Shown: in pieces, positions 1 through 64,000 of the stretch | Position numbering within the stretch: the stretch's first letter is position 1 | Layout of the letters: each line of letters begins with the position of its first letter | Source of the DNA: Spirochaetales bacterium | GTDB taxonomy: Bacteria; Spirochaetota; Spirochaetia; JABEVK01 | Assembly (NCBI GenBank): GCA_947478845.1 | Contig: CANJXC010000003.1 | Span: forward strand, 246,004 to 310,003 | DNA: 64,000 bases | Direction of reading: 5' to 3' | Made by a program: the position numbers and the translations under genes | The notes under the pieces: generated by a model | What the model saw: the letters and a program-made list of their open reading frames with translations, nothing else | The model's database searches: none | Told to the model about the DNA's origin: nothing

Positions 1-717
1 GGCGCCGGCCCCAATCAGACAGGGTTGTCGCGCAAGCATCTGCTGGAAGGAACTCGCAACAGCCTCAAGCGCCTTCAGCTCGACTATGTCGACCTGCTTT
101 TTTGCCATCGGCCCGACCCCAACACCCCCATCGAAGAGACGGTGATGGCCATGGACAGTTTGGTCCGCAGCGGCCAAACCCTTTACTGGGGAACCAGCGA
201 ATGGAGTGCCGATCAGATTGTGAAGGCCATCGAGTTTGCCAAAGACTACCGAGCCATCGGCCCCGTAATGGAACAACCCCAATACAACTTCTTGGTTCGC
301 GAACGCTTTGAAAAAGAGTACAAGCCGGTGTTTAACAAATACGGTTACGGGACCACGATTTGGAGCCCACTGGCTTCCGGCGTTCTTTCTGGCAAGTACA
401 ACAAGGGTATACCCGAAGGCAGCCGCCTGGCCCGCGAGCTCTGGATCAAGAACATCATGGACGAGAACAAGCTGATGACGCCCGAGGTGTTTGCCAAGAT
501 CGATGGGTTGGCCACAATTGCCAAGTCGATGGACGCCACCTTGAGCCAGTTGGCTATTGCTTGGACGCTCAAGAACCCCAATGTTTCTACCACGATTCTC
601 GGGGCCAGCAAGCCCGATCAGTTGGCCGAAAACCTGAAGGCTGCAGACTTCGTCGACAAACTTGATGACGGGGTGATGAAACAAATCGAAGGTATTCTGA
701 AGAACAAGCCTGCCTAA
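1..717 (+). CDS. Aldo/keto reductase (Kv-beta/AKR6-like), 5'-truncated by window edge
   Basis: Open frame from base 1; motifs SLKRLQLDYVDLLFCHRPD, YWGTSEW, EQPQYN, WSPLASGVLSGKY, ILGASKPDQL. Confidence 0.9.
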   Translation, partial: GAGPNQTGLSRKHLLEGTRNSLKRLQLDYVDLLFCHRPDPNTPIEETVMAMDSLVRSGQTLYWGTSEWSADQIVKAIEFAKDYRAIGPVMEQPQYNFLVRERFEKEYKPVFNKYGYGTTIWSPLASGVLSGKYNKGIPEGSRLARELWIKNIMDENKLMTPEVFAKIDGLATIAKSMDATLSQLAIAWTLKNPNVSTTILGASKPDQLAENLKAADFVDKLDDGVMKQIEGILKNKPA

Positions 718-2099
718 CGGGCTAAAACCGCGGCCCCTTCGCTTGGTCTGACTGTAAAAACAGGCGGAGCGGAAGGGGCTGGCCTCCGGGAAAAGTACCC
801 TCGATTGAGGGCAGCGGAAACCTCCGCGATGAACTGATAGTTCACCAGCGACACCGTGCACCCACCGAAACCGGCCCCGGTCATCCGGCTCCCATAGCTC
901 CCGGCCTCGCGGCTCAACGACGATAACTCGTCCAGCTCAGGGCAGCTGACTTCCATGGAAAAACGGCAACTTTCGTGGGAGGCATTCATCAGCGACCCAA
1001 ACCAAAAGGCGTCTCCCGATTCCAGCGCCTGCGCCGCGTCTTCGACCCGCCGCCACTCCGTGAAAACGTGCTGGAAACGGCTGAGTAGTTTGAACCCTTC
1101 AGCCGGCTCGGTGATGGGCCTCCCAATTCTGTTATGGCCCAAAATCTCGTAAACCCTGTTGTACGTCCAGTGGTCGTCGTGGAGAAGATTCCTAGCTTTG
1201 GCGAACAACGCGTCGGTTGAGAGTGAAAGTTGTCCGATTCGCTGAAGCGGATACCCTAGCGAGCCCATCAACCCGGCCTCGAGCACCATAGTCGCAAGCC
1301 GGCATTCCAGCGACCTACGGTTGTACTCGTAGAGGGCCGACTCGGTCTTCGGGGCTTTGACGAGAGTGTCAGCCACCAAGATCACGCTGCCGGGCGGAAG
1401 CGACAGGGGCCTCACTCGAAGGGGAAAGAAGTCGATTTTCAATGCCTGTCCGACACGGCCGTTGAGCGATGCGGCCTGGTCCATCCCGCCACCCTGGGTT
1501 CCCACATAGCGTTCGGCTCCCGCCATTAGCGTTGCGAGTTCCAGAGGTGAGTGGCTCAGATGGTTCACCTCCGCAAAGACCAGACCGCAAAGCACGACAA
1601 GAGCCGACGACGAGCTCAGGCCCGCTGCCGGAGGAATGGTTCCATGGAAGAGCAGGTCGAAGCCCAGGACTGGGGTATCCGACCCCGCCCGCTCCGCCTC
1701 CGAGACCAGTGCCTGAATCGCCGCCTTGGGATAATTGCCGAAGTCTCCCCTTGGGTAGGGAGCGATTACAGAACTGGCAAGGAACTGGCGCTCGCCGAAG
1801 GCGCCAGAGGCTTCCTTGACCCGGATCAGTTGGTCGGTTCGTGGCCGAAACACCCCCACAAAATCTTTGTCGGTGGCTACGGGCATCACGGGGCAACCGT
1901 TGTAGTCGGTATGCTCGCCAATCAGGTTGACGCGGCCCGGGGCTCGAGCGAGTCCGAGCCCGTCTTCGCCCAACCAGCCCCGGGCGGCTTCCACTAAATC
2001 GGAGTACCTCTTCTTTGCTTCGGGAAGGTTGGCATACCACCGCTCCAGTTGCTCGTGAAGAGACCCCAAAAACAACAAGCGCAGGTCTCGGGCTGTCAC
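714..2099 (-). CDS. galK: Galactokinase / GalNAc-kinase-like GHMP kinase
   Basis: PGRVNLIGEHTDYNG, PAAGLSSSSAL, GGGMDQ, GSRMTGAGFGGC; GTG start at 2099 overlaps the upstream TGA (GTGA), so the ORF-track extension to 2381 is not used. Confidence 0.85.
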   Translation of the reverse strand: MTARDLRLLFLGSLHEQLERWYANLPEAKKRYSDLVEAARGWLGEDGLGLARAPGRVNLIGEHTDYNGCPVMPVATDKDFVGVFRPRTDQLIRVKEASGAFGERQFLASSVIAPYPRGDFGNYPKAAIQALVSEAERAGSDTPVLGFDLLFHGTIPPAAGLSSSSALVVLCGLVFAEVNHLSHSPLELATLMAGAERYVGTQGGGMDQAASLNGRVGQALKIDFFPLRVRPLSLPPGSVILVADTLVKAPKTESALYEYNRRSLECRLATMVLEAGLMGSLGYPLQRIGQLSLSTDALFAKARNLLHDDHWTYNRVYEILGHNRIGRPITEPAEGFKLLSRFQHVFTEWRRVEDAAQALESGDAFWFGSLMNASHESCRFSMEVSCPELDELSSLSREAGSYGSRMTGAGFGGCTVSLVNYQFIAEVSAALNRGYFSRRPAPSAPPVFTVRPSEGAAVLAR

Positions 2100-3103
2100 A
2101 GGCGGCCCGTCAGGCTGGCAAACTGCTCGGATCCTTGGGCTTTCCAAGGGTCGATGCCGCGCAGGATGCCCAAGCAAAGGCTTCGCCCCTGATGAACAAT
2201 CTCGTTTTGGATTTCCAGGGCTTCGGGGCCCGTCGGCACCGGCAAGATGATCTCGCCGCCCGCCTCGATGACGCCAATGCCTTCGGTTTTGTAGCGTCGC
2301 AGCGGCTCGGGGGTCAGGTGCGCGCGGCTGCGAAAAAGCAGCGTCAGTTCCGATTGACCTGATTCGTTCCATCGCCAGCAAAGGTTTAACGAATGGGTGC
2401 CGGGCGCTTGCTCCTTCCAGGCGGAAATCAGCTGTTCTGCCGCGTTGAGCAGGTCAGCGGGAGTGTTAGCCAGCAGCCGGATGGCGGCGAGGGGATACTC
2501 CAACCACTGCACTTCGACTCGCCGGAGCGTCAGTGACTTCCGGCTTTTGGCGCGCATCACCGGAAGCATGGTGTTGCGGCCCACTTGGTAGTGCAGATGT
2601 TCCAAGATGGAGGCGCCGGTTTCTGGCAGGTCGGAGTTTGAAAACCAGCTGTAGGCAGGCGCCAGTTCCTGAAACGCTGCGCCATCTTCCAACGTTTGCC
2701 TGTCCATCCGCATCGGACTGTGCTGGGTCTGAATCACGACTCCATGTTGCGGAAACAAAGGGAAAGGCGTCCATTGAAAAAAGAACTCCCGGCTCGGCGA
2801 CAGAAGGAAGGCAAAGACTCTTAAGTTCTCCCTACCCGGCGAGCCTTCGTTCTGGCGGCAGATTCGGCACTCCGCGCCGGCCGGGAGGGGGTGACTGGCT
2901 GCGTAGGCTGAGCGGGCTCGATTGATCTGAACCTTGAACTCCAAGTCGTATTCTTCCCCAGGAAACCGTAAGCGGAGGTTGTTCTCAAGGTCGCTGGGCG
3001 TCAGGTAGCCGCTAGCGAGAGCGTCGGCCTCCAGAGCCTCGAGCGAGGCTAGGAACTCTACGGGATTTATGGATCCTGAGCCTTCAACCGGCCGTGCAGA
3101 CAC
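2096..3103 (-). CDS. HIT/GalT-fold nucleotidyltransferase or phosphorylase (DUF4922-like)
   Basis: TGASILEHLHYQ (HxHxQ) motif, CRIC, PFPLFPQH; AGGAGG RBS before GTG at 3103. Confidence 0.6.
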   Translation of the reverse strand: MSARPVEGSGSINPVEFLASLEALEADALASGYLTPSDLENNLRLRFPGEEYDLEFKVQINRARSAYAASHPLPAGAECRICRQNEGSPGRENLRVFAFLLSPSREFFFQWTPFPLFPQHGVVIQTQHSPMRMDRQTLEDGAAFQELAPAYSWFSNSDLPETGASILEHLHYQVGRNTMLPVMRAKSRKSLTLRRVEVQWLEYPLAAIRLLANTPADLLNAAEQLISAWKEQAPGTHSLNLCWRWNESGQSELTLLFRSRAHLTPEPLRRYKTEGIGVIEAGGEIILPVPTGPEALEIQNEIVHQGRSLCLGILRGIDPWKAQGSEQFASLTGRL

Positions 3104-3111
3104 TTCGCCTC

Positions 3112-5481
3112 CTACTCCGAGATCAGGTAATTGATGCAGTCGCGGGCCTCGACCCGGAACGATTTTTTGCCTTGCACCAGCCGGGCCGAAAAGTGGCCCG
3201 CGCAGCCGTCTGGGCACCGTGGGCCTGCCGCGGGGCGTGCTACCGCTTGGCCCTTGAGGCGCGCCTGTATCCAATCGCGGGAATCGAAAGCTTGATTACC
3301 CGCTGTGGGTTTTGCCGAGGGGGCTTCGGCGCCAAAACTATTGCGAAGCATGCAGGCGCGGCTCGTGAACAGGGGAGGGAAATAGCTGCGATCGGGACAA
3401 GCCGGGTCTTCCAGCCAATGGACGGCAAAGGCGAACCCCGGCAGAGTCAGGCTCAACTGCGCCGGAGTGAGGGGGTTGGCCGAATGGAAGCCCCAATCGG
3501 CAAACCAGGAGGTGAGTTCAATTCCCTCTTCGCGGAGGCGTCGCAGCCACGTCAAGTGACAGGGATTGCTCACGCCAACCAGCACGGCAGAGTTATCTTC
3601 GCCACGAAGGCGGACCAAAAACTCGCGTAGCCTCGAGTAGTACGACTCCTCATCGGGGGTAAACGGTGCAAGCGGGAGGGCGAGTCCCCAGGGAGTGCTC
3701 GCCAACTGCGTGCCCCGAAGGTTTTCCCACTCAGTGATAAAGCCGGTCAGCTTGTTGACGCCCTGAAGCGGTGACAAAGAGGCACGCGCAGGGGCAAGGG
3801 GGTTCGAGCGCGCTGCCAACGACGCGGCAGCTTTCACGCGGCCGGGCACGGCCTCAACGAACCCGCGGGCTTTTTCGGCGACCAACGCGTACCAGCGGCG
3901 ACGGAGTTCTTTGAGCAATTTCGGCTGTATAAATACCGTGCCCGCAGAGTTTTCGATATCGAGGGTGGAAGGTTCAAACGGGCTGTCGGACGCGCGGAAA
4001 ATCTCGGTGAGAGAAGACTCGATGCTCTTGCTTCCATGGGCCTCTTGCACTGCAAATGACTCGCTCAGGGAAAAGCCGCCCCAAAGGGGTGAGGCTACCG
4101 TCAGTTCAAGGGTTTCAGTAAAGGGTGCGGTATCGTGGCCCGGTGGGTGACCCAAGGCTCGGCGAAGCTCCAAGGTGGTCGCTATTTTATGCCTGTGCGG
4201 CCGCCCCGGCTTTTTCACAGGGAGTTTGCTGTCGTGACGGCTAATTAACCACAGCGTCCCGCCACGCGCATCAAAGCCAATTCTGTCGTTGAGTTCAAGT
4301 TCGGCAACAGTTCCAGCGGTCAGGGAAAGGGTCGCGAGCGCACCTCGAAACACGTCGCCAGGTGTGGTGCCTAGAATCAACAGTCCATCGCCCTTGGCCA
4401 GAGTTCGAAATACCTTGGCTCTGGCTTCCACCCGAACGCTCGCCCTGCGGTCGCTCGACGAGGTCACCAACCCCAGCGGCATGCCAAGCGTACCGGCCCA
4501 CGAGGGATTGGTCTGCGAGAGTGCCTTGTGGCCATCGAACCAACCGGCGGAGGCTAAACGGCCATAGCGAACCCGCGCCTCGTCGAGCCAGTCCCAGGCT
4601 TCGGCGTCTTGGGCGCCGTCGAGGAAAGCGCGGTACGCCCGGGCCGTGTTGTAGCTGTAAGCGGGGGGCTTCATGCGACCCTCGATTTTAAAACTCTGGA
4701 CTCCAAGGTCGCGAAGTTCACGGATACGGGCCCCGAGTTCAAGGTCGTTCATGCTTGCAAAGGCACCCACGGTACCCACTTTATGAAGGCTTTCTCCGGG
4801 GGGAGCGTGTATACCCTCGGGCAGGCCCTCTTCATGCGGGCTTTCTCGCCTTTGGGGGCCAGGGATGAGGTAGTCGAGCTCGAAGTTGGTTCGGCAGATC
4901 TGCCCGCAATCTCCCCTGTTGGCAGAGCGCCCTATCATGATGCCCGAGGCCATGCAGTTGCCCGACACCGCGTAACAAAGAGCGCCGTGCACAAACACCT
5001 CATACTCCATCGACGGGTCTGCTTTCACTATGGCGCCTATCTCGGCCATCGTGAGCTCTCGGGCCAACACCACGCGGCAGAAACCCATCAGCTTGAGGGC
5101 CGCCACCCCACCCGGATTGTGGACCGCTGCCTGCGTGGAGGCGTGCAGGTCCATCGGTGGCCCGAACTTGCGCAGTGCCAGGGCGAAGCCAAGGTCCTGC
5201 ACAATGAGCGCATCCACGCCTCGGAAGTGCAATTCCCAGCTCAGGGCGACGGCTTCGGCCACCTCGTCGGTGGTTAAAATGATGTTGACGGCAACGAAGA
5301 CCCGGGCGCCCTTGGCGTGGGCAATCGAGGTGAGGGCCGACATGTCGTCGAGGGTGAGGTTATGGGCGTGGCTTCGGGCCGAGAACTTCTGGAAGCCGAC
5401 GTAAATGGCGTTGGCCCCCCCCTCGAGGGCCCAAAGCGCGTGATCAAGACTTCCACCCGGTGCAAGAACTTCGCCATTCAT
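3112..5481 (-). CDS. Peptidase U32 family Fe-S protein (RlhA-like, long form)
   Basis: LHASTQ, VVLARELT, EVFVHGALCYAVSGNC...ANRGDCGQICR, SFKIEGRMK. Confidence 0.85.
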   Translation of the reverse strand: MNGEVLAPGGSLDHALWALEGGANAIYVGFQKFSARSHAHNLTLDDMSALTSIAHAKGARVFVAVNIILTTDEVAEAVALSWELHFRGVDALIVQDLGFALALRKFGPPMDLHASTQAAVHNPGGVAALKLMGFCRVVLARELTMAEIGAIVKADPSMEYEVFVHGALCYAVSGNCMASGIMIGRSANRGDCGQICRTNFELDYLIPGPQRRESPHEEGLPEGIHAPPGESLHKVGTVGAFASMNDLELGARIRELRDLGVQSFKIEGRMKPPAYSYNTARAYRAFLDGAQDAEAWDWLDEARVRYGRLASAGWFDGHKALSQTNPSWAGTLGMPLGLVTSSSDRRASVRVEARAKVFRTLAKGDGLLILGTTPGDVFRGALATLSLTAGTVAELELNDRIGFDARGGTLWLISRHDSKLPVKKPGRPHRHKIATTLELRRALGHPPGHDTAPFTETLELTVASPLWGGFSLSESFAVQEAHGSKSIESSLTEIFRASDSPFEPSTLDIENSAGTVFIQPKLLKELRRRWYALVAEKARGFVEAVPGRVKAAASLAARSNPLAPARASLSPLQGVNKLTGFITEWENLRGTQLASTPWGLALPLAPFTPDEESYYSRLREFLVRLRGEDNSAVLVGVSNPCHLTWLRRLREEGIELTSWFADWGFHSANPLTPAQLSLTLPGFAFAVHWLEDPACPDRSYFPPLFTSRACMLRNSFGAEAPSAKPTAGNQAFDSRDWIQARLKGQAVARPAAGPRCPDGCAGHFSARLVQGKKSFRVEARDCINYLISE

Positions 5482-5524
5482 GGCACGGAGTATAGACCGT
5501 TCGTGCTGCGAACTGGAAGCTCAA

Positions 5525-5568
5525 GCTTCTTGCTAAGGCTTCTTGCTAAGGCTTCTTGCTCAGGCTTC
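5525..5568. repeat. 13-bp tandem repeat GCTTCTTGCT(A/C)AG, about 3.4 copies
   Basis: Units start at 5525, 5538, 5551, with a partial unit at 5564. Confidence 0.9.
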
Positions 5569-5799
5569 CCATTCTCCGAGTTCTTCGAGTTCGGGGCGGT
5601 ACTCTTGCAGTTTGGCCTTTAGATAGCTGGTACGGATTTTGTCGAACTCGCTGTTGGACACCGGCCGGCCCCAGCGTTCTTCGGCGATTTCGGCGATGTC
5701 GTATTCGTCGTGACCCGGGTATTGCCTCACCAGTTCGGCGACAACGCCTCCCCAGTTGGACGGGCGTGCAGGGTATAAAGTGCGGGTGGTCATGGTCAT
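5560..5799 (-). CDS. Small hypothetical protein (79 aa)
   Basis: AAGGAG RBS, ATG start, protein-like composition, fills the intergenic gap. Confidence 0.65.
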   Translation of the reverse strand: MTMTTRTLYPARPSNWGGVVAELVRQYPGHDEYDIAEIAEERWGRPVSNSEFDKIRTSYLKAKLQEYRPELEELGEWEA

Positions 5800-5872
5800 G
5801 CTTGAGTCTCCTTGCGAGGATTCAGGTCTTCGCTTGATAACAACTTCGCATGGATGGGTGCATTATTGGTGC

Positions 5873-5908
5873 AAAAAAAGCCTACCCATGATGCGGGTAG
5901 GCTTTTTC
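5873..5908. terminator. Intrinsic terminator downstream of the lipoprotein gene
   Basis: AAAAAGCCTACCC-ATGATGC-GGGTAGGCTTTTT hairpin with A and T tracts. Confidence 0.85.
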
Positions 5909-5923
5909 AAAACAATGGCTAAA

Positions 5924-7783
5924 TCAGATTTGCGGGTAGCCGGATAGGTCGGCCTCAACAATGGGAGCCACGCCCAAACCAGTGGCCAGGCCCGAAAGTG
6001 CCGTGGCAGTCACGATTGTGTCTTTGGCCGTGTTGGCTAGTGTCTCCAATTGAGCATGCACACCGCTCATGGCGTCCGTTGTGGTGGAGGCCACCGCAAA
6101 ACCTGGGGGGCAAAGTTCGGTTGAGGTGGCCACGATGCCATACTTTGTCACCACGGCTTGCGTAGCCGGATCCCAATGGCTGAAGTCCATCACTCGCAGA
6201 ACGTTGGTCACATCCAAGTCGCCAGTGCTAGGGTCGAAACCAGTGTGGACTGAACTGGTCTTTTGTAGCCAAAATTGCTCGGGCGATGTGTTGTTTTCCT
6301 TTATGGTGTAACCCGCGCTCACAAGGTCTGAGTTCAGCGTCAGGAACTTCAGAGGGAAAGAGTAAGACTGATAGAAGCCATTTACAGGATCACCGTAATG
6401 CACAACGCGCGCCGGGTACACAAAGCCACGCTGGTAGGTGAAGATTGTGTCGGAGCCTGAGACCTCTCTCTTAGTGTTGTAATAGAGCGCATCTCCTGCA
6501 GCCCAGGTGGTATCGTTTATTGCTGTGTTAGCCTTATAGATCAACATCCAAGGCGCAGGAACAGTAGAACCGTTGAACGCAAGCATAGAGGCCTTCACAT
6601 CGTTGCCGTAGGTTGTTCCTCCGTCCGTGCTGAGTTTGGCGCTGGTGAGAGTGCGGGTCGTCCCTGACCATGACTCGGTCACCTTTACCTTAAGGATTGC
6701 GTCAGCCCCGGGAGCGGAGCTAAGGGCCGTGCCGAAGTCGCTGCCATGGAGGTTGTTAAACTTGGCAGACACGCCAGCAAGCCACGGGAAGTTTGCATTT
6801 TCTTCACCACGAGTCATGCCGATGAGCTCGCCGGAAGCGTTGTAGAACTCCTCGTTGAACTGGTAACTGCCGTCAGAGGCGAAGGCTCCCTTCGAAAGAA
6901 CTCCTCCCGAGGTGTCGTTGCCGTAGGCCACATTGAAGTGGGGCCCATCGCTGCTCAAGAACGAAACATTGCTACCCGACTTGGTGACGCTTTCATAGCG
7001 GCCCTGATCGTAGGTAATGGTACCGTCAGCGTTGGTCTTAGGTCCATACAGCACAGTGTTCGAGCCTGTTTCGGAGTCAAAGGAACCCTGAAAGCCGTAC
7101 TTGAACACATGGCCAGCGGCATACTGGATGTTGTTGGTGGTATCATTAAAGGAACTTGCGAGCGTCTGTGTCCCGTAGAAGGCAAGCTTGGCCTTCATGG
7201 TTGCCGGGGTCAGCGCATTGCTCAGGACAAGGTGAACGTAATAATCATACGTACCGGCCTGGGGGGGGGCCGTGTTCTTAGGAATGCGGAAGTTGCCTGA
7301 ACCACTCATATGCCACTTGATATCCACCGAGTTGCCGGTGTCGTCGAGTTGGTGAATGATGGCCTTACCGGCATCAATTTGATTGGGAACGCCAAGTATG
7401 GCCGCCTGCTCGTTGTTGATGGTGCCCTTGCCCAAGGAATACACAGTTTCCAAGGTAGGCGAGGTGTTATTAGCAAACGCGCTCTGCATGAGCGCCATCA
7501 CGCCCCCTACGACGTTCTCGCTCAGGTCTTTTTGCAGTTGGCCGTAGCCCTTCGATTGAATACCATCCTGGCTCGAGGCAACAACATCCACGACAGCTTT
7601 GCCAGTGCTACTGCTCTTGAGACTTTTCGGGAGCATGGAAGAGCTGGACTGAATGGAGAGCAAAGCCGTGATGGCGGACGATACTGTTGAGCTCAGCGAG
7701 CTCACGGCACTGGTGCAGGAACTCAATGCTACAGCCAGAAGCGTTAGTGCTACCAAAGACTTGGTCCCTAGGGGTAATTTCAT
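5924..7783 (-). CDS. Large hypothetical lipoprotein (619 aa)
   Basis: Signal peptide with lipobox LSS-C, Ser/Thr-rich linker, AAGGAG RBS; no family recognised. Confidence 0.8.
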   Translation of the reverse strand: MKLPLGTKSLVALTLLAVALSSCTSAVSSLSSTVSSAITALLSIQSSSSMLPKSLKSSSTGKAVVDVVASSQDGIQSKGYGQLQKDLSENVVGGVMALMQSAFANNTSPTLETVYSLGKGTINNEQAAILGVPNQIDAGKAIIHQLDDTGNSVDIKWHMSGSGNFRIPKNTAPPQAGTYDYYVHLVLSNALTPATMKAKLAFYGTQTLASSFNDTTNNIQYAAGHVFKYGFQGSFDSETGSNTVLYGPKTNADGTITYDQGRYESVTKSGSNVSFLSSDGPHFNVAYGNDTSGGVLSKGAFASDGSYQFNEEFYNASGELIGMTRGEENANFPWLAGVSAKFNNLHGSDFGTALSSAPGADAILKVKVTESWSGTTRTLTSAKLSTDGGTTYGNDVKASMLAFNGSTVPAPWMLIYKANTAINDTTWAAGDALYYNTKREVSGSDTIFTYQRGFVYPARVVHYGDPVNGFYQSYSFPLKFLTLNSDLVSAGYTIKENNTSPEQFWLQKTSSVHTGFDPSTGDLDVTNVLRVMDFSHWDPATQAVVTKYGIVATSTELCPPGFAVASTTTDAMSGVHAQLETLANTAKDTIVTATALSGLATGLGVAPIVEADLSGYPQI

Positions 7784-7802
7784 AAAATCTCCTTGCGGAA
7801 AC

Positions 7803-7830
7803 TTTATCGGGACTTTGTCACATTTTTGTC
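7803..7830 (-). promoter_or_regulatory. Three 11-bp-periodic GA(C/T)AAA boxes, putative OmpR/PhoB-type site
   Basis: Minus strand reads GACAAAaatgt-GACAAAgtccc-GATAAA, about 20 bp upstream of the lipoprotein start. Confidence 0.5.
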
Positions 7831-9072
7831 TCGGGCCTGTCCTTTGTTGGTCTGTCCAAACTCGAGGATGGCCGTAGTACCCTCGCCGAATACGCTTTCG
7901 ATAAGCAATTGACCACCCTGCGCTTCCATCAGAGATTTGACAACGCGCAGGCCCAAGCCGCTGTGCTGGTCGCCGGGACTTCGGGCCGCACTGACCTGAT
8001 AGAATGGTTCGGTGACAAAAGGGAGCTTTTCTGCAGGGATTCCTGGTCCTGTATCGCGCACCACGATGCGGGGACGGTCAAGTTCGACTACCTCAACCGA
8101 GACAGAGGATCCAGGCCCACCGTAGGTGAGGGCGTTGTCCAACAGGTTGTCGAGACACTGCGCCACCCTATCGGGATCAGCAACCACTGAAACCGGACCT
8201 TCGCTGGTCACAACCAGCAACAGTTTTGATCTCTGGGATAGGGCTTGGTCTTGTCGGTTCTCGATACACGAGCTGACCAATTCGCCCAAATCCAGTTTCT
8301 GAGAGTGCAGAGGAAGCTCTTTCAGGTCAAGGCGGGAGAGCTCCAGCAGGTCGCTGACCAGGCGCAACAGACGGTCTGCCGTACGGGAAATAGAATCGAC
8401 GGCTCTTCGATGCCGTTCTGGGTCGTTCGCCAGCCCATCCCGCAGCGCTCCAGCCATAGTAGAGAGGGTGGTCAACGGGGTTCGAAACTCATGGGCGATG
8501 TCTGCCATAAATTGCCTGCGTGCAAGGCCCTCGTGTTGAAGCTCTCTCATTTGGTAGGAAATCCGTGCCCCAAGGGTATCAAGGGTAACGGCCAATTCTG
8601 TCAGCTCACCGGGACCCCGAAGGGTGGGTTTCTGCAAATAGTTTCCCTCCGTCATGGCTCGGGCCGTCGAGATAAGCGAATTGAAAGACTTGCTGAATCT
8701 CAGCCAAAAGGCGAAACCGACGAACAAGGAGAAAAAAACACCGGCGCTCATCTTCCAGATGAAGATTCTAACCGTGATGCCTGCACGCTCCACGTCAAAG
8801 CGCTTGATATCGTCACCCGGCGGCTGAGAACTCGTGGCAGGGTGAAGTACCGGAAAAGCCCCCAGGTAGAACTCAGAGTATCCAAAATGTGGAGGACTTG
8901 GTGGGTTTGGATACAGGCTCGGATGCGCAACCGCGAAATCGTAGTCGTCTTTTTCCCTCAAGTAAAGGAGGTAGTTGCTGATTCCCACGGAGACAATTCC
9001 GCTCACGAAAGTGATGAGAAAGACGGCGATGGTGATTTCCCACCGGAGGCTAAGCTTCCGGACGGAAGGCAT
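7804..9072 (-). CDS. HAMP-domain sensor histidine kinase
   Basis: Two TM segments, HAMP, H-box ADIAHEFRTPLT, NLLDNAL, DTGPGI, GLGL. Confidence 0.92.
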   Translation of the reverse strand: MPSVRKLSLRWEITIAVFLITFVSGIVSVGISNYLLYLREKDDYDFAVAHPSLYPNPPSPPHFGYSEFYLGAFPVLHPATSSQPPGDDIKRFDVERAGITVRIFIWKMSAGVFFSLFVGFAFWLRFSKSFNSLISTARAMTEGNYLQKPTLRGPGELTELAVTLDTLGARISYQMRELQHEGLARRQFMADIAHEFRTPLTTLSTMAGALRDGLANDPERHRRAVDSISRTADRLLRLVSDLLELSRLDLKELPLHSQKLDLGELVSSCIENRQDQALSQRSKLLLVVTSEGPVSVVADPDRVAQCLDNLLDNALTYGGPGSSVSVEVVELDRPRIVVRDTGPGIPAEKLPFVTEPFYQVSAARSPGDQHSGLGLRVVKSLMEAQGGQLLIESVFGEGTTAILEFGQTNKGQARDKNVTKSR

Positions 9073-9742
9073 AGCCCACCCCTCGAATCGTGACAATGGG
9101 GCAGTCGGCGAGTCCGGCGCCGATGAGCTTCTCTCTGAGCCGGTAAATCTGGTTGTCTACCTGGCGCATGCCTACATGGTAGGTGTCGCCGTCGCCCCAC
9201 ACCTTGCGGATCAACTGATTCCGGTTGAAGACGGTCTTCGGTTGCTCCATGAGTGTCACCAAGAGGTCAAACTCAAGGGAGGTCAAAACCACGTCTTTGG
9301 ACTCAACTACCACCCGGTGCTCGTCCAGATAAACCGCTAGTCCGGACCATTGGAGCGATGCAGCGTTCTGAGTTTCCCGCTTGGTTCGCCGCAAGAGCGC
9401 TCTCAAACGCGAGACCACCTCGGCAGCTGAAAAAGGTTTCGTGACGTAGTCGTCGGCACCTTTGTCCAGAGCCCGGATTTTGTCCATTTCTCCCTCTCGT
9501 GCCGAGAGCATCAGGATGGGGACAGTCGATTGGCGTCGGATTCTCTCGCAAACCGATACGCCGTCGAGCTCAGGCATCATGACATCGAGAATGACGAGGT
9601 CGGGTTGTTTGGAGGAGAACCTTTCGAGGGCTTCCCGGCCATTAGTTGCGCGCACGACTTCAAAACTTGCGGCTTCCAAATACCAGCTCAAACCTTCGAT
9701 GAGATCGCCATCATCGTCGACAACCAAGACAACAGTACTCAT
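9050..9742 (-). CDS. OmpR-family response regulator
   Basis: VLVVDDD, DLVILDVMMP, GADDYVTKPF, winged helix ending TIRGVGY. Confidence 0.95.
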   Translation of the reverse strand: MSTVVLVVDDDGDLIEGLSWYLEAASFEVVRATNGREALERFSSKQPDLVILDVMMPELDGVSVCERIRRQSTVPILMLSAREGEMDKIRALDKGADDYVTKPFSAAEVVSRLRALLRRTKRETQNAASLQWSGLAVYLDEHRVVVESKDVVLTSLEFDLLVTLMEQPKTVFNRNQLIRKVWGDGDTYHVGMRQVDNQIYRLREKLIGAGLADCPIVTIRGVGYAFRPEA

Positions 9743-9846
9743 GTTTGCTCCCCGAGCACTATAGTCCTTCTAGACTACAGGATATGTCTCAAATCTGTCT
9801 ATTTCTTGTACCAAATGTGATCTAAGTCGTGGACTGTTTCCCCCTT

Positions 9847-10527
9847 TTAGTCGGGTGAACGGGTCTTTTTGCCAATCTGGCGTCCTTTAGCAGCCTTCAG
9901 TGCAGCCTCAACATTCGATTCCGCCCATTCGATATTGCGACTGATGGCGATGAGGGCATTCTTCAGGTCACGGCGACGCACCGCGTTGATGATTTCCAAG
10001 TGGTCGACGCAAGTTTTGGCGAGGCGCTCTAAGTTGGTAATGTCTGAGAGCCTGACGAAATGGATCTGCGAGTCGATGGCAGCCAAACTCTTGGCCAACA
10101 CACTGTTTCCCGTAGCCTCGGCCAACGCATGGTGGAAGTGCTCGTCTTCCTCGGCGGCATGGATGAAGAGGTCGGGCAGGCCATCGCGCAGTTCGGTCCA
10201 GCGGGCTTCCAGGCGGTCAAGGAATGCGTGATCTAGTTCCTGTTTGCACAGCAACGACACCACTTCAAGTTCCAAGACGAGCCTGACATGGTAGGCATCC
10301 CGTATTTCTTTGAGCTCAAGTTCGCGCACCGCATAGTTCTGACGGGGATTTTTTTTTACCAAACCCCGTTGCACCAACATGTTGAGCGCCTCTCGAACAG
10401 GGCTACGACTGACCTGGAACTCGGCGCAAAGACCTTCCTCGGTCAGCCTGTGTCCCGGGGCATATTCGAGTTTGAGAATCCGAAGGCTTAATCGCTCGTA
10501 GATATCGACACTGAGGTTTTCAGCCAA
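9847..10527 (-). CDS. GntR (FadR/FCD) transcriptional regulator
   Basis: wHTH VSRSPVREAL and FCD DEHFH...DHLEII; TTG start after GGAGGAG chosen, start uncertain. Confidence 0.9.
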   Translation of the reverse strand: MAENLSVDIYERLSLRILKLEYAPGHRLTEEGLCAEFQVSRSPVREALNMLVQRGLVKKNPRQNYAVRELELKEIRDAYHVRLVLELEVVSLLCKQELDHAFLDRLEARWTELRDGLPDLFIHAAEEDEHFHHALAEATGNSVLAKSLAAIDSQIHFVRLSDITNLERLAKTCVDHLEIINAVRRRDLKNALIAISRNIEWAESNVEAALKAAKGRQIGKKTRSPD

Positions 10528-10666
10528 CTTCTCTCCTCCCTGGCGCATCCATCGCCTGTTCAATGTATATCAGTATACAATAAATATCCAATTTTGTAGT
10601 TCACCACAGCAATTGATAAAAACTAACTCTATATATTACAATTAAATAATGACATTTAACAATTTG

Positions 10667-10711
10667 TTGACAGTTTTACAATCTCCCCATACAATGAAAA
10701 TTGTATACAAT
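10667..10711 (+). promoter_or_regulatory. Sigma70 promoter with GntR-type operator at +1
   Basis: TTGACA(10667)-17 bp-TACAAT(10690); palindrome ATTGTATACAAT at 10700-10711; related site CAGTATACAA at 10571-10580 ahead of gntR. Confidence 0.8.
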
Positions 10712-10775
10712 ATCGGCGTTGCCGTTGATCTTTGGGGCTTATCCCCGCGCATTCGATCGAAATGAGGAGTTTCGC

Positions 10776-12368
10776 ATGCCACAAGAATTGACCAAACCGA
10801 AGCTGTGGGTTCTAGGAGACCTGAACGGGTTTTTCGGCCTGTTCACCAATGTTCTTCTCAACACCATTGTCCTGACTAGTCTTTCACTCTTTGTGGTGAA
10901 AATCCCTGAGGCCACGGTTTACGGGCGCATTCTTCCCGCTCTGGGGCTTGCGCTGATGCTTGGCAACATTTTTTATGCTTATCTGGCTTACCAAAAAGCC
11001 AGAAAAGAGCAGCGGGACACCGTCGCGGCCTTGCCCTATGGGCCCTCGGTTCCGCACATGTTCATCGTGGTCTTCGCTGTCATGTTGCCCTCATATCTGG
11101 CTACACAGGATCCTCTTTTGGCATGGGTTCTTGGACTCATTTGGGCCCTCATCATCGGCCTGATTGTCATGGCTGGTGCGCTCATTGGCCCCATCATCCG
11201 CAAATACACGCCCAAGGCGGCCATGTTGGGCACTTTGGCCGGCATTTCGATCACCTTCATCTCGATGGCTCCGGCCTTTCAGATGTTCGACGTCGCTTGG
11301 ATTGGCCTGATCTGTTTCATGATCATCATGATTTCGTGGATGGGTAATGTGCGTTTGCCCTTCGGCATCCCTGGTGGTCTGGCGGTCGTCCTGGTCGGAG
11401 CCATCCTAGCTTGGGGTGCGGTGTTGCTCGGCTTGCCAGGGTACTCAACCCTCATGCACCCCGAAGCGGTTACGGCATCGTTCCAGCAGTTCGGCCTGCG
11501 CCTGCCCACCTTCAGCTTCGATGTCTTCTCGAAATCCGCTGACTTGGTTTGGCCACTGTTGGTCACGGCTATCCCCCTGGGCATCTACAACTTCACCGAG
11601 GCCATGAACAACGTCGAGTCTGCCGCGACGGCCGGTGATGACTACGACCTCCGCGCGGTGTTGCTGGCCGACGGTACAGGCGCCGTTTTAGGCGCGTTTG
11701 CCGGTTCGCCCTTTCCTCCCGCTGTGTACATTGGCCATCCCGGCTGGAAGGCCATCGGTGGACGCATCGGCTACTCGTTAGGCACAGGAATCGCCATCGG
11801 GCTGGTCTGCATGCTCGGGCTCACGGCCCTGCTGCTGGCTGTTATTCCCCTAGTCGCCATCCTACCAATTCTTCTCTTCATTGGCCTCATCATTGGCTCG
11901 CAGGCCTTCCAGGCCACCCCAAGACGCCACGCTCCGGCGATCATTTTGGCCCTCGTGCCCAACATTGCCGATTGGCTTCACACCCAAGTGAACAATGTGG
12001 TATCGGTCGCAACCGGCACAGGCGTGACCCCCAAGCTCGCTGCCGACCTAGCCTCGAATGTTTCGGTGTACTACACAGGCATGTCGGTTGCCGGTGGAGG
12101 TGGAATCCTAGCCGGTTTGGTGCTCGGTGCCATCGGGGTGTTTGTGATTGAGAAGCGCTTCAATTGGGCCGCCGTCTACGCGGGCATAGCAACGGTGTTG
12201 TCGTTCTTCGGCTTCATCCACGGCAGCCAGCTCGCCGTCAACGCCTCACCCACAGTGACCTTCGCTTACCTGGTTTCTACATTGATCTTTGTCTACTTCA
12301 TGTACCAAGAGAAAAAAGATGGACGCGGAATCAGCTGGAAGCCCATCAGCGAAGCTGCGGACGACTGA
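10776..12368 (+). CDS. NCS2/AzgA-like permease (putative ureide or nucleobase transporter)
   Basis: Many TM helices; GDLNGFFGL, ALPYGPSVPH, NNVESAATAGDDY, PPAVYIGHPGWK; GAGGAG RBS. Confidence 0.8.
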   Translation: MPQELTKPKLWVLGDLNGFFGLFTNVLLNTIVLTSLSLFVVKIPEATVYGRILPALGLALMLGNIFYAYLAYQKARKEQRDTVAALPYGPSVPHMFIVVFAVMLPSYLATQDPLLAWVLGLIWALIIGLIVMAGALIGPIIRKYTPKAAMLGTLAGISITFISMAPAFQMFDVAWIGLICFMIIMISWMGNVRLPFGIPGGLAVVLVGAILAWGAVLLGLPGYSTLMHPEAVTASFQQFGLRLPTFSFDVFSKSADLVWPLLVTAIPLGIYNFTEAMNNVESAATAGDDYDLRAVLLADGTGAVLGAFAGSPFPPAVYIGHPGWKAIGGRIGYSLGTGIAIGLVCMLGLTALLLAVIPLVAILPILLFIGLIIGSQAFQATPRRHAPAIILALVPNIADWLHTQVNNVVSVATGTGVTPKLAADLASNVSVYYTGMSVAGGGGILAGLVLGAIGVFVIEKRFNWAAVYAGIATVLSFFGFIHGSQLAVNASPTVTFAYLVSTLIFVYFMYQEKKDGRGISWKPISEAADD

Positions 12369-12371
12369 GCC

Positions 12372-12761
12372 ATGCCTAAGATTCTCTTTGTCAACGGGAC
12401 CTTGATGCGGGGTCTTGGCCTCCACAAGAATCTCGCCGGCGCTGAGTTTCTAGGTGAGTTCGTCACAAAAGCCAAGTACCGTGTGTTCAGTATCGGCGAC
12501 GTTCACCCTGGCATGTACGAAGTGAAGCAGGGTGGAGTTGCTTTCGCCGGAGAACTGTATCGGCTCCCCGACGACGTTTGGAAGCGGGTGGAAGCCGGCG
12601 AACCTCCTCACCTGTACGATGGCCCGGTGGAACTGGAAGACGGCCGGATCGTCGACGGAATCCTGTATCCTCGAGACAAGATTCGAAGCGAACACGTCGA
12701 CATCTCTGAGTTTGGAGATTGGCGCAAGTACATGGCGAGCAAGAAGGGGAACCCAACATGA
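12372..12761 (+). CDS. Gamma-glutamylcyclotransferase-fold protein (allophanate hydrolase C-terminal-domain-like; candidate carboxy-ureide decarboxylase)
   Basis: [23 protein letters not shown]...[17 protein letters not shown] resemble the AtzF/Dur1,2 C-domain. Confidence 0.75.
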
Positions 12762-13423
12762 AGAAAGAAATCGTCGCGCAGCCCTACAACCTTAAGTTTG
12801 ACCCTAAGACGACTGCGCTCATCGTGATCGACATGCAACGGGATTTTGTCGAAGAAGGCGGCTTTGGAACCCTTCTTGGCAACGATGTCTCGCTCCTCCG
12901 AGCGGCGATAAAACCTTGCCAGGCGCTTCTCAAGGCCGCTCGGCAAGCCGGTCTTCGGGTTTTGCACACCCGCGAGGGTCATGATCCATCGATGTCAGAT
13001 TGTGCTCCCACCAAGAAGGCCAGAGGAAACTTGAAGACTGGAATTGGCGACAGCGGACCTATGGGCCGGATTCTCATCCGGGGTGAGAAGGGCCACGGAA
13101 TCATTCCAGAACTTCAACCCCTGCCCACCGAAGCCGTGATCGACAAGCCCGGCAAGGGTTCGTTCTACGGCACCGATCTTGACCTTATTTTGCGCAACTA
13201 CGGCATCAGCACCCTGTTGGTTTGCGGAGTCACCACCGAAGTCTGCGTGACAACAACAGTGCGAGAAGCCAACGACCGCGGCTATGAGTGTGTGGTCGCC
13301 TCTGACGCCGTTGCTTCGTATTTTCCCGAATACAACCGGATGGCTTTGGAAATGATTCAGGCTCAGGGCGGGATTTTTGGCTGGGTAACCCCCTCGCAGC
13401 ACATCATCGAAGCGATTTCGTAA
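12758..13423 (+). CDS. trtA: Isochorismatase-family cysteine hydrolase, triuret hydrolase (TrtA)-type
   Basis: D-K-C triad (IDMQRDF, DKPGKG, TTEVCV); GGFG..LGND, TEVC, ASYF and QGGI match TrtA as recalled, rather than BiuH (GGYV..MGYD, TDVC, GATD, QGGV). Confidence 0.75.
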
Positions 13424-13430
13424 CCGACGG

Positions 13431-14231
13431 ATGGCTGGCATACTCAGGGCCAAAGACTACGGCGATCGTGTCTTTCGTGGCGAAGAAACTGCAACAGTGC
13501 ATTCAGTTTTTGAGCGGGGATTCAACCTCGCGATGGCCGACGGCCGGCTAGTTCACGTTGCTATCGACAAACCCTCTGAGCATTCTCAAATGGTGGGCTT
13601 CGGCGCCTGCGCGGGTGCTTGGCTTGGGCCAGAAGTGGGGAGCCGGTTTCAGGTTTCAGAATCGCGAAAGCTTTTGCAAGGCTCAAACTTGGTAATCGAT
13701 TGCCGCCACGCGTTACCGTTGGAAGCCCTTGCCCTGCAAGCAACCTGCCTTTCTCAGGAGCAGTTGCGACAAATTAACAGCTCGGTGCGAATCAGGATGC
13801 AAGGCCGGGACTTGGAACATTGGCAGGTGTATTTCACCGCGATTGAGTCTCAGGTTCGGGCTTTCGCGTCCACGGGCAGGGTAGGGCACCTCGAGTCTGT
13901 GGTCGGACTAGGGCTGGGACTCACGCCTACTGGGGACGACGTTCTGGTGGGTCTTTTGGCGTCTCTGAAGAGCCGGGGTTCGCAGCACACAAAAGACCTC
14001 GAAGACCTGATGCGGGGCTACGCGGACCGAACTACCGACGTGAGTGCCGATCTGTTGAGGGCAGCGGCCGCAGGGTACTTTCCGTTTGCGCTGGTAGATC
14101 TGGCCAACTCAAAACCCGACCGTGGAGCGGGGGAAATCGAGTCTTTGGTGACGCGCATCTGCGCCATCGGGGCTACGTCGGGAATGGATACTCTGCTCGG
14201 ATTTATGATGGGAATGCAGGAGGTTCATTAA
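13431..14231 (+). CDS. DUF2877 protein (AllH/YahE-like)
   Basis: VHSVFERGFN, GLGLGLTPTGDDVLVG, RTTDVS, GATSGMDTLLG. Confidence 0.85.
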   Translation: MAGILRAKDYGDRVFRGEETATVHSVFERGFNLAMADGRLVHVAIDKPSEHSQMVGFGACAGAWLGPEVGSRFQVSESRKLLQGSNLVIDCRHALPLEALALQATCLSQEQLRQINSSVRIRMQGRDLEHWQVYFTAIESQVRAFASTGRVGHLESVVGLGLGLTPTGDDVLVGLLASLKSRGSQHTKDLEDLMRGYADRTTDVSADLLRAAAAGYFPFALVDLANSKPDRGAGEIESLVTRICAIGATSGMDTLLGFMMGMQEVH

Positions 14232-14233
14232 CC

Positions 14234-15769
14234 ATGGAAAACACACAACACTTCCTCACAGGGTATTACCGCGACTCAGTGGCCTTGATGCAGCTCTCGT
14301 CCAAGCTCGCCGCGCAAGAGGGGATTGCTTCCGCCTCGGCGCAAATGGCTACGGCCGCCAACCTTGAACTTCTGGTGAATGCCGGTTTGCTCGACCAGGT
14401 TGTGCCCGCCCGCCCGAACGACCTGCTGCTTGTCATCCGAGCCTCGACGGCCGAGCACGGGCAAGCCGCGTTCGAGTTTGCCAAGAAGACTCTTGACGAA
14501 AAACCCTCGGGGGGCGGCCCCGAAAAACCCGAGCCGCCGCGTTCGGTTGAAATGGCACTTTCTGCGCATCCAGAAAGCAATCTGGTTCTCATCTCGACCC
14601 CGGGGGAGTTTGCCGCAGCGGAAGCGCTCAAGGCCCTAAAACAGGGGCTCAACGTGATGATCTTCAGCGACAACGTTTCTGGAGCGCAGGAGGTCATGTT
14701 AAAGACCTATGCCCGCGACCATGAACTGCTGGTGATGGGCCCCGATTGTGGAACCTCCCTTATTGGTGGAGTTCCGTTGGCGTTTGCCAATGTAGTGGCC
14801 GCGGGGGCCATCGGTGTCGTGGGGGCTTCCGGTACGGGCATTCAGCAAGTCACTTGCCTCGTGGATGCGCTGGGCGAGGGGATCTCTCACGCTATTGGTA
14901 CTGGTGGTCACGACCTGAGTGAAGAGGTTGGCGGGATCACGATGCTCTCAGCCTTGGATTTGCTGGCCCATGACAACAACACGGAAGTGATTGTTTTACT
15001 TTCCAAACCCCCGGCTAGGTCGGTGGCGTTGAAGATCATCGCTGCGGCCAAGCTTGTGCCCAAGAAGGTTGTGATCTGTTTCCTGGGGGCAGTCGAACAA
15101 CTCGATGGAAGCAACCTCTCGTACGCTCGCACCTTGGAAGAGGCGGCCATGCTTGCTGTGGGTCTGCTTCGCCCCTCACGAAAGCTATCCCTCACCGGCC
15201 GCCTGGTGAGGGAAAAAAATCAGCTCGACCCCCATCGCACCAAAGGCTTTGTACGGGGCCTTTATACCGGTGGTACCTTCTGCTACGAAGCGCAAATCCT
15301 GCTTCAGTCTGCCCTTGGTGAGGTGTATTCCAATATTCCTACCAAGGGTGTCAAAAAACTTCCTGACCTTTGGACAAGCGTGGGCCATACCATCCTCGAC
15401 TTGGGCGACGATGTTTTCACCCGGGGCAAGCCGCATCCGATGATCGACCCCTCCACCCGTAATGAAAGGCTTCTCAAAGAGGCCCTTGACCCCCAAACCG
15501 GACTTATCTTTTTTGATCTGGTGCTGGGTTACGGAGCTCACGAAGACCCCGCGGCCGGTCTTGTCGAGGTGATCCGCCAGGCACGTGAATCGGCCCACAA
15601 AGGCGGCCGGAGACTCGAGTTCGTGGGCTTTATTTGTGGCACGACGAAGGACCCCCAGGGCTTCGAAAAACAGGCTTCCACCCTCCGTGGCGCGGGTGTG
15701 ATTTTAGCGCAAAGCAATGCCCACGCCGCCGAGATGGTGCAATACCTCGTTACCGGGAGGCTTTTGTGA
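14234..15769 (+). CDS. fdrA: FdrA/AllF-like acyl-CoA-synthetase-fold protein
   Basis: YRDSVALMQ, IFSDNV, VMGPDCGT, GASGTG, GLYTGGTFC, DLGDDVFTRGKPHPMIDP. Confidence 0.9.
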   Translation: MENTQHFLTGYYRDSVALMQLSSKLAAQEGIASASAQMATAANLELLVNAGLLDQVVPARPNDLLLVIRASTAEHGQAAFEFAKKTLDEKPSGGGPEKPEPPRSVEMALSAHPESNLVLISTPGEFAAAEALKALKQGLNVMIFSDNVSGAQEVMLKTYARDHELLVMGPDCGTSLIGGVPLAFANVVAAGAIGVVGASGTGIQQVTCLVDALGEGISHAIGTGGHDLSEEVGGITMLSALDLLAHDNNTEVIVLLSKPPARSVALKIIAAAKLVPKKVVICFLGAVEQLDGSNLSYARTLEEAAMLAVGLLRPSRKLSLTGRLVREKNQLDPHRTKGFVRGLYTGGTFCYEAQILLQSALGEVYSNIPTKGVKKLPDLWTSVGHTILDLGDDVFTRGKPHPMIDPSTRNERLLKEALDPQTGLIFFDLVLGYGAHEDPAAGLVEVIRQARESAHKGGRRLEFVGFICGTTKDPQGFEKQASTLRGAGVILAQSNAHAAEMVQYLVTGRLL

Positions 15770-17178
15770 ACAACTTTCTTACCAGCAAAACGCAAGTCAT
15801 CAACATCGGTTTGGCTTCGTTTTCCCCCCCTATCCGGTCGCACGGCGGCACCTCGGTTGACCTGGAGTGGCGTCCGCCGGCCGAAGGCAACAGTGCTTCG
15901 GGATTGGCGTTGGCCCAGCTGATGAGCGACGGCAAGATCAATGCTGCCAACCAAGTGGCTTTGGAGCGTTACCAGGCGGCTCAGCCTATCCTCGTCGGAG
16001 TTGGGGTGGCTCGAGAAGAGCTCAAAGGTCTCGGGCCCCGTATGCTACTGCACTCCGGACCTCCCATCGCCTGGGAAAATATGTGCGGCCCGCAAAAGGG
16101 TGCGGTGCTCGGCGCCATTGTTTTTGAAGGTTGGGCCAGCACGCTCCTAGAAGCCGAAAGTTTAGTGGCCCACGGGGAGGTGAAACTCGACGCCTGCAAC
16201 CACCACAGCGCAGTTGGTCCCATGGCCGGCATCATTAGTCCTTCCATGCCTGTGTGGATCATCGAGAACACCACGCACGGCAACCGCTCCTACTGCAACA
16301 TGAACGAAGGGCTGGGCAAGGTGCTTCGTTTCGGCGCCAACGGCCCCGAGGTCATTGAACGCCTGGTTTGGATGCGTGAGGTGCTCGGCCCCACAGTGAA
16401 ATCCATCTTGCAACACCTGGGCCCGGTTGCTCTGGGGCCCCTGATAGCGCAGGCCCTGCACATGGGCGACGAGGTTCACAACCGCAATGCGGCAGCCAGT
16501 GGCCTTTTCTTCAAAAAGCTCACCCTCGCAGGCCTTGAAATCCTTGCCAAATTGGACGCCAGAAAACTAAAAGATACCCTGGCCTTCATTGCCGCCAACG
16601 ATCACTTTTTCCTGAACCTTTCCATGGCGGCCTGCAAAGTGATGCTCGAAGCCGCCGATGGTGTCGAGAACTCCACGATGGTAACCGTCATGGCCCGCAA
16701 TGGCGTCGATTTTGGCATCCAGATTTCTGGCCTCAAGGGGCGCTGGTTCACCGCTCCAGCACCCTTTGTCGAGGGGCTGTTTTTCTCCGGCTACAGCCAG
16801 CTCGATGCCGCCCGCGACCTAGGTGACAGCGCCATCACCGAAACCGCAGGTGTGGGCGGCTTCTCGATGGCTGCCTCTCCCGCCATTGTTCAGTTTGTCG
16901 GGGGAACCCCCGCAGACGCCCTTGCCAACACGCGAAGAATGTTGCAAATCACGCTCGGTCAAAACTCTGCCTTTACCTTGCCGGCGCTCAACTTTGGGGG
17001 TTGCCCGGCGGGGATCGATGTTCGAAAGGTGGTCGACTCTTCCATCCTTCCGGTGATCAACACCGGAATTGCCCACAAGCTTGCGGGCATAGGACAAATC
17101 GGAGCAGGCATTACCCACGCCCCGCTTTCCTGCTTTGTGAAGGCAGTCGAGGCCTTGGCCCTCAAAGGAGTGAACTAA
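15766..17178 (+). CDS. DUF1116 protein (AllG/YlbE/YahG-like)
   Basis: LLHSGPPI, VGPMAGIISPSMP, NEGLGKVLRFGA, MGDEVHNRN, DLGDSAITE, INTGIAHK; GTG start overlaps the fdrA stop. Confidence 0.9.
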   Translation: MNNFLTSKTQVINIGLASFSPPIRSHGGTSVDLEWRPPAEGNSASGLALAQLMSDGKINAANQVALERYQAAQPILVGVGVAREELKGLGPRMLLHSGPPIAWENMCGPQKGAVLGAIVFEGWASTLLEAESLVAHGEVKLDACNHHSAVGPMAGIISPSMPVWIIENTTHGNRSYCNMNEGLGKVLRFGANGPEVIERLVWMREVLGPTVKSILQHLGPVALGPLIAQALHMGDEVHNRNAAASGLFFKKLTLAGLEILAKLDARKLKDTLAFIAANDHFFLNLSMAACKVMLEAADGVENSTMVTVMARNGVDFGIQISGLKGRWFTAPAPFVEGLFFSGYSQLDAARDLGDSAITETAGVGGFSMAASPAIVQFVGGTPADALANTRRMLQITLGQNSAFTLPALNFGGCPAGIDVRKVVDSSILPVINTGIAHKLAGIGQIGAGITHAPLSCFVKAVEALALKGVN

Positions 17179-17179
17179 A

Positions 17180-18154
17180 ATGGCAGGAAGCAAAATTGTC
17201 GTTATCGCTGTTGGAGGAAATGCCCTCATTAAGGACGCCAACAGGAACTCGATCGCCGACCAGTTTGAGGCGGCCGAACAGACCGCAAAAATGGTGGTGC
17301 GTCTGGTCAAAGAGGGCTGGCGAGTTGTACTGACCCACGGCAACGGACCACAGGTAGGCTTTGCCCTGCGCCGCTCGGAGTTGGCCGCCAAAGAGCTGGC
17401 GCCGGTGCCCATGGACTACGCCATAGCCAACACGCAGGGAACCATTGGCTATATGTTTCAAAAGGCTTTCTACGAAGCATTTGCCCAAGAAGGGATGGAC
17501 GTGCCCGTCGCAACAGTGATCACGCAAACCATCGTAAGCAAGGATGACGTTGCGTTTCTCAACCCATCCAAGCCCATTGGCGCGTTTTACGAAGAGGAAG
17601 TGGCCAAACACCTGGCCCAGGAGATGGGCTGGACGGTCATGGAAGATTCGGGACGCGGTTGGCGGCGTTGTGTTCCTTCTCCCGCCCCGCTCGAACTCGT
17701 CGAGTTCAGACAAATCAAGAAACTCTCCGAGGACGGCTACCTCGTCATTGCCTGCGGAGGCGGAGGTATGCCTGTTGTGCGCGAGGGTAAGGTGCTAAAA
17801 GGCATTGAAGGCGTCATCGACAAAGACCTTACCTCTGCCCTTTTGGCCAGCCTGCTCAAAGCCGATTACTTAGTGATTCCAACAGCTGGTGGCGATGGCA
17901 TCGCTCTTGATTTTGGTAAACCCACCGAGCGACGCCTCGCCAAACTGACCTTTGCGGAGGCGAAACAACGCTGCGAGGCAGGTTATTTTGCCAAAGGAAG
18001 CATGCTCGAAAAGGTCATGGCCACCGTAAAATACACCGGAAATTACCCCGAGGGCACAGCAATCATCACAACCTTAGACCGCATGCTCGAGGCTATTCGA
18101 GGAGACGCCGGTACACAAATTAGCCAGCGAATCGCAGAGACAATCTCGCGCTGA
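17180..18154 (+). CDS. arcC: Carbamate kinase
   Basis: VIAVGGNAL, THGNGPQVG, PSKPIG, EDSGRGWRRCVPSP, GGGGMPV, VIDKD, GSMLEKV. Confidence 0.95.
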   Translation: MAGSKIVVIAVGGNALIKDANRNSIADQFEAAEQTAKMVVRLVKEGWRVVLTHGNGPQVGFALRRSELAAKELAPVPMDYAIANTQGTIGYMFQKAFYEAFAQEGMDVPVATVITQTIVSKDDVAFLNPSKPIGAFYEEEVAKHLAQEMGWTVMEDSGRGWRRCVPSPAPLELVEFRQIKKLSEDGYLVIACGGGGMPVVREGKVLKGIEGVIDKDLTSALLASLLKADYLVIPTAGGDGIALDFGKPTERRLAKLTFAEAKQRCEAGYFAKGSMLEKVMATVKYTGNYPEGTAIITTLDRMLEAIRGDAGTQISQRIAETISR

Positions 18155-18171
18155 CGCATTAATATGGACGG

Positions 18172-20202
18172 GTGAAATACCAAAAGTCTGACCTAGTTCT
18201 TATTGTTGCTCACTCCACGGTTCGTGCCCACGACCTCTTGGAGCCATTGGAGGAGCTGAATCTGCGCCACGAGTTCCGAACAGCTTCGCAAGTGCACGAA
18301 GTCGACCCTGCAAACTACGCAGCGTTGTGGCTGATGGCTGGCCCCAATCCGCATCCAGAAGTGCTCAGCCCTGAACTTTCTGAGTTGGCGCAAGGGTTCT
18401 TGACGGCGGGTTTGGGGGTTTTTGCAGAGTTTGTCAGAGGGTTTGTCCCTTTGGGCGCTGAGGGGAAACTGCGCCGAGCCGGAGCTGCCCGAGTGGTTGT
18501 CGGCGAGGGTTTTGGGGGAGCAGGCGCCCTTCCCCGCGACAGAATTCTCGTAGCCCACGATGCCCTCACGTTGGAGATTCCCAAAAAACACCTTGTGTTT
18601 GCTAGCTTCGAAGACGTCGTCGGTACGAACCGAGTTCTCTCTCGCCATGGTACCCCTTGGCCCGCCTTAGTTGGCGGGGAGGCTGTCGGTAAATGGGTCT
18701 GGTCGGCCTTTAGGTTATCTGACTTTGTCCACAGGCAGTTTTCGCCTCAGGTTTGGTGGCGTGCTCTGGTACGGGACGTTCTTCGCTGGCTGCTTTCACC
18801 CGAGGCCCGGGAGCGAACTGAGGCCCACAGCATTCCTGTGGCCGTTTGGACAGAACCCAGGACTTGGGCGCCCGGAACGCTGGAAGTGGTGGTGAATACG
18901 CTCCCGGGGGCGCAGGTTACAGCGATAGGCTTGGAGTTCCAGGAACAGACCCTAGGACACTTTGTGGCAACAGCGCACGCAGCAGGGACTTGGTCGGTCA
19001 AAGTTACCAGAGACAACCGATCCCGCAACCACCGTGTGACCTCAGAAGGTGGCGACCGTATGCGTGCCTATCGCCGGTCTCTGGACAGAAGTTTGGGCTG
19101 GTTTGAACATTCAGGCGTGCTCTTGGCTGCAGACGGGTCGCTGGGAGTTGCCCAGTGGATTTCAGGCCCCGATGGAGAGGGCAAACGCATCCCCTTCGGT
19201 AAAGAGCAGATGTTCGACCCCGGCCGAGCCGACTCCCTGTTTCAATCGGGGCTGGCCTTTCTTCAGTACGGAACCCTGGCTTCAGATCCACGGCACCGGT
19301 CGATAGGCCGCAACATCCTCCTTCGTGTTCTTGAGTTCCAAAGGCTTTCCCCCGACGACGAGTTCGGGGGCCTGTGGTTTACCCGGGGCCGCTCCGGGCC
19401 TCCTTACGAACAGGATGAGGCCATGGCCATTCTTTTTTCCCTCGCGGCCTGGAACGATACGGGTGAGAGCCTCTTCCTCGAGCGGGGCATGCTCGCGGCC
19501 CGCAAGAGTCTGGACTTATTCGGCTTAGGGACTTCTGCCAGCTCCAAGGCCACTAACGACACCGAGCACCCTAGCGTCAGGGGCCAAATGTATGCGGCTT
19601 GGTTGGCAGTGTTTCTCGCTACCGGCGAAACTCAGTACCGAGACCAAGCGCTCGCTGGCCTTCTGAACATGCGCGAACGTTGGAAAGTAGTCCAAAAGAC
19701 GACTATTTCGCAGACCTCTGAGGCCGCACGTTGGTTGCTCCCCCTAGCGTTGGCTTGCCGTTGTTCGGACAACCCGGTTTTTCGTGAGGAATTGGCGACA
19801 ACGGCAGCCTACTTGCGCTCCCGAAGAGCCCCCTGTGGTGCCATCCGGGAGGAGTGCCACAACCCTGAGGGCAGTCACGACAACACGGAACCCTTAAGTG
19901 ACCAACTGTACACGACGGGGTGGGGTGCCTTAAACCTGTTGACCGCTTACAGGTTCACTGGCGAAAAAGTTTACTTGGAAGATTTTGAGATTCTCATGGA
20001 TTATCTGGTTCGCATCCAGTGTCGCACCGAAGACCGCAGCCTCTACGGTGGATGGACCCGCTGCTTCGACTTTAACCTGTGGGAAAGCCATGGTTCCAAT
20101 GCCGACCTCGGGAGTGCTTGGTGCCTGGAGACCGGTTGGTGCAACGCCATCATCGCGCTCGCTCTGGCTGGCTACTTAAAAGAGCGTACTGAGAAAGCTT
20201 GA
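18172..20202 (+). CDS. Hypothetical protein with C-terminal (alpha/alpha)-barrel, glycoside-hydrolase-like
   Basis: Repeated helix-hairpin ends (NDTGESLF, ATGETQY, FTGEKVY) and aromatic-rich C-terminus GGWTRCFD...WCLETGW. Confidence 0.6.
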   Translation: MKYQKSDLVLIVAHSTVRAHDLLEPLEELNLRHEFRTASQVHEVDPANYAALWLMAGPNPHPEVLSPELSELAQGFLTAGLGVFAEFVRGFVPLGAEGKLRRAGAARVVVGEGFGGAGALPRDRILVAHDALTLEIPKKHLVFASFEDVVGTNRVLSRHGTPWPALVGGEAVGKWVWSAFRLSDFVHRQFSPQVWWRALVRDVLRWLLSPEARERTEAHSIPVAVWTEPRTWAPGTLEVVVNTLPGAQVTAIGLEFQEQTLGHFVATAHAAGTWSVKVTRDNRSRNHRVTSEGGDRMRAYRRSLDRSLGWFEHSGVLLAADGSLGVAQWISGPDGEGKRIPFGKEQMFDPGRADSLFQSGLAFLQYGTLASDPRHRSIGRNILLRVLEFQRLSPDDEFGGLWFTRGRSGPPYEQDEAMAILFSLAAWNDTGESLFLERGMLAARKSLDLFGLGTSASSKATNDTEHPSVRGQMYAAWLAVFLATGETQYRDQALAGLLNMRERWKVVQKTTISQTSEAARWLLPLALACRCSDNPVFREELATTAAYLRSRRAPCGAIREECHNPEGSHDNTEPLSDQLYTTGWGALNLLTAYRFTGEKVYLEDFEILMDYLVRIQCRTEDRSLYGGWTRCFDFNLWESHGSNADLGSAWCLETGWCNAIIALALAGYLKERTEKA

Positions 20203-20260
20203 CAATCGGTGGGCAATCGATTCGGGCCTAGTTTATAGTTCCCTTTAGGCAGGCGTCGCA

Positions 20261-21181
20261 GTGAACAACCTTTATGTGATTGGCAGTCTTAACATGGACC
20301 TCGTGGGCAGGTCGCCCCGCTTCGTAGAACCGGGTGAAACCCTCATGGGTGGTACCTTCGGCCAATACCCCGGTGGCAAGGGGGCCAACCAAGCGGTTGC
20401 TTTGGCGCGCCTGGGCGGCAAGCCCCTTCTCATCGGGGCCCTCGGCGATGACACGTTTGGACGCGCCTACCGGGAAATCCTTGGCGCGGAAGGCATTGAT
20501 GATCGCAACATCGTCACCAAGAAAGGGTCTGCCACCGGTGTGGCCATGATAGAGGTAGCGGAAACCGGTGAAAACCGCATCCTTGTCCTTCCCGGGGCCA
20601 ACACCCAGTTGACTCCAGAAGATGTACTACCTGCCCTGGCAAAGCTCCAGCCAGGAGATCTGGTTCTGATGCAACTCGAAATTGCACTGGCGACGGTCAT
20701 CGCCCTCATTCCCGCCATCCATGCGCGGGGGGGGCGGGTTATTCTCGACCCCGCGCCTGCGGCAGTGCTACCGAAGTTGGTATTGCAAAACGTGGACATT
20801 ATGACTCCGAATCAAACCGAGGCTCAGTTGATGGCAGGGATCACTTCGGCAGAGGCTCTTGCGGTAGATTTGACTCCGGCAAGGGTTTTGTGTGACCTAG
20901 GAATTCCAGTTGTGGTGCAGAAAGCGGGCCGCCATGGCGCCTGGTGGGTGCAAAAGGGCCTGGAAAAGCAGTTTCCCGCCTTTCCCGTGACGGTGGTTGA
21001 TACTACGGCGGCGGGTGATACCTTTAACGCAGGCTTGGCCCTTGCTCTCGCCCAGGGGAAACCCCTAGAAGAAGCCATGACTTGGGCCAACGCCGCGGCC
21101 GCACTTTCCACCACCAAACACGGCGCCCAAGCGGGGATGCCAACTTGGAACGAAGTTCAGAACTTCCTTGCGCAACGCTGA
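20261..21181 (+). CDS. rbsK: Ribokinase
   Basis: GSLNMD, PGGKGANQA, TPNQTE, DTTAAGDTFN. Confidence 0.9.
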   Translation: MNNLYVIGSLNMDLVGRSPRFVEPGETLMGGTFGQYPGGKGANQAVALARLGGKPLLIGALGDDTFGRAYREILGAEGIDDRNIVTKKGSATGVAMIEVAETGENRILVLPGANTQLTPEDVLPALAKLQPGDLVLMQLEIALATVIALIPAIHARGGRVILDPAPAAVLPKLVLQNVDIMTPNQTEAQLMAGITSAEALAVDLTPARVLCDLGIPVVVQKAGRHGAWWVQKGLEKQFPAFPVTVVDTTAAGDTFNAGLALALAQGKPLEEAMTWANAAAALSTTKHGAQAGMPTWNEVQNFLAQR

Positions 21182-21187
21182 AGTCAT

Positions 21188-22444
21188 TTATTCAGCGGCA
21201 ACCTTCGAAACAGGGCGAGCAATTCGCAGCACCAAATACGCCGCCACGAGGCACAGCACCGCGCTGATGTAAAACGCAAGGGCGTAGTCGCCGAACTGTA
21301 CCCTGAGCAAGGCTGCCCCAAAGGCTGCTACGGCCCCGCCAATTTGGTGCGAGGCAAACACCCAACCGTACACCACGGTACCCCGTTCGGGGCCGAGGAC
21401 CTTTCGACAAAGGAGAATGGTCGGGGGTACCGTTGCCACCCAGTCCAGGCCGTAAAAAATCACAAACACCAAAGTCGACGGGTGCACGGTGCTAAACAAA
21501 ATCGAGGGAAGTAAAAACAGCGACAGCCCGCGCAGGCCATAGTAAGCGAACAGGAGCCGGCGGGCATCGAACCGGTCGGTAAGCCACCCGGAGGCCAAGG
21601 TGCCCACTACGTCGAAAACGCCCACCAGCGCCAACAAGCCCGCTGCGACCGGCTCCATCATGCCGTGGTCGTGGGCCGCGGGGATAAAGTGGGTACCCAC
21701 CAGCCCATTGGTGGAAAGGCCGCAGACGAAGAACGACAGCACGAGGTACCAGAAAGTCTTTTCCTTGGCCGCTTGCCTCAAGGTATCGAGGGCGAGCTTC
21801 CCAGCGGGCATCGTGTTTTTGGGGGGAGGAGCCCAGTCTTCGGGAGCGCCGTAAGGCTTGAGTCCACGTTTCTGCGGACTCTCACCGAGAAAAAAGAACA
21901 CCAAGGGAACGACCAAAAGAGAACACGCCGCCACAGTGAGCGAAACACTCTTCCAGCCCCAGTCCATGGCCAGCATGGCCAGACCTGGGAGAAACACCAG
22001 TTGCCCTGTGGCCGAGGCGGCCGTCAACAACCCTGTGACCAAACCCCGCCGAGCCACAAACCAGCGAGAGGCAACCGTGGCCGCGAAAACCAAGGCCATG
22101 GAGCCTGTGCCTACGCCCACCACCACGCCCCACAACACCACCAACTGCCAGGGAGCGTTGATGAAAATGGTCGCTGCCGAGCCGGCGGCCACCACGGCCA
22201 GCGCCGTCATTACCACCCGGCGTATACCAAACCGTTCCATCAGAGCGGCTGCAAAGGGGGCCACGAGCCCAAACAACAGCACATTCACCGCCACGGCAAA
22301 CGAGATGTCGGCCCGGCTCCAGCCAAAAGCGTCTTCGAGAGGAATGATGAGCACGGAAGGCGCCGAACGGAAGCCGGCGGTGGCCATCAAGGTGACAAAA
22401 GCCACCCCGACGGCCACCCAGCCTGGATGAAATTTCCGGGTCAT
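21188..22444 (-). CDS. MFS transporter
   Basis: About 12 TM helices; ALMERFGIRR and GWLTDRFDAR motif A. Confidence 0.9.
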   Translation of the reverse strand: MTRKFHPGWVAVGVAFVTLMATAGFRSAPSVLIIPLEDAFGWSRADISFAVAVNVLLFGLVAPFAAALMERFGIRRVVMTALAVVAAGSAATIFINAPWQLVVLWGVVVGVGTGSMALVFAATVASRWFVARRGLVTGLLTAASATGQLVFLPGLAMLAMDWGWKSVSLTVAACSLLVVPLVFFFLGESPQKRGLKPYGAPEDWAPPPKNTMPAGKLALDTLRQAAKEKTFWYLVLSFFVCGLSTNGLVGTHFIPAAHDHGMMEPVAAGLLALVGVFDVVGTLASGWLTDRFDARRLLFAYYGLRGLSLFLLPSILFSTVHPSTLVFVIFYGLDWVATVPPTILLCRKVLGPERGTVVYGWVFASHQIGGAVAAFGAALLRVQFGDYALAFYISAVLCLVAAYLVLRIARPVSKVAAE

Positions 22445-23601
22445 TTCTTCCTCAAGAGCGCAGCGAACGGGTTATAGGTGTCGCTATCGGCTGCGCTTCC
22501 TAGGTATTTAGCCGAGGTTTCATCCTCCTCACGGGTTGTGGCCTGCTTGAGAGAAATCCTTCGGTTAGCGCGGTCCACACCCAACACCTGCACCGAGAGG
22601 GTCTGCCCCAACTTAACGTTGATTTCGCCGCTATCGCCAAACTTGCCGGCACTGCGAAAGTCGGAAATGTGAACTAGTCCGTCTAGGCCAGGTTCCAGTG
22701 CAACAAAAGCCCCAAAATCGGTGAGCCGCACCACCTTTCCGACGTGTTTGGTCCCTTCGGGGTATTTCCCTACAGCCTGGTCCCAAGGATCAGCCAAGAG
22801 GCTCTTCATGCTCAGGGTGATCCGCTCTGTTTTCCAATCAATCTTGAGGATGGACGCCTGGATCTCCTGACCAACCGACAAGATAGCCCGAATATCGTCT
22901 ACCCTCGCTCTGCCAATCTCGCTGACGGGAAGGAGTCCTTGAGCACCGCCTAAGTCGACAAAAGCCCCGAAATCCTGGATGGACTTGATGGAACCCTTGA
23001 TGACCATGCCTTCGTGGAGGTTCTTTTTCAAGGACTCGAGGGTGATCAGACGGGCTTCTTCATGGATGGCCCTGTTGGAAACCAGAATGTTGCGCCCGTT
23101 TTCCTTGTACTCCTGAATCTTGAACCTCAGGTGCTTGCCCACGTAGTCTGCGGAGTTGTCGGTTCTTTTTTCGCCCATCTGCGAGTACGGACAAAAGGCG
23201 CGTGACTCCCCGATTTTGATCTGGAAGCCACCCTTGATCTCTTTCTCGACCAAGCCTTCGACAGGAATCTTTTCCTGAAAGGCTTTCTCCAACATTTCTG
23301 GGCCGGCAGACTCGCCGCTGATGCGAGTGGTGAACTGCATTTCGCCATTGTCGGCCTTGAGAAAGTACACCTTCAGGGGGTCGCCGATATGAATGGAAAG
23401 GTTGCCCTCCTTGTCGGTGAGTTCCTCTCGGGGAAGAATGCCCTCACTCTTACCGTTCAGTTGCAAAAAAATCGTATCTTTGCCGATCGACAAGACAACA
23501 GTCTCTAGCAGTTGCCCCGGCTTGTAGGTCTCCATTTTGGAGAAACTCTTTTCGTAGAGGCTGGCAAAGTCTTCGCTGGCGGCGGGTTCGGATGTTTTCA
23601 C
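22441..23601 (-). CDS. S1-domain RNA-binding protein (short 4-domain ribosomal protein S1-like)
   Basis: Four S1 repeats (KGGF..AFCPYSQ, DFGAFVDLG, DFGAFVALEPGLDGLVHIS); C-terminal NPFAALL. Confidence 0.85.
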   Translation of the reverse strand: MKTSEPAASEDFASLYEKSFSKMETYKPGQLLETVVLSIGKDTIFLQLNGKSEGILPREELTDKEGNLSIHIGDPLKVYFLKADNGEMQFTTRISGESAGPEMLEKAFQEKIPVEGLVEKEIKGGFQIKIGESRAFCPYSQMGEKRTDNSADYVGKHLRFKIQEYKENGRNILVSNRAIHEEARLITLESLKKNLHEGMVIKGSIKSIQDFGAFVDLGGAQGLLPVSEIGRARVDDIRAILSVGQEIQASILKIDWKTERITLSMKSLLADPWDQAVGKYPEGTKHVGKVVRLTDFGAFVALEPGLDGLVHISDFRSAGKFGDSGEINVKLGQTLSVQVLGVDRANRRISLKQATTREEDETSAKYLGSAADSDTYNPFAALLRKK

Positions 23602-23670
23602 GGAGGTACTCCTAGGGAGCCCTGACTATAGCAGGAATCGCCGATTTGAAAAAAGCGATGGGGCGACGGG

Positions 23671-24135
23671 CTAGTATTCGCCTTTGACAACGAAAAACGA
23701 TCCACGGATGGTTCCGGCGAGTTTCGATTTCTGCCTGGCAAACTTGAACTTTTCAGCCAGTTCGAGGGGCACTTCCATCCCATCGCAGAGCTTAAAGCCC
23801 ACGGCGCGCCTCTTCGGGTCGTCGACCGTGTACATCACATTGACGACCAGGCCGCTTTGGTAAAACACATACGCGAACTTGATGTTCTCGACCTGAAACT
23901 GCGAGGTTTCCAAGGGCTTGGAGGCACACTCCAGTTTCCGCTCGTCTTTGAGCACCCGCTGAACGTAGGCGAGGGTATCCTGGCTTTCGCCGGCGGCTGT
24001 AACCGTGAAGGCGTGCTTGTACTTGTTGGAAAAGTAGCGAGCCTCATTGGCCCGCAAACCGGCGAGGGCCTGCACCACCGGTGAGCTCTCCAAACCAACT
24101 GTGGACACTTTGGCAAAATCAACAACGTAAGGCAT
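23671..24135 (-). CDS. Conserved hypothetical protein (154 aa)
   Basis: AGGAG RBS and clean ORF; no function recognised. Confidence 0.7.
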   Translation of the reverse strand: MPYVVDFAKVSTVGLESSPVVQALAGLRANEARYFSNKYKHAFTVTAAGESQDTLAYVQRVLKDERKLECASKPLETSQFQVENIKFAYVFYQSGLVVNVMYTVDDPKRRAVGFKLCDGMEVPLELAEKFKFARQKSKLAGTIRGSFFVVKGEY

Positions 24136-24153
24136 TCTCTGGGCTCCTGTATT

Positions 24154-25116
24154 TCACGGACGCAACACAACCCGGAAACCGAAGTTGTTGCCGTCGTAGT
24201 CGGGGAAGTAGCTTCCACGGCATTTCACCTCCGCACCGACACCGCAGCCGCCGGCCCAACCACCGCCGCGAAGGGCGCGGCCGGACCCAGAGTCTGCCCC
24301 CACCGGATCGGTTTGATCGGTGGTGGGGTAGTCGTCGTACCAGTCTTGGCACCATTCCCACACGTTGCCACTGAGGTCGTACAAGCCCAGTTCGTTGGGC
24401 GAAAGCGAAGCCACTTCATGCGGTTGGTTGGAACTATTTTCGGAGGTCCAGGCCACTTCCGATACGGTGTTGCTACCCGCGTACCGGTAGCCTGCACTGA
24501 GGTTACCACCCGCGGCTGCAAACTGCCATTCTGCCTCGGTTGGCAGCCGGTAACCATTCTTGGTCATGTCGAAGCTCACGGTGGCAGAAGTGATGGGGTA
24601 ACCGGTTTCGGGAGTCCTGTCGGTGATGCTGTACACCTTCTCTCGGCCCGCAAGAACGCTAAGCTTGTTGCAGAACTCGGCGGCATCGTACCAGGTAACA
24701 TTTTCCACGGGCTTATTGTCGAAGTCGTTGAAGGTGCTTGGATTGTAACCGGTTACCGAGCGGTACAAACCTTGTGGAATCTCTGTGGTGGACATGCGAA
24801 AGCTGGTGAGCGTTATGTTGCTGACGCCGTTGTTGAACGTTCCCCCGGGCACCAGGACGGTTTCGGGAGCAACTCGACCAACGGTGGCCACTTTGGCACC
24901 CGCGGGGGAATCGACCGCCGATTTGCCTACGGGGGAGTTTACGATGACGACGGGCGTCACTTTTTCGGGAGAGCTGGCGATCGCGACCACGGGGGCCTTG
25001 AGTTCTTGGGCGATGGGTTTCGGTTGGGTAGCGCCGTCGCAGTTGGTGAGCAGCGGTAGAAGTGTGAGCAAGAAAACGGCAAATCCTGTGAGGCGATCCA
25101 TAACTATGCCCATCAT
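24154..25116 (-). CDS. Lipoprotein with FGE-sulfatase/C-type-lectin-fold domain
   Basis: Lipobox LTN-C; PVENVTWYDA, YRLPTEAEW, PNELGLYDLSGNVWEWC, RGGGW, GFRV; start uncertain. Confidence 0.88.
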   Translation of the reverse strand: MMGIVMDRLTGFAVFLLTLLPLLTNCDGATQPKPIAQELKAPVVAIASSPEKVTPVVIVNSPVGKSAVDSPAGAKVATVGRVAPETVLVPGGTFNNGVSNITLTSFRMSTTEIPQGLYRSVTGYNPSTFNDFDNKPVENVTWYDAAEFCNKLSVLAGREKVYSITDRTPETGYPITSATVSFDMTKNGYRLPTEAEWQFAAAGGNLSAGYRYAGSNTVSEVAWTSENSSNQPHEVASLSPNELGLYDLSGNVWEWCQDWYDDYPTTDQTDPVGADSGSGRALRGGGWAGGCGVGAEVKCRGSYFPDYDGNNFGFRVVLRP

Positions 25117-25138
25117 GGGTGCATCTTTGAAAAAGAAT

Positions 25139-25588
25139 CTACTGGCTGGGGTTTGGGTTGACCAGCCACTGTTCAATCTGTGCTTGGATCGCGTCCCGTA
25201 TTGGGCGTATGCCGGCTAGTTTTTCTTCCTCGGTGCCTTGAAGAGCGCTAGGATCGGGAAAGCCCCAATGGAGCCGAGTGGCGTTGGCATTAGTACCCCG
25301 CCCCGGGAACATCGGGCACCGTTCGGCGTTGGTTTCATCACAAACGGTGATCACGGTGTCAAACTTTTCACCGGCATCGATGAGGTCTTGAGCCTTTTTG
25401 GCAAAATGGCCCGAGATATCGATACCCACCTCGGCCATCGATTTAACCACCAGCGGGTTGAGCTTGCCCGATTCGATGCCGGCGCTCGCCACCTCGAATT
25501 GGTCGCCGGCCAGATGCCGCAAAAACCCTTCCGCCATTTGGCTGCGGCCCGAATTGTGAATGCAAACATAAATCACGCGCTTGTTCAT
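25139..25588 (-). CDS. arsC: Thioredoxin-type arsenate reductase (LMWP fold)
   Basis: CIHNSGRSQMAE, VITVCD, ERCP, HWGFPDP; overlaps the acr3 stop. Confidence 0.92.
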   Translation of the reverse strand: MNKRVIYVCIHNSGRSQMAEGFLRHLAGDQFEVASAGIESGKLNPLVVKSMAEVGIDISGHFAKKAQDLIDAGEKFDTVITVCDETNAERCPMFPGRGTNANATRLHWGFPDPSALQGTEEEKLAGIRPIRDAIQAQIEQWLVNPNPSQ

Positions 25589-26634
25589 GCGTTGCTCCTT
25601 GTGGTCCAAAGTTTGTTCTTCCACGAGAGTCCCACTTTGACCAGCAGGATCATCACCGGCACCTCGATCAGCGGCCCAATGACGGCGGCAAAGGCTTGTG
25701 GCGAGGCAGCGCCCCAAAGGGCGATTGCCACGGCAATGGCCAGCTCAAAATCGTTGCTGGCCGCCGAAAAAGCCGCCGCTGTGCTTTCTTCGTAGCTACC
25801 CCCCAAAGCGCGGGCAATAAACAGCGTAGAGAGCCAGATCACCACAAAGTACACTACCAAAGGAAGCGCCACCAACAGTACATCCAGCGGCCGGTCGAGG
25901 AAGTTCCGTCCTTGAAGCGAGAACATCACGACAATTGTGAACAATAGGAAGATGAGGGTCAGTGGCGAAATGCGCGGCACAAATACGGTGTCGTACCATT
26001 CTTTGCCTTTGGTTCGAACCAAAACCAATCGGCTCAAAAGTCCGGCCAGAAACGGGATGCCCAGATAAATTAACACCGTGAGAGCCGAATCCCAGAAGGA
26101 AACCGAGGCTTGCACCCCGGGAACCAAGCCCGTGGACCCAAGGAACACCGTGATGAACAGCCAGATGTAGAAGGCATAAAACAGCACTTGGAAAATGGCA
26201 TTAAGAGCCACGAGGCCGACGCCAAACTCACGGTGCCCTCCCGCTAGGTCGTTCCAAACAACCACCATGGCAATGCATCTGGCCAAGCCGACCAGAACCA
26301 CGCCGATCAGGTAACCCGGGTAGGCGTGCAAAAAAACCACGGCCAGGGCGGTCATCAGCACCGGCCCAACAAGCCAGTTCTGCACCAGCGACAAAACCAG
26401 CAGTTTGCGATTCGCCCCCAAGGATTTGCCCATCTCCTCGTAGCGCACCTTGGCCAAGGGAGGGTACATCATCAAAATCAATCCAATAGCCAGGGGAATC
26501 GACGTAGTACCCACCGAAAGGGAGGAAATTCAGCTCGTCCAACCCGGAAACCAGGCTCCCAAGGCGAGGCCGAGCGCCATGGCAAGGACAATCCAAAGGG
26601 TGAGCCAGCGATCCAAGAACGACAAATGTTTCAT
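25585..26634 (-). pseudogene. acr3: Acr3 arsenite efflux permease with in-frame TGA at codon 35
   Basis: [15 protein letters not shown]...[34 protein letters not shown]; TGA at 26532-26530 in frame; ARCIAMV, SNDFELAIA and GPLIEVP intact. Confidence 0.85.
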
Positions 26635-26738
26635 GGGCAAACTATATGGCTACATGCTCATCCCGCACAAGCAAAGGCTCGTGGCAAGTTTGTCGCAGTG
26701 GAGTTATGCTAGGGATGCTACCATAAGGAGGTGCAGCG

Positions 26739-27056
26739 ATGTCGTTTCAAGCGTATTTGGACGCAGTAGAAGACAAGACCGGGAAGACGCCCAACGAGTT
26801 GATTGAGCTCGCACGTCAAAAGGGCTTTCAGGATCCGAAGACCAAGGCCGGAGTGATCCTCGAGTGGCTGAAGGCAGACTTTGGGCTCGGTAGAGGCCAT
26901 GGAATGGCGCTTGTCCACGTGATCAAACATGGCCCCCAGATTTCCGACAAACACGTGGGCACCGGTACGGCACATTCTGACCCGTCTCATCTGTTGCACC
27001 TTGATGGCAAAAAGAATCGCGGCGCTGCACCTACCGCATCGCCCGCTCATGACTAA
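26739..27056 (+). CDS. DUF4287-like protein
   Basis: MSFQAYLDAVEDKTGKTP...WLKADFGLGRGHGMAL; AGGAGG RBS. Confidence 0.8.
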   Translation: MSFQAYLDAVEDKTGKTPNELIELARQKGFQDPKTKAGVILEWLKADFGLGRGHGMALVHVIKHGPQISDKHVGTGTAHSDPSHLLHLDGKKNRGAAPTASPAHD

Positions 27057-27582
27057 GAAGGATTTCCTTTCGTTCCAGACCCCATTTGTAGCCTCCGAGC
27101 CCTCCGTCACCCCGGAGGACTCGGTGACACGGTACCAGCAGTGCTACCCGGTTTTTGGCGCACGCCGAGGCAACGGCGCGAACCGCTTTGGGTCGTCCGA
27201 GAGCCTGGGCCACTTCGCTGTAACTTCGCACCTCACCGGCCGCTATCGTTTGAAGGTATTGCCAAACCGACCTCTGAAACGTGGTTCCTCGGAGATCCAA
27301 GGGTAGGTTTGGTAATGCCGTGCCCTCGAGGAACTCCACGATCGCTTTTGTCCAACGCGTAAACTGCGGTGCCGCAGGAATGGGCACCGGTTCAATAGTG
27401 GCATGACTAAACTCCGACCCGAGGGCAGCAAGAAGGCCGTCCCGGTCGTTGGAAAACTGAAGGAAGCAAATGCCGCGGTCAGTGGCTCCTAGGCCGAGCC
27501 ATCCCAGGCGGGTGAGAGAATCTGCGAAAAACACCCGGGCTGGCAACGCTAGGTTTCGAGGCTCAACAGGCACCTTCGTCAT
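27031..27582 (-). CDS. ogt: Methylated-DNA-protein cysteine methyltransferase (Ogt / Ada C-terminal part)
   Basis: GTTFQRSVW, AVRAVASAC, VPCHRV, GGYKWG; ATG overlaps the desaturase stop. Confidence 0.88.
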   Translation of the reverse strand: MTKVPVEPRNLALPARVFFADSLTRLGWLGLGATDRGICFLQFSNDRDGLLAALGSEFSHATIEPVPIPAAPQFTRWTKAIVEFLEGTALPNLPLDLRGTTFQRSVWQYLQTIAAGEVRSYSEVAQALGRPKAVRAVASACAKNRVALLVPCHRVLRGDGGLGGYKWGLERKEILLSHERAMR

Positions 27583-29057
27583 CTTCCTATTTGTGCGCTG
27601 GCGATTTTGGCACTGAGCAATACGACCGGCATTCCGGCACCCGGATGGCCGCCTCCGCTCACAAACCAAAGACCTTTGTGTCGAGTGCTTTGGTTGGGGT
27701 GGCGATTGAAGGCCGCCATGGTTGAGTTCGACGACATCCCGTAGATGCTGCCGAAAGAACTGCCGGTGAGACGCTCGATGCCTGGTGGGTCGAGAACTTC
27801 CTCGTGAACCAGATGCTCCCGGACGGACTTGCCTAAGAGTTTTTCAATTTTATCGAGCACAACCTCGCGATTTTGCGCCGCCAAGGAAGCCCAGTCTTGC
27901 CCCCGATTGGGAGGCACATTGACCAAAATAAACCAGTTTTCGCAACCTTCGGGCGCGTCGCCGGGGGTCAACTTGGAGGTGATGTTGAGGTAAACCGTCG
28001 GGTCCTCGGCGGTAATGCCTTGGTCAAAGAGTTGGGCAAACTCCTTTTGGTAGTCGCCGGAAAAAAAGATGTTGTGGAGTCCGAGTTCGGGGAACGACTT
28101 CTTCACGCCCCACGTGTACACCAGCCCTGAAGACGAGGGTTGGAGTTTCCGGTAGCGTTTGGCCCAGGGCGAGTTTTCGTCTCCGAGCAGTTGGTAGGTC
28201 TTGAGCACATCCGAGTTCGACACCACGACGTCGGCTTCATAGCTCCCCTTGTCGGTCACAATTCCGGTTACCCGGCCCCCCTGGCGAGTAATTTGGGTGA
28301 CGGTTTCGTTGTAATGGTAAAGGGCCCCTTTTTCACGGCCTAACTGCTCGATGGCCGTAGGAAGGGCATAAATACCTTCATTAACCCCCGAACCGCCTAA
28401 ACTGTATTCCAGCCACGGGATAATGCCCAAGGTTCCTGGGGTTTTGTAGGGCGAAGACCCGTTGTAGGTAGCGTAGCGGCCAAAGAGTTGGAGCATCTTG
28501 GCGTTGTCGAAGTACCGGCGGTTCATCCCATCAAGGGTTGTAAACACGTCCAGAAAAGGCATGCGCAATATGCCCCGCAACCCTTCCGGGCCCAACCAGG
28601 TGGCCACCGATTGAAGGCTTTTTTCGAGGAACAACGTGCCGGCGGTCTCATACAGGAACTTCAAGTGCCGAAAGTACTTTTCTAACGACCTTTGGCTAGC
28701 CCAGCCTCGGGAACTGAGGGCAGAGATTGCCCCTTCCACCGAACCCGGCATGGCCAGGGTGTCCCCGTCTTCAAACCAGTAGTGGCAAATCGTATCGAGT
28801 TTCGTCAGAGGTACCCTCTGGTGAAAATCGGCCCCGCAATCGCGGAAAAGCTCTTCGAACACGGGCACCAGGGTGAGGTTGCTAGGCCCAGTATCGAACC
28901 GGTAGCCACCCCTGTTGGCGGTAAAGGCCTTGCCGCCCGGTCCGCTGCGGCGGTCGAACACTTCTACCTGCCAACCTTGGTTCGACAGGCGCGCGGCTGT
29001 TGCCAAGCCCCCCAAACCAGCGCCCACAATCAGAGCGCGCTTTCGTGCTGCCTGCAT
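27579..29057 (-). CDS. Phytoene-desaturase-family carotenoid desaturase, CrtD-like
   Basis: GAGLGGL FAD motif, YRFDTGPS, RYATYNGSSPYKTPG, GSIYG, HPGAGMP; the CrtD versus CrtI assignment is tentative. Confidence 0.85.
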   Translation of the reverse strand: MQAARKRALIVGAGLGGLATAARLSNQGWQVEVFDRRSGPGGKAFTANRGGYRFDTGPSNLTLVPVFEELFRDCGADFHQRVPLTKLDTICHYWFEDGDTLAMPGSVEGAISALSSRGWASQRSLEKYFRHLKFLYETAGTLFLEKSLQSVATWLGPEGLRGILRMPFLDVFTTLDGMNRRYFDNAKMLQLFGRYATYNGSSPYKTPGTLGIIPWLEYSLGGSGVNEGIYALPTAIEQLGREKGALYHYNETVTQITRQGGRVTGIVTDKGSYEADVVVSNSDVLKTYQLLGDENSPWAKRYRKLQPSSSGLVYTWGVKKSFPELGLHNIFFSGDYQKEFAQLFDQGITAEDPTVYLNITSKLTPGDAPEGCENWFILVNVPPNRGQDWASLAAQNREVVLDKIEKLLGKSVREHLVHEEVLDPPGIERLTGSSFGSIYGMSSNSTMAAFNRHPNQSTRHKGLWFVSGGGHPGAGMPVVLLSAKIASAQIGR

Positions 29058-29116
29058 ACTACCCCCTGCCTAAGCACTCCTAATGTACGAAAAAAGTCGG
29101 CTCGCGTGGGCCGGCC

Positions 29117-30385
29117 TCAATTAGTCTTCGGCGAGTGCCGAGGGTCGCTGACCCCAAAACGATACACAGCCCAACCAGCGAGGGCCATCGCAGCACTGAG
29201 GGCAAACATCACAGGGTAGCCAAACAAACTTCCCAAAAGGCCACCAAGGAGGGGGGCCAAAGCTCCGACCAACCCTGGAAGGGTGTTGGCAAGTCCAAGG
29301 TAGACCGCCCGATCTTCGGCACCGCTAAACTCGTAAACAATGGCACTGCCAGAAATAACCTGGGAGGCATTCATGGCGCCCCTCAAGAAGAAGATCAGCG
29401 AAAAGGCCCAGGGTGCGTTTAGCAGCCACGCCAAAATCAGCGAAACCACGTTAAGCAAAAGGCCCCACTCCAGCCCTCTACGGTGCCCGAATCGGTCGGC
29501 CAAAAACCCGAAACCGAGGTTGGCTAAAGCCAACCCTACCTGCAGCCACACGGTAAACGCGCCAGCCTGCGAATCGTTGAGGCCCCCTGTCTGCACCGCA
29601 TGGACGAGCAGAAACCCTGCCGCCATGCCACTGAGCGCTGTGAGGCTTTGGCTGATCAGAAACCGTCGGAAATTGCCATCTCGCTTCACGATGGAAGGCA
29701 AACTGGATAAATAATCCAGCCATGTAGGCTGAACCACGGTGCTTTCAACGGCTGGCTCCCGGGTTAATAGCAGAAACCCCCACGAAACCAGCATGCTGAG
29801 GGCCGCAATTCCAAAGGCCAGGGTGAAACTGGTACGGAAGTCAGACATCAGGAGGAAAAAAGGAAGAGCCAGTGCCCCGAGAATACCCGTCCCGTTTCCG
29901 ATGAAATTGGTAATTCCGAAAAACCGACCTCGCCTATCGGCCGGAATGATTTTGGCAATCATGTCTTGCCAGCCCACTGTAATCACCCCTACGCCTGCGC
30001 AATGCCAGCCATACAAAAGAAAGAACGCGGTGAGCGCCCAGAGGGGCTGACCCTCCGAAAGAAACCACACCGCAATCGGCAAGAGGATGAGTGGAAGCCG
30101 CTCGAAAAAAAAGCCGACGTGAGCGGGAAAGACAATTTTCCGCGGAGCATGAGCCACCCACCGGGCCACCAACAATTGGGGCACGAGAGGACCGGCTGCC
30201 GTGAGAAACGCTATAAGTCCAATCAGTAAAGGATTGGAAGTGAAGTGGCTTACAAACAGCGGAAGGATGACCGCTGTGGATAGGAAGCTCATCCCGAACC
30301 AGAACGTGGCGCCGTCGAGGACATTAACGGTGAAGTTCCACCTGTAGTTTTTTTCGATCAAAGGCGCGGCTTCACTTTCGAGCAC
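29117..30385 (-). CDS. MFS transporter
   Basis: About 12 TM helices, RRGRFFG, GFLADRFGHR; AAGGAG RBS before GTG at 30385. Confidence 0.88.
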   Translation of the reverse strand: MLESEAAPLIEKNYRWNFTVNVLDGATFWFGMSFLSTAVILPLFVSHFTSNPLLIGLIAFLTAAGPLVPQLLVARWVAHAPRKIVFPAHVGFFFERLPLILLPIAVWFLSEGQPLWALTAFFLLYGWHCAGVGVITVGWQDMIAKIIPADRRGRFFGITNFIGNGTGILGALALPFFLLMSDFRTSFTLAFGIAALSMLVSWGFLLLTREPAVESTVVQPTWLDYLSSLPSIVKRDGNFRRFLISQSLTALSGMAAGFLLVHAVQTGGLNDSQAGAFTVWLQVGLALANLGFGFLADRFGHRRGLEWGLLLNVVSLILAWLLNAPWAFSLIFFLRGAMNASQVISGSAIVYEFSGAEDRAVYLGLANTLPGLVGALAPLLGGLLGSLFGYPVMFALSAAMALAGWAVYRFGVSDPRHSPKTN

Positions 30386-30485
30386 AGAGGACTCCTTTTT
30401 TTGACCTAGCACGAGGCGCGAAGGCTTTAACCTATCAGTTATCAAAACCGGCGTCAGCCTCTTTGGTCGTGCTACAGTCAGATCC

Positions 30486-31553
30486 ATGGAGTTCGTAATT
30501 GTTGCCGGTAGTTCCCTCGCGCTCTTCTCGTGCCTGCTTCTTCTGGCCAAGCGACCGCTGACCAGTTCCGAGGGTATCGGGATAGGTTTGTTGTTTACCC
30601 TTGTCGTGCCGATGCTCGAAAAGCTCGTTCTCGAGGGAACCCTAGGACTGCCCTATTTCCGAACGGCGGTATTTTCGGGGTCGCCTTTGGCCTTTGGTCC
30701 GCTTCTTTACCTGTATGCCCGCTGCGTGATCGAGCCCGATAGCCTCCTGACCAAGCCCCTTTGGGGCCATTTTGTTCCGTTTGTCGTCTCTGTGGTGCTC
30801 TTTTTGGTGGGCAACTTTGTTCGGTTGTCCGACCTCACGAGTTTGTTTGCCGGAATGGCCGTAATCACCTCGTTTCTGGTTTACACCTTCTGGATCGCTG
30901 TCAAACTGCGCCACTACCGACAAGGAATGAGGAACTACTTCTCTCACGATTCACTCGATAACAATCTGAAGTGGTTGGGTTGGATTACCTGGGCGTTTTT
31001 TGCTGCCTACGCCCTGGTGGTTCTCGGCGAGCCCGCGCTTGCCTTTCAGTCCACGGGTCGGGCGGATCTTTCGTACTTCCGCGATATCGGAACTCTGTTT
31101 TTTGTCGTGGCTTTTGGGTTCGGTGCCATCAAGCAGCCTTCCCTGTTCCGCGCGGCAATCGCCGAACCGGCGGCAAAAAAGTACGAACGTTCGGGGCTAG
31201 CAGGACAAGCGAGTCCGGCGCTATTGGCCCGCTTGGAAGAGCACATGCTCTTGGCCAAACCATGGCTTGACCCTGACCTCACTATCGAAGAACTTTCAGC
31301 CCAACTGGCGGTCGCTCGGCACCACATCACGCAAATCATCAACGAACAACTGGGCAAAAACTTCTACCGCTTCGTCAACGAGTACCGCGTCGAAGAAGTC
31401 AAACGGAAGATCGCAGGAGGCGAGGCCGACAGGCTCTCGCTCTTGGGGGTCGCCCTCGACGCAGGGTTCAATTCCAAATCGACGTTCAACGAAGCGTTCA
31501 AGAGCATCTTGGGCACCACACCCTCCGCGTACCGCAAAAGCGTCCGAACTTAG
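30486..31553 (+). CDS. Membrane-anchored AraC-family regulator
   Basis: N-terminal TM bundle (GPLLYLY, HFVPF), KKYERSGL, PWLDPDLT, FVNEYRVEE, AGFNSKSTFN, TPSAYR. Confidence 0.92.
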   Translation: MEFVIVAGSSLALFSCLLLLAKRPLTSSEGIGIGLLFTLVVPMLEKLVLEGTLGLPYFRTAVFSGSPLAFGPLLYLYARCVIEPDSLLTKPLWGHFVPFVVSVVLFLVGNFVRLSDLTSLFAGMAVITSFLVYTFWIAVKLRHYRQGMRNYFSHDSLDNNLKWLGWITWAFFAAYALVVLGEPALAFQSTGRADLSYFRDIGTLFFVVAFGFGAIKQPSLFRAAIAEPAAKKYERSGLAGQASPALLARLEEHMLLAKPWLDPDLTIEELSAQLAVARHHITQIINEQLGKNFYRFVNEYRVEEVKRKIAGGEADRLSLLGVALDAGFNSKSTFNEAFKSILGTTPSAYRKSVRT

Positions 31554-31570
31554 CGGGGCGGTCGATCGCG
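31523..31570 (+). repeat. 48-bp direct repeat, copy 1 (3' end of araC plus downstream bases)
   Basis: CTCCGCGTACCGCAAAAGCGTCCGAACTTAGCGGGGCGGTCGATCGCG, identical to 32259-32306. Confidence 0.95.
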
Positions 31571-31579
31571 TTGAATTTT

Positions 31580-31633
31580 ATATCTCTATAAGAGATATGT
31601 CTGATTGACAGATATTGTGGTACTGGGTAGGAT
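31580..31633 (+). promoter_or_regulatory. higBA promoter with upstream inverted repeat
   Basis: ATATCTCT-ATA-AGAGATAT (31580-31598); TTGACA(31605)-17 bp-TAGGAT(31628). Confidence 0.65.
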
Positions 31634-31639
31634 CTTCTT

Positions 31640-31921
31640 GTGATCAAGTCGTTTGGGGACTCTGAAACTGAGTCGATTTACCAGCAACGAAAATCGAGGA
31701 AGCTTCCGCCCGAGATTCAGGTTCGCGCCCTAGTGAAGCTGCTCATGATCGACGCAGCAACCATCGAGGCTGACTTCAGGGTTCCACCGTCGAATCGCTT
31801 TGAGCAGCTTTCCGGTCGACGGAACGGTTATTGCTCAATCCGAATCAATGATCAGTGGCGGATCATCTTCCAATTTGAAGACGGAGACGCTTTTGAAGTC
31901 AGCATCGTGGACTATCACTGA
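31640..31921 (+). CDS. higB: HigB (RelE/ParE family) toxin
   Basis: MIKSFGD, VPPSNRFEQLSG, SIRINDQWRIIF, IVDYH. Confidence 0.93.
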   Translation: MIKSFGDSETESIYQQRKSRKLPPEIQVRALVKLLMIDAATIEADFRVPPSNRFEQLSGRRNGYCSIRINDQWRIIFQFEDGDAFEVSIVDYH

Positions 31922-31934
31922 GGAGGGTACTTGT

Positions 31935-32240
31935 ATGCAACAGGAAGATTTGATTGCGACCCCGGGAATTGGCGACATTATCCGAGACGAGTTTCTTGTG
32001 CCGCTTGGAATCACGCCCTACCGACTTTCCAAGGAACTGAATGTCTCTACCAGTTCGATTCTGGATCTCGTCAATAACCGACGAAAAATCACGGTTGAAA
32101 TGTCGCTTCGCCTGGCAAAGTACTTTGGCAATTCGCATCGGTTCTGGCTGAATCTCCAAAACGAACTTGAGGTCCGTGAGGCCAGATCTAGACTTTCAAA
32201 GGACTTGGACAACATTCATGTCTATTGTGCGACGGTGTGA
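31935..32240 (+). CDS. higA: HigA antitoxin (XRE HTH)
   Basis: EFLVPLGITPYRL, ITVEMSLRLAKYFG, FWLNLQ; AGGAGG RBS. Confidence 0.93.
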   Translation: MQQEDLIATPGIGDIIRDEFLVPLGITPYRLSKELNVSTSSILDLVNNRRKITVEMSLRLAKYFGNSHRFWLNLQNELEVREARSRLSKDLDNIHVYCATV

Positions 32241-32258
32241 TTCTCTGAGAAAGACGCT

Positions 32259-32306
32259 CTCCGCGTACCGCAAAAGCGTCCGAACTTAGCGGGGCGGTCG
32301 ATCGCG
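32259..32306 (+). repeat. 48-bp direct repeat, copy 2
   Basis: Identical to 31523-31570. Confidence 0.95.
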
Positions 32307-32349
32307 CCACCTCCAGGCAGTAATGTCCCTCCTGTACACGGGAGGTGAC

Positions 32350-33072
32350 ATGAATCGAAATGGTTTGGAGAAAGCCGTCGTTTCCGTCCGGGGGGTCAAA
32401 AAGATGTACCCCCTTGGCAAGACCGAAGTCTGGGCCCTGCGGGGCATCGATTTTGACCTGAGCCGGGGCGATTTTATCTCGATCGCGGGGCCTTCGGGCT
32501 CCGGAAAGACCACACTGCTCAACCTGCTAGGTTGCCTCGACACCCCCACCGAAGGCGAAGTGTTTCTCGAAGGCGTCTCGACCCGCAGTTTGGGAGACGA
32601 CCAGATCACCGACCTGCGCCACCAGGTCATCGGCTTCATCTTCCAGTCGTTTAACTTGATCCCAGTGCTCTCGGTGCGCGAAAACGTGGAGTTTCCGCTG
32701 CTGATTGGCACCCGTCGGCGGCCCGCTCCCGACCAACAATGGATCGACCATCTGATCGAGGCGGTGGGGCTTTCCGACTGGAGGCTACACAAGCCAAATG
32801 AACTCTCTGGTGGCCAGCGCCAACGGGTCGCTATCGCTCGGTCGCTGGTAAACCGTCCCCGCATCGTCATTGCCGATGAACCCACTGCCAACCTCGACTC
32901 CAAGACCGGCGAAGCCATCATCGACCTGATGAAACGCATCAGCCATGAGCTTGGGACTACCTTCATCTTTTCGACCCACGACCAGAGGATCGTCGACGTG
33001 GCCGACCACGTGATTCGCATCCTCGATGGGGTAGTGGTCGAAAACTCGCTGGCGTCGGGGGTCATGTTGTGA
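32350..33072 (+). CDS. ABC transporter ATP-binding protein (LolD/MacB-like)
   Basis: GPSGSGKT, LSGGQRQRVAIAR, ADEPTANLD, STHD; GGAGG RBS. Confidence 0.95.
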   Translation: MNRNGLEKAVVSVRGVKKMYPLGKTEVWALRGIDFDLSRGDFISIAGPSGSGKTTLLNLLGCLDTPTEGEVFLEGVSTRSLGDDQITDLRHQVIGFIFQSFNLIPVLSVRENVEFPLLIGTRRRPAPDQQWIDHLIEAVGLSDWRLHKPNELSGGQRQRVAIARSLVNRPRIVIADEPTANLDSKTGEAIIDLMKRISHELGTTFIFSTHDQRIVDVADHVIRILDGVVVENSLASGVML

Positions 33073-34520
33073 AGTGGCCGGTGTTATGGACTATTGCCTA
33101 CCGGAACCTAGCCGAACACCGGCGCCGAACCCTGAGCGTCGGGGGAATCATGGCCCTGGGCCTCGCCCTGGTCATCGTGGGCAATGGCTTTCTCGATGCG
33201 GCCACCGAAGGGCTGCGCCAGTCGTACCGAGATAAGTATACCGGAGACGTGTTTTTGGCCGCGCCCACCAAGGCTTCCATTACTGTCTTTGGATCCGACG
33301 CAGGGCCAAACTCCGAGAAGGTGGCGCCCCTGTCTGGCTTTTCAAAGGTTGAAATGGTGCTAAACGCGTCGAGTCTGGTGGCACATTGGAGCGGGCAGAA
33401 CGTTGCGCGAGTGTTGTTGCTCGTGGGGGAAAAGGCCAGCGCAATGGTCCAGGTGCTGGGGATTGACCCTGATCGCTATCAGGCCGCTTTTCCCCAGACT
33501 CTCAGCTTTGAGCAGGGCGGATATTGGAAAACTGGCGACCGTGGCCTGATTTTGAACGCCGGCACCCTCGCATCGTTAAACAAGCGAGCCGGGACAACGC
33601 TTGGGCTCGGCGACAAACTCAATGTGTCGCTGGCAGTGGCCGGGGGCAAGATCGTGGAACTGCCACTGGTGGGCATTACGGCCAACCCTGTGGCTCAGGG
33701 GCCTCTGGCGCAAATCGGTTGGTGCGATAGCAACAGCCTTCGTTTGCTCAAGGGTTACACCGTCGAAGCTTCGGCGACACCGGCGACTCCTGCGGCAACC
33801 CCCTCGGCTTCGGTGCTGGATGAGGAAGCGTTGTTCTCGGGCGATTCAACCCAGCTCGCAGGTTCCTCGGGCGTCAACCTTGACACCATCACCTCCGGTG
33901 GCATCGGTCGACCAGTACCCCTCAGCGCCGACCCCAACGCCTGGGAAATCGTGACCGTGGGCCTGAAAACCGGCGTGGATTCCGAGGCCGCAGGTAAGAT
34001 TCTGTCGAAAGCTTTGGCGGAAGCAGGCGCCGAAGTTCAGGTGCAAGACTGGCTTGTCGGCGCTGGAAGAAGCGCCACCCCCGTGGTGGCGATGAAGTCG
34101 GCTTTTAGTCTAGTGATCTTGGTGATCGCTTTAGTGGCGGTATTCATCGTCACCAACGCGCTGCTCATCTCGGTTTCCGAACGAACCTCCGAAATCGGCA
34201 CGATGCGTGCCCTTGGTGGGCGCCGAAGCGTAATCCGCAACCTCATTTTGCTCGAGGTGCTCTTTCTGGGGGTGGCGGCGGGGGCCGTAGGCGTAGTCCT
34301 CGCTTGGCTTGTCTTGGGCTTTGCCAACGGTATTGGGCTTGCAGTGGACTCGACGTTCCTGCAGATGCTGTTCTCGGGCAAGCAGGTCAAACCCGTCCTC
34401 TCGCCCTTGGGCTCGTTGTTGGCGTGGGCCCAAATGGTGGCTGTGGCGCTTTTAGCTGGGTTGTACCCCGCACAAACCGCCCTGAGCCTAAGCCCCCTGA
34501 AAGCTATCCAGGCAGACTGA
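33069..34520 (+). CDS. FtsX/LolE-like ABC permease
   Basis: IAYRNL, large periplasmic loop, ERTSEIGTMRALG, three C-terminal TM helices. Confidence 0.9.
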   Translation: MKWPVLWTIAYRNLAEHRRRTLSVGGIMALGLALVIVGNGFLDAATEGLRQSYRDKYTGDVFLAAPTKASITVFGSDAGPNSEKVAPLSGFSKVEMVLNASSLVAHWSGQNVARVLLLVGEKASAMVQVLGIDPDRYQAAFPQTLSFEQGGYWKTGDRGLILNAGTLASLNKRAGTTLGLGDKLNVSLAVAGGKIVELPLVGITANPVAQGPLAQIGWCDSNSLRLLKGYTVEASATPATPAATPSASVLDEEALFSGDSTQLAGSSGVNLDTITSGGIGRPVPLSADPNAWEIVTVGLKTGVDSEAAGKILSKALAEAGAEVQVQDWLVGAGRSATPVVAMKSAFSLVILVIALVAVFIVTNALLISVSERTSEIGTMRALGGRRSVIRNLILLEVLFLGVAAGAVGVVLAWLVLGFANGIGLAVDSTFLQMLFSGKQVKPVLSPLGSLLAWAQMVAVALLAGLYPAQTALSLSPLKAIQAD

Positions 34521-34535
34521 ACCAAGGAGATTCCT

Positions 34536-35852
34536 GTGAACTTGATTGCTCTCGCATTTCGCAACCTTGTCCGCCAGAAGCGCCGGACGAGCCTCTTGGC
34601 TTTCGCCGTTGCCGTAGGGTTTGCGGCAGTGGCCCTCCTATTGGGCCTAACCGGCGGCATGTCCGACAACCTCAAGGAAAACATGACCCGTGCGCACGGT
34701 GGACACGTTTTTATCAAGGCTGAGGTGTGGAACGCCAACGGCAAGGTCATTTCGGCGCTCACACCGACCGCTGAACTCGACGCTGCCATCGCGACACAAG
34801 GCAATCTTGTCAAATCTTTCCATCGCCGATCGTCGGTAGAAACGACATTGATCTTTGGTTCGAAGTCGGCGCAAACCCGCCTCATCGGCCTCGAATGGGA
34901 AAGGGAGACCGACGTTCAAGCGGGTCTGACCGCCACCGCTGGAACCCTTCCTTCGAGCTTGGGCCAAGGGCAGGTGGTGCTCAACTCGGGCACCGCCATT
35001 CGCTTGGGAGTTCAACCCGGCGACAGCTTGCTCCTTAAGTTCAATACCCTCGACGGCCAGCAGAGCGTGCTCGACGTCACTGTGGCCGCCGTGGCCCAAA
35101 GTGACTCAAGCGGGTTGTTCGGTTCCGACAGCTACCTGGCTTTGGCGCAGGCCGGTCAAATGCTGGGCCTGGAACAGGGGCAGTTTCAAGCGCTGAACCT
35201 AACCCTCAACGATCTGAATCAACAAACCAAGGTCGCGGCCAGTCTGGAACAAACGCTGGCAGCGGTAGCTAAGGTAAAGTTCAGGCGCGACACGAAAACC
35301 GAAAACGACCCCTCTCAGATGGACCTCGGGAACGAGGGCCCAGAGGTTCGGTGGTCGGGTCCCCGGTACTCAGTGAGTATACTCGACGACTTTTTGTCGA
35401 TGTTCACCTCGCTTTTTTCCACCATTCAATCGCTTTCGCTGGTGATCTTTATTGTCCTGATGTCCGTCATCGTGCTGGGTATTTCGAACACCTTCCGCAT
35501 GATTCTCAGCGAACGCACCGTCGAGATCGGCACCCTAAGGGCCATCGGACTCCGCAAAAAGGGAATCCTGGTCGTCTTTCTGGGAGAAGCCGCCGCCGTT
35601 CTCGCCCTGGGTCTGGTTGGCGGTGCCGTGCTGGCCCTTTTGGTAGGAGCAATCCTGTCGTGGGGCACCTTCGACCTAGGCAACACCCTAGGCATCTTTT
35701 TGTCGCGCGGAAAGCTCCGCTTCGTGCCCGAACTTTCGCAAGTCCTCGCCGCGGCTGTTTTGATTTTTGCTTCCGGCCTTGTGGCCGCGTGGCGACCGGC
35801 ACGAGCCGCCGCCAACCTACTTCCTGCTGCCGCCCTCAGGAGCCACCAATGA
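34536..35852 (+). CDS. FtsX/LolE-like ABC permease
   Basis: LAFRNLVRQKRR, ERTVEIGTLRAIG, PARAAA. Confidence 0.9.
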   Translation: MNLIALAFRNLVRQKRRTSLLAFAVAVGFAAVALLLGLTGGMSDNLKENMTRAHGGHVFIKAEVWNANGKVISALTPTAELDAAIATQGNLVKSFHRRSSVETTLIFGSKSAQTRLIGLEWERETDVQAGLTATAGTLPSSLGQGQVVLNSGTAIRLGVQPGDSLLLKFNTLDGQQSVLDVTVAAVAQSDSSGLFGSDSYLALAQAGQMLGLEQGQFQALNLTLNDLNQQTKVAASLEQTLAAVAKVKFRRDTKTENDPSQMDLGNEGPEVRWSGPRYSVSILDDFLSMFTSLFSTIQSLSLVIFIVLMSVIVLGISNTFRMILSERTVEIGTLRAIGLRKKGILVVFLGEAAAVLALGLVGGAVLALLVGAILSWGTFDLGNTLGIFLSRGKLRFVPELSQVLAAAVLIFASGLVAAWRPARAAANLLPAAALRSHQ

Positions 35853-36598
35853 AGCACCTCATTCTGCTATGGGTCACGACCCTCGTGGTGCCGCCCTTCG
35901 CCTTTGCCCAAACCATGGATTTTGCCAAACTGTTGGCGCAGGTCGACAAGGCCACCGATTTCGATGACGTGGACTGTTCTGCGGTCGTCCAGCTCAAAAA
36001 GACCGACCCGGAAAACGGGAACTCCGACGAAACCTTCGCCATCTTCCGCCGCGATGCCAAAAGTACCTTCACTATTTTGCAGCTTTCCCCAGAAGCCAAA
36101 AAGGGGACGGGGTACCTCAAAAACGGGGAGGATCTCTACACCTACGACCCCAGCAGCCGCAAGTTCAGCTTCACCTCGATGAAAGACAGCTTTTCCGGTA
36201 GCGACGCCCGTAACTCCGACATGGAAAAGTCCACCCTCGCCGCCGACTACAAGGTGACGGGCTCCACTTCGGGCACCCTGGGCAAGTTCGACGTCTGGAT
36301 CCTCGAGCTCGAAGCGGTGAACACAGGTGTGACCTATGCCAAACAAAAGCTCTGGGTCAACAAAGCCAACAGCACCGCCCTCAAAGCGGAGGAGTCGAGC
36401 CCCAATGGCCGGTTGCTACGGACCAGCCTCTTCCCCTCGTACGCCAAAGTTGGATCCAAGCTCATCGCCATCCGCAAGATCTACGTGGATGCCCTGGTAA
36501 CCGGCAAACGCACCGAAATGACCATTTCAGACGCTTCGGTCAAGACTTTGTCGGACGAAATCTTCACCAAAGCCTTTCTGGAAAAGGCCACCAACTAG
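35849..36598 (+). CDS. Outer-membrane lipoprotein-sorting (LolA-like) protein
   Basis: Signal peptide AFA-Q; PEAKKGTGYL, SFSGSDARNSD, FTKAFLE; ATG overlaps the permease stop. Confidence 0.75.
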   Translation: MKHLILLWVTTLVVPPFAFAQTMDFAKLLAQVDKATDFDDVDCSAVVQLKKTDPENGNSDETFAIFRRDAKSTFTILQLSPEAKKGTGYLKNGEDLYTYDPSSRKFSFTSMKDSFSGSDARNSDMEKSTLAADYKVTGSTSGTLGKFDVWILELEAVNTGVTYAKQKLWVNKANSTALKAEESSPNGRLLRTSLFPSYAKVGSKLIAIRKIYVDALVTGKRTEMTISDASVKTLSDEIFTKAFLEKATN

Positions 36599-36610
36599 GA
36601 GCCCCCCAAC

Positions 36611-37897
36611 GTGAAACCTCCGATGAGAATCCTCCCCGCAGTTTGTTTCGTAGCCCTTTTGGCCTTGAGGTCTGTCCCCGTTTATGGCCAGACGCCTGAC
36701 GACGCCCTGTTCGACGCCCCCGAGGCCGGCGTCGCCGCCGAGCCTGCCGCCCCGGCGGTCGATGTGGCCGGGAAGTTTTTGGGGACAGAGCTCAAAACCA
36801 GCCTTTTTGGTGAGCTCAGTACCCGGGCAACCGCGACTTGGACGGAAGACGACCCCGTCCTTTCTCAGTCGCTGTCGCTTGACCTTGGCCTGACGGCTCG
36901 GCCGGACGAGAATCTGCGTATTGGTGCGAAGTCTAGTTGGAGCTTTGACCCCGGCACCGAAACGGCGAGCTTCCACGTCAGTGAGGCCTTTGCAGACTTT
37001 CAAGGCGGCGAGAGCGCCTATTTCCGGGTGGGCAAGCAGTTCCTTTCGTGGGGAAAAGGCCTCTACTACAGCCCAGCGGACGTGCTGAGCTTGTCGGTTA
37101 TCGACCCTGCCGACACCGGTGCAAGCCGCGAAGGTCCCACCGCGTTCAAGGCCTCGCTCGAGGCGGGTGCGCTGGGCACCTATCAGGCCGTAATTTCCAC
37201 AGAGGCGGTGATGGTGGGCTCTGATGTGACATTTTCGGCGCTGGCTACCTGGGTGGTCGCCGGTACCGAGTTGGCCGCAGGGGGTTTTTACCAGGCGTCG
37301 AAAGACAAATCGCCCCGACTCTTCGCCACCACGGTGTTCCGACTGCTGAACCTCGATTGGTACACCGAGTCGGTGTTGTTGTGGGGCAATGATCAAAACC
37401 GCGTTGCCGACAACGGCCTCGGTGGTTTGGTGGTCGAAACCAACGACGGTAATCTACTGACGCAGCAAACGGTAGGCTTTAGTTATAGCAAAGACGACTC
37501 GGAAAAGCGCTTCGCCCTCAGTGCCTCCGGTCAGTACTACTACAACGGCACCGGCGATGGCACCCACTACGTAGCCGGGAGCCTAGGGCTTTCCAAGCTC
37601 GGCGGGTCTACCTTTTCGGTATCGTGCTCAGGCCTCGACTCGCTCTCCGAGGATTCGTGGCAGCTCAGTCCCCGCCTCGGTTGGGTCGCCAGCCCCGACC
37701 TAACCTTCGCAGCCGGTGGAACTTGGTACCACGGTGCATCGAAGTCGGAATATGCGCCCTTGGGTGCGCTGAGCTCATGGCAGGCCGAAGCCAAACTGTA
37801 CTCCCACCTCACAGTGACCGGCACCGGCCCGCTGCCCGGCTCGGAAGACGAGATTGATCCGCAACTGAAAGTCACGTTTAGCGGGTTCGCCTTTTGA
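36611..37897 (+). CDS. Putative outer-membrane beta-barrel protein
   Basis: Signal peptide, alternating beta strands, RVGKQFLSWGKG, C-terminal Phe. Confidence 0.65.
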   Translation: MKPPMRILPAVCFVALLALRSVPVYGQTPDDALFDAPEAGVAAEPAAPAVDVAGKFLGTELKTSLFGELSTRATATWTEDDPVLSQSLSLDLGLTARPDENLRIGAKSSWSFDPGTETASFHVSEAFADFQGGESAYFRVGKQFLSWGKGLYYSPADVLSLSVIDPADTGASREGPTAFKASLEAGALGTYQAVISTEAVMVGSDVTFSALATWVVAGTELAAGGFYQASKDKSPRLFATTVFRLLNLDWYTESVLLWGNDQNRVADNGLGGLVVETNDGNLLTQQTVGFSYSKDDSEKRFALSASGQYYYNGTGDGTHYVAGSLGLSKLGGSTFSVSCSGLDSLSEDSWQLSPRLGWVASPDLTFAAGGTWYHGASKSEYAPLGALSSWQAEAKLYSHLTVTGTGPLPGSEDEIDPQLKVTFSGFAF

Positions 37898-37898
37898 T

Positions 37899-37927
37899 AA
37901 AGCGTCCGGCCTTAGCGGGGCGGTCGA
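37899..37927 (+). promoter_or_regulatory. Third, partial copy of the araC-associated motif (27/29 identity)
   Basis: AAAGCGTCCGgcCTTAGCGGGGCGGTCGA versus AAAGCGTCCGaaCTTAGCGGGGCGGTCGA. Confidence 0.75.
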
Positions 37928-37992
37928 AGTGCAACCCAAGGCACACGTAAGTTGGGCTCAGGCGCCCAAGGCGGCGATTCCCAGGAGGGAAA

Positions 37993-38757
37993 ATGACGAA
38001 ACTATTCCAACGGCTTTTGCTGGCGGCCGTTGCCCTGCTTGCCAACTCACTCACCGCCCAGGACGCTCCCCCGCAAGGCCCGGGCCAGGGCCCTGGCCCG
38101 GGCTTTATCTTTTCCCAGGCCGTGGGGGCCCAGTACGACAGCAAGGCGGGGTTCGTTCCGACCTACCAGGTGGAGCTCACCGCTCCCCTCGTTCGAAAGC
38201 AAGACCTGATGGTCGAAGCGAAGCTGGTCAACGACTTTGCCGTCCTGGCCGACAAACTCGACCTGTCGCTGGCAACGCGCTTCCGGCTCGCTCCTTGGCT
38301 GAGTGCCTCGCTCGAGACGCCGTTTTCGCTGACCTACCGGGCACCCACCGACTTCAGCGGGCAAGTTGCCGCTGCGGCCAAGCTCGCGGTCAGTAACCGC
38401 ACGGAGTCCGAGGACCGCCCGGGTCGCGGAGCACCGGGTTCCGTCCAATCGGGTTGGGTGCTGGGCGCCGAGTTGTCGGCGACGGCGACCGCCGGTTGGA
38501 GCACGACACTGCAGGCAGCCATGCCTGCCTACCTCGCCGCCGCGCAGTTTGAGCTCGGCTACCAAGGCGTTGTTTCGCCCAACTTGAAAGTTGTCGCCAC
38601 GGCGGACCTTGGCGAGTTGACCCTCAGTGACGTGAAAAGTGTCGCGAGTTTGGCCTTCAACTGGGACCACCTCTTGGCCAACCTCGCCGTAAGTGCCTCG
38701 CAGCTGGCCACTCAGCCTGTTTTTGCCTGCACCGTTGGTGTTGGGTACCGATTCTAA
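37993..38757 (+). CDS. Secreted or outer-membrane hypothetical protein
   Basis: AGGAGG RBS, signal peptide LTA-Q, QGPG repeats, C-terminal VGVGYRF barrel signature. Confidence 0.7.
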   Translation: MTKLFQRLLLAAVALLANSLTAQDAPPQGPGQGPGPGFIFSQAVGAQYDSKAGFVPTYQVELTAPLVRKQDLMVEAKLVNDFAVLADKLDLSLATRFRLAPWLSASLETPFSLTYRAPTDFSGQVAAAAKLAVSNRTESEDRPGRGAPGSVQSGWVLGAELSATATAGWSTTLQAAMPAYLAAAQFELGYQGVVSPNLKVVATADLGELTLSDVKSVASLAFNWDHLLANLAVSASQLATQPVFACTVGVGYRF

Positions 38758-38788
38758 ATTAGACCTCGCAGTCACTTGGAGAAAACCC

Positions 38789-40249
38789 ATGGTTCTTTTT
38801 CGCCCTTTGGAAGTCCTCGTTCTCGTCTTCTTTTTTGCCCTCGCCTCGTGCACCTCGCTCCTCAGCTCGAGCAGCGGCACCCACAACGCCCTTTGGATTC
38901 CGCCCCTCCTTACGGGCACCACAACAACCGCAGGAACCGAGTTCCAGCTGACGGTGTCGGCAACAACCAAATCCTTTCGGGAAGGTAAGGAAACCGCCAC
39001 CTACAGCTACAACAACACCGGCTTTTGGGGCCCCACGTTGGTTGTGAGGAAAGGCGAAAAGGTGACCATTCACGTGAACAACAACTTGCCGGTAGAGACG
39101 ACCACCCACTGGCATGGCCTGCATGTGCCCGCTGCAATGGATGGCGGCCCCATGCAAGTGGTTGAACCCGGTGCGACTTGGTCGCCCACCTTCACCGTGA
39201 TGAACCAGGCGGCAACGTTTTGGTACCACCCCCACCTGCACACCACCACTGCCAAACAGTTGGCGCTCGGTGCCGGTGGCTTTCTGTTGGTGCGCGACGC
39301 CGACGAGGCCAAGCTGGCGCTTCCCCGCACCTACGGCGTCGATGACCTGCCCGTCGTTCTCACAAGCCGGACCTTTGACGCCAGCAATCAGATCCAGACC
39401 GATACCATTTATGGTGATCGACTTCTGGCCAACGGCACTCTCAACGCCCAGGCGACGGTCGGCGCGCAAGTTGTCCGCTTGCGGTTGCTCAACGCCGAGA
39501 TCGAGCGAGCCTACTCGCTCGGGTTCGCCGACAACCGCAAGTTCTTCGTGATCGCAGGAGACGGCGGCCTGCTTGAAAAACCCGTGCCCGTGACCCGCTT
39601 GCTGATGTCACCCGGCGAACGGTACGAAGTCCTGATCGACCTAACAAAGGATCCCGTCGGTGCCAGCGTGCCTCTGTTGGCCTACAATCGGAACCAGGAG
39701 TTTGGGTTTCCCGGTGGCGAACCGAACCAGACCGGCGACTTTGGTAGCCTGCTCAATAACACCACCTTCGAGGTGCTGAACCTCAAGGTCAGGGCCGCCG
39801 GTACCGAGGCACTGCTGACCATTCCCACAGCGCTGATCACGAACAACTACCCGACCATGGAGGTTTCCAACAGCCGCACGATCAACATCACCGACCAAGG
39901 GCCGGGCACGCCGTTCACCTTCGACAATGCCGGCTATGACATGATGATGATCAACCAGACGGTAAAACTCGGTGCCACCGAAAAATGGAGCGTGGTCAAC
40001 GATTTCGTCTTCGGCCACTCGTTCCACATTCACGACGTGCAGTTCAAACTTGTTTCGCGCAGTTCGGGGCCCGTCGGAGCGTGGGAGTCGGGGTGGAAGG
40101 ACACATTTTTCATCCAGCGTAACGAAACGGTGAGCTTCGTGGCACGGTTCGAGGACTTCGCCGACCCCGTGAACGCGTTCATGTACCATTGCCACATGGC
40201 CAACCACGAGGACGGCGGGCTGATGGGGCAGTTTGTCGTGGTGCCTTAG
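38789..40249 (+). CDS. Three-domain multicopper oxidase lipoprotein (CueO-like)
   Basis: Lipobox LAS-C; THWHG, WYHPH, HSFHIH, HCHMANHEDGGLM. Confidence 0.92.
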   Translation: MVLFRPLEVLVLVFFFALASCTSLLSSSSGTHNALWIPPLLTGTTTTAGTEFQLTVSATTKSFREGKETATYSYNNTGFWGPTLVVRKGEKVTIHVNNNLPVETTTHWHGLHVPAAMDGGPMQVVEPGATWSPTFTVMNQAATFWYHPHLHTTTAKQLALGAGGFLLVRDADEAKLALPRTYGVDDLPVVLTSRTFDASNQIQTDTIYGDRLLANGTLNAQATVGAQVVRLRLLNAEIERAYSLGFADNRKFFVIAGDGGLLEKPVPVTRLLMSPGERYEVLIDLTKDPVGASVPLLAYNRNQEFGFPGGEPNQTGDFGSLLNNTTFEVLNLKVRAAGTEALLTIPTALITNNYPTMEVSNSRTINITDQGPGTPFTFDNAGYDMMMINQTVKLGATEKWSVVNDFVFGHSFHIHDVQFKLVSRSSGPVGAWESGWKDTFFIQRNETVSFVARFEDFADPVNAFMYHCHMANHEDGGLMGQFVVVP

Positions 40250-40735
40250 TTACGCCCTGTTTCGAGGCAACCCAAACGGTGTAATCACGACTGCAAAAAC
40301 CCAGATCACCGGCCCTGAGATGCTTTCCCAGCCCGCGGGGATGATCCCGGGCGTCACCAGGCAAAACGTGAAGGCCAAATCGGAAATACCGATGACAACC
40401 AGCCCAATGAAGTAGCCAAGCCACGAGCCCTGTTTCCAGATCATCCAGGCGACGAACACTCCCAAAACCCCATAACCACCCACGTCTAACACGAAATTAC
40501 CAAAAAGGTGCGAAAGAGCATTGAGCGTCACCTTGTCGGTGGGCAGCACGATAGCGCTCCAAGGGGCGTTGGTTCCCCCGAACAGCATTTGAAACTGGGA
40601 ATCTGCAGTACCCGTGAGAAAGGCGACTAGGCCCGCCACACCCACATACACGTGCAAAAAACTCCAAACAAGAAACAGTACAGCTCCGATCTTGGCCAAA
40701 AGACCGACAGGCACAGAATTTTCCGTTTTTTCCAT
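40250..40735 (-). CDS. Hypothetical membrane protein (about 4 TM)
   Basis: AAGGAG RBS before ATG at 40735; hydrophobic helices. Confidence 0.7.
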   Translation of the reverse strand: MEKTENSVPVGLLAKIGAVLFLVWSFLHVYVGVAGLVAFLTGTADSQFQMLFGGTNAPWSAIVLPTDKVTLNALSHLFGNFVLDVGGYGVLGVFVAWMIWKQGSWLGYFIGLVVIGISDLAFTFCLVTPGIIPAGWESISGPVIWVFAVVITPFGLPRNRA

Positions 40736-40869
40736 AGTAACTCCTTGCAGGAAAGCTATTCTTTGCCCCTGAAAGTTTCCATCCACAAAAGCGGTATTCT
40801 TTGGCACTTTTCCGAGAATTGACTTCTAGTGCGCTTGAATAACCGGCCCGAGTCGGGCACGCTTCCCCT

Positions 40870-41715
40870 ATGGGTTTTTCCTTCGCTACCGCGCATCAGA
40901 GTTTGGCTCACCTCGAAGTTCGATCCATCGGTCCCTCGGATGACGAAAGGCCTTTGGCTCCCGCGGTCGACTATCAAATCCTGTGGGTCACCCAAGGCGA
41001 AGCAGAGGTTTCCATCGACTTTGAGTCCTACCGAGCTACACCCGGTTGCCTGTACTTCCGGGCGCCGGGGCGCGCATTTGGCTGGCGGCACGGAGTGGAG
41101 TTTTCTGGTTGGGACCTTCGGTTTTCCATCGACTTCCTCGATGGCGGTGCTCCCGACCAACGGCTCCTTCGCACCCTTGGCTATTTTCACTCTATCGACC
41201 GTCAGCCCGAACTCAAAGCCACGGGTGGGGACCAGCTGGTGCTGCACAACCTCTTTATTCAGCTGGAACGAGAAGCGCGGCCTTCGGACTTCGGGGCAAC
41301 GGTAGTCCAAAAATCTCTCCTCCGTATTCTGCTGGTGACGCTTCAGCGGAAATACCCTGATTTCTGGGCCGGGGTACCCGCTAGTGCCGCCCGACGCCTC
41401 GTAGAAGAGTATTGCCTGCTGGTTTCCGAGGAGTTTCTTCACCACCGCCAGATTGCCGATTATGCGGGTCGCCTCGGTGTCACCCCAGACCACCTTGCGT
41501 CCTCGTTTCGAAAGCTTTTGGGGTTCTCACCGAGTCAACTCATCCAAAACCACCTCGTTTTAGAGGCCAAGCGCCTCCTGACCCACACTGGATTGACGGT
41601 AGGCGAGATTTCTAACAAGCTCAAGTTCTCCGATCAGGCCTATTTCAGTCGGTTTTTTCGCAAGCTTGTGGGCCTCGCTCCCTCTGATTTCAGGTCAAGT
41701 TCAAAAAAAGACTAG
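40870..41715 (+). CDS. AraC-family regulator
   Basis: Cupin-like N-domain; YAGRLGVTPDHL, EAKRLL, FSDQAYFSRFFRK. Confidence 0.92.
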   Translation: MGFSFATAHQSLAHLEVRSIGPSDDERPLAPAVDYQILWVTQGEAEVSIDFESYRATPGCLYFRAPGRAFGWRHGVEFSGWDLRFSIDFLDGGAPDQRLLRTLGYFHSIDRQPELKATGGDQLVLHNLFIQLEREARPSDFGATVVQKSLLRILLVTLQRKYPDFWAGVPASAARRLVEEYCLLVSEEFLHHRQIADYAGRLGVTPDHLASSFRKLLGFSPSQLIQNHLVLEAKRLLTHTGLTVGEISNKLKFSDQAYFSRFFRKLVGLAPSDFRSSSKKD

Positions 41716-41826
41716 TTGCATTTGGTGCCAAAGTGGGTGCCACGGCCTTAACGGCGGCCAAGAGAGTAACTGTGGCTGATGTAAGGACAAATGGGGGTTG
41801 CCGTGGCAATGATGGAAAGAATGTCG

Positions 41827-42774
41827 TTACTTCCCTTCGCCTTCCCAAAGCCCCCGCCAGTCGTCCGGTAGCGGCGCCTCATAACTAACCGCCGTTCCGG
41901 TAAACGGGTGCTCGAAGGCCAGCCTCCGGGCGTGAAGGGCTTGGCGGACCGCGGCGGGTCCGCCGTAAAGTTTGTCTCCCACCAAGGGCCAACCCTGCTC
42001 GGCTAGGTGCACCCGAATCTGGTGGGTACGCCCGGTTTCCAAACCTAGGTTTACCTGAAAGCGCCCGCGAGCGACTTCGGGCCCCCAAACCCAGTGAGTC
42101 AGCGCGGCTCTGGCTCCGGGAACCCCCACCGCTTGGATCTGACCCCTCAATGGATCTTCAGTACGCCCCAGGGGTAGGTCGATGAGCCCTTGTTCCCCTT
42201 CTTTGGGCACCTTGCAACCGGGAACCGGTGCAACGACGGCCACGTACTGCTTGGTGATCTGCCGGCTTTCAAACAGGTTTAGTATGGCCGCCAGCGCCAA
42301 TTTGGTTTTCGCGAACAGCACAAGGCCCGAAGTCTCCCTGTCGAGCCGGTGAGCGGGGTCGGCCCTCGTCCAACTTGGATTGCCCGCGTTTCGCACTTGG
42401 TAAACCAGATTCGAGGTGTAAGATTTTCCCATTCGGTGCACCAAAAGATTTCCGGGCTTATCGGCTACGAGATACCACTGGTCCTCAGCGGCTACCGACC
42501 AATTGAGGTCGGCAGGCGGTTCCACTACGGGGGGCATTTTATACGTAAGAAGCTGCCCCCTCTCGAGTTTCTGCGCCGCATGCGCCTGGTTCCCTTCGAC
42601 GAAAAGAAGTCCCTTGGAAATCGCCTTTGCCCAGGTCTCCCGGTCGAAATAAGGAAAGCGGTCGACGAGGTGGTCGAGGAGGAGTCGGCCGTGGGCAAAC
42701 TTGGGGATGCGGGAGGACTGGTCCAAGGTCCCACGATAGAGTTTGAAGGTGGAGGGGTCAAGAAGGTTTGCCAC
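41827..42774 (-). CDS. RluA-family pseudouridine synthase
   Basis: DKPGNL, HRLDRETSG, TGRTHQIRVH, GDKLYG, LHA. Confidence 0.93.
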   Translation of the reverse strand: MANLLDPSTFKLYRGTLDQSSRIPKFAHGRLLLDHLVDRFPYFDRETWAKAISKGLLFVEGNQAHAAQKLERGQLLTYKMPPVVEPPADLNWSVAAEDQWYLVADKPGNLLVHRMGKSYTSNLVYQVRNAGNPSWTRADPAHRLDRETSGLVLFAKTKLALAAILNLFESRQITKQYVAVVAPVPGCKVPKEGEQGLIDLPLGRTEDPLRGQIQAVGVPGARAALTHWVWGPEVARGRFQVNLGLETGRTHQIRVHLAEQGWPLVGDKLYGGPAAVRQALHARRLAFEHPFTGTAVSYEAPLPDDWRGLWEGEGK

Positions 42775-42892
42775 CTCACCCTCACCGCCCGAAAGGCTCT
42801 CGCCGAGGCCCCCTTGTCAAGCGAACGGCGGCAACGCTATTTTCTGAGGGTCGCTGGGCACGTCGCCCAAGCCAAATAAGCGAGGCTTTAGC

Positions 42893-43402
42893 ATGAAACA
42901 CCGCTTCGAATCGAAACCCGAGTTGGAAGTAGTTGGCTACACTTTTCGCACTACCACCGCTGAGGGCCAAAGCATGCGAGAGGTTCCTCCTTTTTGGGGC
43001 CGGTGCACAGCAGAAGGAAAAATTGACCTCCTGAACGCAGTAGCTAGCCCCTTTGGCCTGTTCGGGCTCTGCGCTGAGTTCGACGACAAAATGGAGGCCT
43101 TTACCTACGTGATAGGCGTCGAGCTCAAACCCGGAGCCAAGGCGCCCACCGGAACGAAGCGGGTCAAGATTTCTGCTGCTCACTACGCGGTGTTCAGTTG
43201 CGTGGGCGCCATGCCTCTGGGAATCCAGAACGGCTGGCACGAAATCATGGGATCCTGGTTTCCCACGTCCACTTATGCGCAAGCCTCGCCAGTCAATTTT
43301 GAGCTCTATCCCTATTTCCCAGCAAGGGACGAACGCGGCGACCCTACCAGCCCCAATTGCTACACGGAAATCTGGATCCCGGTCGAGAAGAAGGGCAACT
43401 AA
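42893..43402 (+). CDS. GyrI-like small-molecule-binding protein
   Basis: VVGY, PPFW, YAVF, WFPTSTY, FELY, EIWIPV. Confidence 0.85.
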   Translation: MKHRFESKPELEVVGYTFRTTTAEGQSMREVPPFWGRCTAEGKIDLLNAVASPFGLFGLCAEFDDKMEAFTYVIGVELKPGAKAPTGTKRVKISAAHYAVFSCVGAMPLGIQNGWHEIMGSWFPTSTYAQASPVNFELYPYFPARDERGDPTSPNCYTEIWIPVEKKGN

Positions 43403-43431
43403 ATGATAAGCTCTCGGAAGCCCAACGGAGC

Positions 43432-43980
43432 CTAGCCGGGGACCTTTCGCCAAGCGGTCTTGTACTTGGTTTGATACTTTGGATCGGTTTCTTCCAAAAT
43501 GAGTCTACGGGCAAGAGTGGCTACCGCAGGGTCGGGCTGCTGATTGTAGACCTCGCGCAGGCACACTTGGAGGTCGTAGCGGATCAGCGTTGTGTTCTTC
43601 TCGCTGGTACAGGACCGGAAGCGCTCTTGGTAATAGTCGAGAAGACGCCGTTTGTGCTCTTCCCCCGCCAGGGCAAAACGGTGCGACGCTTGCAGGGTGT
43701 GGCGTGCGGAAACAAACATCTTGTCGGTGGCAACCGCCTTCCAACGTTCCCAAAGGCCCCAGATTCGCCCTTCGGGGTCACTCGCGGCGAAATGGGAGAA
43801 AAGCTGGCCTCCAATCGAGCGAATGTGATTGCTGCTGTGGCCCAGCATCGCCGCAAACCTCGACCACTGGGAGTAAACCTCCGCCGGGCTGTCTTTGCGG
43901 CTCAAAACCTCAAGGTAGGCTGAAACCCTTGCTTGGTCGTCAGGGCCTTCAATTTGGTCAAAAAGGGCAGCTAGGGTCAT
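43432..43980 (-). CDS. Hypothetical helical-repeat protein
   Basis: ATG overlaps the upstream TGA; NHIRSIG, DKMFVSARHTLQ, ETDPKYQTKY. Confidence 0.65.
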   Translation of the reverse strand: MTLAALFDQIEGPDDQARVSAYLEVLSRKDSPAEVYSQWSRFAAMLGHSSNHIRSIGGQLFSHFAASDPEGRIWGLWERWKAVATDKMFVSARHTLQASHRFALAGEEHKRRLLDYYQERFRSCTSEKNTTLIRYDLQVCLREVYNQQPDPAVATLARRLILEETDPKYQTKYKTAWRKVPG

Positions 43981-44483
43981 CTTCCGGCCTCGTCCCAAGT
44001 AAGAACCGCCGAGGGAAGCAGAAGCATCGGAATGAAGAAGAACCAGACGACCGCTTCCACTTGGCCAAAGGACAAGTCGAAACGGTAAGAAGCTACCTTT
44101 TGAACATCCTGGGAAATCGTGAAGAGCAGCAATGCCAGCGCCATCACCGAAACGACGCCACCAATGAGTTGGTAGGCCTGCAGATAGGTACGATTGCGCA
44201 GCTTGAGTTGACGCTCGTCGAGAAAGCGATCTGGAAGATCGGCAATAGACCTCACCGACACGCGAAGTAACAGATAAACTGCAAAACAGAGGGCAAGAGG
44301 AATCACTCCCCAGATGTCCGACCACACAAACACCGTGCAAGTGGCCACCCAGCACAAGACTCCCAAAATCACCAACGCGCGGCGAGCCAGGGTGGTCCTG
44401 GTCCAGTTCCAGGACGTATCGGCCATTAAGGTTGCCACCCGCTTCTCGAGAGCAGCCTCCTGTTTCTCATTCTTTGGACTCAT
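43977..44483 (-). CDS. Membrane protein
   Basis: About 4 TM helices, LDERQ motif; follows an XRE gene. Confidence 0.75.
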   Translation of the reverse strand: MSPKNEKQEAALEKRVATLMADTSWNWTRTTLARRALVILGVLCWVATCTVFVWSDIWGVIPLALCFAVYLLLRVSVRSIADLPDRFLDERQLKLRNRTYLQAYQLIGGVVSVMALALLLFTISQDVQKVASYRFDLSFGQVEAVVWFFFIPMLLLPSAVLTWDEAGR

Positions 44484-44718
44484 GATTCGTTTCCTCCTTC
44501 AAGGAAAAAAGTTGCTCGATGGTCACCCCAAGCGCCTGGGCCAGCCTCAGTGCCAGAACCAAGCTGGGGCTATACTCCCCCCGTTCCAGGTATCCCATCG
44601 TTTGGTAATGCACCCCAACCCGGTCGGCAAGCTCCTGCCTCGACCAACCCAAACGTGTCCGGTTGTCTTCGATGTGGTTGAGAATCAGGTCTTCTTCCGT
44701 AGCGGGTTTGCGTCCCAT
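44467..44718 (-). CDS. XRE/Cro HTH regulator
   Basis: SRQELADRVGVHYQT...ERGEYSPSLVLALRLA. Confidence 0.9.
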   Translation of the reverse strand: MGRKPATEEDLILNHIEDNRTRLGWSRQELADRVGVHYQTMGYLERGEYSPSLVLALRLAQALGVTIEQLFSLKEETNHESKE

Positions 44719-44744
44719 GATTGTAGTATAATTGCTATGTAGTA

Positions 44745-45281
44745 TTAATGCAACACCCTAAAGATCGCACGCGCCACGGCTTCACGGGAAGCGAGCTCGG
44801 GATGCGCTCCAGCATAACAGAGCACACCCAAGAGCCCAGCTATTCGGTATTCCAAAACGAGGTCGCGCTCCAAGGGACCTTCTGGCAAAAGTGCCGACTT
44901 CAGTGCGGGCGTATTTTCAATACGTAAAATCGCCGCCTTGGTTTCGTCGATGAGCCGCCTCCGGAACGAGGGGTCGCCGTTTTCTCCCAAGAGCACGTTG
45001 TAGTAAGACGCCTTTTCTTCGTATAACGCCAAAAAGGTCTGCAGAAAGGCGGAGGATGGCTCAGCGCTCGTCAAGACAGGCGGCAACTCTTCGAGGTTGG
45101 GGAGGCATCGTTGCTCGAGTTCGCGTAAGCAAGCCTGAACGTCGTCGAAGTGTTCGTAGAAAGTACTGCGGTTGTAGCCGGCTTTGGCGGCCACTTCTTT
45201 TACGGTGATGTGCTCGATGCCGGCCTGGCAATAGAGGCCCCAAAAGGCCTCGAGTAAGTGGACACGCGCTTTTTCCGACAA
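44745..45281 (-). CDS. TetR/AcrR-family regulator
   Basis: ITVKEVAAKAGYNRSTFYEHF; TTG start after GGAGG. Confidence 0.88.
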   Translation of the reverse strand: MSEKARVHLLEAFWGLYCQAGIEHITVKEVAAKAGYNRSTFYEHFDDVQACLRELEQRCLPNLEELPPVLTSAEPSSAFLQTFLALYEEKASYYNVLLGENGDPSFRRRLIDETKAAILRIENTPALKSALLPEGPLERDLVLEYRIAGLLGVLCYAGAHPELASREAVARAIFRVLH

Positions 45282-45307
45282 AGTTCCTCCCTGTGTTGGT
45301 TGATTCC

Positions 45308-45322
45308 CCAACACGTTGTTGG
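45308..45322. promoter_or_regulatory. Putative TetR operator
   Basis: CCAACA-CGT-TGTTGG between the divergent tetR and glycosyltransferase genes. Confidence 0.5.
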
Positions 45323-45346
45323 AATACTACAGCGGATGAGGCCCCC

Positions 45347-46618
45347 ATGATCACCATCCTATGTTCTGGCACTCGTGGCGACGTTCAGCCCTACTTGGCG
45401 CTGGCCCAAGAACTCCAAAAGCTCGGGTTGGCCACGCGCATTGCCACCAACCACGACTTCGAGGCCTTTGTGCGCGGTTACGGGCTCGATTTTTACCCCA
45501 TTGCCGTAGATTTCGCCTCTGCTGGGGTGGACCCTGAAATGGTGCGCCAGGCCCAGCGGGCCGACAACCTGCTGAAAATGGTGGGCACCTTTCAAAAGAT
45601 GAAGGCCTACGGAGTGCACATGGTGCAGGCCTACCACGAGGCTTGCCTTGGCAGCGACGCCTTGGTGTACCATCCCGGGCTTACCATTGGTTATTTTATG
45701 GCCCAGCAGTTGGGAATCCCGTCGATTCTCGCAAGCCCTTTCCCGTTGCACCGCACATCCTTAAGGCCTTCGGTGGTGCTCTATGGCAAGGCGCCAAACT
45801 GGGGCCCGATCAACCGCCTGAGCTATGGTGCGCTTCAAGGTATGCTTTGGATGGCCTCCGGGGCGTCGCTGGCGCCGTTTTGGAAGCAGAAATACGGCAA
45901 ACTTCCACCCGGCTTTGGCCAACCCTTTGAGAAGCACACTACCACCCGTTTGCCGGCCCTTGCCTCGTGCAGCGAGTTCGTCTTCTCAAGGCCTACCGAT
46001 TGGAACGCCAACGTTCATCAAACCGGGTACTGGTTCGTGGAAGAGCCCGAAGCCTACCAACCCTCGGCCGAATTGACCGAGTTCCTGTCGGCTGGCGAAA
46101 AACCAGTCTATGTGGGCTTCGGCTCGATGTTCCACAAAGGCGACACGGAAACAGTGGGACGAACGGTGGTCGAGGGGCTCTTACTTGCCGGAAAACGCGG
46201 TGTAATCAACGGCATGAGCGGGCTTAAACTTCCCGAAGGAATGCTCGCTGTAGAAGGTGTTCCGCACTCTTGGCTGTTCCCCCGCATGGCAGCGGTGTGT
46301 CACCATGGCGGAGCCGGAACCTCGGCGGCGGGCTTTCGAGCCGGGGTACCGAGTGTCATTGTACCCTTCGCGCTCGACCAATTCGCTTGGGCGCAGCGGG
46401 CGTTTGAACTCGGAGTAGGGTCGCCTCCGCTGCCGGTAAAGAAGCTGACCGCAGCCAAGTTGGCCGAGGCGCTCAATCTCGCGCTTCAAACTAGGGTTAT
46501 CACGGCCGCCGCGGAGCTCGCTCGAGCCATCGCCACCGAACACGGAGCCCGGGACGGCGCGAGGGTTATCGCCGCGTCGCTTGCCACAGCACGTGAGGCC
46601 TCGAAGTTTCATGCCTAG
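45347..46618 (+). CDS. GT1 glycosyltransferase (sterol-glucosyltransferase-like)
   Basis: GTRGDVQP, VYVGFGSM, PHSWLFPR, HHGGAGTS, PFALDQFAW. Confidence 0.9.
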   Translation: MITILCSGTRGDVQPYLALAQELQKLGLATRIATNHDFEAFVRGYGLDFYPIAVDFASAGVDPEMVRQAQRADNLLKMVGTFQKMKAYGVHMVQAYHEACLGSDALVYHPGLTIGYFMAQQLGIPSILASPFPLHRTSLRPSVVLYGKAPNWGPINRLSYGALQGMLWMASGASLAPFWKQKYGKLPPGFGQPFEKHTTTRLPALASCSEFVFSRPTDWNANVHQTGYWFVEEPEAYQPSAELTEFLSAGEKPVYVGFGSMFHKGDTETVGRTVVEGLLLAGKRGVINGMSGLKLPEGMLAVEGVPHSWLFPRMAAVCHHGGAGTSAAGFRAGVPSVIVPFALDQFAWAQRAFELGVGSPPLPVKKLTAAKLAEALNLALQTRVITAAAELARAIATEHGARDGARVIAASLATAREASKFHA

Positions 46619-46643
46619 CGCCGGTTGTCTTTAGCTCCCCAAA

Positions 46644-47528
46644 TTAGGTCAATAGTTCGCCTAGGCGGGTCCGCAAGGAGTTCATGGAACCCACGTACTC
46701 GAGTCCTGCGTCGGAAAGGGTTTGGGAGCTCTCCCGGTCGATTCGTCCTCCGAAGAACACGGGAATAAACGCTGGGGTTAGGCGCCTCACAAGGATGGCT
46801 TCGGCCACGGCCTGAACCATGGTCCCGGCGGCTTTCGCGGTGAGCAAAATGCAATACACCACCGCCTTGGCCTTCATGCTCACAGCGGCAAAGGCAAGTT
46901 CTTCAGCCGGGGTGCCAGGGCTGAAGCGCACCGGTCGCCAACCTGCAGAAGTGGCATGAATGGCCGAACCGAGCTGGCCTGGTTCATGTTCGAAACCAGC
47001 AGGGCTTCCGATCACTACGTTGGGAGCATTTTCTGAACGCTTGCCTGAGGCATCCACCAGCGCCAGCAGGTCCCGCAATCGTGCTTGGGCAAACGAGAGG
47101 TGAACTTGGCCCAAACGTCCTTCGGCAATGGCGAGCTTGACCCCGCTGACAAAGGGAAAAACAAAACCATCAATGAAATCCAGTCGCCCAAAAGCTTTGA
47201 GCGCTCGCTGCAGTTCCTGATCCAACAACACCGCGTCGAGCAGGGCGAGGTAAGACACAGCCTTGTCCACCGTCGATACACCGGTTTGCTTACTCGATAG
47301 TTCCTTGAGTTCAGCCAAGGGAAGCATTGCGATCGATCCTATGGAATGGCCGGCAGCGCGGGCCGTGGCCAGCAACTCAAGTCGCAACAATTGCTCGGTA
47401 GAATAACGCCGTTGTCCTGAGGCATTGCGAAGCGGTCGCACCGCAGCGTAACGGTTTTCCCAAGCCCTCAATACGTGAACTGATAGTCCCGTTCGTAGCG
47501 ATACAAAACGTATTGGGTATTCACTCAT
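46644..47528 (-). CDS. MerR-family regulator with B12-binding-like domain (CarH/LitR-like)
   Basis: HVLRAWENRY...PLRNASGQRRYS, GHSIG, helical cap, Rossmann-like domain with EHEPG, FFGG. Confidence 0.82.
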   Translation of the reverse strand: MSEYPIRFVSLRTGLSVHVLRAWENRYAAVRPLRNASGQRRYSTEQLLRLELLATARAAGHSIGSIAMLPLAELKELSSKQTGVSTVDKAVSYLALLDAVLLDQELQRALKAFGRLDFIDGFVFPFVSGVKLAIAEGRLGQVHLSFAQARLRDLLALVDASGKRSENAPNVVIGSPAGFEHEPGQLGSAIHATSAGWRPVRFSPGTPAEELAFAAVSMKAKAVVYCILLTAKAAGTMVQAVAEAILVRRLTPAFIPVFFGGRIDRESSQTLSDAGLEYVGSMNSLRTRLGELLT

Positions 47529-47575
47529 TTTTACCTTATACCGCCCTTTCAGGGTGAGGGTCAAAGGGTTAAGGC

Positions 47576-47641
47576 TGTCTAACAAAGGCTAACAGGTTTG
47601 TTAGATACAAGCTTGACGGCTCAATGAAGGAGGTTTATCGT
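47576..47641 (+). promoter_or_regulatory. Inverted-repeat operator next to the rhodopsin promoter
   Basis: TCTAACAAA-N10-TTTGTTAGA (47578-47605); TTGACG(47613)-17 bp-TATCGT(47636). Confidence 0.6.
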
Positions 47642-47705
47642 TCTGGTTACCCTGCGGAACGAGACGTTTGTCGAGAAACCGCAAAATAGATTAAGGAGGA
47701 TTTCA

Positions 47706-48533
47706 GTGCTCAGTCTTGATTTTGCCCAATACCAGACCGTTTATAACGTTCTGTCGTTCGGCTTGGCCTCAATGGGGGCCACTCTTGTGTTCCTTATGGC
47801 GGTTCAGGGCCGTGTTTTGCCCCGCTACCGTCAGGCCTTGGTAGTGTCGGCTATCGTTTGTCTGATTGCCGCTTATCACTACATCCGTATTTTCAATTCC
47901 TTCACCGAAGCCTACGTGGCCAAGGATGCGGGAGCTGCGGTGAGCGCCGTCGGTGCCGTGAGCTATTTCCTGGTCAATGGCCCCGGCTTCAACGAAGCTT
48001 ACCGCTACATTGACTGGCTCCTCACCGTGCCTCTGCTCTTGTTCGAAACCATTGCCGTCTTGGCCTTGGCGCCTGCGCTCCGGTCGAACCTGATGTGGAA
48101 GTTGATCCCTGCTGCTGCCTTGATGATCGTTTTGGGCTATCCCGGCGAGATTTCGTTGGATAACACAGTTCGCGCCATCTGGGGTGCCTTGTCGACTATC
48201 CCGTTCCTCTACATTCTCTACGTTCTGTGGGTTGAGCTCGGACGCTCTCAAGCCTCACAGCCGGAACAGGTCCGCAAAGACCTCAACGTGCTGCGGTTGC
48301 TGCTCTTGGCCACCTGGGGTGTTTACCCGATCGCTTACCTCATGCCTCAGCTGGGCTTCAGCGGAGCCGACGCCTTCGTGTACAAGCAAGTGGGCTACTC
48401 CGTCGCCGACGTGCTGGCCAAGTGTCTGTTCGGGCTCTTGATTTACAAGATCGCCCGCGAGAAGAGCTTCCATGACGACCATGCCTTCGCCGATCAGGAA
48501 GTCAAGGCCGCTCCTTCCTCCGAGTCGAAATAA
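47706..48533 (+). CDS. Microbial rhodopsin, xanthorhodopsin/actinorhodopsin-like DTE proton pump
   Basis: 7 TM helices; AAYHY; RYIDWLLTVPLLLFE (D-T-E); LGYPGE; WGALSTIPF; WGVYP; DVLAK retinal lysine; AAGGAGG RBS. Confidence 0.95.
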   Translation: MLSLDFAQYQTVYNVLSFGLASMGATLVFLMAVQGRVLPRYRQALVVSAIVCLIAAYHYIRIFNSFTEAYVAKDAGAAVSAVGAVSYFLVNGPGFNEAYRYIDWLLTVPLLLFETIAVLALAPALRSNLMWKLIPAAALMIVLGYPGEISLDNTVRAIWGALSTIPFLYILYVLWVELGRSQASQPEQVRKDLNVLRLLLLATWGVYPIAYLMPQLGFSGADAFVYKQVGYSVADVLAKCLFGLLIYKIAREKSFHDDHAFADQEVKAAPSSESK

Positions 48534-48570
48534 CTGCTCGGGCTTTCGAACAAAAGGTTTGGACTTAGCT

Positions 48571-48603
48571 AGAAGGCGGGTGCTACGGCACCCGCCTTCT
48601 TTT
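48571..48603 (+). terminator. Intrinsic terminator after the rhodopsin gene
   Basis: AGAAGGCGGGTGC-TACG-GCACCCGCCTTCT followed by TTT. Confidence 0.9.
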
Positions 48604-48666
48604 ATTCACCACTTCCATTGCCGTCAATAAGTGCTCCCTAGGCTAGCGACTCTTCATCAGTTCTGC

Positions 48667-48680
48667 TAGAATCGTTTCGA
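48667..48680. promoter_or_regulatory. LacI-type operator (autoregulatory)
   Basis: TAGAATCGTTTCGA, a variant of TCGAAACGTTTCGA. Confidence 0.6.
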
Positions 48681-48704
48681 GTGTGATCCGCAAGGAGCTT
48701 TTCT

Positions 48705-49709
48705 GTGACTACCATTAAGGATATCGCCAAGCGAGCTGGCGTATCTATTTCTACCGTTTCCTACTCGCTCAATGGGATTCCGAAGGTCAATCCGGAAAAA
48801 CGGGATAGAATTCTGGCCCTTGCCAAGGAAATGGGCTATTACCCCAACAAGCAGGCCCGCAACCTAAAAATGGGATCTTCCCGACGTATTGGTGTGTTTA
48901 CCAATGAACTGGGAAGTTCGTGCCTCGGTGCCATCATGCGGGGCATTCAGGAGGCCTTGTCTGGGTACGACTACGACGTCCTTGTGGCCACCGTGAGCCG
49001 GAATAACAAAGACCGTGCGTACCGTCTGCTGCGAGAAAAATGGCTGGATGGCGCCATCATGCACAACTCCGCCGACATTGACCTCGATTTGCTCCAAACT
49101 GCCGGCGAAATCTGTCCCTTGGTGTTGATGGACCGGGAGCCTAACCTCGACGTACTTGGAATTAGCAACATCTGCACGATGACGATCGATAACGAGTTTG
49201 CCACAAAAGAGCTCACCGAGCGCTTGGTCGCCAACGGCAGAAAAAAGTTCCTTTTTCTCGGAGGAACTCATGGCTCTTACGACAACCTAATGAGGTTTGA
49301 GGCCTTCCGAAAAGTGCTGCAAGGCGCAGGAATCCTCTTTGATCCCTCGTGGTACGTAGAGGGGAACTTTACTGAGGCGTTGGGCTATTCCCAAATGGTC
49401 GCGGCCCTCGGCCAGGGAAAAGTTCCCGATGCCGTGGTAAGCGCCAACGATGAAATGGCTATCGGTGCCCTGTTGGCCCTCGCAGAACGCGGTTTGCGTG
49501 TGCCTCAAGATGTCGCAGTAACCGGATTTGACGATAACGAGTTTGCCCGGCACTGCGCACCCCCCTTAACCACCGTATTCTACGACCGAGTAGGTATGGG
49601 CGCGAAGTCTGTCCATGCCTTGATGGACATGCTCCAAGGAAAGAATGAGAACCATCAGATTCTCATCCCCACACAGTTGGTGCTACGGAGCTCCTGCGGT
49701 ACCGCCTAA
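48705..49709 (+). CDS. LacI-family regulator
   Basis: TIKDIAKRAGVSISTVS, NDEMAIG, VPQDVAVTGFDD, PPLTTV, LVLRSS. Confidence 0.95.
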   Translation: MTTIKDIAKRAGVSISTVSYSLNGIPKVNPEKRDRILALAKEMGYYPNKQARNLKMGSSRRIGVFTNELGSSCLGAIMRGIQEALSGYDYDVLVATVSRNNKDRAYRLLREKWLDGAIMHNSADIDLDLLQTAGEICPLVLMDREPNLDVLGISNICTMTIDNEFATKELTERLVANGRKKFLFLGGTHGSYDNLMRFEAFRKVLQGAGILFDPSWYVEGNFTEALGYSQMVAALGQGKVPDAVVSANDEMAIGALLALAERGLRVPQDVAVTGFDDNEFARHCAPPLTTVFYDRVGMGAKSVHALMDMLQGKNENHQILIPTQLVLRSSCGTA

Positions 49710-49718
49710 CGAAAAACA

Positions 49719-49747
49719 TTGACAGACCAAATCGAAACGTTTAACCT
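49719..49747 (+). promoter_or_regulatory. Sigma70 promoter with overlapping LacI-type operator
   Basis: TTGACA(49719)-17 bp-TAACCT; TCGAAACGTTT at 49732. Confidence 0.7.
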
Positions 49748-49764
49748 AGCCACGAGGTGAAACT

Positions 49765-51219
49765 GTGAACCCCGATTTCAAAGGCCATTGGATCCACGGA
49801 CGTGAACAACCTTCTCTAGCTGGCGAAAGCTTTGACGTGTTTGATCCCGGTAATGGCGAGCTTGTGGGTAAAGCTGCCCGAGGCCGGGACGCCGATGTGA
49901 CAGCCGCGATTGCCAGCTCCCGTGCCGCATTTCGCTCTCGTGAATGGGCGAATGTTGACGCTCTCGTGCGGGGACGGTGGCTTGCCAAGCTCGGGCAGTT
50001 GCTCGAACGTGATAAGGACCGCCTAGCCACGCTTTTGGCCCGCGAAAATGGTAAACCACTGGGCGACGCTCTGGGCGAAATAGGCGTAGCAGCCCGTTAC
50101 TGCGAGTTTTTTGCCGGTTGGGCCGACAAACTCGACGGCCGCGAGATTCCACTCCCCGAGGGAAACTTCGCCGTCACGCGACGGGAACCCGTAGGCGTTG
50201 TGGCTCATATCATCCCGTGGAACTACCCATTAGACATCCTCTTGAGGGGCGCCGCGCCGTGTTTGGCTGCTGGGTGCACGGTGATTGCCAAGCCTGCCGA
50301 AGACACGCCGCTGGGCGCTGTCGAAGTCGCCCGGTTGGCTACCGAGGCCGGATTTCCCGATGGCGTGTTTAATGTCGTGTTGGGGTTCGGCCCCGAGGCT
50401 GGGCAAGCCCTGGTGTCTTCTCCTGAACTCGATGGAGTAGTTTTTTGCGGTTCCGCAGAAGTGGGTGTGCAGGTGCTTCATTCCACGGCCAAGAATCTTG
50501 TGCCGGTTCTTTCCTTGGAGCTTGGGGGAAAAGCCCCTTGCTTGGTCTTAGCAGATGGAGATGCCGAAAAGGCTGCGGCCGGGTGCGCGGGCGGCTTGGT
50601 TCACAATTCCGGTCAGTCTTGCGGTTTGCGCTCGCGCCTTATCATTCCGGCGTCGAGCTTGCCCCGTGTGCTTGGCGTACTTAAAGCGCGGTTGGGCGGT
50701 GTGAAGCTCGGCCACTCGATGTCCAAACCCCAAATGGGTCCTCTGGTCAACCTGAAGCAGAGGAAAAAAGTCCTCGACGCCATCGCCCGTGGGAAGCAAG
50801 AAGGTGCCCATTTGGAGTTTGGGGGCGAAGTTCCCGACGGTAGCCTGGCTGCTGGAAGTTTCCTGACTCCAGCCGTTTTTTCGGCAGTTCAGCCGTCTAT
50901 GTCGCTGGCGAAAGAAGAGATTTTTGGACCCGTACTCAGTATTCTGTGCTACCCCGACGGTGACGAAGAGGCCGGCTTGGCGCTGGCCAACGACTCTGTC
51001 TATGGCTTGTCGGCCGAACTATGGACTTCCGACCCGGGGCGCGCCATCGCCTTTGCCAGGCGCCTTAACGCTAGCCATGTCACCATCAACGGATCAGGTG
51101 GTTTCGGCCTTGAAGTTCCCTTCGGTGGTGTTGGGCAAAGTGGTTTTGGGCGTGAAGGCGGCCTCGAGAGTCTGTTGCCCTATACCCGGGTCAAAAGCCT
51201 GTTTCTCAAGACAAGTTGA
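49765..51219 (+). CDS. NAD(P)-dependent aldehyde dehydrogenase
   Basis: IPWNYP, KPAEDTP, LELGGK, NSGQSC, EEIFGP, PFGG.GQSGFGRE. Confidence 0.93.
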   Translation: MNPDFKGHWIHGREQPSLAGESFDVFDPGNGELVGKAARGRDADVTAAIASSRAAFRSREWANVDALVRGRWLAKLGQLLERDKDRLATLLARENGKPLGDALGEIGVAARYCEFFAGWADKLDGREIPLPEGNFAVTRREPVGVVAHIIPWNYPLDILLRGAAPCLAAGCTVIAKPAEDTPLGAVEVARLATEAGFPDGVFNVVLGFGPEAGQALVSSPELDGVVFCGSAEVGVQVLHSTAKNLVPVLSLELGGKAPCLVLADGDAEKAAAGCAGGLVHNSGQSCGLRSRLIIPASSLPRVLGVLKARLGGVKLGHSMSKPQMGPLVNLKQRKKVLDAIARGKQEGAHLEFGGEVPDGSLAAGSFLTPAVFSAVQPSMSLAKEEIFGPVLSILCYPDGDEEAGLALANDSVYGLSAELWTSDPGRAIAFARRLNASHVTINGSGGFGLEVPFGGVGQSGFGREGGLESLLPYTRVKSLFLKTS

Positions 51220-51268
51220 GAGCCAATAGTCCGGAGATGGCTAGGACAGACACTCCGAACGAATTTTG

Positions 51269-51313
51269 TTGACAGATTTCCGAAACGTTTCTATCATGCT
51301 AGAAACGTTTCGA
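51269..51313 (+). promoter_or_regulatory. Sigma70 promoter with tandem LacI-type operators
   Basis: TTGACA(51269)-17 bp-TATCAT(51292); GAAACGTTTC cores within 51280-51293 and 51300-51313. Confidence 0.85.
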
Positions 51314-51334
51314 AGACACCGCAAAGGAAAAGAA

Positions 51335-52039
51335 ATGGACGGATTTCAAGGTAAACGAATTGTCTTGACTGGTGCTTCCCGCGGCGTCGGTTTTGAGGCA
51401 GCCAAACTCTTTCTGGCGGCCGGCGCAGAAATAATAGGAACCGGACGTGACCCAGAGCGTTTGAAAAAGGCCACAGGAGATTTGCAGAAAATCGGCAAGT
51501 TCTATCCCGTCTTGGCAGATTTTGACAATCCGACGGCTCCGTCTGCGGTGGCCGCAGAGGTAAGCGCGCGCTGGCCCGCCCTCGATATGCTTTTGAATAA
51601 CGCCGCCGTGCAAACCTACAAAAAGGATTGGGCGGGCGAGGGATTGGAGTTGTTGAACCAGCAATGGCGTTGCAACGTTTTCGCACCCCACGAGTTGATC
51701 TTTCATTTGGTAGGTTTGCTGGAAAAAGGCGATCAGCCCCGTATTGTGAATGTTAGTTCGGGCGCGGGCAATGTCCAGGCGCTGCGCACGTCGTCTGACA
51801 TGCCGACCTATCGGCTTACCAAATATGCGATGGGAGGTATGACCATCCTTTGGGCCACAACCCTGAAAGGCAAAGTCGCCGTGAACTGCTTGGATCCTGG
51901 CTGGTTGAAGACCGACCTAGGGGGCCCGAATGCCCCTGGAGTTCCCGCCGATGGTGGCCAAAGAATGTGGGAAATCTGCTCTTTGCCATGGACGGAAACC
52001 GGGAAGTTCTGGTACGGCAACAAGGAGATTTCCTTTTGA
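51335..52039 (+). CDS. Short-chain dehydrogenase/reductase
   Basis: TGASRGVG, LNNAA, NVSSG, YRLTK, DPGWLKTD. Confidence 0.92.
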   Translation: MDGFQGKRIVLTGASRGVGFEAAKLFLAAGAEIIGTGRDPERLKKATGDLQKIGKFYPVLADFDNPTAPSAVAAEVSARWPALDMLLNNAAVQTYKKDWAGEGLELLNQQWRCNVFAPHELIFHLVGLLEKGDQPRIVNVSSGAGNVQALRTSSDMPTYRLTKYAMGGMTILWATTLKGKVAVNCLDPGWLKTDLGGPNAPGVPADGGQRMWEICSLPWTETGKFWYGNKEISF

Positions 52040-52515
52040 ACGCACCAACTACCTTCGCCGACTGCCTCGCGCAGGAAGACGAGCTATTGCTAGAAAACTT
52101 TTCGCAACGCAATGCGATGGAAATTGGCCTGGCCGTGATAGAAGCCGCGCTCGAGCTCACGGGCAAACCAATTGCCGTCCACGTTCAAAATCACGACCAT
52201 CCGCTGTTCACGCATTTCATGGATGGCACTGGCCCGGTGAATTGGGACTGGATCGGTAAAAAGAGCAGGGTAGTTCACGTTGTTGGACACAGTTCATGGG
52301 GCGTCGGAATTGACTACCGTGAGAGAGGACTGAACTTCAACGAAGTGACCAGACTTGATCCCGAACTGTTCCGCGCGGAAGGGGGCTCCATTCCATTAAT
52401 CGTCCGGAATCACGGCTGTGTGGGTAGCGTGACGGTTTCGGGCCTTTTGGGTGATGAAGACCACGAAGTAGCCGTTGAGGGCCTCCGTCGATGGCTCAAA
52501 ACTACTAAAAAATAA
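52036..52515 (+). CDS. Heme-binding GlcG/HbpS-like (UPF0303) protein
   Basis: NWDWIGKKSRVV, EGGSIPL, GSVTVSGL..DEDH; TTG overlaps the SDR stop. Confidence 0.8.
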   Translation: MNAPTTFADCLAQEDELLLENFSQRNAMEIGLAVIEAALELTGKPIAVHVQNHDHPLFTHFMDGTGPVNWDWIGKKSRVVHVVGHSSWGVGIDYRERGLNFNEVTRLDPELFRAEGGSIPLIVRNHGCVGSVTVSGLLGDEDHEVAVEGLRRWLKTTKK

Positions 52516-52522
52516 CAAAATA

Positions 52523-52536
52523 TCGAAACGTTTCGA
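52523..52536. promoter_or_regulatory. Perfect LacI-type operator
   Basis: TCGAAACGTTTCGA palindrome just before the ABC permease RBS. Confidence 0.8.
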
Positions 52537-52551
52537 AAATGGGAGGTTGCC

Positions 52552-53481
52552 TTGGTTGCGAATATTGCTCCACCAAAACGGATTAAAAAAGCCAATTGGG
52601 GCTTGCTGGTGATGATGGTCCCTGGGTTTGTAGCCCTGTTCGCCTTCAGCATCCTCCCCATGTTTGGTATTTTCATCGCCTTCAAGAACATTGACTACGA
52701 AAAGGGACTTCTCGGAAGCGACTGGGTTGGTCTCGACAACTTCCAGTTCTTTGTAGCGACGCCCGACGCCTTCGTGATCACCTTCAACACGATTGCCTAT
52801 AACTTGGTATTTCTCGCAGTCGGGACCGCTGCTGCTCTTGCGGTGGCACTTGGACTGGAGAATCTGCGGGCAAAAAAGGCCACAAGGTTCTACCAGGCCA
52901 TCATGTTTTTGCCCTATTTCCTTTCTTGGGTGGTAGTGAGCAACCTCGTGTTCGCCCTGTTGTCGGTCGATCAGGGAGTATTCAACCGTCAGATTGTCCA
53001 ACCCCTCGGCGGCGAGGAGATCTATTGGTACAACCGGCCCGAACTCTGGCCCTACATTCTGACGTTTGCCAACCTTTGGAAGTACGTAGGCTACACCAGC
53101 GTGATTTATCTCGCTGCCATGATGAGCATCGACCCGGGCTACATCGAGGCCGCTTCGCTGGAGGGGGCAAACCGGTCCCAAATCGTCAGGCGCATCATCC
53201 TTCCGCTGATTTCGAACGTCATCATCATTCTGGTGCTCCTGCAGATCGGCAAGATCTTCTTCTCGGACTTTGGACTCTTCTACAACGTGACCATGAACAT
53301 GGGTTCGCTATTTCCGACAACGCAGACCATAGATACCTACGTTTACCGAACTCTGATGAACATGGGTGATCTGGGAATGTCGTCGGCGGCCGGTCTGTAC
53401 CAGTCCGTTGTTGGCTTCGTGATTGTTGTTTTGGCCAATCTGGTCGTCAAAAAAATCGACCCAGAAAAGAGTCTGTTCTAA
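52552..53481 (+). CDS. Carbohydrate ABC permease (LplB-like)
   Basis: WVGLDNF, LPYFLSWVVV, EAASLEGA, IDTYVY, AAGLYQS. Confidence 0.93.
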   Translation: MVANIAPPKRIKKANWGLLVMMVPGFVALFAFSILPMFGIFIAFKNIDYEKGLLGSDWVGLDNFQFFVATPDAFVITFNTIAYNLVFLAVGTAAALAVALGLENLRAKKATRFYQAIMFLPYFLSWVVVSNLVFALLSVDQGVFNRQIVQPLGGEEIYWYNRPELWPYILTFANLWKYVGYTSVIYLAAMMSIDPGYIEAASLEGANRSQIVRRIILPLISNVIIILVLLQIGKIFFSDFGLFYNVTMNMGSLFPTTQTIDTYVYRTLMNMGDLGMSSAAGLYQSVVGFVIVVLANLVVKKIDPEKSLF

Positions 53482-53491
53482 GAGGATTTCC

Positions 53492-54388
53492 ATGGTAGCC
53501 CGCAAACGCTTTGACCTGTCTACGATTGCCAAACACACCACCTTCCTCGTGCTCTGTTTCCTTTGCCTTTATCCGCTGGCCTTGGTGTTGGGAATCTCGT
53601 TTTCGGACGAATTGGAAATCGCAAAAAGTGGGTTCAGCGCTATTCCCGTGAAGTTCAGCACTAAGGCCTACGAGTTTCTCTTCACTTCAGCTGATACCGT
53701 TATTCGCGCCTATGCGCTCACCATTTTTGTCACCGTCGTGGGCACGGCGGTCAGTACGCTCATCATCGCTATGTTCGCTTATCCCCTTTCGCGCAAGGAC
53801 TTCCGGGAGAGAAAGTTCTTTAACGGCACCATCATTCTCACGATGCTGTTCAGCGGCGGGTTGATTCCTTGGTTCATGGTGTGTGTCAACGTTCTGCACA
53901 TTAACGACACCGTTTTGGCGTTGATTCTCCCCTACCTCATGAGCCCCTGGTACGTGGTCATCATGCGAACCTTCTTCAAGTCCAGCATTCCCGATTCCAT
54001 TGTTGAATCGGCCAAAATGGACGGTGCAGGCGAACTGAAGATTTTCTTCTCGATCGTTATCCATTTGGCCGCGCCGGGGATGGCGACCATCGCTCTTTTC
54101 AACACCATCACCTACTGGAACGACTACTGGATCAACATGACCCTAGTCAACGATCCGATGCTCTACAACCTCCAGTTTCTGATGATGCGGGTGCAAATGA
54201 ACATCCAGTACCTCTCGGCAAATGCCGCCAACCTCGGTGCCGCCTCGGCCGAAATTGTCCGCAACCTACCCTCCCGTTCGGCACAAATGGCCATGACCAT
54301 CATCACCATCGGCCCCATCGTTTTGGCCTACCCGTTCTTCCAGCGTTTCTTTGTGAAAGGAATCACGATTGGATCACTCAAAGAATAG
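53492..54388 (+). CDS. Carbohydrate ABC permease (LplC-like)
   Basis: FSGGLIP, ESAKMDGA, YWNDY, YPFFQRFFVKGITIG. Confidence 0.93.
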   Translation: MVARKRFDLSTIAKHTTFLVLCFLCLYPLALVLGISFSDELEIAKSGFSAIPVKFSTKAYEFLFTSADTVIRAYALTIFVTVVGTAVSTLIIAMFAYPLSRKDFRERKFFNGTIILTMLFSGGLIPWFMVCVNVLHINDTVLALILPYLMSPWYVVIMRTFFKSSIPDSIVESAKMDGAGELKIFFSIVIHLAAPGMATIALFNTITYWNDYWINMTLVNDPMLYNLQFLMMRVQMNIQYLSANAANLGAASAEIVRNLPSRSAQMAMTIITIGPIVLAYPFFQRFFVKGITIGSLKE

Positions 54389-54460
54389 GTAGCGTCTGTT
54401 TCCCATTGGTTTCCAACACGCAGTTTGCGTGTCAAAAAAGATTGTTTCGAGGAGAAAGAG

Positions 54461-55930
54461 ATGAAAAGAGTGAAGACGCTCTTGTCGGTTTTGGCCTTCT
54501 GTATGGCTTCGGCCGTGACCCTGATGGCCGCGCCCTATGAGGTTGTCTGGTACGTGATTGGTAACGGGACACCTCCCGATATCGCCGCAGTGCAAGACGC
54601 CGCCAATAAATACCTGGCGGAAAAGAACATGGATGCAACGTTAAAGTTGGTGACCTTTGATTGGGGAACCTACGACGGCAAGATGCAACAAATTATTGCG
54701 TCGCAGCAGCCATTCGATATCAGCTTCACCGCGAGCTGGACGAACAACTTCCGCCTGAACGCTCAGCGCGGAGCCTTCCTAGATATCACTAAGCTCTCCC
54801 GCGAGTTCGCGCCCAAAACCATGGCCGCCCTTGGCGACAGCTTCGTAAGTGGCTCCGCGATTGCTGGGAAGAACTATGCTATCCCTGCCAACAAGGAAAA
54901 GGCCCATAACTGGGGTTTCTTGATCCGCAAAGACCTGATCGACAAGTACAAACTCGACATCAGCAAGATCAAGAAGTTCGAAGACATTGAGCCTCTGCTC
55001 AAGGTAATCAAAACCAACGAGCCTGAAGTGTACCCGCTCGAGTCGGTAGTGGGTGAAAACCCCGCCCGCCTGCTCGATCCGGACCTCTTTGCGGACGACA
55101 ACCTGGGAATCGGGCTGATGAACACCAACAAGTCGGGCAAGGTGATCTTTTCGCCGGCCACACCCGAGGCCAAGGCACTCTACACCTCGATGCGCAAGTT
55201 TTACTCCGCAGGCTACATCCGCAAGGACGCTGCCGCTGTGACCGACTACAATGCTGACGAAAAGGCAGGCAAAGTTTTCGCCGCCATCAAGTCGCTCAAG
55301 CCTGGAAAAGACGCTGAAGTTTCGCTGGCTACCGGCTATCCTTGGGTGCAAATCGATATCACTCCTGTGGTGATGACCAATCGCGAGACCATCGGTTCGC
55401 TGCAGGCGATCAGTCGCACCTCGAAGAACCCCCAAAAAGCCCTCCAAGTACTAGAGTTGTTCAACAGTGACCTGTACTTCAACAACCTGATCAACTGGGG
55501 CGTGGAAGGCAAGCACTACGTGAAGTCCGACAAAATGGACGCCACGGGAGTTGCCATGATCAAGGCTGGTCCTGACAAGGAAAAGTACAACGTCGGTACC
55601 CCTTGGATGTTTGGTAATACCTTCATCAACTACCTTGATGTGTCTGAGAATCCCAAGAAGGCTCAGATGTTCTTGGACTACAATGCCAAAGCCTTGCCCT
55701 TGAAGAGCCTCGGCTTTGACTTTGACATCAGCAAGGTCAAGAACGAGGTCACCGCCATCAAGAACGTGTGGGCTGAGTTCATGGGTGGCCTGGAAACAGG
55801 TTCCACCGACCCCGCTACCGAATTGCCCAAGGCCCTGACTAAGTTCCAAGCTTCTGGATTAGACAAAGTGGTCGCTGAAGCCCAAAAACAGTACGATGCC
55901 TGGTGCGTCGCGAACAAAGTGAAGTATTGA
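54461..55930 (+). CDS. Carbohydrate ABC substrate-binding protein (DUF3502-type)
   Basis: Signal peptide; RKDL, AISRTSKNP, WGVEGKHY, LGFDFD, GLDKVVAEAQKQ. Confidence 0.9.
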   Translation: MKRVKTLLSVLAFCMASAVTLMAAPYEVVWYVIGNGTPPDIAAVQDAANKYLAEKNMDATLKLVTFDWGTYDGKMQQIIASQQPFDISFTASWTNNFRLNAQRGAFLDITKLSREFAPKTMAALGDSFVSGSAIAGKNYAIPANKEKAHNWGFLIRKDLIDKYKLDISKIKKFEDIEPLLKVIKTNEPEVYPLESVVGENPARLLDPDLFADDNLGIGLMNTNKSGKVIFSPATPEAKALYTSMRKFYSAGYIRKDAAAVTDYNADEKAGKVFAAIKSLKPGKDAEVSLATGYPWVQIDITPVVMTNRETIGSLQAISRTSKNPQKALQVLELFNSDLYFNNLINWGVEGKHYVKSDKMDATGVAMIKAGPDKEKYNVGTPWMFGNTFINYLDVSENPKKAQMFLDYNAKALPLKSLGFDFDISKVKNEVTAIKNVWAEFMGGLETGSTDPATELPKALTKFQASGLDKVVAEAQKQYDAWCVANKVKY

Positions 55931-55938
55931 TTGGAAGA

Positions 55939-55974
55939 AACAGGGTTGCTCGGCCTTACACGGGCAACCCTGTT
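55939..55974 (+). terminator. Intercistronic stem-loop (mRNA stabiliser or partial terminator)
   Basis: AACAGGGTTGC...GCAACCCTGTT after the binding-protein gene; weak U tract. Confidence 0.65.
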
Positions 55975-55986
55975 CAGAGGATTTTT

Positions 55987-57657
55987 ATGCCCTATACTGC
56001 TGGACTCCGCAGGGTGGTCCTGCTCTGTTTCTTAGCTGTTGCCGCCCCGAGTTTCTGCCAAAGTGAGGCACCCGTGAACGTCGACCCGAGAATCTGGATT
56101 GACCAGCTGGGATACCGGCCCCAAGATCTCAAGTTGGCCCGTTTCACAGGTCAGGAAACCCCCTTTGCTTTGGTAAACGAGTCCGGGAAAGCCGTATTCA
56201 GCGGGACGAGTACGGTTGCGGTTTTTGACCCGCTGAGCGGCGAGTCCTTGCGGACTTTCGATTTTTCCGGCTTCACCCAAGCAGGTGTCTATCACCTTGC
56301 GATTCCTACGGGGGGACGCTCACCGGATTTCATCATCGCCGACGATGTTTACCAGAAACTTACTTTGGCTTCCTTGCAGATGTTGACCTACCAGCGTTGT
56401 GGCACTGAGTCGGGGTCAAACCTCGACTCAGATTTTTACCATGCGGCGTGTCACCTTGGTAAAGCCGAGATCTGGGGCACCTCCAAGACCCTGAAAGCCG
56501 AAGGGGGCTGGCACGACGCCGGCGATTACGGAAAGTACGTGGTTCCTGGCGCCATCGCCGTAGGGCATCTGCTGTTTGCTTGGGATCTGGGAGCGAAGGT
56601 TCCCGGCCTCTTGGAGGAGGCGCGCTTTGAACTGGAATGGTTGCTGCGCATGCAGGATGCGGGTTCCGGGGGCGTGTACCATAAGTTGACCAGCCGGAGC
56701 TTTCCCGGTATGGACGTCTCTCCAGACTACGACCTGACGACCATGGTGGTTTCGCCCATTTCGTATACAGCAACAGCCGACTTTGGCGCTGTGATGGCCA
56801 TGGCCTTCCGAATCTGGAAGACCACCGATCCGTCGTTTGCCAAAAAATGCTTGGCCGCTGCGCGAAAGGCCCAGGGGTGGATCTCGTCCCATCCGTTCAT
56901 CCCGTTCACCAACCCTGCTGGAATCACCACCGGGGAATACGGCGATTCGGTGGGGCGCGACGAGGCACTTTGGCTTTCGGTGGAGATGCTGCGTGCTACC
57001 GGTGAAAAGGCCTTCGCCACCGCCGTAAAAAAGGCGGTCGACAGCTTTGGGCTCCGCGCCGACAGTTTCGGATGGGCCGACACCGGCATGTTCAGTGTGG
57101 CCGGGGTTCTGGCCTCTGACGAAAGGCTGATCGACGCGTCGGTCCGCCAGCAAGCCGAGTCGGTGTTGAGTGCACGGGCGGGGCAGTTGTTGTCGATCGC
57201 CAAGGCGTCGCCGAGTGGCACCATGCTCCGAGCCAGCGATTTTCACTGGGGAAGCAACATGACGGTACTCGACCAAGCGATGATTCTGATCACCGCCTCC
57301 AAGTGGAAGCTCATTTCCGATGTGGCTCCTGTTTTGGAGAACCTGCATTACCTGCTCGGTAGTAACCCGATGGGTGTTTCCTACGTCACAGGCTTTGGGT
57401 CCAATCCTGTGAAGAATCCCCACCACCGACCGTCCATCGCCGCCGGGGTCTTCCGCCCCATAGCGGGCATGTTGTCGGGTGGCCCCAACGCCGACTTGCA
57501 GGATTCTCTGGCAAAGAACAGTCTGGTGGGGCAGCCTCCGGCGAAAGCGTTTTTGGACGATTCGGGAAGCTACTCCACCAACGAAGTTGCCGTTTACTGG
57601 AACACTCCATTAGTTTTCGTTCTTGCCGTGTTGGGCCGACCGGACGGGCGGCTCTAG
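55987..57657 (+). CDS. GH9 glycoside hydrolase with N-terminal Ig-like domain
   Basis: Signal peptide; DQLGY, GGWHDAGDYGKY, SYVTGFG, PHHR, GGPN, YSTNEVAVYWN. Confidence 0.92.
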   Translation: MPYTAGLRRVVLLCFLAVAAPSFCQSEAPVNVDPRIWIDQLGYRPQDLKLARFTGQETPFALVNESGKAVFSGTSTVAVFDPLSGESLRTFDFSGFTQAGVYHLAIPTGGRSPDFIIADDVYQKLTLASLQMLTYQRCGTESGSNLDSDFYHAACHLGKAEIWGTSKTLKAEGGWHDAGDYGKYVVPGAIAVGHLLFAWDLGAKVPGLLEEARFELEWLLRMQDAGSGGVYHKLTSRSFPGMDVSPDYDLTTMVVSPISYTATADFGAVMAMAFRIWKTTDPSFAKKCLAAARKAQGWISSHPFIPFTNPAGITTGEYGDSVGRDEALWLSVEMLRATGEKAFATAVKKAVDSFGLRADSFGWADTGMFSVAGVLASDERLIDASVRQQAESVLSARAGQLLSIAKASPSGTMLRASDFHWGSNMTVLDQAMILITASKWKLISDVAPVLENLHYLLGSNPMGVSYVTGFGSNPVKNPHHRPSIAAGVFRPIAGMLSGGPNADLQDSLAKNSLVGQPPAKAFLDDSGSYSTNEVAVYWNTPLVFVLAVLGRPDGRL

Positions 57658-57695
57658 AGTCCCTAGGTTGACCCGAGATTCCAAGGAGAACTGCG

Positions 57696-58808
57696 ATGTT
57701 TGATGAAAAGCTCACCCTTGCGCGCGCGCTCGCGAAAGTGACTAAGACTGCCGAAAGGGTTCGAGATCGTATTCCCTACCGTACCGTCGACGGAGTGTTT
57801 GACGACTGGTCCGACACCGACATCAGTTGGTGGACAAACGGTTTCTGGCCCGGGCTGCTGTGGCTCACCTGGCGCGAAACAGGCGACCGAAATCTTGCCA
57901 CTTGGGCGGAAGGCGTCGAAGGCAGGCTCGACCAGGCGCTGATCGAGCACGTAGGGCTTCACCACGACGTGGGGTTCATGTGGTACATCTCTTCTGGTGC
58001 TCGGTACCGGTTGATCGGAGGCGAATCGGCCCGCACGCGCACCCTCCACGCGGCCAATGTGCTGGCCGGTCGCTTCAATTTGGCAGGCCGATTTATACGC
58101 GCGTGGAACGACGACAAAACCGGTTGGGCCATTATCGACTGCCTGATGAACCTGCCACTTCTTTATTGGGCGACCATCGAGACGGGCGACCCACGCTTCC
58201 GGCAAATTGCCGAGGCCCACACGGCTACGGTACTTCAACACTTCCTCTACCCTGACGGATCTTCGCGCCACATTGTCGAGTTCGACGCTTCCACCGGCGC
58301 TTACCTACGGACCCACGCCGGTCAAGGCTACAGTGACACTTCGGCTTGGAGCCGGGGATGCGCTTGGGCGTTGCATGGGCTGGCCCTCGGGGCCCAATAC
58401 ACGGGAAGAGCCGATTTCTTAGCCGGAGCCGAAAAGGTGGCGGGTTACTTTCTTGCCAACCTCCCGGGTGACAAAGTGCCAGTTGCGGATTTCAAAGCCC
58501 CGCAGGACCGAGCCAACCACAAGGACTCCAGCGCCGCCGCCTGCGCGGCCAGTGGCCTGCTCTTGCTGGCCACCCTTGTTCCAGAACGAAGTCGTCAAGC
58601 TCTGTTGACCGGCGCCAAGGACATTGTGGCTAGCCTAGCCGAAAACTACGCCGACTGGGACGGCACAGAGGCCTTGCTCTCGCACGGGTGCGCCTCCTAC
58701 GACAATTACCGACCGGGTTGGGAAGACACCTCGCTCATCTACGGTGACTATTACTTCCTCGAGGCGCTTACAAGGCTGAACGGCAAGCCTGGGTTGTTTT
58801 CGTTGTAG
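57696..58808 (+). CDS. GH88 unsaturated glucuronyl hydrolase family protein
   Basis: WTNGFWPG, HDVGF, IIDCLMN, QGY...WSRG, DSSA, YGDYYFLEAL. Confidence 0.9.
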   Translation: MFDEKLTLARALAKVTKTAERVRDRIPYRTVDGVFDDWSDTDISWWTNGFWPGLLWLTWRETGDRNLATWAEGVEGRLDQALIEHVGLHHDVGFMWYISSGARYRLIGGESARTRTLHAANVLAGRFNLAGRFIRAWNDDKTGWAIIDCLMNLPLLYWATIETGDPRFRQIAEAHTATVLQHFLYPDGSSRHIVEFDASTGAYLRTHAGQGYSDTSAWSRGCAWALHGLALGAQYTGRADFLAGAEKVAGYFLANLPGDKVPVADFKAPQDRANHKDSSAAACAASGLLLLATLVPERSRQALLTGAKDIVASLAENYADWDGTEALLSHGCASYDNYRPGWEDTSLIYGDYYFLEALTRLNGKPGLFSL

Positions 58809-58841
58809 TCCCCACTTGTAGCCGCCAAGACCACCGTCGCT
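58794..58841 (-). pseudogene. Remnant of an ogt/ada 3' end
   Basis: Minus strand reads SDGGLGGYKWGLQRKQ versus GDGGLGGYKWGLERKE in the intact ogt near 27060-27110. Confidence 0.7.
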
Positions 58842-58865
58842 GTATTCTAATCGCGAGGTACACTG

Positions 58866-59282
58866 ATGCAATCCATTCATGAACTAAGCGAAGCCGAGGC
58901 CACCGCCGCCGTCCAAACCATCCGCGACGAACTAGTTAGGCGGAAGAAGGTCGCCGTCATCGCCGTGGGTGATTCCCACGGCGAACTCATCACGCTGCTA
59001 CGGATGGATGGCGCTCCCCTGCCGTCGCTTGAAGTGGCCACCCGCAAGGTCCTTACCGCTGCCCGGGAACAAAAAGAGACTGGCGAACTCGGCGAAGGCT
59101 TCCTGAAGAACGGCTGGCAGATGGCCAATACAGACCCACGCTTCACGGGTTGGAATGGCGGCGCACCGGTGATCTTCCAAGGTCGGGTTGTAGGCGCCGT
59201 GGCGGTAAGCGGGTTGTCACAGGAAGAAGATATCGAACTTGCCCGGCTCGGGGTGGCAAGAATCCTTCGCTCGCCGAAATAG
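58866..59282 (+). CDS. Heme-binding GlcG/HbpS-family protein
   Basis: IAVGDSHG, RMDGA, ATRKVLTA, GGAPV, GAVAVSG...EDIELA. Confidence 0.88.
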   Translation: MQSIHELSEAEATAAVQTIRDELVRRKKVAVIAVGDSHGELITLLRMDGAPLPSLEVATRKVLTAAREQKETGELGEGFLKNGWQMANTDPRFTGWNGGAPVIFQGRVVGAVAVSGLSQEEDIELARLGVARILRSPK

Positions 59283-59306
59283 TCGCTGGTGGATTCCCGA
59301 GTACCC

Positions 59307-59882
59307 TCAGCGGTCCGGCAGACGCGGCGCGAAAGAGGTCGACCTCGATTCCTCGAGCATCTCCCTCATCCGCTTGAGTCCCAACCTGCGGGCATTGCGG
59401 ATGTTGGTCTCGGGAATTTCCTCTATGTCACCGTTGTAGGAATCGATGGCTTCGGTAAGGGCGTCTTCGCGCAACAGGTGAAGAATTGGGTAGGGCGAAC
59501 GGTTGGTATAATTTGCGGGGTCCTCAGTCTCGGTGCCCTCGAAAACATAGTCGGGGTGAAAACTCGCCACCTGGTAGATCCCCTCATAGCCTTCTCCGGC
59601 GAGCTTGTGCTCGACCAAATCGACCAAATCAAGGTAATCAAGAAACTTTCCAAAGCCCATCGGTACGAGAAACAGGGTGGTCTCAATGCTGTCGTTCGCA
59701 TCGAGAAGTCGGCATTCCTTCAGAAACTCGTCCACGACCCCGGGGGTATCGGTGGCGGTTGCAACCGCATAGCGTAGCCTTTCGTCGTAAAAGACCGACT
59801 TGGCAAACGGGCAGAAGTTCCACCCCACAACAACGTCTTGCACCCATTTTCTGGTGTGGGCTACGACGAGTTCAGGCCTCAT
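59307..59882 (-). CDS. DUF1415 family protein
   Basis: VVGWNFCPFA, QVASFHPDY, NYTNRSPYPILHLLRE, IPETN. Confidence 0.88.
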   Translation of the reverse strand: MRPELVVAHTRKWVQDVVVGWNFCPFAKSVFYDERLRYAVATATDTPGVVDEFLKECRLLDANDSIETTLFLVPMGFGKFLDYLDLVDLVEHKLAGEGYEGIYQVASFHPDYVFEGTETEDPANYTNRSPYPILHLLREDALTEAIDSYNGDIEEIPETNIRNARRLGLKRMREMLEESRSTSFAPRLPDR

Positions 59883-62139
59883 GGAGTTGAATGTAGTTGC
59901 CTGTCAGCGAACCCTTGACCCCAGCAAGGTCACGTGGTGTTCCCTCGAAAACCACCTTACCCCCCTTGGTGCCACCCTCGGGTCCCAAATCTATGATCCA
60001 GTCGGCATTGCGGATGACATCGAGGTTGTGCTCGATAACCACGACGGTGTTTCCGGTGTCTACCATGCGGTTGATGATGTCGAGCAGGTGGGTGATATCC
60101 GACATGTGCAGGCCGGTGGTCGGCTCGTCCATTACGTAGAGGCTTCCCTTCTTGTGCAACTCGCCGGCGATTTTGATACGTTGGCACTCTCCGCCCGAGA
60201 GCGTGCTCAAGGGCTGACCGAGGGTCATGTACCCCAACCCCACCTCGCTGAGCGCCTTCAAAATGGGCAGCACCTCTTTAATCTGGAAGAACTCTAGGGC
60301 CTGGTTGACGTTCATTTCCAGCACGTCGGAAATTGACTTTCCAGCGAGGTGGTAGGCAAGAACCTCGTCCTTGAAACGCTTTCCGCCACAGATTTCGCAA
60401 GGCACTTTCACCTCGTCAAGGAAGGCCAGGTCGGTGTAGATCACCCCCAGCCCTTGGCAGGCCTCGCAGGCGCCCTTCGAGTTGTAACTGAACAGGGCCG
60501 GTTGCACACCGTTGGCCTTGGCGAATGCCTTGCGTACGTCGTCCATGATGCCGGTATACGTGGCCGGGTTCGACCGGCTATTGGCGCCAACCGCCGACTG
60601 ATCGATGACGATGGCACCGGGGTGCTGTTTCAGAAAGGCACGGTGGATGAGCGAACTCTTGCCCGAGCCAGCAACTCCCGTGATCACGGTGAGCACACCG
60701 GCTGGTATGTCTACCGAGATGTTTTGCAGGTTGTTGTCGCGGGCATTCACAATGGAGAGTTTGCCTTTGGACGCCCGAAACCCTGTTTTGATGGGGAGCT
60801 GCTGCTTCATGGCACGCCCCGTGAGGGTGTCGGCCTTTAACAATTCGGCGTAGGTGCCTTCGAAGACGATGTGGCCTCCGTTGCGGCCGGCGTGGGGGCC
60901 CACGTCTACGATGTGGTCGGCGCCCTCGATCACAGCAGGGTCATGTTCGACCACTAGTACGGTGTTGCCCTTGTCACGGAGTTTCACCAACAATTCGTTG
61001 AGACGGTGCACGTCGCGAGGATGAAGTCCGACGCTGGGTTCATCAAAAACGTAGAGCAAGTCCATCAAGCTGGAACTTAGGTGTTTCACCATCTTGATTC
61101 GTGCTGACTCTCCTCCCGAAAGGCTGTCGGTCTCACGATTCAGGCTGAGGTACTCGAGGCCGATGTCGACCAGGTGGCCCAGTCGTTGGCTCAGAGTTTT
61201 CACAATCGGTGCGGCCTCGAGGCCTACAGAGTTTTCCAAGCCCCGTACCACGGGGAGTAGGTCGTCAATTTCCATGGCAGAGAGCTCAGCGATGTTGAAG
61301 CCGCCCACCTTGACGGAGAGGGATTTCTGACTGAGCCGAGTACCTTTGCAGGTGTCGCAGGGGCCGAGCGTCAGGTAGGGTTCGATCTGCTTCTGGGTGC
61401 GCTCGGAGTAGGTCTTGAGGTCGCGCTTAATGTATTTATTGACGAACTTAACGATGATGCCTTCGAGCGTGAAGTTCACCGACTTTCCGTTGACGGGGAT
61501 GGCTATCTTGCTTGGCTCGGCGTGAAGCAGTTGATGCATCTGGGCATCGGTGTAGGCACTGAGTTTCTTGTTTAAATCGTACTTGCCCGATGTGGCCAGG
61601 ATATTGTACGCCCATCCATCGACAGCGTATTCCTCAAATTGAATCGCGCCCTCGCTCAACGACTTCGACAGGTCAAGAAACAGTTCGAGGTTGACGCCTA
61701 CACGCTTGCCCATGCCGTGGCAATCGGGGCACATCCCTGCCTGATCGTCAAAAGAAAACAGGTTCGCGGGGCCGATGGAGGGCTGCCCAAGGCGCGAAAA
61801 CATCAGGCGCAGAACGCCAGAAATGTCGGTCACGGTTCCCACCGTGGAGTGCGAGCCACCTCCGAGGCGTTTTTGGTCGACCACCACCGACATCCCGAGG
61901 TTTTCGATGGCGTCAGCGTTCGGTTGGGGGTACTTTGGCAGGAATCCGCGGATGAAGGTACTGAAGTTCTCGTTGAGTTGGCGTTGGGCCTCGGTGGCAA
62001 TGGTATCGAACACAATCGACGACTTGCCCGAGCCCGAAACTCCCGTGAAGACGGTGATCTTGCGCTTGGGAATCCGGAGCGAAACGTTTTTCAGGTTGTT
62101 TTCGCGGGCTCCGCGGATCTCGATGTATTCTTGCGGCAT
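59872..62139 (-). CDS. UvrA-like protein (class II / DrrC-type)
   Basis: Two ABC cassettes (GVSGSGKSS, GVAGSGKSS, LSGGE) with Zn fingers; at about 755 aa it is shorter than canonical UvrA; AAGGAG RBS before ATG at 62139. Confidence 0.9.
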   Translation of the reverse strand: MPQEYIEIRGARENNLKNVSLRIPKRKITVFTGVSGSGKSSIVFDTIATEAQRQLNENFSTFIRGFLPKYPQPNADAIENLGMSVVVDQKRLGGGSHSTVGTVTDISGVLRLMFSRLGQPSIGPANLFSFDDQAGMCPDCHGMGKRVGVNLELFLDLSKSLSEGAIQFEEYAVDGWAYNILATSGKYDLNKKLSAYTDAQMHQLLHAEPSKIAIPVNGKSVNFTLEGIIVKFVNKYIKRDLKTYSERTQKQIEPYLTLGPCDTCKGTRLSQKSLSVKVGGFNIAELSAMEIDDLLPVVRGLENSVGLEAAPIVKTLSQRLGHLVDIGLEYLSLNRETDSLSGGESARIKMVKHLSSSLMDLLYVFDEPSVGLHPRDVHRLNELLVKLRDKGNTVLVVEHDPAVIEGADHIVDVGPHAGRNGGHIVFEGTYAELLKADTLTGRAMKQQLPIKTGFRASKGKLSIVNARDNNLQNISVDIPAGVLTVITGVAGSGKSSLIHRAFLKQHPGAIVIDQSAVGANSRSNPATYTGIMDDVRKAFAKANGVQPALFSYNSKGACEACQGLGVIYTDLAFLDEVKVPCEICGGKRFKDEVLAYHLAGKSISDVLEMNVNQALEFFQIKEVLPILKALSEVGLGYMTLGQPLSTLSGGECQRIKIAGELHKKGSLYVMDEPTTGLHMSDITHLLDIINRMVDTGNTVVVIEHNLDVIRNADWIIDLGPEGGTKGGKVVFEGTPRDLAGVKGSLTGNYIQLHEA

Positions 62140-62264
62140 TGGCACTCCTTAAAACTGACACCGATCCGCCGACTAGGTTGTGCCTGGCCCCGCAGGATCG
62201 CTCTTGCTCTTATCACAGTTTCGACCAGTAGGCAACTTATCGGGCGTTCCTCAAGACGCCCTCC

Positions 62265-62295
62265 TTGACAAGCAAATGGTTCAACCATATGGTTG
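62265..62295 (+). promoter_or_regulatory. tetR promoter with palindromic operator
   Basis: TTGACA(62265)-17 bp-TATGGT; CAACCATATGGTTG at 62282-62295. Confidence 0.75.
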
Positions 62296-62300
62296 TATTC

Positions 62301-62912
62301 ATGAAGGGAAAGGTGCTCGAGGAGTCCACTGCACTCAAGATCAAGGATGCCGCCCGCGAGGTCTTTGTGGCCAAGGGGTATGATGGCGCCACCATGCAGG
62401 CCATTGCCGACAAGGCAGGCTTCAACAAGGCCCAACTGCACTACTATTACCGTAGCAAAGACTCGCTGTTCCTTTTGATTTTCCGCGAGCAGATGCAGGC
62501 CCTGCTGCACCCCGCCGATAGCCTAGGATCCACCGCCGGTCAGTCGCTACGCGACGTGCTTAAGGTTTGGATCGATGACCGTGCCGACTTCCTACGGAAG
62601 TTCCCGCACATGCCATTGTTTCTCCTCAATGAGGTGCACCGCAACCCGGCTCTCATCCGCGCTCTGTTGCAGGAAATGCGTGTGCTCGCCATTCCGGCGC
62701 GGTTGCTAGACCTATCACGCGAGCCGCAAGCTTCGGAGGTCGGTCAGCACCTCGAGGTTTTGCTGGCCGGTATTTTGTCGCTTTTGGTTTTCCCGGTGCT
62801 CGGCGCGCCCATCCTCCAGATTCTCCTTGATGTTCAGCCCGAGCGCTGGGACGACATGGTGAAACGGCAGGTGGGTTTGGCCAAGAACCTGGTCGACACA
62901 GTACTCAAGTAA
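62301..62912 (+). CDS. TetR/AcrR-family regulator
   Basis: AAREVFVAKGYDGATMQAIADKAGFNKAQLHYYYRSKDSLF. Confidence 0.93.
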   Translation: MKGKVLEESTALKIKDAAREVFVAKGYDGATMQAIADKAGFNKAQLHYYYRSKDSLFLLIFREQMQALLHPADSLGSTAGQSLRDVLKVWIDDRADFLRKFPHMPLFLLNEVHRNPALIRALLQEMRVLAIPARLLDLSREPQASEVGQHLEVLLAGILSLLVFPVLGAPILQILLDVQPERWDDMVKRQVGLAKNLVDTVLK

Positions 62913-62934
62913 TGGAGTTTTTTTGCCTTCAAAG

Positions 62935-62948
62935 CAACCAAGTGGTTG
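62935..62948. promoter_or_regulatory. Second TetR operator copy
   Basis: CAACCA-AG-TGGTTG upstream of the MMPL gene. Confidence 0.7.
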
Positions 62949-62972
62949 AACTAAATGATTGAGGAGTTGACA

Positions 62973-64000
62973 ATGAACAGGCTATGGAAGGCCCTTCTCG
63001 ACAAGAGCTGGTGGGTGATCGGGTTTTTTGCGGTGGTGACCGTTGTGATGGCACTGGGGGCCACGCGTATTGTGCAGGATGCCTCGGCCGACGCACTGAA
63101 CCCCGACAACAACCCCATTGTGGCGCTCAACGACCAAATCAGTACAGAGTTCAACTCTGGTCGCGCCGAAGTCTTCGTGCTGAGGGCCCCGGAGGTGTTC
63201 ACGCCAGGGCACCTTACCGAAGTGAAGGCACTGACGACCGACCTTGAAGCCGTCGAGGGAGTCAAAAAGGTAACGTCGTTGTCGAACACCAAGAAATTGG
63301 TGGAGAGCGACGGGATGTTGGTGACCAGCGACATGATTGAGGCTGACAATCCGCCTCCTGCCGAGATCGCCGCGTTGCGCCAGTACCTCGACACCAACTA
63401 CGCCACGAAATCAGGCATGCTAGCGGCCCACGACGGCAGTTCCACCAACGTCGTGGTTGAGTTTGATGACAACGTCGACCTGCCGACCATCGCCGCTGCG
63501 ATGGAGGAGGCCGTCAAGCAGCACTGGACGGGAACCTACGATCTCACGGGGCTCCCATCGATGGAATCTTACATGTTGAACGCCATGCACATCGACATGC
63601 CCACCCTCGGCGGAACGGCGTTGTTGGTCATCCTGATGATGTTTTTGCTCAACTACCGCTCGCCTTTGGGCGTCGTTTTGCCGCTGCTGCAGGTGCTGGT
63701 CGGTCTCATTTGGGGCGCCGGTCTGTACGGCTGGCTCGGCCTCAAGTTTTGGGCCCTGACTATCATCGCCCCCGTCGCCGTGCTGGCTGTAGGCAGTTCG
63801 TTCACGCTCCACTTGCTGGGGCGCTACTTCCTGGAACTGTCTCAGGGCTCCGAAAAACAGCAGGCCATCCTCCGCGTGCTGGTCAAGACCGGTCTGGGTG
63901 TGTTTGTGTCGGGCCTGGCCATCACGGCCTCGATGCTTACGTTTCTGCTGTCGGACCTCGCCATGGTGCGCGGCATTGGCGTGTTGTCGGCGGCCGGTGT
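62973..64000 (+). CDS. MMPL/RND-family transporter, 3'-truncated by window edge
   Basis: GAGGAG RBS; MNRLWKALLDKSWWVIGFF, periplasmic loop, LTGLP, then TM helices; the frame runs to the window end and is absent from the ORF track. Confidence 0.85.
   Translation, partial: MNRLWKALLDKSWWVIGFFAVVTVVMALGATRIVQDASADALNPDNNPIVALNDQISTEFNSGRAEVFVLRAPEVFTPGHLTEVKALTTDLEAVEGVKKVTSLSNTKKLVESDGMLVTSDMIEADNPPPAEIAALRQYLDTNYATKSGMLAAHDGSSTNVVVEFDDNVDLPTIAAAMEEAVKQHWTGTYDLTGLPSMESYMLNAMHIDMPTLGGTALLVILMMFLLNYRSPLGVVLPLLQVLVGLIWGAGLYGWLGLKFWALTIIAPVAVLAVGSSFTLHLLGRYFLELSQGSEKQQAILRVLVKTGLGVFVSGLAITASMLTFLLSDLAMVRGIGVLSAAG

Follow-up and report, generated by a model that had tools for sequence, protein, structure and literature searches.

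An operon linked to TrtA suggests ATP-yielding, phosphorolytic breakdown of urea-like polymers in a lake spirochaete and many other bacteria

A seven-gene operon in a Spirochaetales bacterium from lake water is, on balance, probably a GntR-controlled system for triuret, or a very close polyureide, with a phosphorolytic AllFGH-like step that would end in ATP. It lies in the window, the 64,000-nucleotide stretch of contig CANJXC010000003.1 (GCA_947478845.1) that was analysed. As proposed, an unnamed permease of 7+7 fold would import triuret or its close relative, and a TrtA-type hydrolase would take off one ammonia to leave carboxybiuret. The enzymes BiuH and AtzF would then be bypassed by a complex of AllF-, AllG- and AllH-like subunits, seemingly an oxamate carbamoyltransferase paralogue with its own specificity, which with phosphate would cleave the terminal carbamoyl group as carbamoyl phosphate. 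Carbamate kinase would turn this into ATP and carbamate, the latter decaying to NH3 and CO2. All the catalytic steps, the direction of carbamate kinase and the role of the regulator we infer from sequence; at that level there is good support for a branch after TrtA that proceeds by phosphorolysis and yields ATP.

The first-pass annotation had described a tightly coupled, GntR-controlled operon, and all seven genes (for a permease, an AH_C-only protein, a TrtA-type cysteine hydrolase, AllH-, AllF- and AllG-like subunits and carbamate kinase) were confirmed with the divergent GntR/FCD regulator at window positions 9847-18154, each where it had been placed (Table 1). Coupling is tight, the junctions being in order a 3-nt gap, an ATGA overlap of the AH_C stop with the TrtA start, a 7-nt gap, a 2-nt gap, a GTGA overlap and a 1-nt gap. 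For the AllG gene the likely start is the GTG that overlaps the AllF stop, the ORF's own TTG at 15634 being disfavoured. The regulator has the GntR/FadR-type architecture, an N-terminal GntR HTH and a C-terminal FCD domain, and is presumed to repress the operon; a GntR gene also adjoins the TrtA cluster in a genome of the same genus (G064, 71% identity) and at loci L044, L014 and L028. Between regulator and operon there is a promoter-like site, TTGACA-17-TACAAT, with 11 of 12 matches in a scan that overall did no better than its shuffles. Two palindromes in the sequence, TGTATA-N4-TATACA (10564-10581) and ATTGTATACAAT (10700-10711), are candidate GntR operators.

Table 1. Features of the TrtA-linked operon and its control region (window positions)
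Feature	Start	End	Strand	Basis
GntR-family regulator with FCD ligand domain	9847	10563	-	PF00392 6.3e-17, PF07729 4.3e-17; divergent from operon
Control region	10564	10775	.	promoter-like site 10667-10695 and two palindromes
Permease, unnamed family	10776	12368	+	ORF from 10701; start probably ATG 10776, GAGGAG ribosome-binding site ahead
Stand-alone AH_C homologue (allophanate hydrolase C-terminal domain)	12372	12761	+	PF21986 5.8e-29, residues 5-122 of 129
TrtA-type cysteine hydrolase, isochorismatase family	12758	13423	+	282.6 bits to TrtA 6xix; BiuH structures 216-217 bits
AllH/DUF2877-like subunit	13431	14231	+	PF11392 2.1e-23; 40% identity to E. coli AllH over 112 residues
AllF/FdrA-like subunit	14234	15769	+	NF004760 507.7 bits (cut-off 433); PF00549 and PF02629; 312.8 bits to FdrA 3dmy
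AllG/DUF1116-like subunit	15766	17178	+	PF06545 3.2e-92; 416.5 bits to 3clq
Carbamate kinase	17180	18154	+	NF009007 335.2 bits (cut-off 266); TIGR00746 355.5 bits (just under cut-off 358.25)

The hydrolase scores 272.8 with the NCBIfam model for BiuH, below the cut-off of 370. Its alignment to 6xix is gapless and, in the residue numbering of PMC7948467, it retains D24, F29, F35, N41, E72, K129, K132, E160, C162, Y187, Q202 and I205, with only A134 replaced, by S. The residues of the catalytic triad D24/K129/C162 and of the cis-peptide V157-T158 are present at the aligned positions of the sequence. Six positions discriminate TrtA from BiuH (F35, N41, A134, E160, Y187 and I205, where BiuH has Y, Y, S, D, T and V) and at five the protein is of TrtA type, as the description of it as carrying TrtA-type residues had it, A134S apart. 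That change is reported as the only non-deleterious one (PMC7948467), and among the 82 TrtA-type proteins compared 21 have S at 134. Throughout those 82, in both genomic contexts, F35, N41, E160, Y187 and Q202 are invariant, and a single protein departs at I205, with L; BiuH paralogues, 29 in number, have Y, Y, D and T at 35, 41, 160 and 187, and V at 205. In a tree the protein falls inside the TrtA clade, apart from BiuH, with support of 100 for each clade. The reaction predicted for it is triuret to carboxybiuret and NH3.

The TrtA proteins linked to AllF/G form, for the most part, a subclade of their own (SH-aLRT 95), the window protein being on a long, unresolved branch. It is conceivable that a hydrolase of this subclade has drifted to some other unnamed acyl-urea or ureide, e.g. 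an oxidation product of a purine or pyrimidine, and that the AllFGH-like complex phosphorolyses what it makes. The transporters vary in a manner that would suit this (the unnamed permease, the urea-transporter family and, in E. coli, an NCS1 'cytosine permease'), and the E. coli region is guessed to be pyrimidine-related in the available part of PMC12928451. Such a drift is nevertheless improbable: the triuret-specific residues known from mutagenesis are kept in all members, TrtA is reported to be ultraspecific (PMC7948467), and the permease family stands beside TrtA at 27 of the 28 classical BiuH-context loci among the best 80 of 585 TrtA relatives.

The permease of the window has no Pfam match even at E<=10 and no NCBIfam match. 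Its AlphaFold model (pLDDT 86.2) resembles the 7+7-TM transporters SVCT1, UraA, SLC26 and BicA (TM 0.43-0.57, probability 1.00) and, in fold, UapA as well, and an atlas lead to PF00860 scored only 0.89. Homologues adjoin TrtA in 59 of the best 80 loci, in both context types, and the protein is a candidate triuret importer.

Hydrolytic breakdown of triuret is known from Herbaspirillum sp. BH-1 and Rhizobium leguminosarum, where it is mediated by TrtA, TrtB, BiuH and AtzF (PMC7948467). The window system is like it in the first enzyme, with all catalytic residues and all discriminating ones bar A134 kept, and in having a permease family common to BiuH-type clusters. It is unlike it in that operon and genome are without BiuH and AtzF and there are AllF/G/H-like genes and carbamate kinase instead; whereas the hydrolytic route gives NH3 and CO2 only, this one would also yield carbamoyl phosphate and ATP. 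The small AH_C-type protein is a further likeness to that route if, as we take it, TrtB is of this type.

Absence of BiuH, AtzF, urease and allantoin genes, first noted for the window, extends to the whole genome (2.99 Mb, 99.75% complete) save for a weak AllD-like match. The sole BiuH-family match in genome and window is the operon's own TrtA-type gene. No AtzF reached the cut-off in either, the amidase-signature candidates proving to be GatA and two amidases of generic type; matches to the urease alpha subunit, urea carboxylase, AllC and AllE are likewise missing from the genome. AllD is matched alone, at 25% identity on another contig. With the allD/allC/allE context missing, the genome appears to have no source of oxalurate.

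The arrangement is not due to chance: of the TrtA loci examined (the best 80 of 585 relatives, most from MAGs), 32 have this gene set, and they span several phyla; the genome of the same genus keeps the TrtA cluster at 70-89% identity. Among the 51 of these loci with at least 6 kb on both sides, AllF/AllG and carbamate kinase without a BiuH paralogue are found in 26, BiuH without AllF/AllG in 17, both in 2 and neither in 6 (for all 80: 32, 28, 2 and 18, by AllF/G and BiuH). Within the same 80, true BiuH is present in 4 of the 32 AllF/G-type genomes and AtzF in 7 of 32, against 25 of 27 and 21 of 27 in BiuH-type genomes, in which AllG was found in only 3 of 28, absence from a MAG being weak evidence. 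The loci are not independent events since some 4-8 changes of context label suffice on the TrtA tree, and the complementarity is in large part due to a few old cluster types that have spread as units. The counts support a functional tie of the AllFGH-like genes and carbamate kinase to TrtA, with replacement of BiuH and AtzF, as do the separate clade of TrtA-linked AllG, the shared TrtA residues of both contexts and the lack of an oxalurate source in the genome.

The three subunit families with arcC adjacent make up the AllFGH family set of E. coli, where AllFGH is an oxamate (oxamic) carbamoyltransferase and AllK its carbamate kinase (PMC11326118 and PMC9843812, in their available portions). 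The window set shares the three families, a catabolic-type carbamate kinase next to them and, as proposed, phosphorolysis of an N-acyl urea to carbamoyl phosphate and then ATP. It differs in being TrtA-linked, not allDCE-linked, in a genome without the oxalurate route, and in its AllG clade. The AllG-like subunit shares 60% identity with an E. coli TrtA-linked copy, as against 48% with YahG and 46% with AllG; for the AllF-like subunit, which has a succinyl-CoA-synthetase-alpha-like fold, the values for the TrtA-linked copy, AllF and YahF are 48%, 43% and 41%. In a quick tree 31 of 35 TrtA-linked AllG proteins, the window's and E. coli's included, form one clade (SH-aLRT 98), with the allDCE-linked and Yah clades separate from it at support 100 each. 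Orthology to the assayed E. coli AllG was rejected on that separation and on 46% versus 60% identity. The window's branch is long in the AllG and TrtA trees alike. All three genes are needed for E. coli AllFGH, but part of the TrtA-linked clade can do without AllH: of the 32 AllF/G-type loci (among the best 80 of 585), 22 have a strong AllH match and 10 lack one, as does the cluster of the same-genus genome. Carbamate kinase is single-copy in the genome and would run in the direction carbamoyl-P + ADP to ATP + carbamate.

Location of trtA/biuH together with allFGHK was already in print in 2025, interpreted in the available part of that paper (PMC12625717) as two neighbouring pathways with allFGHK serving oxalurate degradation. 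Read so for the window, the subunits would form a usual oxamate carbamoyltransferase, specific for oxalurate that the cell scavenges, with TrtA a separate matter. Pfam and NCBIfam do assign them to the AllF/G/H families, and the sole assayed member uses oxamate/oxalurate, its assays, in the portion of PMC11326118 available, being with oxamate and carbamoyl-P only. Yet the genes are translationally coupled with TrtA in one operon, the linked AllG clade stands apart from allDCE-linked AllG in the quick tree, and Serratia sp. L9 and Atlantibacter, which have all three AllFGH-type systems each, keep the All type besides the TrtA-linked one. The module moreover substitutes for BiuH/AtzF instead of being added to them, with TrtA on its own 28 of 32 genomes could go no further than carboxybiuret or biuret, and the operon has no evident gene for the consumption of oxamate. 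Two unrelated pathways are on these grounds very unlikely. The claim that the route is new needs tempering: besides the printed co-location, a copy in E. coli already carries annotation, and there is a crystal structure for one of its proteins (5c5z). Gene identities, their coupling and conservation, a distribution complementary to BiuH/AtzF and the separateness of the AllG clade come from the present analysis.

The E. coli copy is an accessory cluster, present in 1560 of 5426 complete genomes (e.g. NZ_CP146675 5112898-5121094), with the order cysteine hydrolase, DUF2877, FdrA, DUF1116, arcC, c4763-like AH_C (structure 5c5z), cytosine permease and LysR. It appears orthologous to the window system: identities are 69% for the hydrolase, 60% for AllG, 48% for AllF, 54% for carbamate kinase and 42% for AH_C, its hydrolase keeps the TrtA residues and its AllG is in the same clade. 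It differs in having AH_C after carbamate kinase, an NCS1 permease in place of the unnamed family and LysR in place of GntR. Its function is not established in the available parts of PMC12928451 and PMC7558591. E. coli YahEFG-YahI-YahJ adds a third paralogue of the AllF/G/H-like set, accompanied by a hydrolase and by a gene resembling carbamate kinase; in Serratia and Atlantibacter the Yah cluster also has a homologue of the window permease (38% identity). This set differs in its separate AllG clade and in its partner hydrolase YahJ, of the amidohydrolase family and not a cysteine hydrolase.

For the AH_C protein the nearest solved structure is likewise 5c5z (c4763), at 73.8 bits, and its residues are conserved in an alignment of 32 stand-alone copies and 5 AtzF C-domains. 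It is presumed to decarboxylate an N-carboxy ureide, carboxybiuret or allophanate. TrtB, the carboxybiuret decarboxylase, we likewise take to belong to the AH_C family. Among the best 80 of 585 TrtA relatives an AH_C-only gene is found at 15 of 28 AllF/G-type versus 1 of 17 BiuH-type loci, and AH_C-only genes also at 4 of 28 TrtA-BiuH loci; clusters have either an AH_C-only gene or AtzF.

In its preferred form the phosphorolytic step would act on the carboxylated ureides, which resemble oxalurate: carboxybiuret and Pi would give carbamoyl-P and allophanate, and the allophanate would be phosphorolysed again, decarboxylated to urea by AH_C or, where AtzF is present, hydrolysed. The first-pass annotation had the complex act on biuret. 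Its tie to TrtA and its taking the place of BiuH/AtzF were borne out, and the substrate, biuret or carboxybiuret/allophanate, is not settled. The biuret scheme is a sub-variant of the favoured explanation, with a different substrate, and is the main alternative to it: TrtB-like AH_C would decarboxylate carboxybiuret to biuret, the complex would split biuret with Pi into urea and carbamoyl-P, and the kinase would make ATP. Net stoichiometry can be the same in both. Decarboxylation of carboxybiuret by AH_C would compete with its phosphorolysis, which favours the biuret version, and the translational coupling of AH_C to TrtA, together with its enrichment at AllF/G-type loci, fits a quick supply of biuret. 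BiuH was not found in 28 of the 32 AllF/G-type genomes, and urease is present in 22 of them; in G004, G007 and G012 it shares a contig with the cluster, some 12-20 kb away. A urea-transporter-family gene follows carbamate kinase at 6 of the best 80 loci; such genes may, however, be importers, since they are confined to clusters where the other permease is missing. Biuret moreover is without the carboxylate of oxalurate, the placing of TrtB in the AH_C family is presumptive, and in the window genome and 8 of 32 others, which have neither urease nor AtzF, urea would carry off half of the nitrogen that remains, which would make any urea formed by the window organism a waste. Five betaproteobacterial-type clusters have a full AtzF gene divergent from TrtA in genomes where BiuH and urea carboxylase were not found, and so call for a source of allophanate. 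They and archaeal AOA contigs with biuH and allFGHK, often without atzF (available part of PMC12625717, which also has comammox contigs with both modules), point to carboxybiuret/allophanate as substrate at least as much as to biuret; the five clusters favour the former, with which the presence of either an AH_C-only gene or AtzF in the clusters also agrees. The biuret scheme is possible but rather unlikely.

In the arginine deiminase pathway, too, phosphorolysis of a ureido compound gives carbamoyl phosphate and then ATP via carbamate kinase. There an ornithine carbamoyltransferase-fold enzyme without homology to AllF/G/H acts on citrulline, and the pathway supports fermentative growth. The earlier proposal of a fermentation analogous to it finds no support in the present organism: a haem-copper oxidase and cytochrome bd, both terminal oxidases, are encoded and its genome is from oxic-type freshwater samples. 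Gain of nitrogen with a bonus of ATP is the likelier role. The system suggests a so far undescribed, ATP-yielding breakdown of urea-like polymers that may be at work in many bacteria, E. coli among them.

The seven genes that stand divergent from the GntR/FCD regulator follow one another so closely (in order: a 3-nt gap, an ATGA overlap, a 7-nt gap, a 2-nt gap, a GTGA overlap and a 1-nt gap) that the first-pass annotation was correct in describing a tightly coupled operon, and the gene set it had listed at 9847-18154 was confirmed from gene identities and coordinates. The intergenic region between the regulator and the permease gene has, besides a promoter-like site, two palindromes, TGTATA-N4-TATACA and ATTGTATACAAT; both are of the kind bound by GntR regulators and are putative operators. 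Promoter and terminator scans were overall at the level of shuffled sequence, and no terminator could be placed 3′ of the carbamate kinase gene. Contigs of 150-295 nt from three freshwater metatranscriptome libraries (three studies) match the stretch 10731-17652 at an identity of at least 95%, covering segments of the genes for the permease, AH_C, TrtA, AllF, AllG and carbamate kinase, and one of them bridges the permease/AH_C junction (12330-12624). They are a hint of transcription in lakes and were not counted as evidence of expression, since DNA carry-over is possible and such contigs cannot demonstrate a single transcript; stretches that no contig covers carry no information.

Features of the operon and of its flanks in the window
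Feature	Position	Strand	Remark
619-aa ORF	5924-7783	-	no NCBIfam family match
Histidine kinase	7804-9096	-
Response regulator	9050-9742	-	upstream of GntR regulator
GntR/FCD regulator	9847-10563	-	divergent from seven-gene operon
Promoter-like site TTGACA-17-TACAAT	10667-10695		regulator/permease intergenic region
Membrane protein (permease), 530-555 aa	10701-12368 (ORF)	+	likely start ATG 10776 after GAGGAG site
Stand-alone allophanate hydrolase C-terminal domain (AH_C), 129 aa	12372-12761	+	PF21986
Isochorismatase-family cysteine hydrolase	12758-13423	+
AllH/DUF2877	13431-14231	+
FdrA/AllF	14234-15769	+
AllG/DUF1116	15766-17178	+	GTG start
Carbamate kinase	17180-18154	+
676-aa ORF	18172-20202	+	begins 17 nt past carbamate kinase stop
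Ribokinase	20261-21181	+	after 676-aa ORF

The 676-aa ORF that follows has no Pfam or NCBIfam match; its atlas neighbours are 'hypothetical' and there are weak leads to GH127/GH88-like glycoside hydrolases. It was considered as an eighth operon member, but no homologue lies beside other TrtA clusters, that of the same genus included, and it probably does not belong to the system. On the other flank, no link to the operon was seen for the block formed by the response regulator, the histidine kinase and the 619-aa ORF (5924-9742, minus strand).

The cysteine hydrolase aligns without gaps to the triuret hydrolase TrtA of Herbaspirillum (6xix; 282.6 bits), the structures of the biuret hydrolase BiuH being weaker matches (216-217 bits). 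Judged by the residue numbering and mutagenesis results of PMC7948467, it keeps the triad D24/K129/C162, the contacts F29, E72, K132 and Q202, and the residues that discriminate TrtA from BiuH (F35, N41, E160, Y187 and I205), so that the TrtA-type residues originally noticed are borne out. Its sole change among the compared residues is A134 to serine, and of the substitutions reported there this alone was harmless (PMC7948467).

The assembly to which the window belongs comprises 2.99 Mb, with a completeness rating of 99.75%. Its only BiuH-family gene is the operon's own TrtA-type hydrolase, and no allophanate hydrolase (AtzF) was found in it, the amidase-signature proteins being GatA and two generic amidases far below the AtzF cut-off; the lack of biuH and atzF first noticed in the window thus extends to the genome. 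Searches of the same assembly found no urease alpha subunit, no urea carboxylase (a biotin carboxylase was all that matched), no AllC or AllE, and an AllD-like match only at 25% identity. The genome is therefore without a classical fate for biuret and without a source of oxalurate, and it has one AllG and one carbamate kinase. The label 'fermentation' attached to the proposed route was overstated: the genome encodes a haem-copper oxidase and cytochrome bd, its DNA is detected in freshwater/lake metagenomes from 12 studies, and nothing suggests a fermentative specialist.

A scan at one genome per species gave 585 TrtA relatives. The best 80 of them (61-71% identical), with up to 10 kb fetched either side, formed a survey set that was picked by likeness to the window's protein and consists mostly of MAGs (two of the genomes, G048 and G053, are unpublished), and the stop-to-stop ORFs of these loci were searched with the window's proteins. 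Among the 51 loci with at least 6 kb on both sides, 26 have AllF/AllG only (AllF/G type), 17 a BiuH-like paralogue only (BiuH type), two both and six neither; the corresponding figures for all 80 are 32, 28, two and 18. A cluster of TrtA, AllF/G and carbamate kinase without biuH is thus recurrent. The paralogue in BiuH-type loci is of about 50% identity. Carbamate kinase lies beside AllF/G in 31 of 34 loci and beside the BiuH type in none, and an AH_C-only gene is present in 15 of 28 AllF/G-type loci versus one of 17 of the BiuH type. [All-against-all clustering of the neighbouring ORFs was confused by overlapping shadow ORFs and served only to choose Pfam representatives, most of which were unrelated to the clusters: ABC transporter, sigma-54 activator, SDR, LysR.] The same division between the two types, with the AllF/G module in place of BiuH/AtzF, is seen when whole genomes are compared. 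In the 32 AllF/G-type genomes a true BiuH (cut-off >370 bits) was found in four, AtzF in seven and urease in 22; BiuH was found in 25, and AtzF in 21, of the 27 BiuH-type genomes searched, and any AllG in three of 28, all weak matches.

F35, N41, E160, Y187 and Q202 are common to all 82 TrtA-type proteins, in both contexts (I205 is L in one), and the BiuH paralogues (n=29) have Y, Y, D and T in place of F35, N41, E160 and Y187, with V at 205. As the specificity residues are identical in both contexts, nothing in the hydrolase of the AllF/G context points to a different substrate. In the TrtA tree 31 AllF/G-type proteins fall in one subclade (SH-aLRT 95) and 19 BiuH-type proteins in another (98). 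Because the cluster types are old units moved between phyla, loci are not independent events. More nearly independent evidence than the locus counts is that AllF/G-type clusters occur, with no BiuH found, in hosts from six phyla, Pseudomonadota, Actinomycetota, Verrucomicrobiota, Chloroflexota, Bacillota and Spirochaetota.

By sequence, the AllF/G/H-like genes linked to TrtA are a separate set of paralogues. The window AllG shares 60% identity with the DUF1116 protein from an accessory cluster of E. coli, 48% with YahG and 46% with E. coli AllG. A quick maximum-likelihood tree built from 55 AllG proteins places 31 of the 35 linked to TrtA, the window's and E. coli's included, in one clade (SH-aLRT 98), and two further clades (support 100 each) hold the allDCE-linked AllG and the Yah proteins; the four outside the main clade are from loci L024, L037, L057 and L072. 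All three AllF/G systems, each in its typical context, occur in both Serratia sp. L9 and Atlantibacter subterraneus, an observation difficult to reconcile with a single substrate for all of them. Near-invariance among 49 AllF/YahF/FdrA-type proteins makes H401 of the window AllF (GKPHPMID motif) a possible catalytic residue for phosphate chemistry; the histidine of the GTGGHD loop is not conserved. E. coli AllFGH requires all three genes, whereas the cluster of a genome from the window's own genus (L144 in G064, 8400-15885), syntenic with the window's at 70-89% identity, goes from TrtA to AllF without an intervening AllH gene. Strong AllH matches are found in 22 of 32 AllF/G-type loci, with none in the actinobacterial group. 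AllG is present in three of four other genomes of the genus, in none of seven others of the family and in two of 29 that belong to the class but to different families, so the cluster is an accessory trait.

To our knowledge, the sole described route of triuret and biuret breakdown is hydrolytic, by TrtA, BiuH and AtzF. That the association with AllFGH-like genes had never been seen before was an overstatement, as a paper of 2025 had already described the co-location of allFGHK with trtA/biuH/atzF in comammox Nitrospira and, in ammonia-oxidising archaea, with biuH and frequently no atzF; it interprets the co-location as an oxalurate pathway adjoining a triuret pathway (PMC12625717). Among the papers searched, this was the only one found to contain at least three of the terms biuret, triuret, carbamate kinase and carbamoyl phosphate, and no other way of bringing biuret or triuret together with carbamoyl phosphate and carbamate kinase was met in them. 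AllFGH activity itself was, in the available text of PMC11326118, assayed solely as oxamate plus carbamoyl phosphate.

The idea of a phosphorolytic, ATP-yielding branch that replaces BiuH/AtzF seems right in outline: the gene set recurs and stands in for those enzymes, biuret being one candidate substrate. TrtA would make carboxybiuret from triuret, the AllF/G(/H)-like enzyme would take a carbamoyl group off with phosphate, and carbamate kinase would then make ATP. The version originally put forward, in which biuret is phosphorolysed, fits an AH_C protein that is coupled to TrtA and decarboxylates in the manner of TrtB (TrtB is reportedly AH_C-like), and also the frequency of urease in AllF/G-type genomes. 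We lean slightly to carboxylated ureides, which are closer analogues of oxalurate than biuret is, on account of three patterns. Five clusters (L014, L018, L021, L028 and L032, in G004, G007, G009, G012 and G013) have a full-length AtzF divergent from TrtA-AllH-AllF-AllG-carbamate kinase, and neither BiuH nor urea carboxylase was found over the cut-off in these genomes, so that allophanate must arise inside the pathway. Clusters have either an AH_C-only gene or AtzF, as if both handle the same intermediate. Finally, the archaeal biuH and allFGHK contigs would yield allophanate with no AtzF to consume it. The preferred reaction would be carboxybiuret + Pi to carbamoyl phosphate + allophanate. 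If the AH_C protein decarboxylates allophanate to urea, the net reaction becomes that of the biuret version; if the complex also takes allophanate, complete mineralisation of triuret would give 2 ATP and leave no urea, which would suit the window's genome, as it is without both urease and AtzF.

Among the five AtzF-bearing clusters a GntR gene was detected beside AtzF in L014 and L028; the AtzF of G007 has an in-frame TAG, and urease lies 12-20 kb off on the same contig in G004, G007 and G012. Two loci of Anaerolineaceae MAGs (L024 and L037) are hybrids, with AH_C, TrtA and BiuH adjoining AllF/AllG; branched-chain-type ABC permease genes are nearby, and their AllG are outside the main TrtA-linked clade.

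The permease gave no match in Pfam and NCBIfam searches. Its AlphaFold model (46 homologues, pLDDT 86.2) matches the 7+7-TM transporters SVCT1, UraA, UapA, SLC26 and BicA (TM 0.43-0.57), and by this model it is predicted to be a distant, unnamed branch of that fold. Adjoining TrtA in 59 of the 80 loci, in both types, it is a candidate triuret carrier. A homologue 38% identical lies between yahG and yahI in Serratia sp. L9 (L124, 6853-8505) and Atlantibacter (L126, 7345-8934), where the Yah cluster of E. coli K-12 has only a short 'yahH'; two of the three AllF/G-type systems are thus accompanied by this permease family. In six loci (L060, at 5052-6215, L066, L071, L081, L086 and L087) a gene of the urea transporter family (PF03253) is 3′ of carbamate kinase. 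These are mainly from Actinomycetota, and most are also without AH_C and AllH. As this gene is found only in clusters where the unnamed permease is missing, it does not discriminate between the biuret and carboxylated-ureide versions.

The same gene set is present in E. coli MS 69-1 between ysgA and tkt (L090, NZ_CP146675 5112898-5121094), in the order cysteine hydrolase, DUF2877, FdrA, DUF1116, arcC, 'allophanate hydrolase-related protein', cytosine permease and LysR. The hydrolase is 69% identical to the window's and keeps the TrtA residues, and DNA of the hydrolase and DUF2877 genes is found in 1560 of 5426 complete E. coli genomes. The solved structure nearest to the window AH_C protein is 5c5z, which we take to be c4763 of uropathogenic E. 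coli, the AH_C protein of this cluster. No functional study of the E. coli cluster was found in the literature. A 2026 genome paper calls the region possibly pyrimidine-related (PMC12928451). Triuret and biuret are given in PMC7948467 as impurities of urea fertiliser, and triuret as arising on urate oxidation and detected in human urine. Triuret in urine, together with the cluster, suggests a link to urinary-tract life.

We give about even chances to a broader reading, that the AllF/AllG(/AllH) proteins are ureide phosphorylases which, as a family, cover three or more specificities: for oxalurate, for the substrate of the Yah system and for a compound of the TrtA-linked systems. In this reading the clade linked to TrtA is a widespread and undescribed alternative to BiuH/AtzF that frees carbamoyl phosphate stepwise, with a yield of 1-2 ATP per triuret. 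Its substrates would be triuret, carboxybiuret, allophanate or biuret, from urea fertiliser or urate oxidation. If the complex does phosphorolyse the TrtA product, there is a second, energy-conserving route, whose frequency in the TrtA loci surveyed is close to that of the classical one and which occurs in organisms as different as lake bacteria and Mycobacterium, as well as in about 29% of complete E. coli genomes. Oxamate carbamoyltransferase, a recent discovery, would then be the first member of a broader, multi-substrate enzyme family, and both the E. coli accessory cluster, c4763 with its 'uropathogen-specific' label included, and the nitrifier contigs with biuH/trtA and allFGHK would gain a testable function. 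With known parts in a widespread arrangement and few candidate substrates, the proposal is directly testable.
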